The notes beneath the pieces were generated by a model. It did not search any database. It was given only the letters and a program-made list of their open reading frames with translations, and was not told the DNA's origin. From positions 1 through 33,622 of IMG/VR virus record IMGVR_UViG_3300027994_000012: a stretch of 33,622 bases of DNA, one strand, 5' to 3'. A program made the translations under genes and the position numbers. This DNA is from a virus (Duplodnaviria; Caudoviricetes). This document shows positions 1 to 33,622 of this stretch, in pieces; the stretch's first letter is position 1; every line of letters starts with the position of its first letter.

Positions 1-658
1 TTACGCGGTCTTGACCATTACCCCATGCACCTGCGATGACTTCTTGAGCAATGACATCATTTGATTTACGAGGCGCTGCACCACCGCCACCGAGTCGGCT
101 ATTAACGATTGATTGGATGACATCGAAATTATAGCCAGCTGCCGCGAGCTTTGCTTTACGGTCGTCGCCATTGCCCCATTGACCTGCAAGCACTTCGCTT
201 GCAACCTGATCATTTGATTTGCCACCAGCTGGTGGTGCTACGCTGCCGCCGATCGCCCAATCATTTGTGTCGTCGTATGGTGGGGTGCTTTGACCGTCAT
301 TGCCGCGACCAACTGAAAAGTGAGCGTGGCTCGAGTGTGGGTTGCTGCCGTTGTATGGCGCCCAAGCCCAATTAGTCCATGCACCAGCGATACGGCGATT
401 GCTGATAATGTACTTGAGGTCTGGGTGACGATTGACACGCAAGCGATCTGCTAATGCGTGAACGTCAAAGCCAGTTTGTGGACTGTTGGTAATATCCATT
501 GCACAAACAACACCAGCCCCATTCGGGTTGTGGTCAGATGCGCTTGCTGCGTGCGCCGCGTCACCGATAGTGCCGTCGCTCGCCTTGCTGCGGTTTGGGT
601 ATGCCGCATTAACTTGATCTCGTAATCGTACTAAACTGTTTGCTAATCGCCAGCCCAT
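1..658 (-). CDS. Endolysin, N-terminal part (M15-like Zn peptidase domain plus CW_7/Cpl-7-type repeats); continues across the window junction
   Basis: Not in the ORF track (no stop inside the window). ATG at 658 with AGGAG SD. Reads MGWRLANSLVRLRDQVNAAYPNRSKASDGTIGDAAH..SDHNP..CAMDIT..PHSSHAHFS (H-x-D..HxH Zn ligands), then SNDQVASEVLAGQWGNGDDRKAKLAAAGYN and a second repeat running off position 1. Confidence 0.88.
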   Translation of the reverse strand, partial: MGWRLANSLVRLRDQVNAAYPNRSKASDGTIGDAAHAASASDHNPNGAGVVCAMDITNSPQTGFDVHALADRLRVNRHPDLKYIISNRRIAGAWTNWAWAPYNGSNPHSSHAHFSVGRGNDGQSTPPYDDTNDWAIGGSVAPPAGGKSNDQVASEVLAGQWGNGDDRKAKLAAAGYNFDVIQSIVNSRLGGGGAAPRKSNDVIAQEVIAGAWGNGQDRV

Positions 659-704
659 ATTTTCGATACTCCTTTTCGATGAGTAATTATTTTATACACT
701 GTTA

Positions 705-725
705 ATTATAGCACCGAGCATAAGC
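705..725 (-). promoter_or_regulatory. Extended -10 promoter for the endolysin
   Basis: Minus strand GCTTATGCTCGG-TGC-TATAAT. Confidence 0.7.
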
Positions 726-734
726 CATATCAAA

Positions 735-1097
735 CTACCAGCTGTTTGACAAGGGTACTGGGTTTACATTCTGCAAGCCCTCATAATCAGATGTCATCTT
801 TGCACCCTTTTGGCGGTTGCATCGTACATGCATCAATTGCAAGTTTTCTTGTGCATACATTGGACCACCTCGAGATGTTGGTATGATGTGGTCGACCTCA
901 ACCGACATGAGATTACGCTTGCCTTGCTCGTCATTCATAGGCAATGTGACATCAATAAACAAATGGCACGCTGCGCAATGAGGGTCTTTACTGGCGATAG
1001 CACGGCGCCGCGCATCTTTCCACGCGGCTTGGTTCCACACCTCGCCATTTGGCAACGATCGTCTTGGTTTCTTTGGTATTGTGTCGTCAATATTCAT
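735..1097 (-). CDS. HNH endonuclease (packaging-associated type)
   Basis: CAAC..EVDHIIPTSRGG..ENLQLMHVRCNRQKG HNH motif. Confidence 0.9.
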   Translation of the reverse strand: MNIDDTIPKKPRRSLPNGEVWNQAAWKDARRRAIASKDPHCAACHLFIDVTLPMNDEQGKRNLMSVEVDHIIPTSRGGPMYAQENLQLMHVRCNRQKGAKMTSDYEGLQNVNPVPLSNSW

Positions 1098-1098
1098 A

Positions 1099-1494
1099 TT
1101 AGCCTATTTGATTTATGGTAAATGTCGCGCCGCCAGAGTATTCAATTATGAAATAAAAGCCTCGCGGTGAGTCGCTAAAGTTTGGGTTTGGTATCATCAA
1201 ATACTCAAAGTTTCCATCGGTGCGATGCACTGGCTCGATCTGACCACCAGCAAATGCATTTTCTGTGGCTGGTCGCTGTCGTGCTACAAGAGGCATCGAT
1301 GTCGCTGGGTCGTCGGGTGTCATAACAATTCGCCAGCAATGAGGGGCGCTGTCAGCTGGCACCGTAATCAATGTTTTATAGCGTTTGAGGTTCAGCGCAT
1401 CACCGCCAAAAAACTGCAACTCTTTCAACTCGCGCATTTTCTGCTGCGCTTGGTTGATCATCAGTGTAATGCTGGGGTTTGCTCGGGGTGGCAT
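1099..1494 (-). CDS. Putative minor tail/tail-tip protein (131 aa)
   Basis: Translationally coupled after Tal-like gene; N-terminal coiled segment ..MRELKELQ shared with its two upstream neighbours. Confidence 0.55.
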   Translation of the reverse strand: MPPRANPSITLMINQAQQKMRELKELQFFGGDALNLKRYKTLITVPADSAPHCWRIVMTPDDPATSMPLVARQRPATENAFAGGQIEPVHRTDGNFEYLMIPNPNFSDSPRGFYFIIEYSGGATFTINQIG

Positions 1495-1955
1495 TATATT
1501 AAATCCTCTAGCGTAAATGATACTTTGGCGTTTGCTACTATATAAAACTTTACTCTCATTATCGTATTTGTTGGCGCAACAATAAATAGCAAATAGGTGT
1601 TTTTAGTGGTGTCATCTGATGTGATAGGGCTTAAACCATAGCCTGTGCTGCTCGGACCGCCCCAATTTGAGATGCGGTTGCCGTTGGTATATTGCAACTC
1701 TGGTATGACCTCTGATAGCAAAATACGGTTGCCAGCAATATCAACACCCTCGACAGTAAGCCGCATAAGTTTGAATGATGAGCCGACACTTTGAAATGGC
1801 GCCGTGATCGTCACTTGCCTATCATACGCGGCGCCACTATCATATGGCTTTACGACCAGTTGGTTCGTACCGACTGGCTGTGCTGTTTTCAGTTCGTCAA
1901 TCTCGAGCTGAATGTCGCGCAACATTTTGATTATGTCGTTATTACCTCGGACCAT
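1494..1955 (-). CDS. Putative minor tail/tail-tip protein (153 aa)
   Basis: TAATG overlaps on both sides; N-terminal ..IDELKTAQ motif; beta-rich remainder. Confidence 0.55.
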   Translation of the reverse strand: MVRGNNDIIKMLRDIQLEIDELKTAQPVGTNQLVVKPYDSGAAYDRQVTITAPFQSVGSSFKLMRLTVEGVDIAGNRILLSEVIPELQYTNGNRISNWGGPSSTGYGLSPITSDDTTKNTYLLFIVAPTNTIMRVKFYIVANAKVSFTLEDLI

Positions 1956-2548
1956 TAGAATAACCCCGTTAATTCGTTTACGGTTGAGCCGTCATCTGAT
2001 GATCGTACATAAAACTCATACGACAATGTGAACGGCACCGAGCAATCATATGTGATCATCGTGGACCAAGAATACTCAGATGTCGGATGATAGCGCGGCT
2101 GGAAAAGACCGCCAAGAGATTGGTTGATGCCGACGGTGCCGACCTGTACATTAGCGGCATTGTAAATCGCCATTGTTACGCCCCATTGACCGCTAATAAA
2201 TAGCTCGCTCTCGCCGTGTAAGCCTCCGCTATTAACTTTTAATTTGATGAGTGGTATGGCAACAGCTGGCTTGCCGTGCTTTGGGGTGAAACGCTGCAAG
2301 CAATCAATCGTGTTGAGTGTGAAATTATTTGGCGTTGCTGGACATTGTATTTGCGATGTGAATACCGTACCAGAGTTTGTGGTGTAAGATACTATGTCGC
2401 CATACTGATCGCGTGTTTGTGATCGAGCAATGTGCGCCAACATACCAGAGTCTTGGCTGGTGAACTGACGCGTCTTGATCTCTTCGAGGTCGCGTTGCAA
2501 CTCCGCTATCTGATCATCAATACTTTGACCAACAAGATTAAGCCGCAT
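1955..2548 (-). CDS. Putative minor tail/tail-tip protein (197 aa)
   Basis: Start moved to ATG 2548 (MRLNLVG, GAGGG SD-like); ..LEEIKTRQ motif. Confidence 0.55.
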   Translation of the reverse strand: MRLNLVGQSIDDQIAELQRDLEEIKTRQFTSQDSGMLAHIARSQTRDQYGDIVSYTTNSGTVFTSQIQCPATPNNFTLNTIDCLQRFTPKHGKPAVAIPLIKLKVNSGGLHGESELFISGQWGVTMAIYNAANVQVGTVGINQSLGGLFQPRYHPTSEYSWSTMITYDCSVPFTLSYEFYVRSSDDGSTVNELTGLF

Positions 2549-3632
2549 CGCCGCCCTCTTGCAATGAAATGATTTCATTGATGTCGAGGTCGTCAAATGT
2601 TAAATCGACCGACTCATCGCCTTGGTCATTTACTGAGCATGTAATACTTTCGATACGGTAATACCCATCAATATGAGATAGCATTTTACTGCCAGTCATT
2701 TGTACGAGTATGGTGTCGCCTATGCCGATTGTTGAGAGATCAAGCGTGTTGATCTGCGCGGTGATTGTCGGCAACTCGATCGGGTCTTTGGTGAAATGAA
2801 CAAGAGCATCGATGTTTTGCTGCAACGTACCCTCATCAATAACCGAGTTGTAACTTGCGATCTGCTCGCGTCGGTATAAATAATCTTCGCTTGGCTTATC
2901 CTCTGATGGCGTCTGTACAGCATCCTCACCGTTACCAGAGCCGACACCGTAAATATAATTTGATACGTTTTCAACGGACCGACTAAAGCCAAATGAGGCG
3001 ATGTTGCCAGGGTATACAAGTCGCACATCTGGTCGGTATGCACCTTGAGCAATAAATGTGTTCAGTTTCTTGTCGGCTGTAATTTCAAAATCAACGCCAG
3101 CACGCACGTTGCTCATTTGCTGCAAGAATGATTTTACTTCTTTGCGTTTTTGGTGTCGGTCACGTTCGATACTCTCGCCAATATGCACACCTTGAGTAAT
3201 GCCATAATCGCCGCCGTACTCTTGATTACACTGATCAATGACGCCCCACATGATAAGCTCTTGCGGCGTATCATCATAATCAATATCAACATATCGCTTT
3301 TTGTAATAATTCAAATAGCCAGTACAGCTCACTTTTATAGTGACGGCTGTTTCGTCAACGCCGTAATCAAACTTGATGATGTTGGTGCCGATGAGCCATT
3401 GACCATTGCGCTTTACTCGTATGTCATTGCGCCCTGTTTCCATAAAGTTGTACGGCTCATCACCAAAGCCAATCTCTTCGAGGTATGCCTCATATTGCTC
3501 GAGGTTCAAATCAAATGATACGCTGCCAGCATCGTTGCGCACCTTTTGCCATTGAAAGTTTTTACACAAAGCAAAGATGTTACCCATTGGCAACCCTGCT
3601 TTGCTATATACTAATACCTCATACTTTGCCAT
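2538..3632 (-). CDS. Minor tail/baseplate hub protein (Tal-like, ReqiPepy6 Gp37-like)
   Basis: Follows Dit-like gene; NDAGSVSFDL, IYGVGSGNG, IGDTILV..YYRIESI motifs typical of siphophage hub proteins. Confidence 0.75.
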   Translation of the reverse strand: MAKYEVLVYSKAGLPMGNIFALCKNFQWQKVRNDAGSVSFDLNLEQYEAYLEEIGFGDEPYNFMETGRNDIRVKRNGQWLIGTNIIKFDYGVDETAVTIKVSCTGYLNYYKKRYVDIDYDDTPQELIMWGVIDQCNQEYGGDYGITQGVHIGESIERDRHQKRKEVKSFLQQMSNVRAGVDFEITADKKLNTFIAQGAYRPDVRLVYPGNIASFGFSRSVENVSNYIYGVGSGNGEDAVQTPSEDKPSEDYLYRREQIASYNSVIDEGTLQQNIDALVHFTKDPIELPTITAQINTLDLSTIGIGDTILVQMTGSKMLSHIDGYYRIESITCSVNDQGDESVDLTFDDLDINEIISLQEGGDAA

Positions 3633-3635
3633 GTG

Positions 3636-4493
3636 CTAGGTTCCTATATATCCCGAGTTATAACGGACCTCTGCATATCCTGCATCACCAGAGTTGTCGC
3701 TTTCGAGATACATTGCATTTAAGCCAGCATTGATGTTGATGAACTGTGACTCGTCTGATTTCAAGTAATAAACATCCAGCCCATTGAGCGTAATGGTTTC
3801 AAGTGCGGTGTTGATAATAACCTCATCGGTGCCATTGAGTACCGCCAATATTTGCATCTCTTGGTTGGTTGTTTGATTTACGATCGTCGGGTTGTGTAAT
3901 GGACCATAAAGCGTAATGATCGGCGCGACTGTGCTTGTACCGCTATTGTCAACACTGATCGTCGAGTCACCGCCATCGATAAATAATGGAAACTCAAACG
4001 GTATTTCAAAACCGCCGCTAGGCACGCGTACAGGCAACGTCGCAACGATTGCGCCACCCTCGCTGTTGTAATCGTAAAGCAATGGGTCGTCGGCTTTCAG
4101 ATTGATCTTATACGTTACTTTTGTAAGCAACTGCTCGAGTGGCGCTGGCGCTGCCAACAGGCGCACTTTTGTCGTATAAATTGAGCCGCCCTCTGTGACG
4201 TATTTGAGCGTGAGGTACTGTTCGGCAAGCAATGTCGCAAGCTCGCGGCGTTTTTGCTCAACAACGGCAACGCTCGAGTTAGCGATCTGCACGACCGCTG
4301 AAATAAAGCGCGGCTCAAATAGTGGGTTGCCAGTCCAGCCACCACTTTTACCGACGTTATTGCCCTGTGCAACGCGTATATCTGGCAAGCCTGTTAAGCC
4401 CTCGAGTGGCGGCTTTAAAAACATCGAGTTTGCTGGGTCTTGCAAATTGATCTGTGTGGTTGCGCCGATTAGCCAGAGTTGAGTATTTTTCAT
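3636..4493 (-). CDS. Distal tail protein (Dit-like)
   Basis: Directly after tape measure; LKADDPLLY, GFEIPFEFP, VDNSGT..APIITLYGP, AGLNAM motifs. Confidence 0.8.
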   Translation of the reverse strand: MKNTQLWLIGATTQINLQDPANSMFLKPPLEGLTGLPDIRVAQGNNVGKSGGWTGNPLFEPRFISAVVQIANSSVAVVEQKRRELATLLAEQYLTLKYVTEGGSIYTTKVRLLAAPAPLEQLLTKVTYKINLKADDPLLYDYNSEGGAIVATLPVRVPSGGFEIPFEFPLFIDGGDSTISVDNSGTSTVAPIITLYGPLHNPTIVNQTTNQEMQILAVLNGTDEVIINTALETITLNGLDVYYLKSDESQFININAGLNAMYLESDNSGDAGYAEVRYNSGYIGT

Positions 4494-4514
4494 ATTTTGT
4501 TTCCTAATCCTATT

Positions 4515-6413
4515 TTACGCATTTGCGACCATAAAGCCTAGGTCACTTGCAACTTGTTTTGCATCAAGTGGTTCAGCCATCTTTTTAATATCAATATACT
4601 GCACGACTTTTGGCGCCGACTCATACTCACCAGCCTGTATGCTTTGCGCCGTGGTGACGTTTGCATTAAAGCCAGCTTGCATCGAGCCATTAACTGCTGC
4701 CATGCCAGCCAGCGCGTCATTAGCCATGCTCGTGACCGATTTATCGACTAGGCTTGCATTGTCGGTGATACCCTTTGCGAGTCCACGGTCGAGGTCACGA
4801 CCGATGCCAGCAAATACGGTTGACGGTGAGTGAATACCAAAGAATGATTTAATGCCACCGAGTATGCTATCACCAAAGCCTTTGATTTTTCCAACCACCC
4901 AACCTGTGAGGTCTGATATACCGTTCCAAAGACCTTTGATCATATCGCCACCGATGCGAGCCAAGTTGCTTGGTGAAAGTGTATCGCCAATGACACCGAG
5001 TATTTTACCGACGGCGCCAATGATGCTGCCAAGTATTTGCGGTATTGCTTTGATCAGCGCCATGAAGACATCGATACCAGCTTTCATCATCATTTGTATG
5101 TACTGGGGGCTTGTGACCGTCTTGATGATGTTTTCAATGATAGTTGGTATTGCATCCACTAAAGCGACGATAATGACTGGTATAGCCTTTAAAATAGCCA
5201 GAAACAGCTGTATTGCACCCATGATGATCGCGGTAAGCGACTCGGGGTTTGTGAGAGCGCTGACGAGGCTATCGATAATCGTTGGTATTGCATTTACTAG
5301 GACCGTGATTATTTGCGGCAATGCTTGCACGATGCCAATGAATATCTTTACAAAGCCCTCAATGAATTGAGGCAATGCGGCAACAAGTACGCCAATGATT
5401 TGCGGCAATGCAATTACGAGCTGGTTGAGCAAGCCGACAGCGGCGCTAATGAGTGCTGGCAATAGTGTCGGCAATACCTCTGCGATCGCTGGTATGATTG
5501 CCGTTGCAACTTGACCGATGCCATCAACAATTTGTGGCAAAATAGATGCGATTTGAGGCACGGCAATTTTAATCGTGTTCAGCAAGCTCGAGATGAAACC
5601 ATCGATTGTATTGCCGCCAGACAAGAAATCGTCAAATGCCTTTTTTGTCGTGTTGATCGAGCCAGCGAGCGTATCGTTTTCTTTTGCATAGTTGCCAGCA
5701 TATTTCGCGGTTTTCTCCATGAACATTTGCTGTGCGAGTCCAACCTTTTCCTGTATAGACATCGCTTGGGTTGATTTCGTAATACCCTTTGATGCGGCAT
5801 ACGCACCGATCGCGGTATCGTTCATCGCAACACCCAAGTTATCCATCATGGTAAAGTTGCCTTTTGCCATGCCAGTAACAGCCTCGAGCGCGTCGGTCGT
5901 GCTGATACCCATGATTGATGCGATGTCAGATGCACGTTGCATTGAGTCTTGCGACATCTTCATCGACGATTGAACGTCAAAGCCAGCGCCTTGAAAAAGC
6001 GACCCCATTTTGTTGGCGCCCTGCAAAAACTCATTTTGCGAAAGACCCATATTTTTGTACGCATTGAGTGCGGTATTTTGAATGTCGGTGGCGTATTGAC
6101 CAAACACCGCCTCAGAGCCTCCGAGCTGCTGCTCAAGCTCTGCACCCGACGCGAGCATCTTGCCAGTTAATGCCGTGATGCCAGCGACGCCAGCACCGAT
6201 GCCAGCCGCAATGATTGCGCCACCAGCTTTTGCGATACCACCAAGTTTACCAATCGCGCCCTGAAAGCCACCAGAGTTTGAGTCGATCTCGTCGCCCAAG
6301 TCTTTGGTTGCTTGCGCCCCTGCGCCTTTCATGCCAGCCGCAATTTTGCTCTGAACACCCTGCATGTTTGGTGCTAGTTTGAAATATGCGGTTCCGATTG
6401 TTGCGCCAGCCAT
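4515..6413 (-). CDS. Tape measure protein (632 aa)
   Basis: IGTAYFKLAP start, ELEQQLGGSEAVFG, NFTMMDNLG, amphipathic LP-I repeats, FFGIHSPSTVF C-terminal motif. Confidence 0.93.
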   Translation of the reverse strand: MAGATIGTAYFKLAPNMQGVQSKIAAGMKGAGAQATKDLGDEIDSNSGGFQGAIGKLGGIAKAGGAIIAAGIGAGVAGITALTGKMLASGAELEQQLGGSEAVFGQYATDIQNTALNAYKNMGLSQNEFLQGANKMGSLFQGAGFDVQSSMKMSQDSMQRASDIASIMGISTTDALEAVTGMAKGNFTMMDNLGVAMNDTAIGAYAASKGITKSTQAMSIQEKVGLAQQMFMEKTAKYAGNYAKENDTLAGSINTTKKAFDDFLSGGNTIDGFISSLLNTIKIAVPQIASILPQIVDGIGQVATAIIPAIAEVLPTLLPALISAAVGLLNQLVIALPQIIGVLVAALPQFIEGFVKIFIGIVQALPQIITVLVNAIPTIIDSLVSALTNPESLTAIIMGAIQLFLAILKAIPVIIVALVDAIPTIIENIIKTVTSPQYIQMMMKAGIDVFMALIKAIPQILGSIIGAVGKILGVIGDTLSPSNLARIGGDMIKGLWNGISDLTGWVVGKIKGFGDSILGGIKSFFGIHSPSTVFAGIGRDLDRGLAKGITDNASLVDKSVTSMANDALAGMAAVNGSMQAGFNANVTTAQSIQAGEYESAPKVVQYIDIKKMAEPLDAKQVASDLGFMVANA

Positions 6414-6441
6414 GTTGGTTGCTTGATTACCTTTCTATGAT

Positions 6442-6470
6442 AACCAGTTTTACCGCAACTGTTGGCGTGC
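6442..6470 (-). repeat. 29-bp leader element, copy 1 (tape measure 5' UTR)
   Basis: Identical to 12922-12950; minus strand GCACGCCAACAGTTGCGGTAAAACTGGTT with hairpin CAGTT-GCGGTAA-AACTG. Confidence 0.95.
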
Positions 6471-6481
6471 TTTATTTGTCT

Positions 6482-6497
6482 ATATCATAGCATAAGC
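6482..6497 (-). promoter_or_regulatory. Extended -10 promoter for tape measure block
   Basis: GCTTATGCTATGATAT, identical 16-mer at 7724-7739. Confidence 0.72.
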
Positions 6498-6790
6498 TAG
6501 TTGACTTTTCCAGCATCCTTTGCTTTTGATAGTGCCAAAAATCCTATGTAATTTTGGTGAGCGTCTGAGGCTTGTACTGCGATCGTTGCGATGGCTCGTA
6601 CACCGCGTTTGATGGTGCCAACTTCCGTCGTGACTGTGAACTCTGGCGGTCGGCTCGACATGCTCGATGCCATAGACCGCGCACGGTTTGCGATCGCGTC
6701 GGCTGACGTCTTTACGGTCGGCATCGCCATGCTTGTCAACAGCTCTTCGGCTGCCGCTGTGTCGAGTACAAATGATACATCTTTCGCCAT
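6497..6790 (-). CDS. Neck/tail completion protein (HK97 gp10-like)
   Basis: 97 aa; A..IANRARS..RAIATI..LSKA pattern typical of this family; apparently leaderless. Confidence 0.6.
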   Translation of the reverse strand: MAKDVSFVLDTAAAEELLTSMAMPTVKTSADAIANRARSMASSMSSRPPEFTVTTEVGTIKRGVRAIATIAVQASDAHQNYIGFLALSKAKDAGKVN

Positions 6791-6799
6791 ATTGTTTCT

Positions 6800-6819
6800 A
6801 TTATAGCACTAGCATAAGC
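6800..6819 (-). promoter_or_regulatory. Extended -10 promoter, near-leaderless transcript
   Basis: GCTTATGCTAG-TGC-TATAAT, 9 nt before ATG 6790, no SD. Confidence 0.68.
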
Positions 6820-6958
6820 GCACTCCCCTCTTCGCCTTGGGTGTCGCTTGATTTTTAGCTCTAAGGTGTTAGAGTAGTGGTTTTGGGCGGGGTAGGGGAG
6901 TGGTAAAATAACAGGGGTCGCACCCCTGTTAAATATCTTGTCATTTTTTACAACGCCA

Positions 6959-7357
6959 CTAAACGCGCTTTTTGGCAAGTATCAGCTTAATGTCGTCGAC
7001 GTCGTGAGCCTCAATATCTTTATTCATTTGTTGCTCAAGCTGCAAGTCGCGCATGAACTCTGGCACAAATGGTTTCGGTGCATTGAGTGGGTGCTTTTTC
7101 TGTGCATCCTTTGTGCTTTGCCACGCGATAACATTGAGTAAATACACCATTTGATTTTGCAAGACTTCTTGCCAGCCCCATGTGTTCGCTGGCTGCAATC
7201 GCTTATATATTCGGCTACCTGATGGCAACTGGAAAAGCAACCGCGCTGCCTTGTCCGACTTTATTTGCGCAATATCAAGATGGTAATACTCGTGAAAATC
7301 TGCCTCGATTTCGTCAAAATACTGTCGGCGTAATTTGGCGAGGGCTAGTCTTTTGGG
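6959..7357 (-). CDS. Tail assembly chaperone, -1 frameshift extension (GT-like, DUF5361-like)
   Basis: The -1 frame from the slippery site is open: RLALAKLRRQYFDEIEADFHEYYHLD..AARLLFQLPSGSRIY; fusion about 243 aa. Confidence 0.8.
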   Translation of the reverse strand, partial: PKRLALAKLRRQYFDEIEADFHEYYHLDIAQIKSDKAARLLFQLPSGSRIYKRLQPANTWGWQEVLQNQMVYLLNVIAWQSTKDAQKKHPLNAPKPFVPEFMRDLQLEQQMNKDIEAHDVDDIKLILAKKRV

Positions 7358-7689
7358 CTAAATTGCGCAATGACGGCGTTGTATACAGCCGTAAGTTTTG
7401 ATGCACGGAAACGTGGGCGATAACCTTTTTTGCCCTTGTGATCTTCGGCATCTTTTTTAATGAAATGTTGAGCCAATTTATTGTACTCTTCATCAGAAAG
7501 CAAGTGGTGCAAAAGTGGCACGATTGCCGACACGCGTGATTTATCTTCGATCTGGTGGATAATATCGAGAGCGTCGACGTCATCCATTAAGTCGGTATCG
7601 CAATAAAACTCATAGTCATCGACTTTGATTAGTTTTAGCTCTGCATTTTCGTCGGCGGTTGATGCTGCCTGTTCGTCGGGTTGTGCCAT
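7345..7689 (-). CDS. Tail assembly chaperone (G-like)
   Basis: Downstream of tail tube; acidic 114 aa; ends in C CCA AAA slippery heptamer; GAAATGGAG SD. Confidence 0.82.
   Translation of the reverse strand: MAQPDEQAASTADENAELKLIKVDDYEFYCDTDLMDDVDALDIIHQIEDKSRVSAIVPLLHHLLSDEEYNKLAQHFIKKDAEDHKGKKGYRPRFRASKLTAVYNAVIAQFSPKD
7351..7357 (-). other. Programmed -1 ribosomal frameshift site CCCAAAA
   Basis: X XXY YYZ heptamer in correct phase near the chaperone stop. Confidence 0.8.
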
Positions 7690-7723
7690 TTTTGGTTACT
7701 CCATTTCTAATATTGTTGTACTA

Positions 7724-7739
7724 ATATCATAGCATAAGC
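7724..7739 (-). promoter_or_regulatory. Extended -10 promoter for chaperone gene
   Basis: GCTTATGCTATGATAT just downstream of the tail-tube terminator. Confidence 0.72.
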
Positions 7740-7748
7740 GCGGCAAAC

Positions 7749-7780
7749 AAAAACCCCCGACAGGTGCCATCGGGGGTTTT
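7749..7780 (-). terminator. Intrinsic terminator after tail tube gene
   Basis: AAAACCCCCGA-N9-TCGGGGGTTTT inverted repeat with T tracts. Confidence 0.85.
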
Positions 7781-7796
7781 ATTTTTGTTGGACCGA

Positions 7797-8363
7797 TTAC
7801 GATGCAATAGATGCAAAGTATTCAGCGTGAGTGCTGGTGTCGGTGTCTGGGTACGCTTTGAGCTGTACAGGATATGTAACAGCCTCAGAGTTGACGTAAG
7901 AGATTTCACCACTACGATCAACAAACTTACCGTGAGGCACGACCACACGCTTGATACGACCGCCAGTGAGTACGACTTCGGCGACAAACACAACTTCGTC
8001 AAGTTCAGCTGGTTTTACCTTGATCGCGGTGATATTACCCTCACCATCAACAGTGACGTTATCCTCACCGTAATACAGGCGCATTGAGTGCTGGTTCACT
8101 TCAAGCATGTTGAAAGTAAACATTTCAGCAAACGATGTTTGACCTGATAGGACCTCTTGACCTGACCAGTCGTTTACACTCTCGGTGTCTGTTTCAGTAG
8201 CGTTGACGAGTCCATCTTCGCTAATGTAACCGACATTACGAAACGCGGCGTCGAGATCGCTTGTCGCGTTCGTTGGTACTGCTGTACCCTTTGGTGCATA
8301 AAAAAGCGCACCAGTTGCTTTTGGTTTACCAAAAGATACGTTTTGGGCGTTGTTTGGTTCCAC
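7797..8363 (-). CDS. Major tail (tube) protein, 188 aa
   Basis: GTG start at 8363 with GGAG SD; NVSFGKPK..GALFYAPKGT..GYISEDGL..AYPD motifs of r1t-type tail tubes; ends ..SIAS. Confidence 0.92.
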   Translation of the reverse strand: MEPNNAQNVSFGKPKATGALFYAPKGTAVPTNATSDLDAAFRNVGYISEDGLVNATETDTESVNDWSGQEVLSGQTSFAEMFTFNMLEVNQHSMRLYYGEDNVTVDGEGNITAIKVKPAELDEVVFVAEVVLTGGRIKRVVVPHGKFVDRSGEISYVNSEAVTYPVQLKAYPDTDTSTHAEYFASIAS

Positions 8364-8426
8364 TATATTTTTTCTCCGTTTTGGATGCTGACACAACAAT
8401 CAAATATGAAAGCTCTGTTTGAATAA

Positions 8427-8440
8427 ATTATATCACAAGC
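8427..8440 (-). promoter_or_regulatory. Extended -10 promoter for tail tube gene
   Basis: GCTTG-TGA-TATAAT overlapping the upstream stop codon. Confidence 0.68.
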
Positions 8441-9266
8441 GTATTAAGCCGTCACTACCACAACCAATGCCAATACCCAATAGTAAATTGACACTACATG
8501 ATGGGGGTTGCACGCCAGTGCCGCTATTGCCACCGCTGCTCGAGCCACCCGACGTATTGCCGCTGTTTGAATTGCCACCGTTGTTCGATGGCGTTTGGCT
8601 CGTATTATTATTGGTGATCGGCACGCTTGGCACCGCGAGGCTGTTGTTTTGTGGGGCGTTGATGTTGCCCCCTGCATCGGCACGCTCTTGTCGCGCACTC
8701 TCGAGCTGTTGCTCTAAATCTTTAATGCGGCTGTCGACGTCTTGCGGCTGGCTGTATATGCGGTATCGGTTGCTCGTTTTGCATTGCTCTTTTTCATATC
8801 CATATTTGACGGTGAAACGCACACAAAAGCCCATCTCGTATGTACCGACGTTGTGCTTGAAATCAGATGCGCGTATGACTTTGTTTTCACACTCGTTTTG
8901 AATGGTGCCGCCAATGTCACGGCTGTACACTTGAGCCTTGCTCTCTTCGGGCTTGTCGGCATTTGCAATAATGTAAATACTCAAGTCACCATCGTACTGA
9001 ATATTGCTCACACGATCACGGCAAACTTTGAAATACACATCTTCGTTTTCTCGCGCATTTTGTACACTAAACTCGGTATATTTTAAGAAATTGTCAGCTG
9101 GCGCGTCACGATAGCTTTTTTGGTCAATTAGTATTGCCACCTGCGACAATATGAAAGCAAAAATGATTACAGGTACCAGTTTTATCATAACGGCTCTGAA
9201 AATGCCGTATATGCGTGCTAGGCGCAATTGTGCTGTTTCTGATAGTGTTACGCGTGGTATTTTCAT
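8433..9266 (-). CDS. Membrane-anchored protein (TM, Cys-containing domain, coiled coil, G/S/N-rich linker)
   Basis: 277 aa; hydrophobic LVPVIIFAFILSQVAILI; six Cys; low-complexity C-terminal linker. Confidence 0.75.
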   Translation of the reverse strand: MKIPRVTLSETAQLRLARIYGIFRAVMIKLVPVIIFAFILSQVAILIDQKSYRDAPADNFLKYTEFSVQNARENEDVYFKVCRDRVSNIQYDGDLSIYIIANADKPEESKAQVYSRDIGGTIQNECENKVIRASDFKHNVGTYEMGFCVRFTVKYGYEKEQCKTSNRYRIYSQPQDVDSRIKDLEQQLESARQERADAGGNINAPQNNSLAVPSVPITNNNTSQTPSNNGGNSNSGNTSGGSSSGGNSGTGVQPPSCSVNLLLGIGIGCGSDGLIRL

Positions 9267-9268
9267 GA

Positions 9269-9526
9269 TTACTTTTTCCTGCCTGTGAAAAACGCTTTAA
9301 TTAGCTCGATAAATTGCTCGGGTGACAAGCCGATCGCAACGCCCATCAAGCCAGCTGGTATCCATACTGGTATGGCGGTTTCGCTCTTGACTAATTGGCT
9401 TACGATCACAATTGCGACAACACCAATAATAGCAACAATTTGCAAGATGCGTGCAAAATTATCAACACGCTCTTGTTGCTGCTCTATGATCTGCTGCTTA
9501 TTTTGTTTTTTTGGCTTTGCCGTCAT
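9269..9526 (-). CDS. Two-TM holin-like membrane protein
   Basis: 85 aa, two hydrophobic segments, basic termini. Confidence 0.6.
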   Translation of the reverse strand: MTAKPKKQNKQQIIEQQQERVDNFARILQIVAIIGVVAIVIVSQLVKSETAIPVWIPAGLMGVAIGLSPEQFIELIKAFFTGRKK

Positions 9527-9620
9527 GCTTTCTTACCCACATCCACATTTCATATTTTGTAACCAGACCACATATGTAGCCTAGTGCAAAAGCGAGTAAT
9601 ATAAAAAGCATATCGTTCAT
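9498..9620 (-). CDS. Small single-TM protein (40 aa)
   Basis: Below ORF-track cutoff; MNDMLFILLAFALGYICGLVTKYEMWMWVRKHDGKAKKTK. Confidence 0.5.
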   Translation of the reverse strand: MNDMLFILLAFALGYICGLVTKYEMWMWVRKHDGKAKKTK

Positions 9621-9679
9621 ACTCTCACCCTACACGCTTTTGCTTATTGTGGCTGTATATATTCTCACACATATGAGGT

Positions 9680-9892
9680 CTATTTTTCTAGGTTTACGCC
9701 GTACATTGCGGCAATTGATGGGTTGTCGACAAAGTACGCCAGAGCTTTTTTACGAGCCTCTGGCACGGTCTTTGCCTCAATATCCAATACCAAGTTTAGA
9801 GAGTCAGTAAAATCAAAACGTATGATTGAGCTGTCTTTTAAATTATCAGCTTTTGCGGTTTTGACTGTTTCTTGTAATTCTTTAAGTTTCAT
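9680..9892 (-). CDS. Hypothetical protein (70 aa)
   Basis: ATG 9892 preceded by AAATGGAG. Confidence 0.65.
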   Translation of the reverse strand: MKLKELQETVKTAKADNLKDSSIIRFDFTDSLNLVLDIEAKTVPEARKKALAYFVDNPSIAAMYGVNLEK

Positions 9893-9911
9893 ATCATTAC
9901 TCCATTTACTT

Positions 9912-11165
9912 TTATAGATACGCCGATCGAGCAAAGATCAGAGTTGGCATCAAATCATTACCTGTTGAGTTGTAAAATGCGATCTGCGTGTTTCCAGCTT
10001 GGTTACATTTCATCAATAGGTAAAAGATCGTGTCAGCGGTGAGCGTCTTTGTCTTTTTCGGGTTCTTGTGAACTGGTGCCATGACTTCGGTTGCCGATGT
10101 ATATTCAATAGCGTTGTAATCGGTATCGGTGACAGAGTTTGTCGATGTACTCAGTGTGCTATATGACCAACAGACAGGTGCGCTACCGCGTACAGTCCAT
10201 GGGTTAGCCTCATAGCCCATTTCCCATTTACCACGAGGTATAGTGGCTGTGATGCCGCCGATATTATACCAAGTGCTTGCCGCTGGCGATGCTTGCGTAA
10301 GCGTTGCCGCGTATGTATACCTGAGTGTGTATTTATCTGGGTCAGAGTCAAAGCCAGTCGGTCGAGGGTGCAAGCTAAATACTGGCGATGAGATCGTTTG
10401 GTTTACGAGTGTAAAGTCGCTGTTCAAGAAAACAAATATTTGAGTTGATGTGACATCGTGAATGATGCCTTGTTTCGTACCGCCAGTTGTTTGGCTGAAT
10501 TGTACACGCGCACCTTTTGGCAAATAGCTTGTCAGATCAGTGGTGGTGTTAATGACCGCCATTTTTGTCGTGCTGTTGTATGCACTAAATGATAGCGTCG
10601 CAAGTGCGCTCAGATCGAGCCAGTCGTTTTGGAAACTTCGACGCTGCGCCGCTGTTAAGTTTGGCGCCAACAGACTTCGGCGATCGGTGAATGTCATACC
10701 GCTGTTATTGGTCGCATTTTGTGGCACGAAAACATCCCACAATACCATGTACGGCTTACCAGCTCCGATGGCTGCCGCGATTGCCGAGCCAGTCGGTGCG
10801 GCTGGTGATGCCGCTGCCGTGCCAGCGACTACAACAAACTTTAGAATGTCATTAGTGTTGTCGGTGACTGAGGTTGTTGGCGATACTGCCGTGTCGATGT
10901 ATGCGATGACGCTATCGATGCGATTGAATGATGCGCTTGCGGCTGGTACTGTGACGCTCTCGGTTGCATCTGTTGCAATGCGTCGTGCGATGGTGTCACT
11001 AATAAGACCAGCACCAGTCGAGATATTGAGGTTCATGCCACTACCAGCGCTTAATACAAAGCTCGTTAAACTGGCAACACATGAGCCATACGCCCACTTT
11101 TCTAATTCTGTATATGCGGCTGCACTGTGCTTGCCGCCCTGCATGTTAAATACTTTTTTACTCAC
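9912..11165 (-). CDS. Tail fibre/receptor-binding-like structural protein
   Basis: N-terminal GMNLNISTG..RIDSVIAYID..VVAGT..FTDRR segment typical of siphophage baseplate-attached fibres; S/T-rich beta C-terminus. Confidence 0.65.
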   Translation of the reverse strand: MSKKVFNMQGGKHSAAAYTELEKWAYGSCVASLTSFVLSAGSGMNLNISTGAGLISDTIARRIATDATESVTVPAASASFNRIDSVIAYIDTAVSPTTSVTDNTNDILKFVVVAGTAAASPAAPTGSAIAAAIGAGKPYMVLWDVFVPQNATNNSGMTFTDRRSLLAPNLTAAQRRSFQNDWLDLSALATLSFSAYNSTTKMAVINTTTDLTSYLPKGARVQFSQTTGGTKQGIIHDVTSTQIFVFLNSDFTLVNQTISSPVFSLHPRPTGFDSDPDKYTLRYTYAATLTQASPAASTWYNIGGITATIPRGKWEMGYEANPWTVRGSAPVCWSYSTLSTSTNSVTDTDYNAIEYTSATEVMAPVHKNPKKTKTLTADTIFYLLMKCNQAGNTQIAFYNSTGNDLMPTLIFARSAYL

Positions 11166-11575
11166 GAGTACAGCTCCTTTCGAGTTGTTGAAATACTATT
11201 TAATGATTGACTACCCGACAGCCCAATTTCAGCGAGATCAGATTTTTTAAACCATAAATCGCCGCTCGGGTTCGTGAATGTAATGTTTTGCGAGTACGGA
11301 CCAGCTGTAATTTGTTCGCTGTTCACTGGCGCTTGATCGATCGGCGTACTGATCGCTCGCTTGACCGCCTCCATGATGACATACTGCACATTTGATTTAT
11401 AAATCTCGCTTGCGCCGACCTTTTCATCGAGATTGATGCCGATTTTTTCAGCCATGCCGCGCAAACGGTTGCTCGCTACTAGCAATAAAGTTGTTGCTCG
11501 AGTTTTTTCGGTATCAGTAAGTGGGCGCCAAAACGCCTCAAGCTCTGCAACGGTGACAAGTGTTTCTAAAGCCAC
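11162..11575 (-). CDS. Head-tail adaptor (Gp19/Gp15/Gp42-like)
   Basis: ELEAFWRPLTDTEKTRATTLL..TAGPYSQ..NPSGDLW..IGL motifs. Confidence 0.85.
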   Translation of the reverse strand: MALETLVTVAELEAFWRPLTDTEKTRATTLLLVASNRLRGMAEKIGINLDEKVGASEIYKSNVQYVIMEAVKRAISTPIDQAPVNSEQITAGPYSQNITFTNPSGDLWFKKSDLAEIGLSGSQSLNSISTTRKELYS

Positions 11576-11577
11576 GG

Positions 11578-12906
11578 TTACGCACCTCCCTGCATAAAGC
11601 TATTAGTTTTCGCCGCCGCACGAGCCGCCATAAGCTTTTCAGCCTGTCGTATGTTAATACCGAGCATCTGGTAAACCTCTGGCGTACCCATAAGCTCTGG
11701 CAATGCCGTGTTGAGCTTACCGATCGCGTCACCAGCGGCGCCGATGTCGACCTGAAATATTGACTCCCATGCTGGTACGATTTCCTTGAGCGCTGTTGGC
11801 ACTTCGGCGATTTGCTGCGTTTCCATGTACAGGGTTGTGACAAGTTGCTTGATCTGCTCGCCCATTTCTTTTTGGCTATTCTTTGCCTCGAGCAATAGGT
11901 CGTCAGACATCGCGCTCAAGCTTTCAGCACTGGTCGGGTTGCCAGTTTCATAACCAAGGTTGCGTAATGTGAGTGCTGTTTCTGCACAAAAATCTCGTGC
12001 TTTGTCTTTCTTCGCACCTATAAAGCCATCGATACTCATTTGCTGCAATTGGTCGACCTTTGGCGCGTCGCCATCTTCGTCTTTAGTGATCGCCCACACT
12101 AAACCGATGGCGCTGTCGAGGTTTGAGTCTTTTTCGGCACCTTGGGCAAGACCTGTGATGTATCGTTGCGGCAATGCGTAAAACTCTTCGGCAATTTCTT
12201 CGCGCACCTTGAGTCGTGACACCTCTTGAATAATGCGGCGCACCGTATTTGTAATGCGACCTTTACCGAGTGGTCGATTTGCACTCGAGCCGTGGGTAAT
12301 TCTGTGTAGTTGAGTTCGTTTTGATGAATTAAAGTATATGTCGCACAATGTACGATTTTCAAAAACAGCCGTGAACTCTGGTAAGAATAGTACAAAATCA
12401 AGAGCCGTCAGCACTTGCTTGTATCGCCCATCGTTTGGCAAGCCCCAACGAGTGATAGCCAGACCAGATGAAAGCAAACCAGTCGTCATATCGACGGTGC
12501 CAGTTGCCTCGAGTGCGGTAAACGGTACGATTACCTTTTTGCCATTACCATTGTCTGAAACAGCTGCAAATGCGACACCGACAATGAACGCATCCTCTTT
12601 GACGTTGTTTATCGTAACGGTGCCATTGATGTCGTCGAGCATTGCATTGATGCCAGCTTTATCATTTGCAAAGCCGTCAAACACGACACGATCTGAAAGC
12701 GTATTGACTGCACGTTTAGCCCAACCGATGCCAGGCTGGTGTTTTTTCATCTTACGAGGTGTCGAGATGCCAAAATCATGAACATCGTTGTCGGCGTCGT
12801 AATAATCGTACTTGTCTTGTACGTTCGGCGCACGAGTACCCAACTTATTGAGTAGGTCTTTGGCTGTGCTTTCCGCGAGATCGATTATCAGTTCGTCGGT
12901 GTTCAT
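11578..12906 (-). CDS. Portal protein (SPP1 gp6-like, r1t type)
   Basis: GWAKRAVNTLSDRVVFDGF, RPLGKGRI, AEEFYALPQRYITG, NPTSAESL; start set to ATG 12906 with AAAGGA SD. Confidence 0.92.
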   Translation of the reverse strand: MNTDELIIDLAESTAKDLLNKLGTRAPNVQDKYDYYDADNDVHDFGISTPRKMKKHQPGIGWAKRAVNTLSDRVVFDGFANDKAGINAMLDDINGTVTINNVKEDAFIVGVAFAAVSDNGNGKKVIVPFTALEATGTVDMTTGLLSSGLAITRWGLPNDGRYKQVLTALDFVLFLPEFTAVFENRTLCDIYFNSSKRTQLHRITHGSSANRPLGKGRITNTVRRIIQEVSRLKVREEIAEEFYALPQRYITGLAQGAEKDSNLDSAIGLVWAITKDEDGDAPKVDQLQQMSIDGFIGAKKDKARDFCAETALTLRNLGYETGNPTSAESLSAMSDDLLLEAKNSQKEMGEQIKQLVTTLYMETQQIAEVPTALKEIVPAWESIFQVDIGAAGDAIGKLNTALPELMGTPEVYQMLGINIRQAEKLMAARAAAKTNSFMQGGA

Positions 12907-12921
12907 GGTTTCCTTTTTCAA

Positions 12922-12950
12922 AACCAGTTTTACCGCAACTGTTGGCGTGC
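12922..12950 (-). repeat. 29-bp leader element, copy 2 (portal 5' UTR)
   Basis: Identical to 6442-6470. Confidence 0.95.
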
Positions 12951-12967
12951 CTTTGATATTTGATTAT

Positions 12968-12976
12968 ATTATAGCA
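12968..12976 (-). promoter_or_regulatory. Extended -10 promoter for portal block
   Basis: TGC-TATAAT upstream of the 29-bp element. Confidence 0.68.
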
Positions 12977-12983
12977 GATATTG

Positions 12984-13430
12984 CTATTTTACCATAAGTT
13001 TCTTGCGCGGCTTTCGCTTGGCTCGGACCGCCTCGAGTTCCGCACCCATGACATCGCTTTCAAGCTCGGTCAATCGTACAAATGCGCCAGCTTTTTTCGG
13101 TCGAAATGCTGCTTGCACCGCGATCATTGGCACCTCTTGCCATTTGTCATCGCGCAATACCATGCCCTCGACGAGCATATCCAAAATGCTAGTGAGCTTG
13201 TTATCGAGGTCAGCACGCGTGTCGGTGGCAAAATAAATGATCACTTCGAGCGACACTGGTTTGTAAAACCTTTTTTGCGTTTGTATACGCACCTGTTTTA
13301 AAGCGTCGTTTTGCCAGTCGGCAAATGCCTTGCTCGGAAATGATTTACCATCTTTGGTATTGATGCGCGAGTTTTTTTTGCTCGGCACGCTGCCATCAAG
13401 TACCAGCTCAACGATCAGAGGGTTTGACAT
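12984..13430 (-). CDS. rusA: RusA-family Holliday junction resolvase
   Basis: VPSKKNS..ADLDNKLTSILDML..LRDDK catalytic motifs. Confidence 0.88.
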   Translation of the reverse strand: MSNPLIVELVLDGSVPSKKNSRINTKDGKSFPSKAFADWQNDALKQVRIQTQKRFYKPVSLEVIIYFATDTRADLDNKLTSILDMLVEGMVLRDDKWQEVPMIAVQAAFRPKKAGAFVRLTELESDVMGAELEAVRAKRKPRKKLMVK

Positions 13431-13950
13431 AATTTTTCAACAGTCCATTTCGTGAGCCATAACCCGACGTCGTGATCTTGCCATCACAACCGCCGTGGCG
13501 CTCAAATACGCTGCTGTCTGGGTCGGTGTATGTGCCAGCTTTCGAGCGGCACCATTTGCAACAGTCGGCGCTCTCGGTTCGTGTGACCGTCGGGCGCTTG
13601 CCATTTTCTCGAGCGTTACGCACCGCGTCGCGCTGCGCCATGCCGATCGTATTGTCGATAAAGTTTTTGACATACTCATCGATACCGAGCGTGCCTGTTG
13701 CGACTGACGCGCTTGCCACTTTTGCCAACCCATAAAATCGATTATCGATGCCGTCGCCGATCGTGTTGGCGATCTGCATATCAAATGCGTTCATGTCGTA
13801 TATTTTTGCGTAAACGGCTGCGCCCACGGTTTCAAATAATATCTCTTGGTTGCGCTGACGGACCGCTGGCGCAATCTCTGGGTTGTTGATTACCAGCATT
13901 GCGGCGATCACTTTATCGAGGATGGTGCGAGTAAACTTTGAATAGTCCAT
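13408..13950 (-). CDS. Minor capsid/capsid maturation protein (VG15/MuF-like)
   Basis: CCKWCRSKAGTY..FERHGGCD motif; start at ATG 13950 overlapping upstream stop. Confidence 0.7.
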   Translation of the reverse strand: MDYSKFTRTILDKVIAAMLVINNPEIAPAVRQRNQEILFETVGAAVYAKIYDMNAFDMQIANTIGDGIDNRFYGLAKVASASVATGTLGIDEYVKNFIDNTIGMAQRDAVRNARENGKRPTVTRTESADCCKWCRSKAGTYTDPDSSVFERHGGCDGKITTSGYGSRNGLLKNYVKPSDR

Positions 13951-14276
13951 TATGAAAAATCCCAACTATCGATAGTTGATTTGACGTCATCGATGAGGCG
14001 AGATGCCTTGTCAATGCGTTTTTGGCTGTACTGCGTGGCGCGTGCTGGCTCTTTGGCTGCCGATAGGGTATCAATGAGCTTTGAGGCTTGTAAGTCGGTC
14101 AGAGCGTTCGTAATCTCGGCGATCGATTGTGCTTTTTCGACGATCGTTGCATCTTCACCGACGATACCACTTGAAATTACAAGTTCCTTTACCTCTTTGA
14201 ACTCTTTTGTTTTTGCAACAGCAAGATCGGCGATATAACTACTTTGGGCTTGGCTCGACACTTTGTTTTTCTCCAT
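13950..14276 (-). CDS. Hypothetical protein (108 aa, helical)
   Basis: ATG 14276; coupled to neighbours. Confidence 0.6.
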   Translation of the reverse strand: MEKNKVSSQAQSSYIADLAVAKTKEFKEVKELVISSGIVGEDATIVEKAQSIAEITNALTDLQASKLIDTLSAAKEPARATQYSQKRIDKASRLIDDVKSTIDSWDFS

Positions 14277-14496
14277 CCTCGACAACTTCACCCTCTTGTG
14301 CAAGCACTTCTCGGGGTACTTCGCTCTCGCTAATATCGATTACCGCGCCCTCAATCTCAACGCGTAAATGAAACTTGCCATCAGTGTCGATGTATCGTTT
14401 CATTGGCGGCAAGTATACCCAACCCTCTGGCTGTTTACCCTCTTCAAACTGCTTGATTTCGCCGCCTTGTTCGTTGATATAGTTTGCTTTTGTCAT
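14239..14496 (-). CDS. Hypothetical acidic protein (85 aa), probably leaderless
   Basis: TGC-TAATAT six nt before the ATG. Confidence 0.65.
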   Translation of the reverse strand: MTKANYINEQGGEIKQFEEGKQPEGWVYLPPMKRYIDTDGKFHLRVEIEGAVIDISESEVPREVLAQEGEVVEDGEKQSVEPSPK

Positions 14497-14525
14497 GTGC
14501 CTATATTAGCATAAAAGTTTTACAA

Positions 14526-14552
14526 CAAAAAGCGCTCGATTTCTCGAGCGCT
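14526..14552 (-). terminator. Intrinsic terminator after major capsid gene
   Basis: AGCGCTCGA-GAAA-TCGAGCGCT followed by T tract. Confidence 0.85.
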
Positions 14553-14572
14553 CCCTGTGTTGACCAGATCGA

Positions 14573-15487
14573 TTAAGATGCTGGGGTTGCTTTGACGATT
14601 GCGAAAGCGCGTGGGTCGACAAAGGCAAAACCGAGGTAAGCCTCTGCGCGAATAGCGATTTCGTTAAGTTCCTGCAAGTCACCCATGCCGTCTGGGTTAC
14701 CGTACTCAATTGTCTTGAGTGGCACTGTACGAGCAACACCCCATACAAATGCGCGGAAATCACCCATGATAGCCTTTACGAGTGGCGTATCAAGCTCTTG
14801 GCGACCACTTACTGTGTCGCTAGATGCTGCACGCAAACCTTGGAAACTTTCGACGTTGAAACCAAAGCCAAGCTCTGGGTACTTTTGGCGATCGTTGCCA
14901 TCTTCAACCTGTGCAAGCTGACCAGCAAACTGTGGATCAAACGCAATCGCTGTCGCGTTGTAACCCTCTGTCTGCAAAGCTGTTGCCATTGCACGCACGT
15001 TAGCATCTTTGGCTGATGTTTCAGTGATAACGTGACCCTCTGGCAAGAAACCATCTTTATCAAGGTATTCAGACACGAGGTTTGAAACCTGACCAGTGAT
15101 AGGGTTTACACCGTGAATTGCAATGAGGTCGAGCGCTCGAGAAAGACCCTCACCGACGCGAGCAACGAGTGCATCGACAAGACCGATTTGGTAATCTTCA
15201 TCTTCGTACTTAACTTCATCACTAAATCGATAGGTGATTTGGACCTTGTAAGTTTTGGCTGTTGCCTTGGTTGGCTTACCGTCCATTGAAACCTTTTGAC
15301 CACTCTCACCAACCAGTTGAGCTTTCGCTGCATCTAGGAAAGTAAAGATGTTGGTATCACCGACTTTGATTTCTGGGTCGGCTGCGGCGAGCTGTGATAG
15401 CACACCTGTTTTTACTGCCTTGCGCCAAATACCTTTTTTCTGGTGGGCTGCAAGGTCAAGTTCGGATGTATTTAAAACCTCTGACAC
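14573..15487 (-). CDS. Major capsid protein (HK97 fold)
   Basis: AQLVGESGQK, RFSDEV, RALDLIAIHG, IMGDF, DLQELNEIAIRAEAYLGF..AFA motifs; AAAGGAG SD; ends ..TPAS. Confidence 0.95.
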   Translation of the reverse strand: MSEVLNTSELDLAAHQKKGIWRKAVKTGVLSQLAAADPEIKVGDTNIFTFLDAAKAQLVGESGQKVSMDGKPTKATAKTYKVQITYRFSDEVKYEDEDYQIGLVDALVARVGEGLSRALDLIAIHGVNPITGQVSNLVSEYLDKDGFLPEGHVITETSAKDANVRAMATALQTEGYNATAIAFDPQFAGQLAQVEDGNDRQKYPELGFGFNVESFQGLRAASSDTVSGRQELDTPLVKAIMGDFRAFVWGVARTVPLKTIEYGNPDGMGDLQELNEIAIRAEAYLGFAFVDPRAFAIVKATPAS

Positions 15488-15523
15488 GATATTCTCCTTT
15501 GTGAGAATTAAAATATATTATCG

Positions 15524-15997
15524 TCAGGCTTTTTTACGACCAAATAATTCACCAGCGATACGCTTGTTATCAGACTTTTTCTCGTCTGGTTTGTCTTTCT
15601 TATCGATGTGTACGCCTGTTGGTTTGACGCCGCTTGCCAGCTTTTCAGCTCGTTTGCGCATCTCATCCGCGTTTTCACCTGTGACAAACTCTGCCATATC
15701 GTCTTTGAGTCCAAACTCGTTGATGATCTTTACCTTGTCGACTTCGAGTTGAGCGCCAGTCAATTTCTTAACTAGATCGTCTTTTTCCGTGGTTGCTGCC
15801 GTGAGCTTTGTTTCAAAGTCTGTGACTTTCGTTTTCAGATCGTCATAATCTGCAAACTTTGATCGCTCATTTTCACGCGCACGCTCGAGCCTCTTGGTTA
15901 GCCATGGCACATCGCCAGCTATCTCATCAATTTGCTCTTCGCTAAATGAGTCAACTTTCTTGAACTCATCGCCCTCTTTGGTAAAATACTCAGCCAT
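15524..15997 (-). CDS. Capsid scaffolding protein
   Basis: Directly upstream of capsid; KRLERARE..KFADYDDLK..TGENADEMRKRAEKL. Confidence 0.88.
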   Translation of the reverse strand: MAEYFTKEGDEFKKVDSFSEEQIDEIAGDVPWLTKRLERARENERSKFADYDDLKTKVTDFETKLTAATTEKDDLVKKLTGAQLEVDKVKIINEFGLKDDMAEFVTGENADEMRKRAEKLASGVKPTGVHIDKKDKPDEKKSDNKRIAGELFGRKKA

Positions 15998-16048
15998 AAT
16001 TTCCGTTTTTCCTTTCCAGACCGTCGCCTGTGTTTCTGACTTACTTAA

Positions 16049-16062
16049 ATAATAGCATAAAC
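16049..16062 (-). promoter_or_regulatory. Extended -10 promoter for scaffold-capsid
   Basis: GTTTA-TGC-TATTAT. Confidence 0.62.
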
Positions 16063-16098
16063 AATTTGTTCAAACAAATATCACAACGAACACATTTT

Positions 16099-16455
16099 TT
16101 ACATACGATAATTGACGTCGCAATATACTTGGTATCGCCAATACTTGGTGAGCGTGTCATCAAGTCGCACTGTTGAGTTTACTGCCGCATGTTCGACGTT
16201 ATGTACCAGCTCAAGCTCTTTGATTTTATTGCCGATTGTGAGTGCAAGCTCTTTGGCTGCACGGCGGCTGTTTTTGTCGTATACCTCGATAAGTATTTCG
16301 GCACGATCAAGCACCATCGCCTCGCGTGGACCGCCAGTACGGTCAAGCAAGATATATTTTTCAGGCACGTTGTCTGGCTTTTGAGTGAACGGCTTTACGT
16401 CACTAGGCAACCAGCCTTTGAGCCATAGCAATACAGCATCTTCAACATCAATCAT
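16099..16455 (-). CDS. Tail terminator protein
   Basis: ILLDRTGGP..LDRAEILIEVY..RYQV motifs; start ATG 16455 (ATGA overlap). Confidence 0.8.
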   Translation of the reverse strand: MIDVEDAVLLWLKGWLPSDVKPFTQKPDNVPEKYILLDRTGGPREAMVLDRAEILIEVYDKNSRRAAKELALTIGNKIKELELVHNVEHAAVNSTVRLDDTLTKYWRYQVYCDVNYRM

Positions 16456-16787
16456 TGCGTAATTACCTCTGCGCGAAAGTACCTGTTCCATCGCGTCGGC
16501 GTATTCTCGGGCATAAAGACCACACTATCGCTGTCAACTTCAAAAAGCTTGCCGTCGTAACCGACAGTCGAGTTCGATACATCGCCGCTGAATAGCTTTG
16601 GCAAGTGTATGCGCATTTGTATGCGGCTCTGGCTGATGGCTTGCTGCTCGCGTGCCGTGCTTGGTTCAGTAATGGGTGCGATCAAACAATCGTCGACACT
16701 GATTTGCTGCAATTCCGTGATCGGCTCGTTAAACTCATTGAGTCCAACCTCAACTTGCTTATTAAATATCAGTGTCATACCCTTCAT
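16452..16787 (-). CDS. Head closure (stopper) protein
   Basis: MKGMT..NEFNEPI..VDDCLIAP..IHLPK..PTRWN; TGG-TAAAAT six nt upstream (leaderless). Confidence 0.8.
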   Translation of the reverse strand: MKGMTLIFNKQVEVGLNEFNEPITELQQISVDDCLIAPITEPSTAREQQAISQSRIQMRIHLPKLFSGDVSNSTVGYDGKLFEVDSDSVVFMPENTPTRWNRYFRAEVITQ

Positions 16788-16856
16788 GCGTTAATTTTAC
16801 CACAAAACTGCTTGTGCAAAAACGCCTTGTCACAAATCGTTCCCAAAAATTTGCCA

Positions 16857-16922
16857 TTTATACAGCGGAGTCTACAAATTGAAAAAGAAAGGGCGCCCTC
16901 CCCCCCGTTATTTTATACAGCG
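16857..16922. other. Candidate cos/packaging site
   Basis: 11-bp direct repeats TTTATACAGCG (16857, 16912) flanking palindrome AGGGCGCCCT (16890-16899) and a C7 tract, in the divergent intergenic region. Confidence 0.4.
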
Positions 16923-17061
16923 ATGCAAAGTGATGAGGTTATGATTTTTAATAATTAGAATACATTTTTTATTCACTTTTGTTTTGCGTTGACTGGCTGG
17001 GTTAGACAATGGCACGCTATGATATTATTAGATCAAACAACAATCGAAATGGAGATTAAAA

Positions 17062-18450
17062 ATGCATGTTGTAATCAATGGCAAACGCTACGTTGAACAA
17101 ACAAATAATAAAAACTTTTCAATAGGCATTGGTATTACTACCCACAACCGCAACCAACTGGCGGCTGAAACCTATGCCAAGATAGCGGCACTGACACCTG
17201 ATGCAAAGATCGTGGTGGTGGATGACGCGAGCAAGACACCAGTAAAGATTGATGGTGATGTGTACCGCTTTGATAGTAACGTCGGCATTGCTCGAGCCAA
17301 AAATAAATGTCTTGAGTTGCTTGCCGATTGCGACCATATCTTTCTATTTGATGACGATACATACCCTATTGCCGCCAACTGGTGGGTGCCATACGTTGAG
17401 AGTAGCGAGAGCCACTTGATGTACTGCTTTAAAGATTGGGCTGATGGTACGCCAGTGGGTGATGATCACATTGTATACGAGGATGCAAAGCACGTTGCTC
17501 ATAGCCATGCGAGGGGCTGCATGTTATACATCAAGCACCGCGTACTCGACGTTGTGGGCGGCATGGATGTGCGTTTTGGCAAGGCAATGGATGAGCATGG
17601 TGATTGGTCAAACCGTATTCACAATGCTGGGCTTACCACATTTAAACATATGGATGTCATAGCAAGCGACCTGCTCATATACAGCATGGACCAACACAAA
17701 GAGGTGTCGAGTAGCATATCACCAGCCGATCGCACTGATGGCATCGTGAGAAACCATGCATTGCTAAAAGAGCGTACTGACTCAACAGAGTATGCACCAT
17801 ACGGCAAGGATGTCGTCATTGCATGTTACTTTGCCAATGTAATGGACCCTCAACGCAATCAAGCGTGGTTTGCCAACGAAAAAGAGATCGATAAGCTCAA
17901 GCAATCAGTTGAGTCAAAGGGCTATGAGTTCGTACTAATACACAACTGCTTTGACAAGCCAAACCGCGTCACCATATCAACCACACCGTACTTTGAACGC
18001 TGGCTCAAAGAGTGGCAATACCTGCGTGATCATCCCGAGATAGCTAATGTATTTGTTGTCGATGCCACCGACGTCGACATGGTGAACAATCCATTTACTC
18101 ACATCAAGCCAAACACGCTATATGTTGGCGATGAGCCGAGCCAAAAGCTTAATAATCAATGGATGCTCACACGGCATCTTGAGCCGTCGGTCAATAGGTT
18201 TTTACGAGAGAATAGAGATAAACCATTACTTAATTGCGGCGTTGTTGGTGGTGATCGGCAGATCATCATGGACCTATGCAAAGACATGTTTGAATATCAT
18301 TTTGAACACCGCCAAGACCTCACCGAGATGGGTATATTCAACAAGCTGGTGCATGGCAAATACGCCGACCGCGTTGAATATGGGCGGCATGTAACATCAA
18401 TATTTAAGAAATACGAGGTGGTAACTGATGCTTGGTTCAGACACAAATAA
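17062..18450 (+). CDS. Two-domain glycosyltransferase (GT2/GT-A N-terminal domain plus second GT-like domain)
   Basis: IGITTHNR..VVVDDAS..GIARAKNKCL..FLFDDD..GGMD; C-terminal VVDATDV..LYVGDE..LLNCGVVGG. Confidence 0.88.
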   Translation: MHVVINGKRYVEQTNNKNFSIGIGITTHNRNQLAAETYAKIAALTPDAKIVVVDDASKTPVKIDGDVYRFDSNVGIARAKNKCLELLADCDHIFLFDDDTYPIAANWWVPYVESSESHLMYCFKDWADGTPVGDDHIVYEDAKHVAHSHARGCMLYIKHRVLDVVGGMDVRFGKAMDEHGDWSNRIHNAGLTTFKHMDVIASDLLIYSMDQHKEVSSSISPADRTDGIVRNHALLKERTDSTEYAPYGKDVVIACYFANVMDPQRNQAWFANEKEIDKLKQSVESKGYEFVLIHNCFDKPNRVTISTTPYFERWLKEWQYLRDHPEIANVFVVDATDVDMVNNPFTHIKPNTLYVGDEPSQKLNNQWMLTRHLEPSVNRFLRENRDKPLLNCGVVGGDRQIIMDLCKDMFEYHFEHRQDLTEMGIFNKLVHGKYADRVEYGRHVTSIFKKYEVVTDAWFRHK

Positions 18451-19090
18451 AACGATCAATGCGTGGTGGTGGCGTACTAATAAAAAGCCATATAACTTTG
18501 GCGATGAGCTGGGTGCGCTGATACTCACAAAGCTGGGTTATAAAGTGCGCCGCGTGGCGCTATCGAAAGCCGACGTTGTGATCATCGGCACTATACTTGA
18601 TATAGCAGAAACAGAAAACAAAAACGTCACTGTATTGGGCGCTGGCTCTGGCTATACCCATGACAGTGAACACAATTTTAATACACTTGCCGTGAGAGGT
18701 CAGCTTACACAAAACAATCTCAAGAGCAATGCAATATTGGGCGATCTCGGTTTATTGGCATCGAGAATATGGACCAAGGCGCCAGCACGCTACAATATCG
18801 GCGTTGTACGGCATTATGTCGACAAAGATGATTACCCATTCGCTGACATCATAATCGACGCAACAGAGTCGCCAGAAACGGTCATTGAGAAAATATCGAG
18901 CTGTCGTGTCATCCTATCAAGCTCATTGCACGGTTTGATCATTGCCGACTCATACGGCATACCAAATATGCGCATTGCTCGTGATGACGTCATTAGCGGC
19001 AACTGGAAATGGATGGACTATAAAACAGCTTTCATAAAGCCACTCAATGAGATACAAGATGACTTGCTCGAGGCTATTGATAAATTATGA
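18428..19090 (+). CDS. Polysaccharide pyruvyltransferase family protein
   Basis: NFGDEL, GTIL, AVRGQLT, GDLGLL, SSSLHGLIIADSYGIP motifs. Confidence 0.85.
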   Translation: MLGSDTNKTINAWWWRTNKKPYNFGDELGALILTKLGYKVRRVALSKADVVIIGTILDIAETENKNVTVLGAGSGYTHDSEHNFNTLAVRGQLTQNNLKSNAILGDLGLLASRIWTKAPARYNIGVVRHYVDKDDYPFADIIIDATESPETVIEKISSCRVILSSSLHGLIIADSYGIPNMRIARDDVISGNWKWMDYKTAFIKPLNEIQDDLLEAIDKL

Positions 19091-19284
19091 TCTATCCCGA
19101 TTATGTCGACGCTTACCCAAGAAACGCCGTTGTACTCAATATAGGATATGAGCAACGCACCAGAGCAGAGAAACGCCAACCGTCAAATAAAGGCGTGCCA
19201 TTCAGCAAGAGCAGTAAGCGTCAATTACCAAAACGCCGTAAATACCACAAAGGCGGTCATAACAAAGATCGGTACCACAAATGA
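19087..19284 (+). CDS. Small basic hypothetical protein (65 aa)
   Basis: ATGA overlaps with both neighbours; K/R/H-rich C-terminus. Confidence 0.6.
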   Translation: MIYPDYVDAYPRNAVVLNIGYEQRTRAEKRQPSNKGVPFSKSSKRQLPKRRKYHKGGHNKDRYHK

Positions 19285-19919
19285 AAATATCAATCGCAAT
19301 CATGGCGCACCCGAGTCGGACCGCTCAAGCAAATGCACTGTATAAAAAAGTTATTCAATACCCTTTTGCTGCGCCTCAAATAATATGGGATGAGCAAAAC
19401 AGTGAGTGGCATACAGGTCGTCGAGCATTGGCTTATGGCATCGGCAAGGCTGATGTGCATGTCGTACTACAAGATGACGCGATAATCAATGAACACTTTT
19501 TCACTAACCTCACCCGAGCATTGAGAGCGGCACCATTGAGAACATGTGTATCGCTTTATACTGGCACTGTGCGACCATTCAACGATCGAGTGACAAGAGC
19601 TGTCGCAAGTGCGCCAGATGGCTCATGGTTGAGCGGCTACTTGCTGTTTTGGGGCGTTGCCATTGCATTACCGTCGGACCATATAGAGCCATTGCTCGAG
19701 TTTTGTGATGCTGATGATGACCCATATGATACACGCATCGGCAAGTTTTATTTTGGTAATACGTTGCGAGTGCTATATACAAACCCCTCTCTTGTCGACC
19801 ATGATGACGATATTGAAACAATAGTCGGTCAACGTGCCGATTTACCGCAAGGGCGGCGTGTGGCTCGTAATATGATCAATAAAGACCATAACTGGACCGA
19901 TCAAATAACTGCAATTTAA
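19281..19919 (+). CDS. Phage glycosyltransferase-like protein (GT-A fold)
   Basis: IAIMAHPSR..VVLQDDA..WGVA..PSLVDHDD motifs as in actinophage glycosyltransferases. Confidence 0.75.
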   Translation: MKISIAIMAHPSRTAQANALYKKVIQYPFAAPQIIWDEQNSEWHTGRRALAYGIGKADVHVVLQDDAIINEHFFTNLTRALRAAPLRTCVSLYTGTVRPFNDRVTRAVASAPDGSWLSGYLLFWGVAIALPSDHIEPLLEFCDADDDPYDTRIGKFYFGNTLRVLYTNPSLVDHDDDIETIVGQRADLPQGRRVARNMINKDHNWTDQITAI

Positions 19920-19943
19920 AAGCGCCCCATCACGAGGCGCTTT
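19918..19943. terminator. Bidirectional terminator between converging operons
   Basis: AAAGCGCC-N9-GGCGCTTT. Confidence 0.8.
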
Positions 19944-19947
19944 GCTC

Positions 19948-20038
19948 CACATCCATAAAGGCTCTCACGCCTATGGTGTGCGACTGGCAATATACCAATT
20001 TCTTCATTACGCCCCAAGTCCACATTGGCGTGCCGCAC
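19948..20038 (-). ncRNA. Candidate structured RNA with tRNA-like acceptor stem and ACCA end
   Basis: GTGCGGC/GTCGCAC 7-bp stem followed by ACCA (20038-19974), two internal hairpins, then CACACCATA-GGC-GTGAGA-GCC..TATGG-A-TGTG hairpin. Confidence 0.4.
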
Positions 20039-20041
20039 TAC

Positions 20042-20311
20042 TTAAACATATAGCGTATGACCGCATTTATTACAATGATATTTAAAATTGTAATACTCCA
20101 TATTTTTATTGCCGCACTCGACACACGTTGCTCGCCATGTTGATTGATCGTCAATATCAAACGGCTTGCGCTTGTGTTTTGTCTTGAGCCTATATAACGT
20201 ATTTTCTTTGGGGCATCGATATATATTTCGGCGCCCCTCGACATTTGCTTTCTCAAGCTCAGTTTTACAGCTCGGGCATAACATTTTTGGCGTTTCTATA
20301 TTTTGCGACAT
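20042..20311 (-). CDS. Double Zn-ribbon protein
   Basis: CPSC..RCPKE and CVECG..CNKCG. Confidence 0.75.
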   Translation of the reverse strand: MSQNIETPKMLCPSCKTELEKANVEGRRNIYRCPKENTLYRLKTKHKRKPFDIDDQSTWRATCVECGNKNMEYYNFKYHCNKCGHTLYV

Positions 20312-20318
20312 AGGCTTT

Positions 20319-20669
20319 TTAGAACGCTTTTGAGTGTGAGTACATCTCAGATGCTATTTTACCTGTTAAATCACACACATCGTTGCGGAAACCATCAGGA
20401 AATGACTTACCCGATCGCAATACAATATGAAATGCCATTTGTGCTGAACACTTTGCAATCGTTGCAACAGTTTTATCAAGCAAATACATTCTGCCGCACT
20501 CTTCGCCGTCTTGAGCAAATGTGATATGCGACTCAGTACCGTTGTGAGCCTCTTGGCGATCACTACGCAATGCCGACAGTAAATCTTGCTCGGTTGCGTA
20601 TCGCCAAACTTTAAACCAATGCCTTTTGCCGTCATACTGCAAATCGATGATTTGTGGTGCGCCCATCAT
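20319..20669 (-). CDS. Hypothetical protein
   Basis: Coupled ORF in early operon. Confidence 0.65.
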   Translation of the reverse strand: MMGAPQIIDLQYDGKRHWFKVWRYATEQDLLSALRSDRQEAHNGTESHITFAQDGEECGRMYLLDKTVATIAKCSAQMAFHIVLRSGKSFPDGFRNDVCDLTGKIASEMYSHSKAF

Positions 20670-21052
20670 GATCGTGCAATCTCTTCAAAGCTTTTTTTGC
20701 AATAGTGACACCACTTGTGGTCATAATCACCCTCGGACCAGCTGACGATATTACCAACAGGGCAATACACAAACTTTTGATCAACGTATGTCATGCCAGT
20801 AAAGTGTACGTTTTCAAAGTGCCTGATATAGCTGCCTTGTACGATATATGCCTCAAGCACCTTGCGAGCCGTTGCCGCGCCAGCACGCCGACCATAAAAG
20901 ATCGGCGTTTTACCAGCTGCTATCATCTTGATCAATTCGACCTGATGCGGCATGAGTGTAATACCCATAATATTCGTTGCAAACTTTTCAATGTCGAGTG
21001 CCGTTTGCTCGGCACTGTTTGCGGTCATGTGGTCAATCTCTCGATCACTCAT
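20666..21052 (-). CDS. Hypothetical protein with terminase-ATPase-like N-terminal segment and Cys-rich tail
   Basis: FATNIMGITLMPHQ..GRRAGAA; CPVG..WCHYC. Confidence 0.6.
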   Translation of the reverse strand: MSDREIDHMTANSAEQTALDIEKFATNIMGITLMPHQVELIKMIAAGKTPIFYGRRAGAATARKVLEAYIVQGSYIRHFENVHFTGMTYVDQKFVYCPVGNIVSWSEGDYDHKWCHYCKKSFEEIARS

Positions 21053-21056
21053 ATTG

Positions 21057-21485
21057 TCATTCCTCCGTTGCTGCGATTAGTGCATCGACTTCGGGTTGAT
21101 AACCAGAGCCTTTACGGACCAATAGAGCTTGCCAGTCGCTATTTTCCATCTTTACCTCGGCAAACCCTGCACCCTCTGGCATACCAGCTGTAAAGCGATG
21201 TACGATGCCACCGACGATATACATTTGTGATGCCATCTCGAGCTTGTCAAAGCCCTCACCGAGCCGTTTGACTCCATAGTATTCAAACATGTGACCAATG
21301 AGGTTTGTGAGCTTATCAACGTCTTTTACCTCGTCAGCCTCAAGCCCATCGTCGTTCTCTTCGTCTTGTACCATTGATACCAGTTTCGCGTAACTGTACC
21401 CTGTGTGAGCCTTGGCAATGGCATCTTGCAACGCCTCTTGCATTGTTTTCTTACCCCAAAGTTTTTCGTACTCTTCTTGTTTCAT
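21057..21485 (-). CDS. Hypothetical acidic protein
   Basis: GAGG SD; tightly packed ORF. Confidence 0.7.
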   Translation of the reverse strand: MKQEEYEKLWGKKTMQEALQDAIAKAHTGYSYAKLVSMVQDEENDDGLEADEVKDVDKLTNLIGHMFEYYGVKRLGEGFDKLEMASQMYIVGGIVHRFTAGMPEGAGFAEVKMENSDWQALLVRKGSGYQPEVDALIAATEE

Positions 21486-21486
21486 A

Positions 21487-21846
21487 TCAACCTCGATCTT
21501 TCACAAATACTTTTAATGTTTTGCCGTTATCCTGATAGCTCAAATCGATTGCAATGATGCTGCGCTCTGGGTTGCTACTAACAGTATATACCCGACCACC
21601 CATGATGCCGCTGCCGTCGCATTTACTGCATGGCATCTCTTTGTATTCACCCTTGACGAGTCGGTTTTCGAGCTTGCGCCCACGGCACCAGACACACTCT
21701 CGGTGGTCGATGACTTCAAACCGATCGACTGCGTTTACGACATCAGCCCTGTCGTTGATAGCTTTTGCCTCGCCGTTCTCTTTGCCGATTATATACATCA
21801 TTGCCGACCATGCGAGCGCTACAATAACGATTATTACCTCAGTCAC
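21487..21846 (-). CDS. Membrane-anchored protein with DnaJ-type Zn finger
   Basis: N-terminal TM; CVWCRG..CSKCDGSG. Confidence 0.7.
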   Translation of the reverse strand: MTEVIIVIVALAWSAMMYIIGKENGEAKAINDRADVVNAVDRFEVIDHRECVWCRGRKLENRLVKGEYKEMPCSKCDGSGIMGGRVYTVSSNPERSIIAIDLSYQDNGKTLKVFVKDRG

Positions 21847-21848
21847 AA

Positions 21849-22169
21849 TCAGCCTCGCTTGTAATATGTGCCGACAGTCGACTTTAAAGTTTTTGATTTA
21901 TCAAGCCATTCGTCGATGGTTTCAAACTTGATGCGGCGCTCCATGTATTTGCCGTTGCGCTGGCTTTCAAACATGTCGGGGTTTTCGCTTTGCAATTCAC
22001 TCATGCGAGCGCTTGCCTCATAGCCGACGAAAAACTTGCCGCCCTGCATAAAGTCTTGAGGTAACCACCACTTTTTATCTGGGTTACTGCACATCTCGGC
22101 AACGATCTTTTGCTGTTGTGTCAAACCGCCTTTCACTGGGTCGGCTGGTGGGGGTGTTACTTGTGGCAT
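21849..22169 (-). CDS. Winged-helix DNA-binding protein (putative)
   Basis: LTQQQKIV..GYEASARMSEL pattern; AAGGAG SD. Confidence 0.55.
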   Translation of the reverse strand: MPQVTPPPADPVKGGLTQQQKIVAEMCSNPDKKWWLPQDFMQGGKFFVGYEASARMSELQSENPDMFESQRNGKYMERRIKFETIDEWLDKSKTLKSTVGTYYKRG

Positions 22170-22170
22170 G

Positions 22171-22542
22171 TTACAATCTCCTTAATTCTTTTCTTAATTG
22201 AGCGAGCAATTGCGGTGATGCAACCATCTCATCTTTGAGTAATGCGTATGATGTGCGGTACTTGCCGTCTTTCTTGGTTTCGTCGTCAATGACCTCTTGG
22301 TATGCCTCTGGTGACGCGTATTTCAGCCCACCGTCGTCGACAAACTCGATGTCGCAATATTCAACACTTTTAACATGATCGGCAATCTCTTCGCGGCTCA
22401 TATTGCCTTTGCCCCAGCGACCAAATCGCCAGCTGGCGTACTCAGTTGCGTGAGTGAGCCATGACTTGTAATTGTTACCGACGATGATTTTTACGTCATC
22501 CATAAATGTCACTTGATATGTACCTAGCTTTGCTTTTGCCAT
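22171..22542 (-). CDS. Hypothetical protein
   Basis: ATG 22542 with GGAGG SD. Confidence 0.7.
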   Translation of the reverse strand: MAKAKLGTYQVTFMDDVKIIVGNNYKSWLTHATEYASWRFGRWGKGNMSREEIADHVKSVEYCDIEFVDDGGLKYASPEAYQEVIDDETKKDGKYRTSYALLKDEMVASPQLLAQLRKELRRL

Positions 22543-22543
22543 G

Positions 22544-23101
22544 TTATTGCCCTCCAATTTGCTTTTGTATTTGAACGTGCGGCATGTCGGCTGCCATCAT
22601 CATTACTCGCTCGGCGCGGCGTAACTCATCGGCTGTCGGCAATTTCATCTCTTGTGGCTCGTCATCGCTGTCGTACTGCGAAAATAGCCGATTACGCTGC
22701 ACAAATGCGCTGCGTATTTCTTCGATCATTTGCTTGCGCACTTTGCGATATTCTCGTAAATAGATGTGAGCCGCGTTCAATGTTTCAATGTGCTTTGCCG
22801 CTGTTGTCGTGTAGATAAAGTATTTGAGCTTTCGATTAAAACGCAAATCGTCGTGGTCTTTTGTAACTGCAAATCTGAAACAGACTTGTGCAAGCATATC
22901 CTCTTCGTCGATCGTGCGCCATTTAATGTGTAGCTCATAGCGCTTATATTGCTCGGTATCTTCAGACATCAGCTCGTCAAAATCAATATTTTCTCGAGTG
23001 CATATCTTTCGGACCAGCGCAATTGCTGCATCCTTTTCGCCGCCGATACCTTGTTTTGCAAGAGCAACGATTTTTAATAACTTTGGGTCAATATCGCTCA
23101 T
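22544..23101 (-). CDS. Hypothetical protein with DUF2786-like N-terminus
   Basis: KIVALAKQGIGGEKDAAIALVRKI pattern. Confidence 0.6.
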   Translation of the reverse strand: MSDIDPKLLKIVALAKQGIGGEKDAAIALVRKICTRENIDFDELMSEDTEQYKRYELHIKWRTIDEEDMLAQVCFRFAVTKDHDDLRFNRKLKYFIYTTTAAKHIETLNAAHIYLREYRKVRKQMIEEIRSAFVQRNRLFSQYDSDDEPQEMKLPTADELRRAERVMMMAADMPHVQIQKQIGGQ

Positions 23102-23104
23102 GCA

Positions 23105-23731
23105 CTATGCCTCTCTCAAGAAAGCATGTACGGCTTTCGGGTTATTTTTGGTGTCTTTTTTTGACCAACTAAACATGTGGGTACTATCGCTCTCATGGTC
23201 AAACTCTGCTTTGCGCCATACGAGTAATCGCTCTTCGATGTCACGATCTTCGGAAAGGTCGCCATCGTCAACCCAATCGCGCTCGTATCGACGTATCATG
23301 CGCAATGCTTTTTTGCGATCTTTAGTACCAATAACGACAGTAGTTGAGCCATCATCGCCAAGCGGTATGAGCTTTGCACTACCCTCGACGATTTCAAACT
23401 CGTGCGGCTCTAATTCGGGGCAATCCCATGCAATACGGCTACCCATAGGGTGCTTTATAGCGTACTCGAGCTGTTGCTTTTCTTTATCGGTCATCATACG
23501 ATCAAACCCTAATATCTCGCGTAATTCATTTTTGGTGTGATTGACACCTGCACGATGGTAATAATCAGCCACCATGTTTTGCAACTCGAGATAGCCTTGA
23601 CCCTCCAAACAGCGTTTTGCATTACGGATGCTGTTATCTGCATCATCAAGCTCAAGCTCGTTTAAATAGTCGACAATCGATTGCTTTTGACCATCAGTGA
23701 GCGTGTCAAATATCTTGGTGGTAAGTTTCAT
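23105..23731 (-). CDS. Hypothetical protein (208 aa)
   Basis: Coupled ORF, GAGG SD. Confidence 0.7.
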   Translation of the reverse strand: MKLTTKIFDTLTDGQKQSIVDYLNELELDDADNSIRNAKRCLEGQGYLELQNMVADYYHRAGVNHTKNELREILGFDRMMTDKEKQQLEYAIKHPMGSRIAWDCPELEPHEFEIVEGSAKLIPLGDDGSTTVVIGTKDRKKALRMIRRYERDWVDDGDLSEDRDIEERLLVWRKAEFDHESDSTHMFSWSKKDTKNNPKAVHAFLREA

Positions 23732-23973
23732 GACTCAACCTCAAACGTATCGAGCTGGTATGCTTGCACCTTTCGATGATCAGAAGTTTCGAGTAATAGC
23801 GATCGGTCAGCCCACTTTTTAACCTCTCCGCCAAAAATGTTTGATGAGGTGAGTATGACGTCACGATACCCTATGACCGTACCGATATAGTATTTCGCCT
23901 CTGTGTTATTGCCACGTTTCTCTTTGAAATATACTTTGCGACCAATTGCTTTGTCTTTTTGCTTGCCGATCAT
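23728..23973 (-). CDS. Hypothetical protein (81 aa)
   Basis: ATGA overlaps; AAGGAG SD. Confidence 0.65.
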   Translation of the reverse strand: MIGKQKDKAIGRKVYFKEKRGNNTEAKYYIGTVIGYRDVILTSSNIFGGEVKKWADRSLLLETSDHRKVQAYQLDTFEVES

Positions 23974-24365
23974 AATGCCATATACTCCTTTGCCGATAGG
24001 CTACCCTTTGCTTTGTTATCATAACCGCACGCTGGGTGAATGTTTGTGATGTCAAACTGTAAATCCTTGCGTCGGGCTTTGCTTAAATCATGCTCTAGTA
24101 CGATGGTGTCGACTGTCAGCCGTTTCGGGCATTGTGGGTGCTTTGAAATGTAACAGTACCAATAACCATCTTTATCTGGTGGGTTAGCCTCAAACCATTC
24201 AGCGGTGGTCGCTTGGCGCTTTTCGCGTGTCTTTACAGCCTCGGACCGTATACGATGCGTCGGGCGCGGTAACGGCGTTCTGGTGGCTATTGGCTTGCGA
24301 GGTTTGTGCTGCATACAGTAATCGCTATATGCTCGCTTGCCACATACTATGCATGATTTAGCCAT
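23970..24365 (-). CDS. HNH/NinG-like endonuclease
   Basis: CIVCG..YCMQH; WYCYI..CP..LEHDLSK..NIHPACGYDNKAKGS. Confidence 0.75.
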   Translation of the reverse strand: MAKSCIVCGKRAYSDYCMQHKPRKPIATRTPLPRPTHRIRSEAVKTREKRQATTAEWFEANPPDKDGYWYCYISKHPQCPKRLTVDTIVLEHDLSKARRKDLQFDITNIHPACGYDNKAKGSLSAKEYMAL

Positions 24366-24499
24366 TACTCTGGCGCCTCGAGCAAGTCGTATTTATCGTC
24401 TTTGCCGTTCCATACCCATCGCTCGCTTGTTGCTGGGTCGAGTAGTACATTTGCAAAGAAACCGCCTTTGCCATTTGGCACCCAATCAATGACGATCAT
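24365..24499 (-). CDS. Small hypothetical protein (44 aa)
   Basis: Fills gap with ATGA/TAATG overlaps; MIVIDWVPNGKGGFFANVLLDPATSERWVWNGKDDKYDLLEAPE. Confidence 0.6.
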   Translation of the reverse strand: MIVIDWVPNGKGGFFANVLLDPATSERWVWNGKDDKYDLLEAPE

Positions 24500-24732
24500 A
24501 TGCCAAGTACCTTTGCCATTTGCTCTGAAACTTTGATGTGATTGGCGTTTGCCTCATCGTGTATGCGCTCAAGCTCTTTGAAAGCGTTGCGGTATTGCTC
24601 TTTCGATTTCATCGGACCACCAGCCAATATGCGAGTGCAATACTCGGTGACGGCTGCATTATGGTTTAGTGAGATCAACAATAAGCTGTTTAGGTAACCT
24701 TGCATCTTGAGATCATCGGTTAATGCATCCAT
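24496..24732 (-). CDS. Hypothetical protein (78 aa)
   Basis: TAATG-coupled start at 24732. Confidence 0.6.
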   Translation of the reverse strand: MDALTDDLKMQGYLNSLLLISLNHNAAVTEYCTRILAGGPMKSKEQYRNAFKELERIHDEANANHIKVSEQMAKVLGI

Positions 24733-24992
24733 TACTTTACACCCCCATATACTTTGCTTATCCATACGGTCGTTGGTCGCTTTGACTTTCGGCTCGTCGG
24801 CTGTTTTTCAATTAGCCCTTTGCGCTGCGCCGCTTGCATTGCTGGACCAAGAGGCGAGTAATTTGATAGACCCTTGCCGTGACGCTCTAGGTCACCAATG
24901 ATCATATCGCTGGTAATGTACTGGTTGTGTTTGGCGATCTCTTCGATGCGTTCGTCGACGAAATCGCGCCATACTGCATCTCTGGCTGTCAT
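24732..24992 (-). CDS. Hypothetical protein, possible winged helix
   Basis: LGPAMQAAQRKGLIEK..VWISK. Confidence 0.6.
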   Translation of the reverse strand: MTARDAVWRDFVDERIEEIAKHNQYITSDMIIGDLERHGKGLSNYSPLGPAMQAAQRKGLIEKQPTSRKSKRPTTVWISKVYGGVK

Positions 24993-25252
24993 TAGAACGG
25001 TACCTCATTACTCAGTTGATCAAGCACACTTTCATCGCCAGTATGCAAGTATGTGTCGATGATTTCGCCGTTTTCTTCGGTGTGTGCATATAGCTTGCCT
25101 TTCACCTTAAATACCAGCGCAACCAACCCATTGCTGTGTACGACCTTACCAGCAATACCAGTCATTACTTTTTGCCTTTCGAGCCAAGCACCGCTATCGC
25201 AAGCAATGCCGCCCAAAACATTAACGCTACCACTTGCCAAAATAGTTGCCAC
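24992..25252 (-). CDS. Hypothetical protein
   Basis: Coupled ORF ending EVPF. Confidence 0.55.
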   Translation of the reverse strand: MATILASGSVNVLGGIACDSGAWLERQKVMTGIAGKVVHSNGLVALVFKVKGKLYAHTEENGEIIDTYLHTGDESVLDQLSNEVPF

Positions 25253-25258
25253 TCCATA

Positions 25259-25645
25259 TTATTTGACCTCCGTTACTTTTATGTTTGGGTTACATACCCA
25301 TGGTGCTTGAATTGCAAAATACTTTTCAGCGGTCACAACAATTTTTACGCTCTTGTCTTGCGCTGCACGGTTGACTAAATCTTTGTACGGTGAGTTTGGT
25401 GGCAAACAATATGTGCTTTGGTTTTCTTCGGTGACTGGTGTGTTTTCGCCAGCCCTCACGCTAAAGTGAGTATTGCCGCCAAACAAGCTATCGTTGCTCG
25501 TGTTGTATGCGATGCCAGATACCACCGAGTTTGATGGCTGAAATCGCACAAACAATATTGCAAAAATGATCAGTGGCACTATGATGATGAAACCTAGCCC
25601 AAACAATACATCGCTATCGATATAACCTCTTTGATTTGTTTTCAC
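25259..25645 (-). CDS. Single-TM membrane protein with extracytoplasmic domain
   Basis: LFGLGFIIIVPLIIFAILFV; two Cys; AAAGG SD. Confidence 0.7.
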   Translation of the reverse strand: MKTNQRGYIDSDVLFGLGFIIIVPLIIFAILFVRFQPSNSVVSGIAYNTSNDSLFGGNTHFSVRAGENTPVTEENQSTYCLPPNSPYKDLVNRAAQDKSVKIVVTAEKYFAIQAPWVCNPNIKVTEVK

Positions 25646-25650
25646 GATAT

Positions 25651-25914
25651 TTACCTTTTACCTTTCTTTAATTGTCGAAATGCTGCGTTTGTCGCGGCGT
25701 CGACTCGATTTAATAAGATTGATCGTGGCTCTGGCGAAATTACGCCAGCATCCTCGAGTAACTGTAATATTTTGTTAAGCTTGCCAGCGCCGATATTTAC
25801 AAAACGCTGTATATGGACCACTGAGGTTGTCTTTTGCATCACCACCACCATCACGACCGTCGCAACCTCTTTTTTGTCGAGCGGCTTTTTAAAAACGTCG
25901 GTGTATGCTTTCAT
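25651..25914 (-). CDS. Stand-alone FtsK gamma-like winged-helix protein
   Basis: TSVVHIQRFVNIGAGKLNKILQLLEDAGVISPEPRSIL fits the S-x3-QR-x3-IG..LE-xx-GVI..PR-x-IL pattern. Confidence 0.65.
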   Translation of the reverse strand: MKAYTDVFKKPLDKKEVATVVMVVVMQKTTSVVHIQRFVNIGAGKLNKILQLLEDAGVISPEPRSILLNRVDAATNAAFRQLKKGKR

Positions 25915-26123
25915 TGTTCGATCGGTTCCACGGTTACGCCGCTTGTTAATAGCTCGACGTCAATGTATTGCACTGGCACCTCGATCGTTGCGGTGATGAT
26001 CTCGTCGGGGCGCATCCTTATGTCGGCGGCAAGTACAACAATCTGCTCATCACCAATCTTGAACTTTGCGCTTTGTGGCGCGGTACCAGCTGTTATGTGC
26101 AAACCTTTCATACCTTTTGCCAA
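25911..26123 (-). CDS. Hypothetical protein (70 aa)
   Basis: Coupled ORF with AAGGA SD. Confidence 0.55.
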   Translation of the reverse strand: MAKGMKGLHITAGTAPQSAKFKIGDEQIVVLAADIRMRPDEIITATIEVPVQYIDVELLTSGVTVEPIEQ

Positions 26124-26317
26124 TTCCTTTCAAACGCCTCTTGCGAGCTGTATGGTATCGTCGGCTTTGACCAGAGCGTAAACCAGTTGCCAGCGGCGAT
26201 CAGTATTGAGCCATCGTACCGTTCATCAACAATCGCCACTCGGTATACTTTGCCATGCCGATAGCCCATACTGCCATCTTTACCTATAAATCGATATTTC
26301 ATCGGTCGAGGTTCCAT
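26108..26317 (-). CDS. Hypothetical protein (69 aa)
   Basis: FIGKDGSMGYRHGKVY..IPYSS..FERNW. Confidence 0.6.
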   Translation of the reverse strand: MEPRPMKYRFIGKDGSMGYRHGKVYRVAIVDERYDGSILIAAGNWFTLWSKPTIPYSSQEAFERNWQKV

Positions 26318-26353
26318 GTGATTTTAGCTCGCTGCCACTCGAGCGCCCACCAG

Positions 26354-26686
26354 CTATTTATCAGTTTTAACACTTTCAGTTTTTCCTTTCTTGTCGTCAT
26401 CAGTTTCGATGAAATCTGACGCGGTGCTTTTCTCGACACGCACCTCTATTTTTTCGCCATCAACTGCTTTTGCTGCAACGCCATCGACGCCCATGACCTC
26501 AGCCACTTTGCGGTTTGCATCGCGGTAAATCTTTGCGGCTTTCAGTAGTTTGTCATAATCTTCGTCACTCAGCTCGAGCATATAATCAAGCACTGAATTG
26601 TGATTGACTGCATCAACTTCATCAAGCTCTTGCAACAAATCATCTTGCTCGGTTGGCTGTTTCTTACCTTTATCAAATAAACCCAT
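26354..26686 (-). CDS. Hypothetical acidic protein (110 aa)
   Basis: Start moved to ATG 26686 (MGLFDK) after GAGGG. Confidence 0.65.
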   Translation of the reverse strand: MGLFDKGKKQPTEQDDLLQELDEVDAVNHNSVLDYMLELSDEDYDKLLKAAKIYRDANRKVAEVMGVDGVAAKAVDGEKIEVRVEKSTASDFIETDDDKKGKTESVKTDK

Positions 26687-26702
26687 GTACCCTCTACTTT
26701 CT

Positions 26703-26888
26703 TTATTTACAAATATAATCTCGATCGTCACCATACCAAGTGCCTTGGTATACCCACTCACAATCGTTTTGAGCGGCGTATACATCCATATTGGCACTTG
26801 TGCGCTCTCCAATGGCGAAAGCCACTGAGAACGCCGTTATAATGATGCATACGCTAATTGTTAATGTGCTGCTTGTGGTGGTTTTCAT
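26703..26888 (-). CDS. Small membrane/secreted protein (61 aa)
   Basis: N-terminal hydrophobic segment, paired C-terminal Cys; GAGG SD. Confidence 0.6.
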   Translation of the reverse strand: MKTTTSSTLTISVCIIITAFSVAFAIGERTSANMDVYAAQNDCEWVYQGTWYGDDRDYICK

Positions 26889-26972
26889 GTTTGCCTCGTT
26901 TGAACTTTTTTGTTTTGATTATTTTGCTGCGCATCGGTTTACGCAATATGCCTTTTGGTGCATTGTGAGCCG

Positions 26973-27242
26973 TCATGCTTGTCGGCTCACATATTCTACT
27001 TTTTGCGATGCCGACCAGAAACACTGGACCGCAAAGGCTTTCATGCCAGCGACATCGTTTAAAGTGTCTTTATAGTTTTCAAGCTCGCGTAATGCATCGA
27101 TCAAGAAAAGATGCATGCTCTCCATGTCAGTTGCGTTGCTAAACTCCATCTTTGCTGTGTCGATGAAACCGCTGATGTTTTGCCATACGATCTGCTTTTC
27201 AAGGTCGTTGACTTCGGCGTATTTTAGTTTGGTTGTTTGCAT
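26973..27242 (-). CDS. Hypothetical protein (89 aa), first gene of the early operon
   Basis: ATG 27242 with CGAAATGGAG SD, directly after a consensus promoter. Confidence 0.72.
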   Translation of the reverse strand: MQTTKLKYAEVNDLEKQIVWQNISGFIDTAKMEFSNATDMESMHLFLIDALRELENYKDTLNDVAGMKAFAVQCFWSASQKVEYVSRQA

Positions 27243-27284
27243 TTGTGATCTCCATTTCGTTAATGCATTTGTACTGTACTTATG

Positions 27285-27313
27285 ATTATATATTGCCCCC
27301 CACCGCATGTCAA
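27285..27313 (-). promoter_or_regulatory. Perfect sigma70/sigmaA promoter (early)
   Basis: TTGACA-17 bp-TATAAT. Confidence 0.9.
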
Positions 27314-27332
27314 CAATAAAATAGGGTGATTT

Positions 27333-27497
27333 TTAGTCACCCCTGTTAAATTGCTCGAGTTGCCCCTGTAATCTTATTTTCTCAGATGCGAGTAATAGTT
27401 GCTGCAATGCGATGTCGGCAAGCCGTTTTGTGACATCTTCGCGTGTCGGACCAGCTTTACGCTCTAGGTATTCTTTAATGTGGATGACCTCACCCAT
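27333..27497 (-). CDS. Small hypothetical protein (54 aa)
   Basis: GAAAGG SD; MGEVIHIKEYLERKAGPTREDVTKRLADIALQQLLLASEKIRLQGQLEQFNRGD. Confidence 0.6.
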   Translation of the reverse strand: MGEVIHIKEYLERKAGPTREDVTKRLADIALQQLLLASEKIRLQGQLEQFNRGD

Positions 27498-27772
27498 GTT
27501 GATTTGCCTTTCTCGATTTCTTCGATTTTGCGTTGTATTTCAGTGCTTTTTGATAGCAATGTCATTTGAAAGATGGTGGATGATTTGACGCGCCCCTTTT
27601 CTTTGAACAAATGATTTCGCCCCTCGATGCGCAAGTAATTATCTGTGAACTGTGAGCCGTCATACAGAGTGACGATCACACGCGCTTTTTGAAAAGTATG
27701 CGTATGCTTTGGTTTTTTCTGCCCTCGATAGCCATATTGGTTTATCTTATTCAGCCCACGGTTTGATCTCAT
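27464..27772 (-). CDS. Hypothetical basic protein
   Basis: TAATG-coupled ORF. Confidence 0.6.
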   Translation of the reverse strand: MRSNRGLNKINQYGYRGQKKPKHTHTFQKARVIVTLYDGSQFTDNYLRIEGRNHLFKEKGRVKSSTIFQMTLLSKSTEIQRKIEEIEKGKSTWVRSSTLKNT

Positions 27773-27930
27773 TACATAATTTTACCAGTAGCGTGATCAA
27801 TAGTCAGCAATGGCGAGTGATTGTGATAATGCGCAATCAGCTCAGATGTTGAGTTTGTTTTAAAACCGCAATCGCAATAAAAGCGATGTCGCAACTTTAA
27901 TTTAATGAGTATTTGTATTAGACCTTGCAC
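27772..27930 (-). CDS. Small C2H2-type Zn-finger protein (52 aa)
   Basis: GTG start after CGAAATGGAG; FYCDCGFKTNSTSELIAHYHNH. Confidence 0.6.
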   Translation of the reverse strand: MQGLIQILIKLKLRHRFYCDCGFKTNSTSELIAHYHNHSPLLTIDHATGKIM

Positions 27931-28138
27931 GGCGTTTACCCTCCATTTCGATTGGTATTTGTTTGATTTTTTCGACGTCGATAAGCATTGACGTTTCTAA
28001 CCATATAGTACGCTCGCCGCACGACTTGCACAATACCGCGCCAGCCCTAATTATCTTCAATCTGAGTTCATTGAGTGTTGCTGGGTCGACAGTCGCAAAA
28101 CACTTTTCATTGCCGCAAGAAAATACGACAACTGACAT
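27902..28138 (-). CDS. Zn-ribbon hypothetical protein
   Basis: CGNEKC..CKSCG. Confidence 0.65.
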   Translation of the reverse strand: MSVVVFSCGNEKCFATVDPATLNELRLKIIRAGAVLCKSCGERTIWLETSMLIDVEKIKQIPIEMEGKRRARSNTNTH

Positions 28139-28365
28139 TACAGCAACCTTGCAAAGCTTTTTGGCGGTTCATAGCCGTCAGCCTCCATGCTTTGGTGGAA
28201 ATCACATATGCGATCGGCTGTGCGGCACATGAGGCAACACCAGCGATCAGTAAACGGCTCAAGTGGTACGCTTACGATTTCAATTGGACCGCCAAGCTCA
28301 ACGCCCTCGGGTGCCTCTGGTACTTCAAAAGGCTGTCGATCTATTTTTGCATTAGTGAGTTGCAT
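28138..28365 (-). CDS. Cys-containing hypothetical protein
   Basis: CCLMC..ICDFH; TAATG coupling. Confidence 0.6.
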   Translation of the reverse strand: MQLTNAKIDRQPFEVPEAPEGVELGGPIEIVSVPLEPFTDRWCCLMCRTADRICDFHQSMEADGYEPPKSFARLL

Positions 28366-28628
28366 TATAGTTTTTTACCACCCAATTTAAAACGTATCAT
28401 TTCAACATCTTCATCGGGTATTGTTGCCGTGGTGCGTATTACAAATCTGTCACCAAATAGCTGCACACCAATGGATGGTTGACCGTGGGTAATCATTTTT
28501 TGAGTAATTGGGTATTCTTTACCGAGATGCTTGATCAGTCTTTTCTTTTCAGATTTCATTACGCCATCAACGCGGCGCTGATCGTCGGGGTTTTTATTTA
28601 CACCTGAGTCGACAAATAGTTCAGCCAT
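28365..28628 (-). CDS. Hypothetical protein (87 aa)
   Basis: TAATG coupling on both sides. Confidence 0.65.
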   Translation of the reverse strand: MAELFVDSGVNKNPDDQRRVDGVMKSEKKRLIKHLGKEYPITQKMITHGQPSIGVQLFGDRFVIRTTATIPDEDVEMIRFKLGGKKL

Positions 28629-29134
28629 TATGCTGCCGCACCTTTCACGTTTTCTTGGTAATATTTCGACGGCGATTTTCCGTTAATCAGTGATTTGGCA
28701 ACGTATTTTTGCGACAGCTTTTTTCTTTCAGCCAGTTCGATCAATTCAATAAAGCCAGCCATACCATTTGCTTTTATAAAGGCGTCAGCTTTGCGCACAT
28801 AAAACGGTTGGTATTTGCCAAACTTAAAACGCACGATCTTATCAGAGATAAACAGCGCTGTTTCTTTGGCTACCTCAACAGCCTTTTCGACAAAGCGATA
28901 TGTACCGTCACGGACCATCTTGCACAATTTTGCAAAATACTGTTTCTGGTGCGTTTTAGTTTTGGCAACCTCTATCATTCGCCCCCACTCTTCGGCGCGT
29001 CCAGCTTTCTCAAGCTTGATTTGGACCGATCGGAAAAACGGCAAATATGCCATGTTATCGATGAGCTGTGCGGCATCATCCCCTATGCGTTCAAGCATGG
29101 TTTTACGGCGCTGTTCAGTAATACTAAAAGACAT
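28628..29134 (-). CDS. Basic helical protein next to putative origin (candidate replication initiator/loader), 168 aa
   Basis: ATG 29134 with CGAAATGGAGG SD; two internally similar halves (YLPFF../YQPFY.., QKQYFAK/QKYVAK); function inferred from position only. Confidence 0.55.
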   Translation of the reverse strand: MSFSITEQRRKTMLERIGDDAAQLIDNMAYLPFFRSVQIKLEKAGRAEEWGRMIEVAKTKTHQKQYFAKLCKMVRDGTYRFVEKAVEVAKETALFISDKIVRFKFGKYQPFYVRKADAFIKANGMAGFIELIELAERKKLSQKYVAKSLINGKSPSKYYQENVKGAAA

Positions 29135-29175
29135 TGACCCTCCATTTCGTTTTTGTCTTTTTTGGTCGTGACTTG

Positions 29176-29205
29176 AATATACCACACATAATTGTTGGCT
29201 GGCAA
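29176..29205 (-). promoter_or_regulatory. Sigma70-type promoter
   Basis: TTGCCA-18 bp-TATATT with TG extension. Confidence 0.65.
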
Positions 29206-29221
29206 TCGTGATTAAGCTAAC

Positions 29222-29327
29222 TGTGCAAAAACCTGTGCAAAACGTGTGAATAACCCTCAATTATTAGCAGATCATCTATATAGTATGTAAATCTGTTTCA
29301 CTGAAACAATCTATATAGTATGTAAAT
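29222..29327. other. Putative replication origin
   Basis: Three co-oriented TTWTNCACA DnaA boxes (29222-30, 29234-42, 29245-53, minus strand); 19-bp direct repeats ATCTATATAGTATGTAAAT (29274-92, 29309-27) flanking TGTTTCA-C-TGAAACA. Confidence 0.7.
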
Positions 29328-29349
29328 GTCGGCTCTGACCTCTGTAAAT

Positions 29350-29378
29350 GAAAGACCGCGATTGTTTCGCGGTCGTTT
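29350..29378 (-). terminator. Hairpin/terminator after the 43-aa gene
   Basis: GACCGCGA-N5-TCGCGGTC followed by TTTC. Confidence 0.65.
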
Positions 29379-29510
29379 CTATAATTCGTAAAGTCGGTTG
29401 AAACCGTCGTCGAGCTTTTGCAAGATGATCGGTGCTTTAATGCGTATCTTCATTGCGATGTTGGCTTTGATGTCGTACTTGCCGTCGCGGTATATTTTCA
29501 TGTTATTCAT
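29379..29510 (-). CDS. Stand-alone small protein (43 aa)
   Basis: GAAAGG SD, own promoter and terminator; MNNMKIYRDGKYDIKANIAMKIRIKAPIILQKLDDGFNRLYEL. Confidence 0.65.
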   Translation of the reverse strand: MNNMKIYRDGKYDIKANIAMKIRIKAPIILQKLDDGFNRLYEL

Positions 29511-29541
29511 ATTTGTTTTAACCTTTCGTGGTTATGTATAC

Positions 29542-29570
29542 ATAATAGCACACAAGCCACATTTTGTCAA
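29542..29570 (-). promoter_or_regulatory. Strong sigma70 promoter
   Basis: TTGACA-17 bp-TATTAT with TG extension. Confidence 0.85.
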
Positions 29571-29606
29571 TACCCTATGCACTGAATACTTTATTTATTC
29601 ACAAAC

Positions 29607-29688
29607 TAAAAAGCTCGACAGCGCCGCCGAGCTTTATTAGTCGAAATGGAGTTTCTGACCTATCAGGGTTTTACACCTATCAGGCTAT
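29607..29688 (-). ncRNA. Candidate anti-Shine-Dalgarno small RNA
   Basis: TGG-TATAGT at 29694-29702; two CCTGATAGG units; hairpin GGTC(A)GAAA-CTCCA-TTTCGACT; terminator at 29608-29635. Confidence 0.55.
29608..29635 (-). terminator. Intrinsic terminator after terL/candidate sRNA
   Basis: AAAGCTCG-N10-CGAGCTTT then TT. Confidence 0.8.
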
Positions 29689-29694
29689 CATTAA

Positions 29695-31149
29695 CTATAC
29701 CATGATGCGCTGGGTGCTACTAGAGTTTGACTTGTCTTTCTTAAATCGGACCGCCCCATAATACGCAAATGCTGCCGCCTCGGTCGGGTCGCTTTGAATA
29801 TCATTATTCATTGCTGCATACCCAAACATGCCGTCACGCCCAATATCACGCTTTTTGACTGTCTTTACCGACACGTTGAGTGCTGGCTGATTGTAGTGCG
29901 TAAGCAACCGCTGCTCGATCGCTGTTTGAAACGATGAGTATGCTGCACCAGCCTCTTTCACATTTGGCGTTAATATCTTTTTACTGATCTTTGGGTCGGA
30001 CCGCGTAAGCTCTTCGACCAACAACTGTGTACCAGCCGCGCCATCGATAATGATTTTGTTGCATTTGCGCCATCGCTCTATTAGCCACATTGATAACCAT
30101 GAAATGCCAGCGTTCATTTGGCGGCGCTCAATTATCTCGACATGCACTCTTGCATCTGGCATTAGTACGCCCACGGCAAGCGATACAGCTGATCGATCGG
30201 GTGCAAACTTCACGGCGTATACTATGTTTGGCTCTGGCGGCAATACCACGCCATCGACAGCGAGCGGCAACCATTCATCGTCGCTGATAGCACGCAAGCT
30301 CTCGACACCTGCATACCACCCAAGGCGCATTTTATTAAAGCTATCGGTTGCCATTGTTGCCGACTCATTACGGACCGCTGAGATCATCAAGAAATAGCCA
30401 AGCGATGGGTTGGTGAAATACCATGCCTCTTCGTCTGTGACGTCTGTGATCGCCTCAACTGACCATTCTTGCCAGCAATAGCTTTCAGCCTTGCCAGTGA
30501 GTACGCTGTTGCGTGTGCGCGTCCATACGGTACCGCTCGAGCCAGCTGTTGGCGGCGTTCCTGCTCGTATGGTTTGGTGGTTTTGGCTTTTACCAGATGC
30601 GAGCGTTGGTAATAGAGCCTCTTGCTGCGCGTCGGTTTCTTCTTGCGCCTCGTCGATGATCAATGTATCGTTGGTGCTACCAAGACCGTTGGTGCGCGTT
30701 CGGGTACGAAATACGCATCGACCGCGATTGCGCAACTCAACATAATCGAGTGACTTTGGCTCGTTGTCAAACTCATCAGTAAGCATGTCGCGCAACTCTT
30801 CGTCGGCATCATAGAAAAAGCGCATCACGCGTCGCTTGATTTCTTTTACGGTATTGTCAGATTGAGCGGTATAAACTAGCGCCTCACCCAAAAATACCAT
30901 GCCACCAATAATGCGCACGATGATCAACTCAGATTTTCCGTTTTGGCGCGGCACCGATAGCCCACACTCTGGGTTTACCCATTTATCAAACTCATCGGTC
31001 GCCATCCATCGATACAAAATTGCACGCTGCCACGGCAAAAGCTTAATGCCATACGCCTCACAAAGCTCGATCGTTTTATCGGCAAGTTCAATATCACCAT
31101 TATTGTAAATATCGATGCGTGGTTTCTGACTGCCGTATCGTCGTGCCAT
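29695..31149 (-). CDS. terL: Terminase large subunit
   Basis: LLPWQ adenine motif, VPRQNGKS Walker A, LIIDEAQE Walker B, GTPP, NPSLG, C-terminal nuclease. Confidence 0.96.
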   Translation of the reverse strand: MARRYGSQKPRIDIYNNGDIELADKTIELCEAYGIKLLPWQRAILYRWMATDEFDKWVNPECGLSVPRQNGKSELIIVRIIGGMVFLGEALVYTAQSDNTVKEIKRRVMRFFYDADEELRDMLTDEFDNEPKSLDYVELRNRGRCVFRTRTRTNGLGSTNDTLIIDEAQEETDAQQEALLPTLASGKSQNHQTIRAGTPPTAGSSGTVWTRTRNSVLTGKAESYCWQEWSVEAITDVTDEEAWYFTNPSLGYFLMISAVRNESATMATDSFNKMRLGWYAGVESLRAISDDEWLPLAVDGVVLPPEPNIVYAVKFAPDRSAVSLAVGVLMPDARVHVEIIERRQMNAGISWLSMWLIERWRKCNKIIIDGAAGTQLLVEELTRSDPKISKKILTPNVKEAGAAYSSFQTAIEQRLLTHYNQPALNVSVKTVKKRDIGRDGMFGYAAMNNDIQSDPTEAAAFAYYGAVRFKKDKSNSSSTQRIMV

Positions 31150-31937
31150 TATGCTACTTTCTCCGTATCATCAATTGTTACCCGAGTTTTAAAACTTGTT
31201 TTGCGAGAGCCAGCCGATTTACCAGCGGTTGCCTTTGACTTGCTTGCATCATATTCACCGAGCAATTGACCGAGCTTGGTTTCTTTCTTTGGACCTTGCC
31301 GCTTTTCAAAGTCTGCAATCTGCGTCATCACTTCCGTCATTTGTTGCGCCAGAGATGCCGTATCGCGGTTACCAGCGCCTTTGTCGAGTTTTGCGGCTAG
31401 ACTATCGCGTATTGCTTTCAAAACGCCTAGGCGGTCATTTTTCGCTGCGAGCTGACCAATACTTTCTTTTGGCTTGGCGCCGTCGGTCGCTGTCGTCAAA
31501 CCAGCCTTGTGTACTTTATCCATTCGATATGGCGATGCAATTACATCGTGCCACCACGCAAGCGCTGTGTACGCCTCAGTTGGTAAGAAATCAAGACCAG
31601 TGACCGCAAGCTGTTTAATAGCGTTTGGTGTGAGCGTTTTGAAATAGTTGAGCCACTGATCATACCCATCGAGTTTTGGTATCTTAATTTGTAATCGCTC
31701 TTCATTCCATAATTGCGACAGCTCTTTAAACTTATCTTGCGACATTTTAACAAAATAATCATCAAACATTTTTGGCGTGATGACAGGCTTTTTCGGTGCG
31801 GCTTTTTTGCGAGTCGTTTTCTTTTTTGCTGGCGCTGCTTTCTGAACAACTTTTTTACTCACCGCCTTTGCTTTTGGTGGTGATTTCTCTTTTGGTTTTG
31901 ATACCTTTGCCGTCGACGCTGTTTTCTTGGCAACCAT
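31149..31937 (-). CDS. Terminase small subunit-like protein with long K/A/P-rich N-terminal extension
   Basis: Coupled to terL; C-terminal DRLGVLKAIRDSLAAKLD..RDTASLAQQMTEVMTQI resembles r1t-type TerS. Confidence 0.68.
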   Translation of the reverse strand: MVAKKTASTAKVSKPKEKSPPKAKAVSKKVVQKAAPAKKKTTRKKAAPKKPVITPKMFDDYFVKMSQDKFKELSQLWNEERLQIKIPKLDGYDQWLNYFKTLTPNAIKQLAVTGLDFLPTEAYTALAWWHDVIASPYRMDKVHKAGLTTATDGAKPKESIGQLAAKNDRLGVLKAIRDSLAAKLDKGAGNRDTASLAQQMTEVMTQIADFEKRQGPKKETKLGQLLGEYDASKSKATAGKSAGSRKTSFKTRVTIDDTEKVA

Positions 31938-31939
31938 GT

Positions 31940-32191
31940 TTATCGCCTCTCAACATCTCGAGCATGAAAGCCCATCGGCGGCTTTGGTTCCACTCGGACC
32001 CCATCGCCAACACGTTCAATATAAGCCTCTGGTATAAACTGCTCACGCGGCGCAATGTTATCTTCAAATACTTGCGGTTGTAATATCCAGTATTTGCCGC
32101 CGTTCAAATATTCAGCGCGACCAAGAGCTATGCCGACTTGGTTTGTCGTCACATCTTTTATCTCGTCACCCAACTGAATACTTTTAGACAT
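31940..32191 (-). CDS. Hypothetical protein (SH3-like beta barrel)
   Basis: IQLGDEIKDVTT..GIALGRAEYLNG..LQPQ. Confidence 0.7.
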   Translation of the reverse strand: MSKSIQLGDEIKDVTTNQVGIALGRAEYLNGGKYWILQPQVFEDNIAPREQFIPEAYIERVGDGVRVEPKPPMGFHARDVERR

Positions 32192-32202
32192 ACAGCGAGC
32201 CG

Positions 32203-32703
32203 TTATTTTTCTTTGGGGTCAAAATGAAAACCGCAATTCGGACATTCAACGTCTTTATTTTTTGATGCCTCAAACTCAACATCTTCTTTGTCGGACCGAT
32301 CACCAGTCATCGACGGTATCTTGATGCTTTTAATTCCCCACTCTTTCAGCTCTTCGGGGTTCCATACGTTTGCAATGATGTCGTAATCCCACTCACCAGA
32401 GTGGTCATTGTCGAGCGCTATGAAACGGCGTTTTTGAGCCTCTGTAAGATTATGCACTTGCTTAACTTCGACATCTTCGTACCCAAGGTCTTTGAGCGCA
32501 TACACTCGTTGGTGACCTGCCAGAATGATCATCTTTTCATCGACGATTATTTCGCGCAATTTCTTCATATCAGGAAACTCGAGCAATGATTTTTTCAGCT
32601 CTTCATATTCCTTGCGCTTGATCTTGCGTGGGTTGATTTCGTTTTGTATTAAATCATCAAGCTTGACGATTTTAATTTCAACCGATACATCTTTCTTTGA
32701 CAT
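32203..32703 (-). CDS. ParB/Srx-like N-terminal domain protein with C-terminal Zn ribbon
   Basis: NEINPRKI..IIVDE..ILAGHQRV..IALDN..GEWD; CPNCG; ATG 32703 after AAAGGA. Confidence 0.85.
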   Translation of the reverse strand: MSKKDVSVEIKIVKLDDLIQNEINPRKIKRKEYEELKKSLLEFPDMKKLREIIVDEKMIILAGHQRVYALKDLGYEDVEVKQVHNLTEAQKRRFIALDNDHSGEWDYDIIANVWNPEELKEWGIKSIKIPSMTGDRSDKEDVEFEASKNKDVECPNCGFHFDPKEK

Positions 32704-32756
32704 CGCCGTTTTTCCTTTCTTAACCGAGTGAGTTCTCGTGTGTGCGGTATGTGGCA

Positions 32757-32773
32757 ATTATAACACCATAAGC
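32757..32773 (-). promoter_or_regulatory. Extended -10 promoter for ParB-like/terminase block
   Basis: GCTTATGG-TGT-TATAAT. Confidence 0.68.
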
Positions 32774-32835
32774 GCGTTTGCTCAATCTGTGCTACAATGG
32801 ACCTACTAATAAAACAAAATAAACATTAGTGCATC

Positions 32836-32868
32836 AAAAAAGCCCCAATCTGCGAGAGGGGCTTTTTG
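32836..32868. terminator. Bidirectional terminator after holin
   Basis: AAAAAGCCCC-N11-GGGGCTTTTT. Confidence 0.85.
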
Positions 32869-32881
32869 CTTATTGAATAAG

Positions 32882-33235
32882 TTATTTGTTCGCGCCGACG
32901 TCTTGTGCTTTGACCGCAATACCTGTTGGTTTCCATAACCCATAGTATGTCGATACCGATACCACAAAGGCTGGTATGAGCAATATGAGCGCAAGCCCAA
33001 TGTCAAACGCTGTGCCAGTGGCAATCGCATCACCGATGCCTGTAAGCACCGATGTGACGAGCGTGAAAGCTGCCAAGAGCCATGCCTTGGTTGCACCCGA
33101 TGTGACACGAGTGGTAACCAAGCCGACCAATAGCGGCATGAACGTACTTAATATCAATTGAATGACAAGCGCTGGGTCAACTGAAAAGGTGATCACTGGT
33201 GCCGCTGTCGTTGCTACTGCTAGTAATTCAAACAC
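32882..33235 (-). CDS. Holin
   Basis: Three hydrophobic segments, directly after endolysin; PLLVGLVT..KAWLLA..YYGLWKPTG as in actinophage holins. Confidence 0.8.
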   Translation of the reverse strand: MFELLAVATTAAPVITFSVDPALVIQLILSTFMPLLVGLVTTRVTSGATKAWLLAAFTLVTSVLTGIGDAIATGTAFDIGLALILLIPAFVVSVSTYYGLWKPTGIAVKAQDVGANK

Positions 33236-33239
33236 GGTT

Positions 33240-33622
33240 TTAATATCCTAATTTACGGTTTACTAATGATTGCACTTCGTCGGCATTATAGCCAGCTGCG
33301 CGCAATTTATCTGCTCGTTGAGGGTTGTTACCCCAACCACCTTGACCAGCAATGATCTCGTTGGCAATTTGGTCAGCTGATTTCTTTGAGCCGCCACCTG
33401 CGCCCAATTTGGCGTTTACTTTTGCTTGGACCGCATCAAAGTTGTAACCTGCGCGAGTCAGTCGGTCGCGGCGCTCATCGCCATTGCCCCACGCGCCAGC
33501 AATCACTTGGTTCGCTACTTCGTCATCAGACAAGCGTGCTGGTGCCGCTGGTGTGACTTTACCGTTCACAATGGCTTGTACTGCATTGTAGTCGTAACCT
33601 GCCGCTGTGAGGGCGTTTACGC
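33240..33622 (-). CDS. Endolysin, C-terminal part (CW_7-type repeats)
   Basis: In frame with 1-658 after removing the 6-nt terminal overlap; SDDEVANQVIAGAWGNGDERRDRL and SADQIANEIIAG..WGNNPQR repeats; total about 344 aa. Confidence 0.9.
   Translation of the reverse strand, partial: VNALTAAGYDYNAVQAIVNGKVTPAAPARLSDDEVANQVIAGAWGNGDERRDRLTRAGYNFDAVQAKVNAKLGAGGGSKKSADQIANEIIAGQGGWGNNPQRADKLRAAGYNADEVQSLVNRKLGY

Follow-up and report, generated by a model that had tools for sequence, protein, structure and literature searches.

A conserved predicted pseudoknot at four operon heads of a tailed-phage genome, a candidate translational operator for the scaffold protein

The window analysed here, 33,622 nt of DNA from a tailed phage (IMG/VR record IMGVR_UViG_3300027994_000012), contains a 29-nt sequence that is present exactly twice, at 6442-6470 and 12922-12950, both on the minus strand. 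As the sequence-only reading had stated, such a match is beyond chance: about 6e-9 pairs are expected, shuffled sequence gave 0 matches in 100 shuffles, and no further copy was found in the window with up to 3 mismatches allowed. The placement of the repeat between an extended -10 box and the SD, claimed in the same reading, is confirmed for both copies. The box (TGnTATRAT) precedes each copy by 15 or 19 nt, and a purine-rich SD-like stretch follows and leads to an ATG (TMP 6413; portal 12906). The identities of the two genes hold as well in comparison with PHROGs. The repeat is part of a larger set of four related elements, which are listed below together with the operons that they precede.

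4515..6413, minus strand: tape measure protein (TMP) gene (PHROG 58, E 4e-54)
6444..6468, minus strand: pseudoknot copy 1, within the repeat 6442-6470; leader of TMP-Dit-Tal; ends 30 nt before the ATG
6484..6492, minus strand: extended -10 box of copy 1 (consensus match only)
11578..12906, minus strand: portal gene, ATG at 12906 (PHROG 104, E 2e-64)
12924..12948, minus strand: pseudoknot copy 2, within the repeat 12922-12950; leader of portal-adaptor; ends 17 nt before the ATG
12968..12976, minus strand: extended -10 box of copy 2 (consensus match only)
14573..15487, minus strand: major capsid protein gene (PHROG 10)
15524..15997, minus strand: head scaffold gene, DUF4355/Gp46-like, candidate binder (PHROG 233)
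15857..15892, minus strand: codons of scaffold residues 36-47, Arg-rich helix, candidate RNA-binding surface (from conservation and co-loss with the RNA)
16003..16031, minus strand: pseudoknot copy 3, diverged; leader of scaffold-major capsid; SD within loop 3
16049..16057, minus strand: extended -10-like box of copy 3 (consensus match only)
29695-31149: TerL, downstream of the ParB-like gene
31149-31937: TerS, downstream of the ParB-like gene
32203..32703, minus strand: ParB-like gene, first in the packaging cluster
32714..32739, minus strand: pseudoknot copy 4, diverged; leader of ParB-like - small ORF - TerS - TerL
32757..32765, minus strand: extended -10 box of copy 4 (consensus match)

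All four copies begin 15-19 nt past the -10 box. At the portal and TMP copies the SD is located 5-9 nt downstream of the knot, and the second stem of copy 4, which has 2 bp only, overlaps the SD. The structural genes are shuffled in this phage family and have their own predicted promoters. The portals of cultured phages are only ~30% identical to that of the window.

The conserved core of the element is a predicted H-type pseudoknot of ~25 nt with the pattern AC-x-y / AC-z / y'-x'-GG / A-rich loop / z'-GG, in which both stems vary in pairs. Loops 1 and 2 are short, loop 3 is longer and A-rich, and an unpaired A and G are invariant at both stem ends. The stems of the window copies are short (3+3 bp). 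The CAGTT hairpin proposed earlier does not stand as a plain hairpin: the 5-bp stem alone gives -4.4 kcal/mol with a z-score of +0.48 in ViennaRNA, which folds without pseudoknot modelling, and its innermost U-A pair is open in 21 of 76 aligned rows. A hairpin that hides the SD can be drawn in both window copies and was considered as a switch; it was rejected as not conserved (at -4 kcal/mol or better in 1/37 portal and 3/35 TMP leaders).

Homologous leaders were collected and their covariation checked, as had been suggested; the element is conserved in relatives and both stems covary. Across 79 unique cores each of the two P1 pairs is kept in 78 and occurs as 4-5 pair types, compared with maxima of 70 and 52 in shuffles, and the P2 z pair is kept in 72/79, at least 5 of the misses being register slips in G-runs. 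Inside the family P1 is nearly invariant. The variable P2 pair of the portal and TMP leaders is G-U in 58, G-C in 58 and A-U in 9, and never A-C. In the 76-row alignment the coordinates of one row (L099) are wrong and several rows are out of register, because of which it understates P1 covariation. Pairing tallies made by regular expressions slip register in G-runs (one of them left 5/13 leaders unanchored and misread 2 rows), and for the ParB copy the second-stem tally is forced by the anchor. Two interleaved stems, each with compensatory changes, thus define the predicted fold as an H-type pseudoknot. That stem pairs swap freely speaks against pairing with the 16S rRNA end as a general rule.

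The pseudoknot core is found in 125 of 127 portal and TMP leaders. The generic pattern matches 74/74 portal and 53/53 TMP leaders, counts that are partly circular because it was written after the portal/TMP set and 15 further loci had been seen, and 39/43 scaffold leaders; scaffold loci retrieved by protein only provided the out-of-sample test. The leaders of eight other genes gave 0/399 matches (shuffles 0-1.3%), and the major tail gene leader is without the pattern. Among 14 related records the element precedes the portal gene in 14, TMP in 14, the ParB-like gene in 14 and the scaffold gene in all 13 that have it. A pattern scan of IMG/VR returned 137 matches, namely 43 at TMP, 36 at portal, 37 at scaffold and 21 unassigned. 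Across TMP leaders, 19-33 nt separate the end of the copy from the start codon, which puts it at the margin of the ribosome footprint. The shared leader RNA of the sequence-only reading is supported as a structured, covarying element, with four copies in place of two and a pseudoknot in place of a plain hairpin. As to function, the data point to control of four operons with a link to the scaffold, more than to the putative balance of head and tail initiation proposed in that reading.

The exact 29-nt identity, in turn, is incidental and lineage-specific, and it is the pseudoknot that is conserved. Cores at portal and TMP are identical in only 5/48 relatives, for which reason identity itself was rejected as the signal, and a scan of IMG/VR for the exact 27-mer gave 0 matches, its close relatives being different in sequence or outside the scan. 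Among 15 of 22 joints in contigs compared with the window, none links the two repeats; these contigs are probably DNA and uninformative on expression. An exact direct repeat amid shuffled gene order might instead be a rearrangement scar, a recombination site or a double-stranded DNA operator devoid of RNA role, and the sharing of stretches of at least 25 nt by 7/48 same-genome pairs, compared with 4% of cross-genome pairs, hints at occasional gene conversion. This explanation is largely refuted and retains very little probability: besides the rarity of identical cores, it does not fit the occurrence of G-U yet never A-C pairs, the compensatory changes in interleaved stems, the gene order, which is constant across the family, or the recurrence of this fold ahead of scaffold genes in phages whose gene order is not shuffled. 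A neutral scar of the rearrangement, the alternative in the sequence-only reading, is thus not supported.

The scaffold gene is the widespread home of the element. In many unrelated phages, whose hosts include Lactococcus, Streptococcus, Rothia, mycobacteria and gut bacteria, a DUF4355-type scaffold gene has this fold next to its ribosome site. Both stems show compensatory changes across these leaders, and the hosts of knot-bearing phages span several phyla. Many of the scaffold homologues carry PF14265. Position at the scaffold ribosome site, as scaffold autoregulation would have it, is observed for copy 3 and for the scaffold leaders of the other phages. In ordinary phages the knot sits after a terminator-like hairpin and U-run, against the SD. 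This is the wrong side for a nut/put-like antitermination signal that would modify RNA polymerase just past each promoter; such a signal would suit the fixed promoter-proximal site at the four operon heads of the window, and it is very improbable.

The presence of the knot follows a feature of the scaffold protein itself. Among 78 scaffold loci retrieved by protein only, the knot is present in 26/26 that encode an Arg-rich helix (RLxRERxK, with R36, L37, R39, R45 and K47 conserved) and in 0/52 that do not. The tree requires two separate losses of the knot, the Aster clade being nested within RNA-positive branches, and each loss coincides with loss of the helix, i.e. with a change of 6-7 residues in the scaffold. 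For any dependence on the scaffold N-terminus this amounts to a correlation, drawn from two independent co-loss events. In an ATPase-scaffold fusion the knot is still present at the start of the ORF. Rando14 has the helix without a clear knot, and 80alpha and TP901-1 have a knot of different sequence, seen by eye and missed by the patterns. A structure model of the scaffold consists of long helices (pLDDT 77, pTM 0.39), and its fold search of the PDB gave no match.

Taken together, these data suggest that the repeat represents one of four copies of a conserved predicted knot near the 5' end of the packaging, scaffold-capsid, portal and tape-measure messages, and that the scaffold protein of the phage itself probably binds this knot as a translational operator; we assign this reading a probability of roughly 0.55. 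Free scaffold, not yet consumed in procapsids, would bind the knot via the Arg-rich helix. The most likely effect would be repression of initiation where the SD is within the knot (scaffold and ParB copies), as in P22 autoregulation. The operator was likely copied to three further operon heads, because the structural genes are shuffled and have their own promoters; the late operon would have broken into separately promoted units, with the operator redeployed as a four-operon regulon. Packaging, portal and tail synthesis may thereby be tied to one signal. It is possible that the conserved arginines serve protein contacts instead, and a rationale for free scaffold controlling TMP or terminase is not obvious. 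More tentatively, and with rather less confidence, the scaffold may be a sequence-specific RNA regulator that reads the pseudo-symmetric knot with its Arg helix. In this phage family it would be the master regulator of translation for the packaging, head, portal and tail operons, in place of one late transcript common to them, and the knot may define a cross-phylum class of scaffold operators.

The knot could also act with no ligand, as a 5' stabiliser or translation enhancer which, near the transcript 5' end or after a terminator, would shield the mRNA or hold the SD accessible. The start of all four copies 15-19 nt after the -10 box and the position behind terminator-like hairpins in ordinary phages suit this role, which we consider unlikely: it leaves unexplained why the knot is lost together with the scaffold helix, why an unpaired A and G are invariant and why the SD is inside the scaffold and ParB copies, and the major tail leader does without the knot. 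Another reader of the operator, namely the major capsid protein, the ParB-like protein or a host RNA-binding protein, is quite improbable. The scaffold copy stands ahead of the capsid gene as well, the ParB-like gene has a copy in its own leader, and conserved unpaired bases would suit any protein ligand; against this stand the loss of the knot with the small scaffold change, the spread of hosts over several phyla and a GTDB scan with one strict pattern, whose two matches are both phage contigs. A metabolite riboswitch was rejected on the same scan and on the lack of an Rfam match.

Rfam scans of the window, of both repeat loci (the search suggested for the 29-nt leader) and of 36 other loci left the motif unmatched, GP20-a and GP20-b included. 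A close functional parallel is phage P22, whose scaffold autoregulation was reportedly described by Wyckoff and Casjens in 1985. There, too, the scaffold gene is under putative control of its own product at the level of translation. The N-terminus of the P22 scaffolding protein (gp8) has been implicated in this autoregulation (bioRxiv 10.1101/2022.12.13.520362). The P22 protein belongs to another scaffold family and no defined pseudoknot operator appears in the part of the P22 literature consulted, whereas the present element shows a clear consensus and occurs in front of portal, TMP and terminase-cluster genes too. In T4/T2 gene 32 mRNA a leader pseudoknot nucleates autogenous repression by gp32, and T4 RegA, a single phage protein, acts on many phage mRNAs at their initiation regions (PMC3014915). 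The gene 32 element, as presented in the sections consulted, is likewise a small pseudoknot with two stems that precedes a phage start codon, but its ligand is an ssDNA-binding protein and the knot lies ~67 nt upstream and has an A/U-rich tract; RegA sites, by the same sections, lack structure and are rich in A/U, and RegA is a dedicated repressor rather than an assembly protein.

GP20 is a scaffold-type protein. GP20-a (RF02991), GP20-b (RF03003) and six further GP20 csRNAs are listed, in the part of the source consulted, as candidate cis-regulatory RNAs directly upstream of this phage head gene (PMC10690425). The RF03003 model gave 0 matches at E<=10 at the four copies, and RF02991 a single 14.5-bit match inside the ParB-like gene (cut-off 47.2); the genes downstream here are DUF4355-like scaffold, portal, TMP and ParB-like, not GP20. 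In the accessible part of Fremin et al. 2023, DNAVirus_416, _516, _4171, _5212, _5752 and _6820 are placed no more than 25 nt upstream of DUF4355 genes, a position that the scaffold leaders here share. DNAVirus_516 (68 nt, Streptococcus/Lactococcus/Enterococcus, with a terminator) resembles the r1t and IPP45 leaders by that description. The pseudoknot may overlap with these candidates, which were compared by description only; the same part of that paper proposes for them neither pseudoknot nor ligand nor multi-operon use. A literature search did not find the knot described; the Weinberg 2017 supplement and the Fremin 2023 alignments, which lay outside it, may contain the knot.

What fixes the ratio in which tailed phages make their scaffold, capsid, portal and tail components is little understood, and evidence for scaffold autoregulation rests so far mainly on P22. 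A 25-nt RNA, a candidate binding helix of 12 residues, natural double-loss variants and the cultured phages r1t, TM4 and Spartoi make the question directly testable. If the scaffold-bound operator is real, an assembly intermediate would signal to several operons via a portable RNA, structural genes could be shuffled without loss of stoichiometry, and the knot would be a very small protein-responsive translation switch.

A predicted H-type RNA pseudoknot of ~25 nt occurs in four leaders of the window:

6442-6470, minus strand: first copy of an exact 29-nt repeat
12922-12950, minus strand: second copy of the repeat; the two copies precede the tape measure (TMP) and portal genes, respectively
16003-16031: copy in the leader of the scaffold gene (DUF4355-type head scaffold), SD within loop 3, general pattern
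32714-32739: copy in the leader of a ParB-like gene that heads the terminase cluster, general pattern

As described in the sequence-only reading, the exact repeat (0 in 100 shuffles) has an extended -10 box upstream of each copy. The spacing to the box is 15 and 19 nt, and the start codon follows after 30 nt (TMP) or 17 nt (portal). The 5-bp hairpin proposed there as its structure is weak alone (z +0.48). In a 76-row MAFFT alignment, which contains one row with wrong coordinates, the innermost U-A pair of this hairpin fails in 21 rows, while 92% of the cells of the pseudoknot pair vs 15-47% for slid partners. In the predicted fold the 5' CGC pairs with GCG of the hairpin loop, resulting in two interleaved stems (P1 and P2). 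The window also has a hairpin that would hide the SD, without conservation in relatives.

A portal search of IMG/VR gave 78 loci (52-97% identity) with the gene order of the window. The core ACG..ACRG..GCGG..CYGG is present in 125 of 127 leaders (74 portal and 53 TMP, each with 100 nt of upstream DNA, window included), the two misses being one diverged copy. Covariation was also found, but the maintained pairs are those of the interleaved stems. Of 79 unique cores, 78 keep each of the two P1 pairs (shuffle maxima 70 and 52) and 72 keep the P2 pair (shuffle maximum 56), in a tally anchored on invariant letters, where G-runs lead to register slips and the P2 pair of the ParB copy is forced by the anchor. 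Most of the P1 variation shows up when copies or phages are compared rather than within the portal/TMP set. At the R:Y pair, 58 cases are G-U, 58 G-C and 9 A-U, with no A-C; since G-U is frequent and A-C never occurs, the tally points to a single-stranded, RNA-type structure of the sense strand. Beside it, a rearrangement scar, the earlier alternative for the repeat, or a DNA site is very improbable. Only 5/48 same-genome pairs have portal and TMP cores that match exactly, which makes the exact repeat specific to the window's lineage. Long shared stretches are commoner within genomes (7/48) than across them (4%), which hints at occasional gene conversion between copies.

The general form, AC-x-y, 0-3 nt, AC-z, y'-x'-GG, A-rich loop, z'-GG, has a pseudo-symmetric layout as read from the sequences: both stems end in a C-G pair flanked by A and G. 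It matches 74/74 portal, 53/53 TMP and 39/43 scaffold leaders (~1% of shuffles) and 0/399 leaders of eight other genes with automatically picked starts. In 14 records (13 relatives and the window) the element leads portal in 14, TMP in 14, ParB in 14 and scaffold in 13, the fourteenth record being without the scaffold region. Pattern matches in 464 kb number 111, with 55 at the four genes and 56 scattered, among which there is no second consistent gene. P1 of the ParB-like copy varies in pairs, and its P2 is short and overlaps the SD. Many structural genes of the window have their own extended -10 box, and, judging only by promoter consensus, the portal, TMP, scaffold and ParB-like genes would head separate transcripts. 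An antitermination signal at these heads is highly improbable.

The IMG/VR pattern scan returned at least 137 matches; among those listed, 43 are at TMP, 36 at portal, 37 at scaffold and 21 unassigned, several of the latter also scaffold-like. Scaffold loci fetched by protein similarity have the fold with swapped pairs in 15/15, the general pattern having been composed after viewing them. The strict pattern matches 4 of 18 cultured phages (r1t, Spartoi, Clyde, IPP45; shuffles 2.7%), the relaxed one 12, which is weaker since shuffles reach 18%; Str-PAP-1 is a near miss with one mismatch by eye. The knot is absent from the Aster, PA6 and L5 scaffold leaders and from all 15 portal, TMP or TerS leaders examined in this cultured set. 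A strict-pattern scan of GTDB gave two phage contigs and nothing else. By eye, the scaffold leaders of 80alpha (L297, about 1935-1975) and TP901-1 (L298, about 6688-6722) contain H-type-like knots of other sequence, with no Rfam match. In several gut phages (L094, L097, L130) the scaffold-leader knot is directly preceded by a tRNA gene.

The most conserved scaffold residues, R36, L37, R39, R45 and K47, sit on a predicted Arg-rich helix, which all cultured phages with the knot possess. The Aster scaffold is of the same type without the RERxK segment; in PA6 and L5 the motif is absent. Out of sample, among the best 78 of 286 Aster-scaffold relatives, the RNA accompanies 26/26 helix-positive and 0/52 helix-negative loci. 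Fifty of the latter form the Aster clade, where a terminator runs directly into the SD; L382 and L383 have a decayed helix and, with the corrected start, no knot. A tree of 41 scaffolds (excluding PA6, L5, 80alpha, TP901-1 and near-duplicates, the window's row being a long branch) nests the Aster clade below well-supported RNA-positive branches and requires two separate losses. These co-losses are suggestive, not proof, of a link between helix and RNA. Beside this distribution a ligand-free stabiliser or enhancer is unlikely. In an ATPase-scaffold fusion (L304, 549-1484, minus strand) the scaffold lies behind a P-loop ATPase-like domain and the pseudoknot is at the fused start. Ten further actinophage-like loci have the knot in 3/3 with the Arg-rich helix; the other seven, whose helix is of another type, differ in their leaders, of which three pass the relaxed pattern. 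Another actinophage scaffold subfamily (L393-L398, KALxAEREARK helix) shares a distinct conserved leader, in which a GCGCGA(C/T)GC hairpin unit is repeated.

By analogy, the element probably works like a P22-type operator, which the scaffold would bind and thereby repress translation; in the window's phage family three further operon heads would have acquired copies of it, and it would also act at portal and TMP. An operator for another ligand is rather doubtful. In T4 gp32 a leader pseudoknot serves as operator (PMC3014915); both are leader pseudoknots, the present one a predicted fold. Loss of the 80alpha scaffold or its N-terminus results in less capsid protein, and a P22-like regulatory role was one option raised by the authors (PMC5744158).

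We regard the element as a real, conserved, structured cis-element. It is a phage structural-gene leader RNA and not a member of GP20-a/b, whose models fail on it; the proposed Rfam search matched no family. Among the candidates of Fremin et al. 2023 (PMC10690425), six lie upstream of DUF4355 genes, and the scaffold form may be in that catalogue already, without name or model. The accessible parts of the Weinberg 2017 main text (PMC5737381) do not mention GP20 or scaffolds, nor do those of Fremin 2021 (PMC8040213) mention DUF4355 or scaffold. The literature searched holds no description of this knot, the Fremin 2023 alignments and the Weinberg 2017 supplement lying outside the comparison. What is new is a consensus that spans phyla, the loss of the RNA together with the scaffold helix, and the deployment at four operons.

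The window is a 33.6-kb siphophage record with shuffled structural genes (neck, tail terminator, scaffold, capsid, minor head, RusA, portal, adaptor, major tail, chaperones, TMP), an order that does not change across 78 relatives. A scan of 63 ORFs (1-33622) found no integrase, polymerase, helicase or sigma factor. An endolysin with CW_7 repeats, a single ORF in relatives, spans the record ends (2-658 and 33240-33620, minus strand), hence the genome is circularly permuted. An opposite-strand cassette (17062-19919, plus strand) consists of two glycosyltransferases and a pyruvyl-transferase-like gene and is also present in relatives. In the gap after TerL a ~19-nt direct repeat, 35 nt apart (29274-29330) and visible in relative L252, is possibly an operator or origin. 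The major tail gene leader (about 8380-8425, minus strand) has, downstream of its own extended -10 box, a second conserved element of a type different from the pseudoknot, by eye a CAGAGC ... GYTGTGY hairpin with a G-G mismatch, kept in relatives. Two neck/connector-type genes, at 16787 and 6790 (both minus strand), have an extended -10 box only 6-9 nt ahead of the start, an arrangement kept in relatives, and are therefore likely translated from leaderless mRNA.

Follow-up and report, generated by a model that had tools for sequence, protein, structure and literature searches.

The 33,622-nt stretch of DNA analysed here (the window), a complete 33.6-kb phage record, is predicted to encode a small RNA of about 79 nt downstream of the large terminase gene (terL). 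This RNA very probably acts in trans as an antisense repressor of translation, by pairing with an extended Shine-Dalgarno (SD) motif that precedes several genes of the same phage; the strength of this statement applies to the pairing mechanism, summed over the first three of the readings weighed below. Judged from its sequences, it forms an uncatalogued RNA family that belongs among the trans-acting phage antisense RNAs, and the evolutionary evidence for its targets is unusually direct. The window contains terminase, portal, capsid, RusA and HNH genes and a three-glycosyltransferase operon, and had no match among isolated phages by blastn. The RNA gene and its surroundings have the following parts.

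29608..29686, minus strand: predicted small RNA gene, about 79 nt, with the +1 inferred at A29686
29694..29702, minus strand: extended -10 promoter TG-G-TATAGT (TGGTATAGT), overlapping the terL stop codon and absent from a promoter list that requires a -35 box
29658..29685, minus strand: 5' hairpin P1, two CCUGAUAGG units paired with each other
29668..29674, minus strand: P1 loop GUAAAAC (consensus across the family GUAAGACA), with complementarity to the 168-aa gene's start region
29643..29655, minus strand: P2 mini-hairpin GAAA-CUCCA-UUUC, displaying the anti-SD core
29642..29651, minus strand: seed CUCCAUUUCG
29608..29635, minus strand: intrinsic terminator hairpin (29635-29610) and U tract, with a sequence that varies among relatives
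29695..31149, minus strand: terL, the upstream neighbour (phrog_9, E 9e-50)

The preliminary description of this DNA had proposed a discrete structured unit on the minus strand between TGGTATAGT and a terminator, and this was borne out, the unit being conserved across dozens of phages. The RNA strand folded better than shuffled sequences (z -3.4), and the minimum free energy structure contained the P1 hairpin (-23.9 kcal/mol). The long GGUC/GACU arm drawn previously competes with the P1 hairpin and is energetically worse by 2.7 kcal/mol (-21.2 kcal/mol), and it was therefore rejected as the dominant fold. Of the earlier fold, the core GAAA-CUCCA-UUUC with CUCCA in the loop stands, on the evidence of covariation, and the outer GGUC/GACU stem gives way to mutual pairing of the two CCUGAUAGG units. 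The predicted unpaired probability of CUCCA was 0.78-0.93 (mean over 60 copies).

The set of relatives comprised 88 loci with a terL identity of at least about 60%, including many near-identical strains, and 59 copies of the unit were curated. The unit was present in 75 of the 88; among the other 13, four end too soon after terL (L010, L032, L051 and L069), one is divergent (L075) and eight lack the unit in the available DNA. The layout is constant and consists of an extended -10, an A 7-8 nt on, a variable P1 with the GUAAGACA loop, ACUCC followed by the variable seed, and the terminator. The pattern TGnTAnnnT was found upstream in 56 of 60 copies. All 13 copies lying at least 60 nt from the terL stop (up to 1.5 kb) have a -10 box of their own, and 11 have no box at the terL end. 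The inner P1 stem covaries, with 32 two-sided cells against 13.1 in shuffles (0 of 500 as high); a slide of +1 left nearly as many cells paired (70.5% vs 74.3%) with less covariation. This named stem was counted because the stems shift register, for which reason RNAalifold on a MAFFT alignment gave no consensus pairs. The RNA strand folded better than its complement in 51 of 60 copies, and a stem of 3-5 bp closes the CUCC loop in 17 of 19 seed variants (0 of 5000 permutations), the P2 stem occurring as GAAA/UUUC, CAAA/UUUG, GGA/UCC and AAGC/GCUU.

Searches with Rfam gave no match at the gathering threshold in the window and only chance-level matches at E<=10 on 29550-29750. A covariance model (R1), whose training set included the window, matched the window unit at E 6.7e-9. 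The same model found no unit in relatives without the RNA, its match in L097 (E 0.009) lacking the hairpins, and among loci fetched through the 168-aa protein it matched 28 of 44 at E<=2e-5, most of the others being short contigs. In IMG/VR, 46 of 49 new loci found with the loop-plus-seed pattern were linked to terL; the 44 matches to this pattern in GTDB, none linked to terL or to the 168-aa gene, were treated as chance. Among 31 of the later loci analysed in detail, several of which are close to earlier records, the unit was present in 27, with a seed match of at least 8 nt in 25 and a loop match of at least 7 nt in 26. The divergent unit of L075 (3770-3860) has its seed CCUCGAUUGG inside a terminator-like hairpin, with GGAG changed to CGAG on both sides. 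The terminators of eight loci (L047, L056, L061, L068, L071, L073, L076 and L077) are extended hairpins that share a GCAG-closed internal loop, often with a GNRA-type tetraloop; this internal loop is more conserved than a terminator requires and is a possible protein-binding site.

The target motif, CGAAATGGAG, has exactly five exact copies in the window (17045 on the plus strand; 27250, 27941 and 29140 on the minus strand; 29642 on the plus strand), which confirms the positions and the count of the preliminary description. The reversed pattern, used as a control, had no copy in the window. With one mismatch allowed, 9 copies were found against 2.04 +/- 1.38 in shuffles, none of 100 shuffles reaching as many. 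Because the motif was picked after the fact and contains GGAG, this count is weak when taken alone, and the comparative test is the decisive one. Four of the copies lie 5-10 nt upstream of starts (ATG at 29134, GTG at 27930, ATG at 27242 and ATG at 17062), and GAAATGGAGT (7698-7707) lies upstream of the ATG at 7689, before the tail chaperone as previously described.

29140..29149, minus strand: SD of the origin-adjacent 168-aa gene, in the loop of a predicted leader hairpin (29161-29154 with 29133-29126)
27941..27950, minus strand: SD of a 52-aa Cys/His ORF (27930-27772)
27250..27259, minus strand: SD of an 89-aa ORF (27242-26973)
17045..17054, plus strand: SD of the first gene of the glycosyltransferase operon (17062-19919)
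7698..7707, minus strand: SD of the ORF 7689-7345, carrying GAAATGGAGT

The 89-aa ORF has a consensus TTGACA-17-TATAAT promoter upstream (27313-27285). The ORF 7689-7345, by position the probable tail assembly chaperone, has its own terminator and an extended -10 upstream. When all 68 called starts in the window were ranked as seed targets, the five motif genes were among the top six. The capsid, portal and terminase genes of the window have no seed-matching site, nor do most of its lytic genes, which argues that the RNA is not a global lytic repressor. Weaker seed matches at 13443-13452, before the RusA gene, and in the leader at 14261 (103-aa ORF) mark possible secondary targets. The remaining copy, at 29642, has no ATG, GTG or TTG within 4-12 nt downstream in the window, in agreement with the earlier statement that no gene lies behind it. 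As an SD on the plus strand this copy was rejected, given the lack of a start in the window and the scattered starts in 10 of 60 copies.

Evidence for pairing came from the joint change of seed and SD, followed in 31 whole records and 31 added loci, with 52 records having a classed seed. At SD positions, 152 of 178 8-mers in these 52 records belonged to the seed class of their own record, against a mean of 64 and a maximum of 111 in 20,000 label shuffles, a test that is inflated by relatedness among the records. Phages with AUUU seeds had 49 AAAUGGAG, 1 AAUUGGAG and 11 GAAUGGAG sites; those with AAUU seeds had 2, 80 and 1, and those with AUUC seeds 4, 1 and 23, respectively. In ten records without the RNA unit, 2 of 195 GGAG SD sites belonged to one of the three main classes. 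A quick IQ-TREE phylogeny of terL showed six changes each for the seed class and for the dominant target class, and the two agreed in 43 of 45 tips, with two ties dropped. Independent contrasts gave 2-4 pairs per class, none reversed, with sign-test p values of 0.125-0.25 (p 1 for the ATTC class) that are not significant alone. Single loci illustrate the same correspondence: L067, which falls within a group of AAUU phages, carries CCUCCAUUUG and AAAUGGAG sites and a match of 13 nt, L075 has its seed CCUCGAUUGG against the site CUAAUCGAGG, and L360 has CUCCACA against UGUGGGG. In five host bins, motifs followed by ATG were near background except on phage contigs. The central proposal of pairing in trans with a phage-specific SD motif is supported by conservation and by seed/target covariation across dozens of phages. 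The mean seed duplex on the 168-aa leader was -14.9 kcal/mol, against -12.9 on leaders of other phages and -10.6 for the host anti-SD. The 16S 3' ends from the host bins of relatives retain CCUCC, so GGAG is a working Shine-Dalgarno sequence.

The main target lies next to the presumed origin.

28628..29134, minus strand: gene of the 168-aa origin-adjacent protein (all-helical model, pLDDT 84)

From its context this protein is a putative replication initiator. Pfam, PHROGs, ESM Atlas, Foldseek against the PDB and distant homologues gave no function for it; the best match of Foldseek against viral structures was an unnamed protein at E 1.7e-3, and the best VIA-align match had Z 5.4. Of 120 homologues, 10 had matches to RepB_C, all of them sub-threshold, and in GTDB the family was found on three phage-sized contigs only. 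The gene is the most constant target, with the cognate 8-mer in 40 of 50 orthologues and absent in ten. The preliminary description missed a second pairing site, at which the loop pairs with the start codon. The usual start, AUGUCUUAC, is complementary to the P1 loop and collinear with the seed/SD duplex. Loop and start co-vary in at least five lineages, with an amino acid altered in four, the loop/start pairs being GUAAUGCA/AUGCAUUAC, GUCAGACA/AUGUCUGAC, GUAAUACA/AUGUAUUAC, AUAAGCC/AUGGCUUAU and AUAAGACA/AUGUCUUAU. The pairing score was 350 against 305 when shuffled (0 of 20,000; one loop was mis-picked by the script). The loop AUAAGACA recurs in L354, and three loci (L291, L301 and L436) have the AUGGCUUAU start with an unchanged GUAAGAC loop, the codon having changed and the loop not. 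In the clade of the window, pairing between the P1 loop and the start of the 168-aa gene is limited to 3-5 bp, with 5 bp in the window itself. For 42 of 49 leaders of this gene, the predicted fold closes over the start region and places the SD in a loop. One Saccharimonadales bin holds two related phages (L084 and L085) at similar coverage with different loop/start-codon alleles, as compatible replicons would show.

Other genes carry cognate sites less uniformly: the MGLF-type early gene in 28 of 43 cases, the probable tail chaperone in 13 of 33, the first glycosyltransferase in 9 of 13, and a protein of about 309 aa, which from its motif we take to be a probable DNA methyltransferase, in 12 of 19. 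In some phages the targets include probable lysins. A promoter-like motif precedes 68 of 97 targets and 103 of 578 other SD-led genes (genes that are not independent of one another), which suggests that the RNA aims at the first genes of transcription units. The glycosyltransferase / pyruvyl-transferase operon of the window (17062-19919, plus strand) lies on the opposite strand, is common in the clade and possibly serves virion or host-surface glycosylation. Extended -10 boxes located 6-9 nt before ATG at 16787, 6790 and 27772 (minus strand) suggest leaderless mRNAs, and several relatives have similar -10/ATG layouts downstream of the RNA terminator.

The closest terL relatives in GTDB were on contigs of Candidatus Saccharibacteria bins (L084-L087 and L089-L098) and of one Luteolibacter bin; from these bins, Saccharibacteria are the likely host. 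Two origin-like features lie upstream of the 168-aa gene.

29274..29327, no strand assigned: pair of 19-bp direct repeats, iteron-like (TTTACATACTATATAG), 35 bp apart
29222..29253, minus strand: three clustered DnaA-type boxes, for the presumed consensus TTWTNCACA (7 in the window, no overall excess)

A repeat pair 33-45 bp apart was present upstream of 50 of 50 168-aa genes, with at least one DnaA-type box in 45 of 50; GC skew gave no consistent pointer to an origin next to this gene. The repeat pair and boxes beside the 168-aa protein may constitute a new phage-plasmid replicon in Saccharibacteria. A perfect 8-bp inverted repeat (29354-29374), terminator-like on both strands, immediately precedes the repeat pair and ends a short ORF with a strong promoter (29570-29542). 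Neither an HTH_3 repressor nor a resolvase was found in any of 26 records, for which the one HTH model used could miss a divergent repressor, and most records have no recognisable integrase or partition system. The only integrase carrier among the 26 is G016 (L013; L184), with a tyrosine integrase at 29676-30203 of its record. This record has no 168-aa gene, repeat pair or consensus loop and retains the seed and its cognate sites, a possible swap between integration and plasmid modules; this one case fits a plasmid-like replicon that is exchangeable with an integration module.

In the mechanism that we propose, host sigma-70 RNA polymerase would start at the extended -10 promoter and stop at the terminator to produce the RNA. 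The CUCCA loop of P2 would nucleate on UGGAG of the target, and CGAAA of the mRNA would then displace the GAAA arm of the RNA to give a duplex of 9-11 bp over the Shine-Dalgarno sequence. Phage targets would be told apart from ordinary AAAGGAG sites by the A that follows CUCC and faces the U preceding GGAG. At the 168-aa gene, the P1 loop would make a second contact over codons 1-3, weak in the clade of the window, with SD and AUG both covered. One RNA would in this way restrain replication initiation and several operons, and could do so without a protein repressor because its targets head their own promoter units. Repression might be lifted through titration by rising mRNA or through promoter occlusion by terL transcription, both of which are guesses.

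Such an RNA probably serves to maintain a plasmid-like prophage in place of a protein repressor, as far as genome comparison can tell. It had been suggested beforehand that the RNA stands in for a missing CI; the absence of HTH_3 from the 26 records and the position of the targets at the head of promoter units make this plausible, and it is unproven, with most lytic genes lacking a site. More tentatively, at somewhat less than an even chance, Saccharibacteria phage-plasmids may have replaced CI altogether with one RNA and a private, evolvable Shine-Dalgarno code, the RNA providing both repression and immunity. Were this true, the seed would silence the first gene of every dangerous operon and the loop would set replication control; seed and loop alleles would amount to immunity and incompatibility groups, switching by concerted change at three to six unlinked sites.

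That the phages are lytic and the RNA a timing device, accumulating during infection to shut off replication and early operons before packaging, is unlikely. Transcripts would then come from the RNA's own promoter and from terL read-through to the same terminator, and the usual position of the unit, abutting terL in the same direction, agrees with this, as do the paucity of integrase and partition genes and the early-looking operons headed by the two main targets. However, displaced units keep a promoter of their own (13 of 13, with the terL-end motif lost in 11), genes that would be needed late are among the targets (glycosyltransferases, the probable tail chaperone and, in certain phages, probable lysins), and a temperate life is suggested by the arrangement of iterons and DnaA boxes, which G016 has exchanged for an integrase. 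The retained promoters, up to 1.5 kb from terL, and the probable late genes among the targets also weaken the previous idea of an early-to-late switch driven from the terL 3' end. It is improbable that the RNA is mainly a plasmid-type regulator of copy number and incompatibility acting on the 168-aa gene, with the other sites as weak bystanders. Two-site contact was found only for this most constant target, the matching site at this gene is the sole one in the fetched DNA of L075 and L360, and the two related phages sharing a bin carry different loops; yet the secondary sites also switch with the seed (28 of 43 for the MGLF-type gene and 9 of 13 for the glycosyltransferase), and G016 keeps seed and cognate sites in a genome from which the 168-aa gene is missing.

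Two further explanations depart from repression by pairing, and each is given a very low probability. The RNA could be an activator or ribosome adaptor, either by mimicking the 16S 3' end (helix 45 plus anti-SD) or by opening the leader hairpin that hides the AUG. Its hairpin-GA-ACUCC layout does resemble helix 45-GAUUACCUCC, and the 168-aa leader is predicted to sequester the AUG in 42 of 49 cases. Against this, the host retains its own anti-SD, the P1 sequence is free to vary and has no match to host helix 45, and the RNA would cover GGAG and codons 1-3 and runs on into a terminator hairpin. Alternatively there is no trans-acting RNA at all, the motif being a protein operator or a strong extended SD and the inverted copy a DNA site or remnant. 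No transcript was seen among the assembled contigs examined, which are probably DNA, and extended SDs exist in other bacteria, according to the available portion of PMC13009471. In every case found, however, the inverted copy has a covarying hairpin on one side and a terminator on the other, compensation of the RNA type is seen in P2 and in the loop, records lacking the unit are nearly free of the motif (2 among 195 GGAG SD sites), and the motif is near background on host contigs.

The antisense repressor favoured here would be of interest in several respects. Phage small RNAs with known self-targets are few and are mostly cis-encoded or single-target. The relatives form a natural compensatory-mutation series, in which seed alleles are tracked by unlinked ribosome-binding sites (RBSs) and loop alleles by first codons, even at the cost of amino acids; the target predictions are for this reason unusually firm and directly testable in a surrogate host. 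The RNA may explain how phages of CPR bacteria are able to persist when neither a repressor nor an integrase can be recognised in them. It also indicates a new plasmid-like replicon that might serve as a genetic tool for Saccharibacteria, and it provides a natural set of orthogonal RNA/RBS repressor pairs.

Several known systems share parts of this arrangement. The C-rich motif of RNAIII pairs with SD sequences. In RoxS/RsaE and FsrA, an exposed C-rich motif likewise pairs with the SDs of several mRNAs (PMC8216469, in the part available). The phage RNA resembles all of these in exposing a C-rich motif complementary to the SD of several mRNAs; those RNAs, on the portions of the sources at hand, are host metabolic regulators, whereas here an RNA and the genes of one and the same phage have evolved together towards a private extended SD and a start-codon contact. 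The Rfam models of C-rich small RNAs (RsaE/RoxS, FsrA and cuckoo) gave no match, FsrA reaching 10.6 bits against a cut-off of 80 on the wrong strand. CopA of R1 and RNAI of ColE2 are cis-encoded antisense RNAs, transcribed opposite their targets and fully complementary to them, that control plasmid copy number. The phage antisense RNAs sar, OOP and aQ are also cis-encoded and fully complementary, as described in the accessible sections of PMC12197685. Common to these and to the RNA described here, as far as those sections go, is antisense control of the translation of a replication or decision gene; unlike them, the present RNA has its gene 0.5-3 kb from the target gene and on the same strand as it, and its pairing involves two short patches and more than one target. 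In the window it lies on the same strand about 480 nt upstream of the 168-aa gene and has a 10-bp seed. P4 CI RNA is an immunity factor processed from the leader that it controls, and it acts by premature transcription termination. RNA-based immunity without a protein repressor would be shared with P4, in contrast to which the present RNA pairs over SDs and start codons; it has no Rfam match.

The listed results of full-text literature searches contained no description of this RNA, which may nevertheless be an unannotated entry among 10,000 candidate phage RNAs (PMC10690425). Sections 1-4 of the review PMC12197685 list no multi-operon SD-directed phage RNA, and the accessible parts of PMC2864571, PMC10746230, the preprint 10.64898/2026.09.22.753630 and PMC7157519 contain nothing on the element. 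The closest parallel is c4 of phages P1 and P7 (RF01695), a trans-acting phage RNA of about 77-80 nt with two exposed elements, one of which pairs over an RBS; related phages differ in specificity through small, matching changes in the RNA and its target, and P1 is a plasmid prophage (PMC5320573 and PMC6906374, in the portions available). Antirepressor and HTH_3 families and a C1/CI-type repressor were not detected in family searches, which also gave no function for the main target. The RNA described here differs from c4 in having no match to the RF01695 covariance model (gathering threshold in the window; E<=10 on 29550-29750). It also has three hairpins in a row and seems to be transcribed directly from a promoter of its own to a terminator of its own, whereas c4, in the same partial sources, is a product of RNase P; with a promoter lying immediately before the 5' hairpin, a primary transcript is favoured over RNase P processing. 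Its predicted targets are several unlinked operon leaders and the origin-adjacent gene, and that of c4, in those sources, is the icd/ant antirepressor operon. Like c4, it is a phage RNA of similar size, predicted to act in trans through two exposed pairing elements, with seed and SD as well as loop and start covarying, the loop contact being weak in the window. It works most like c4 of P1, yet is not a member of that family.
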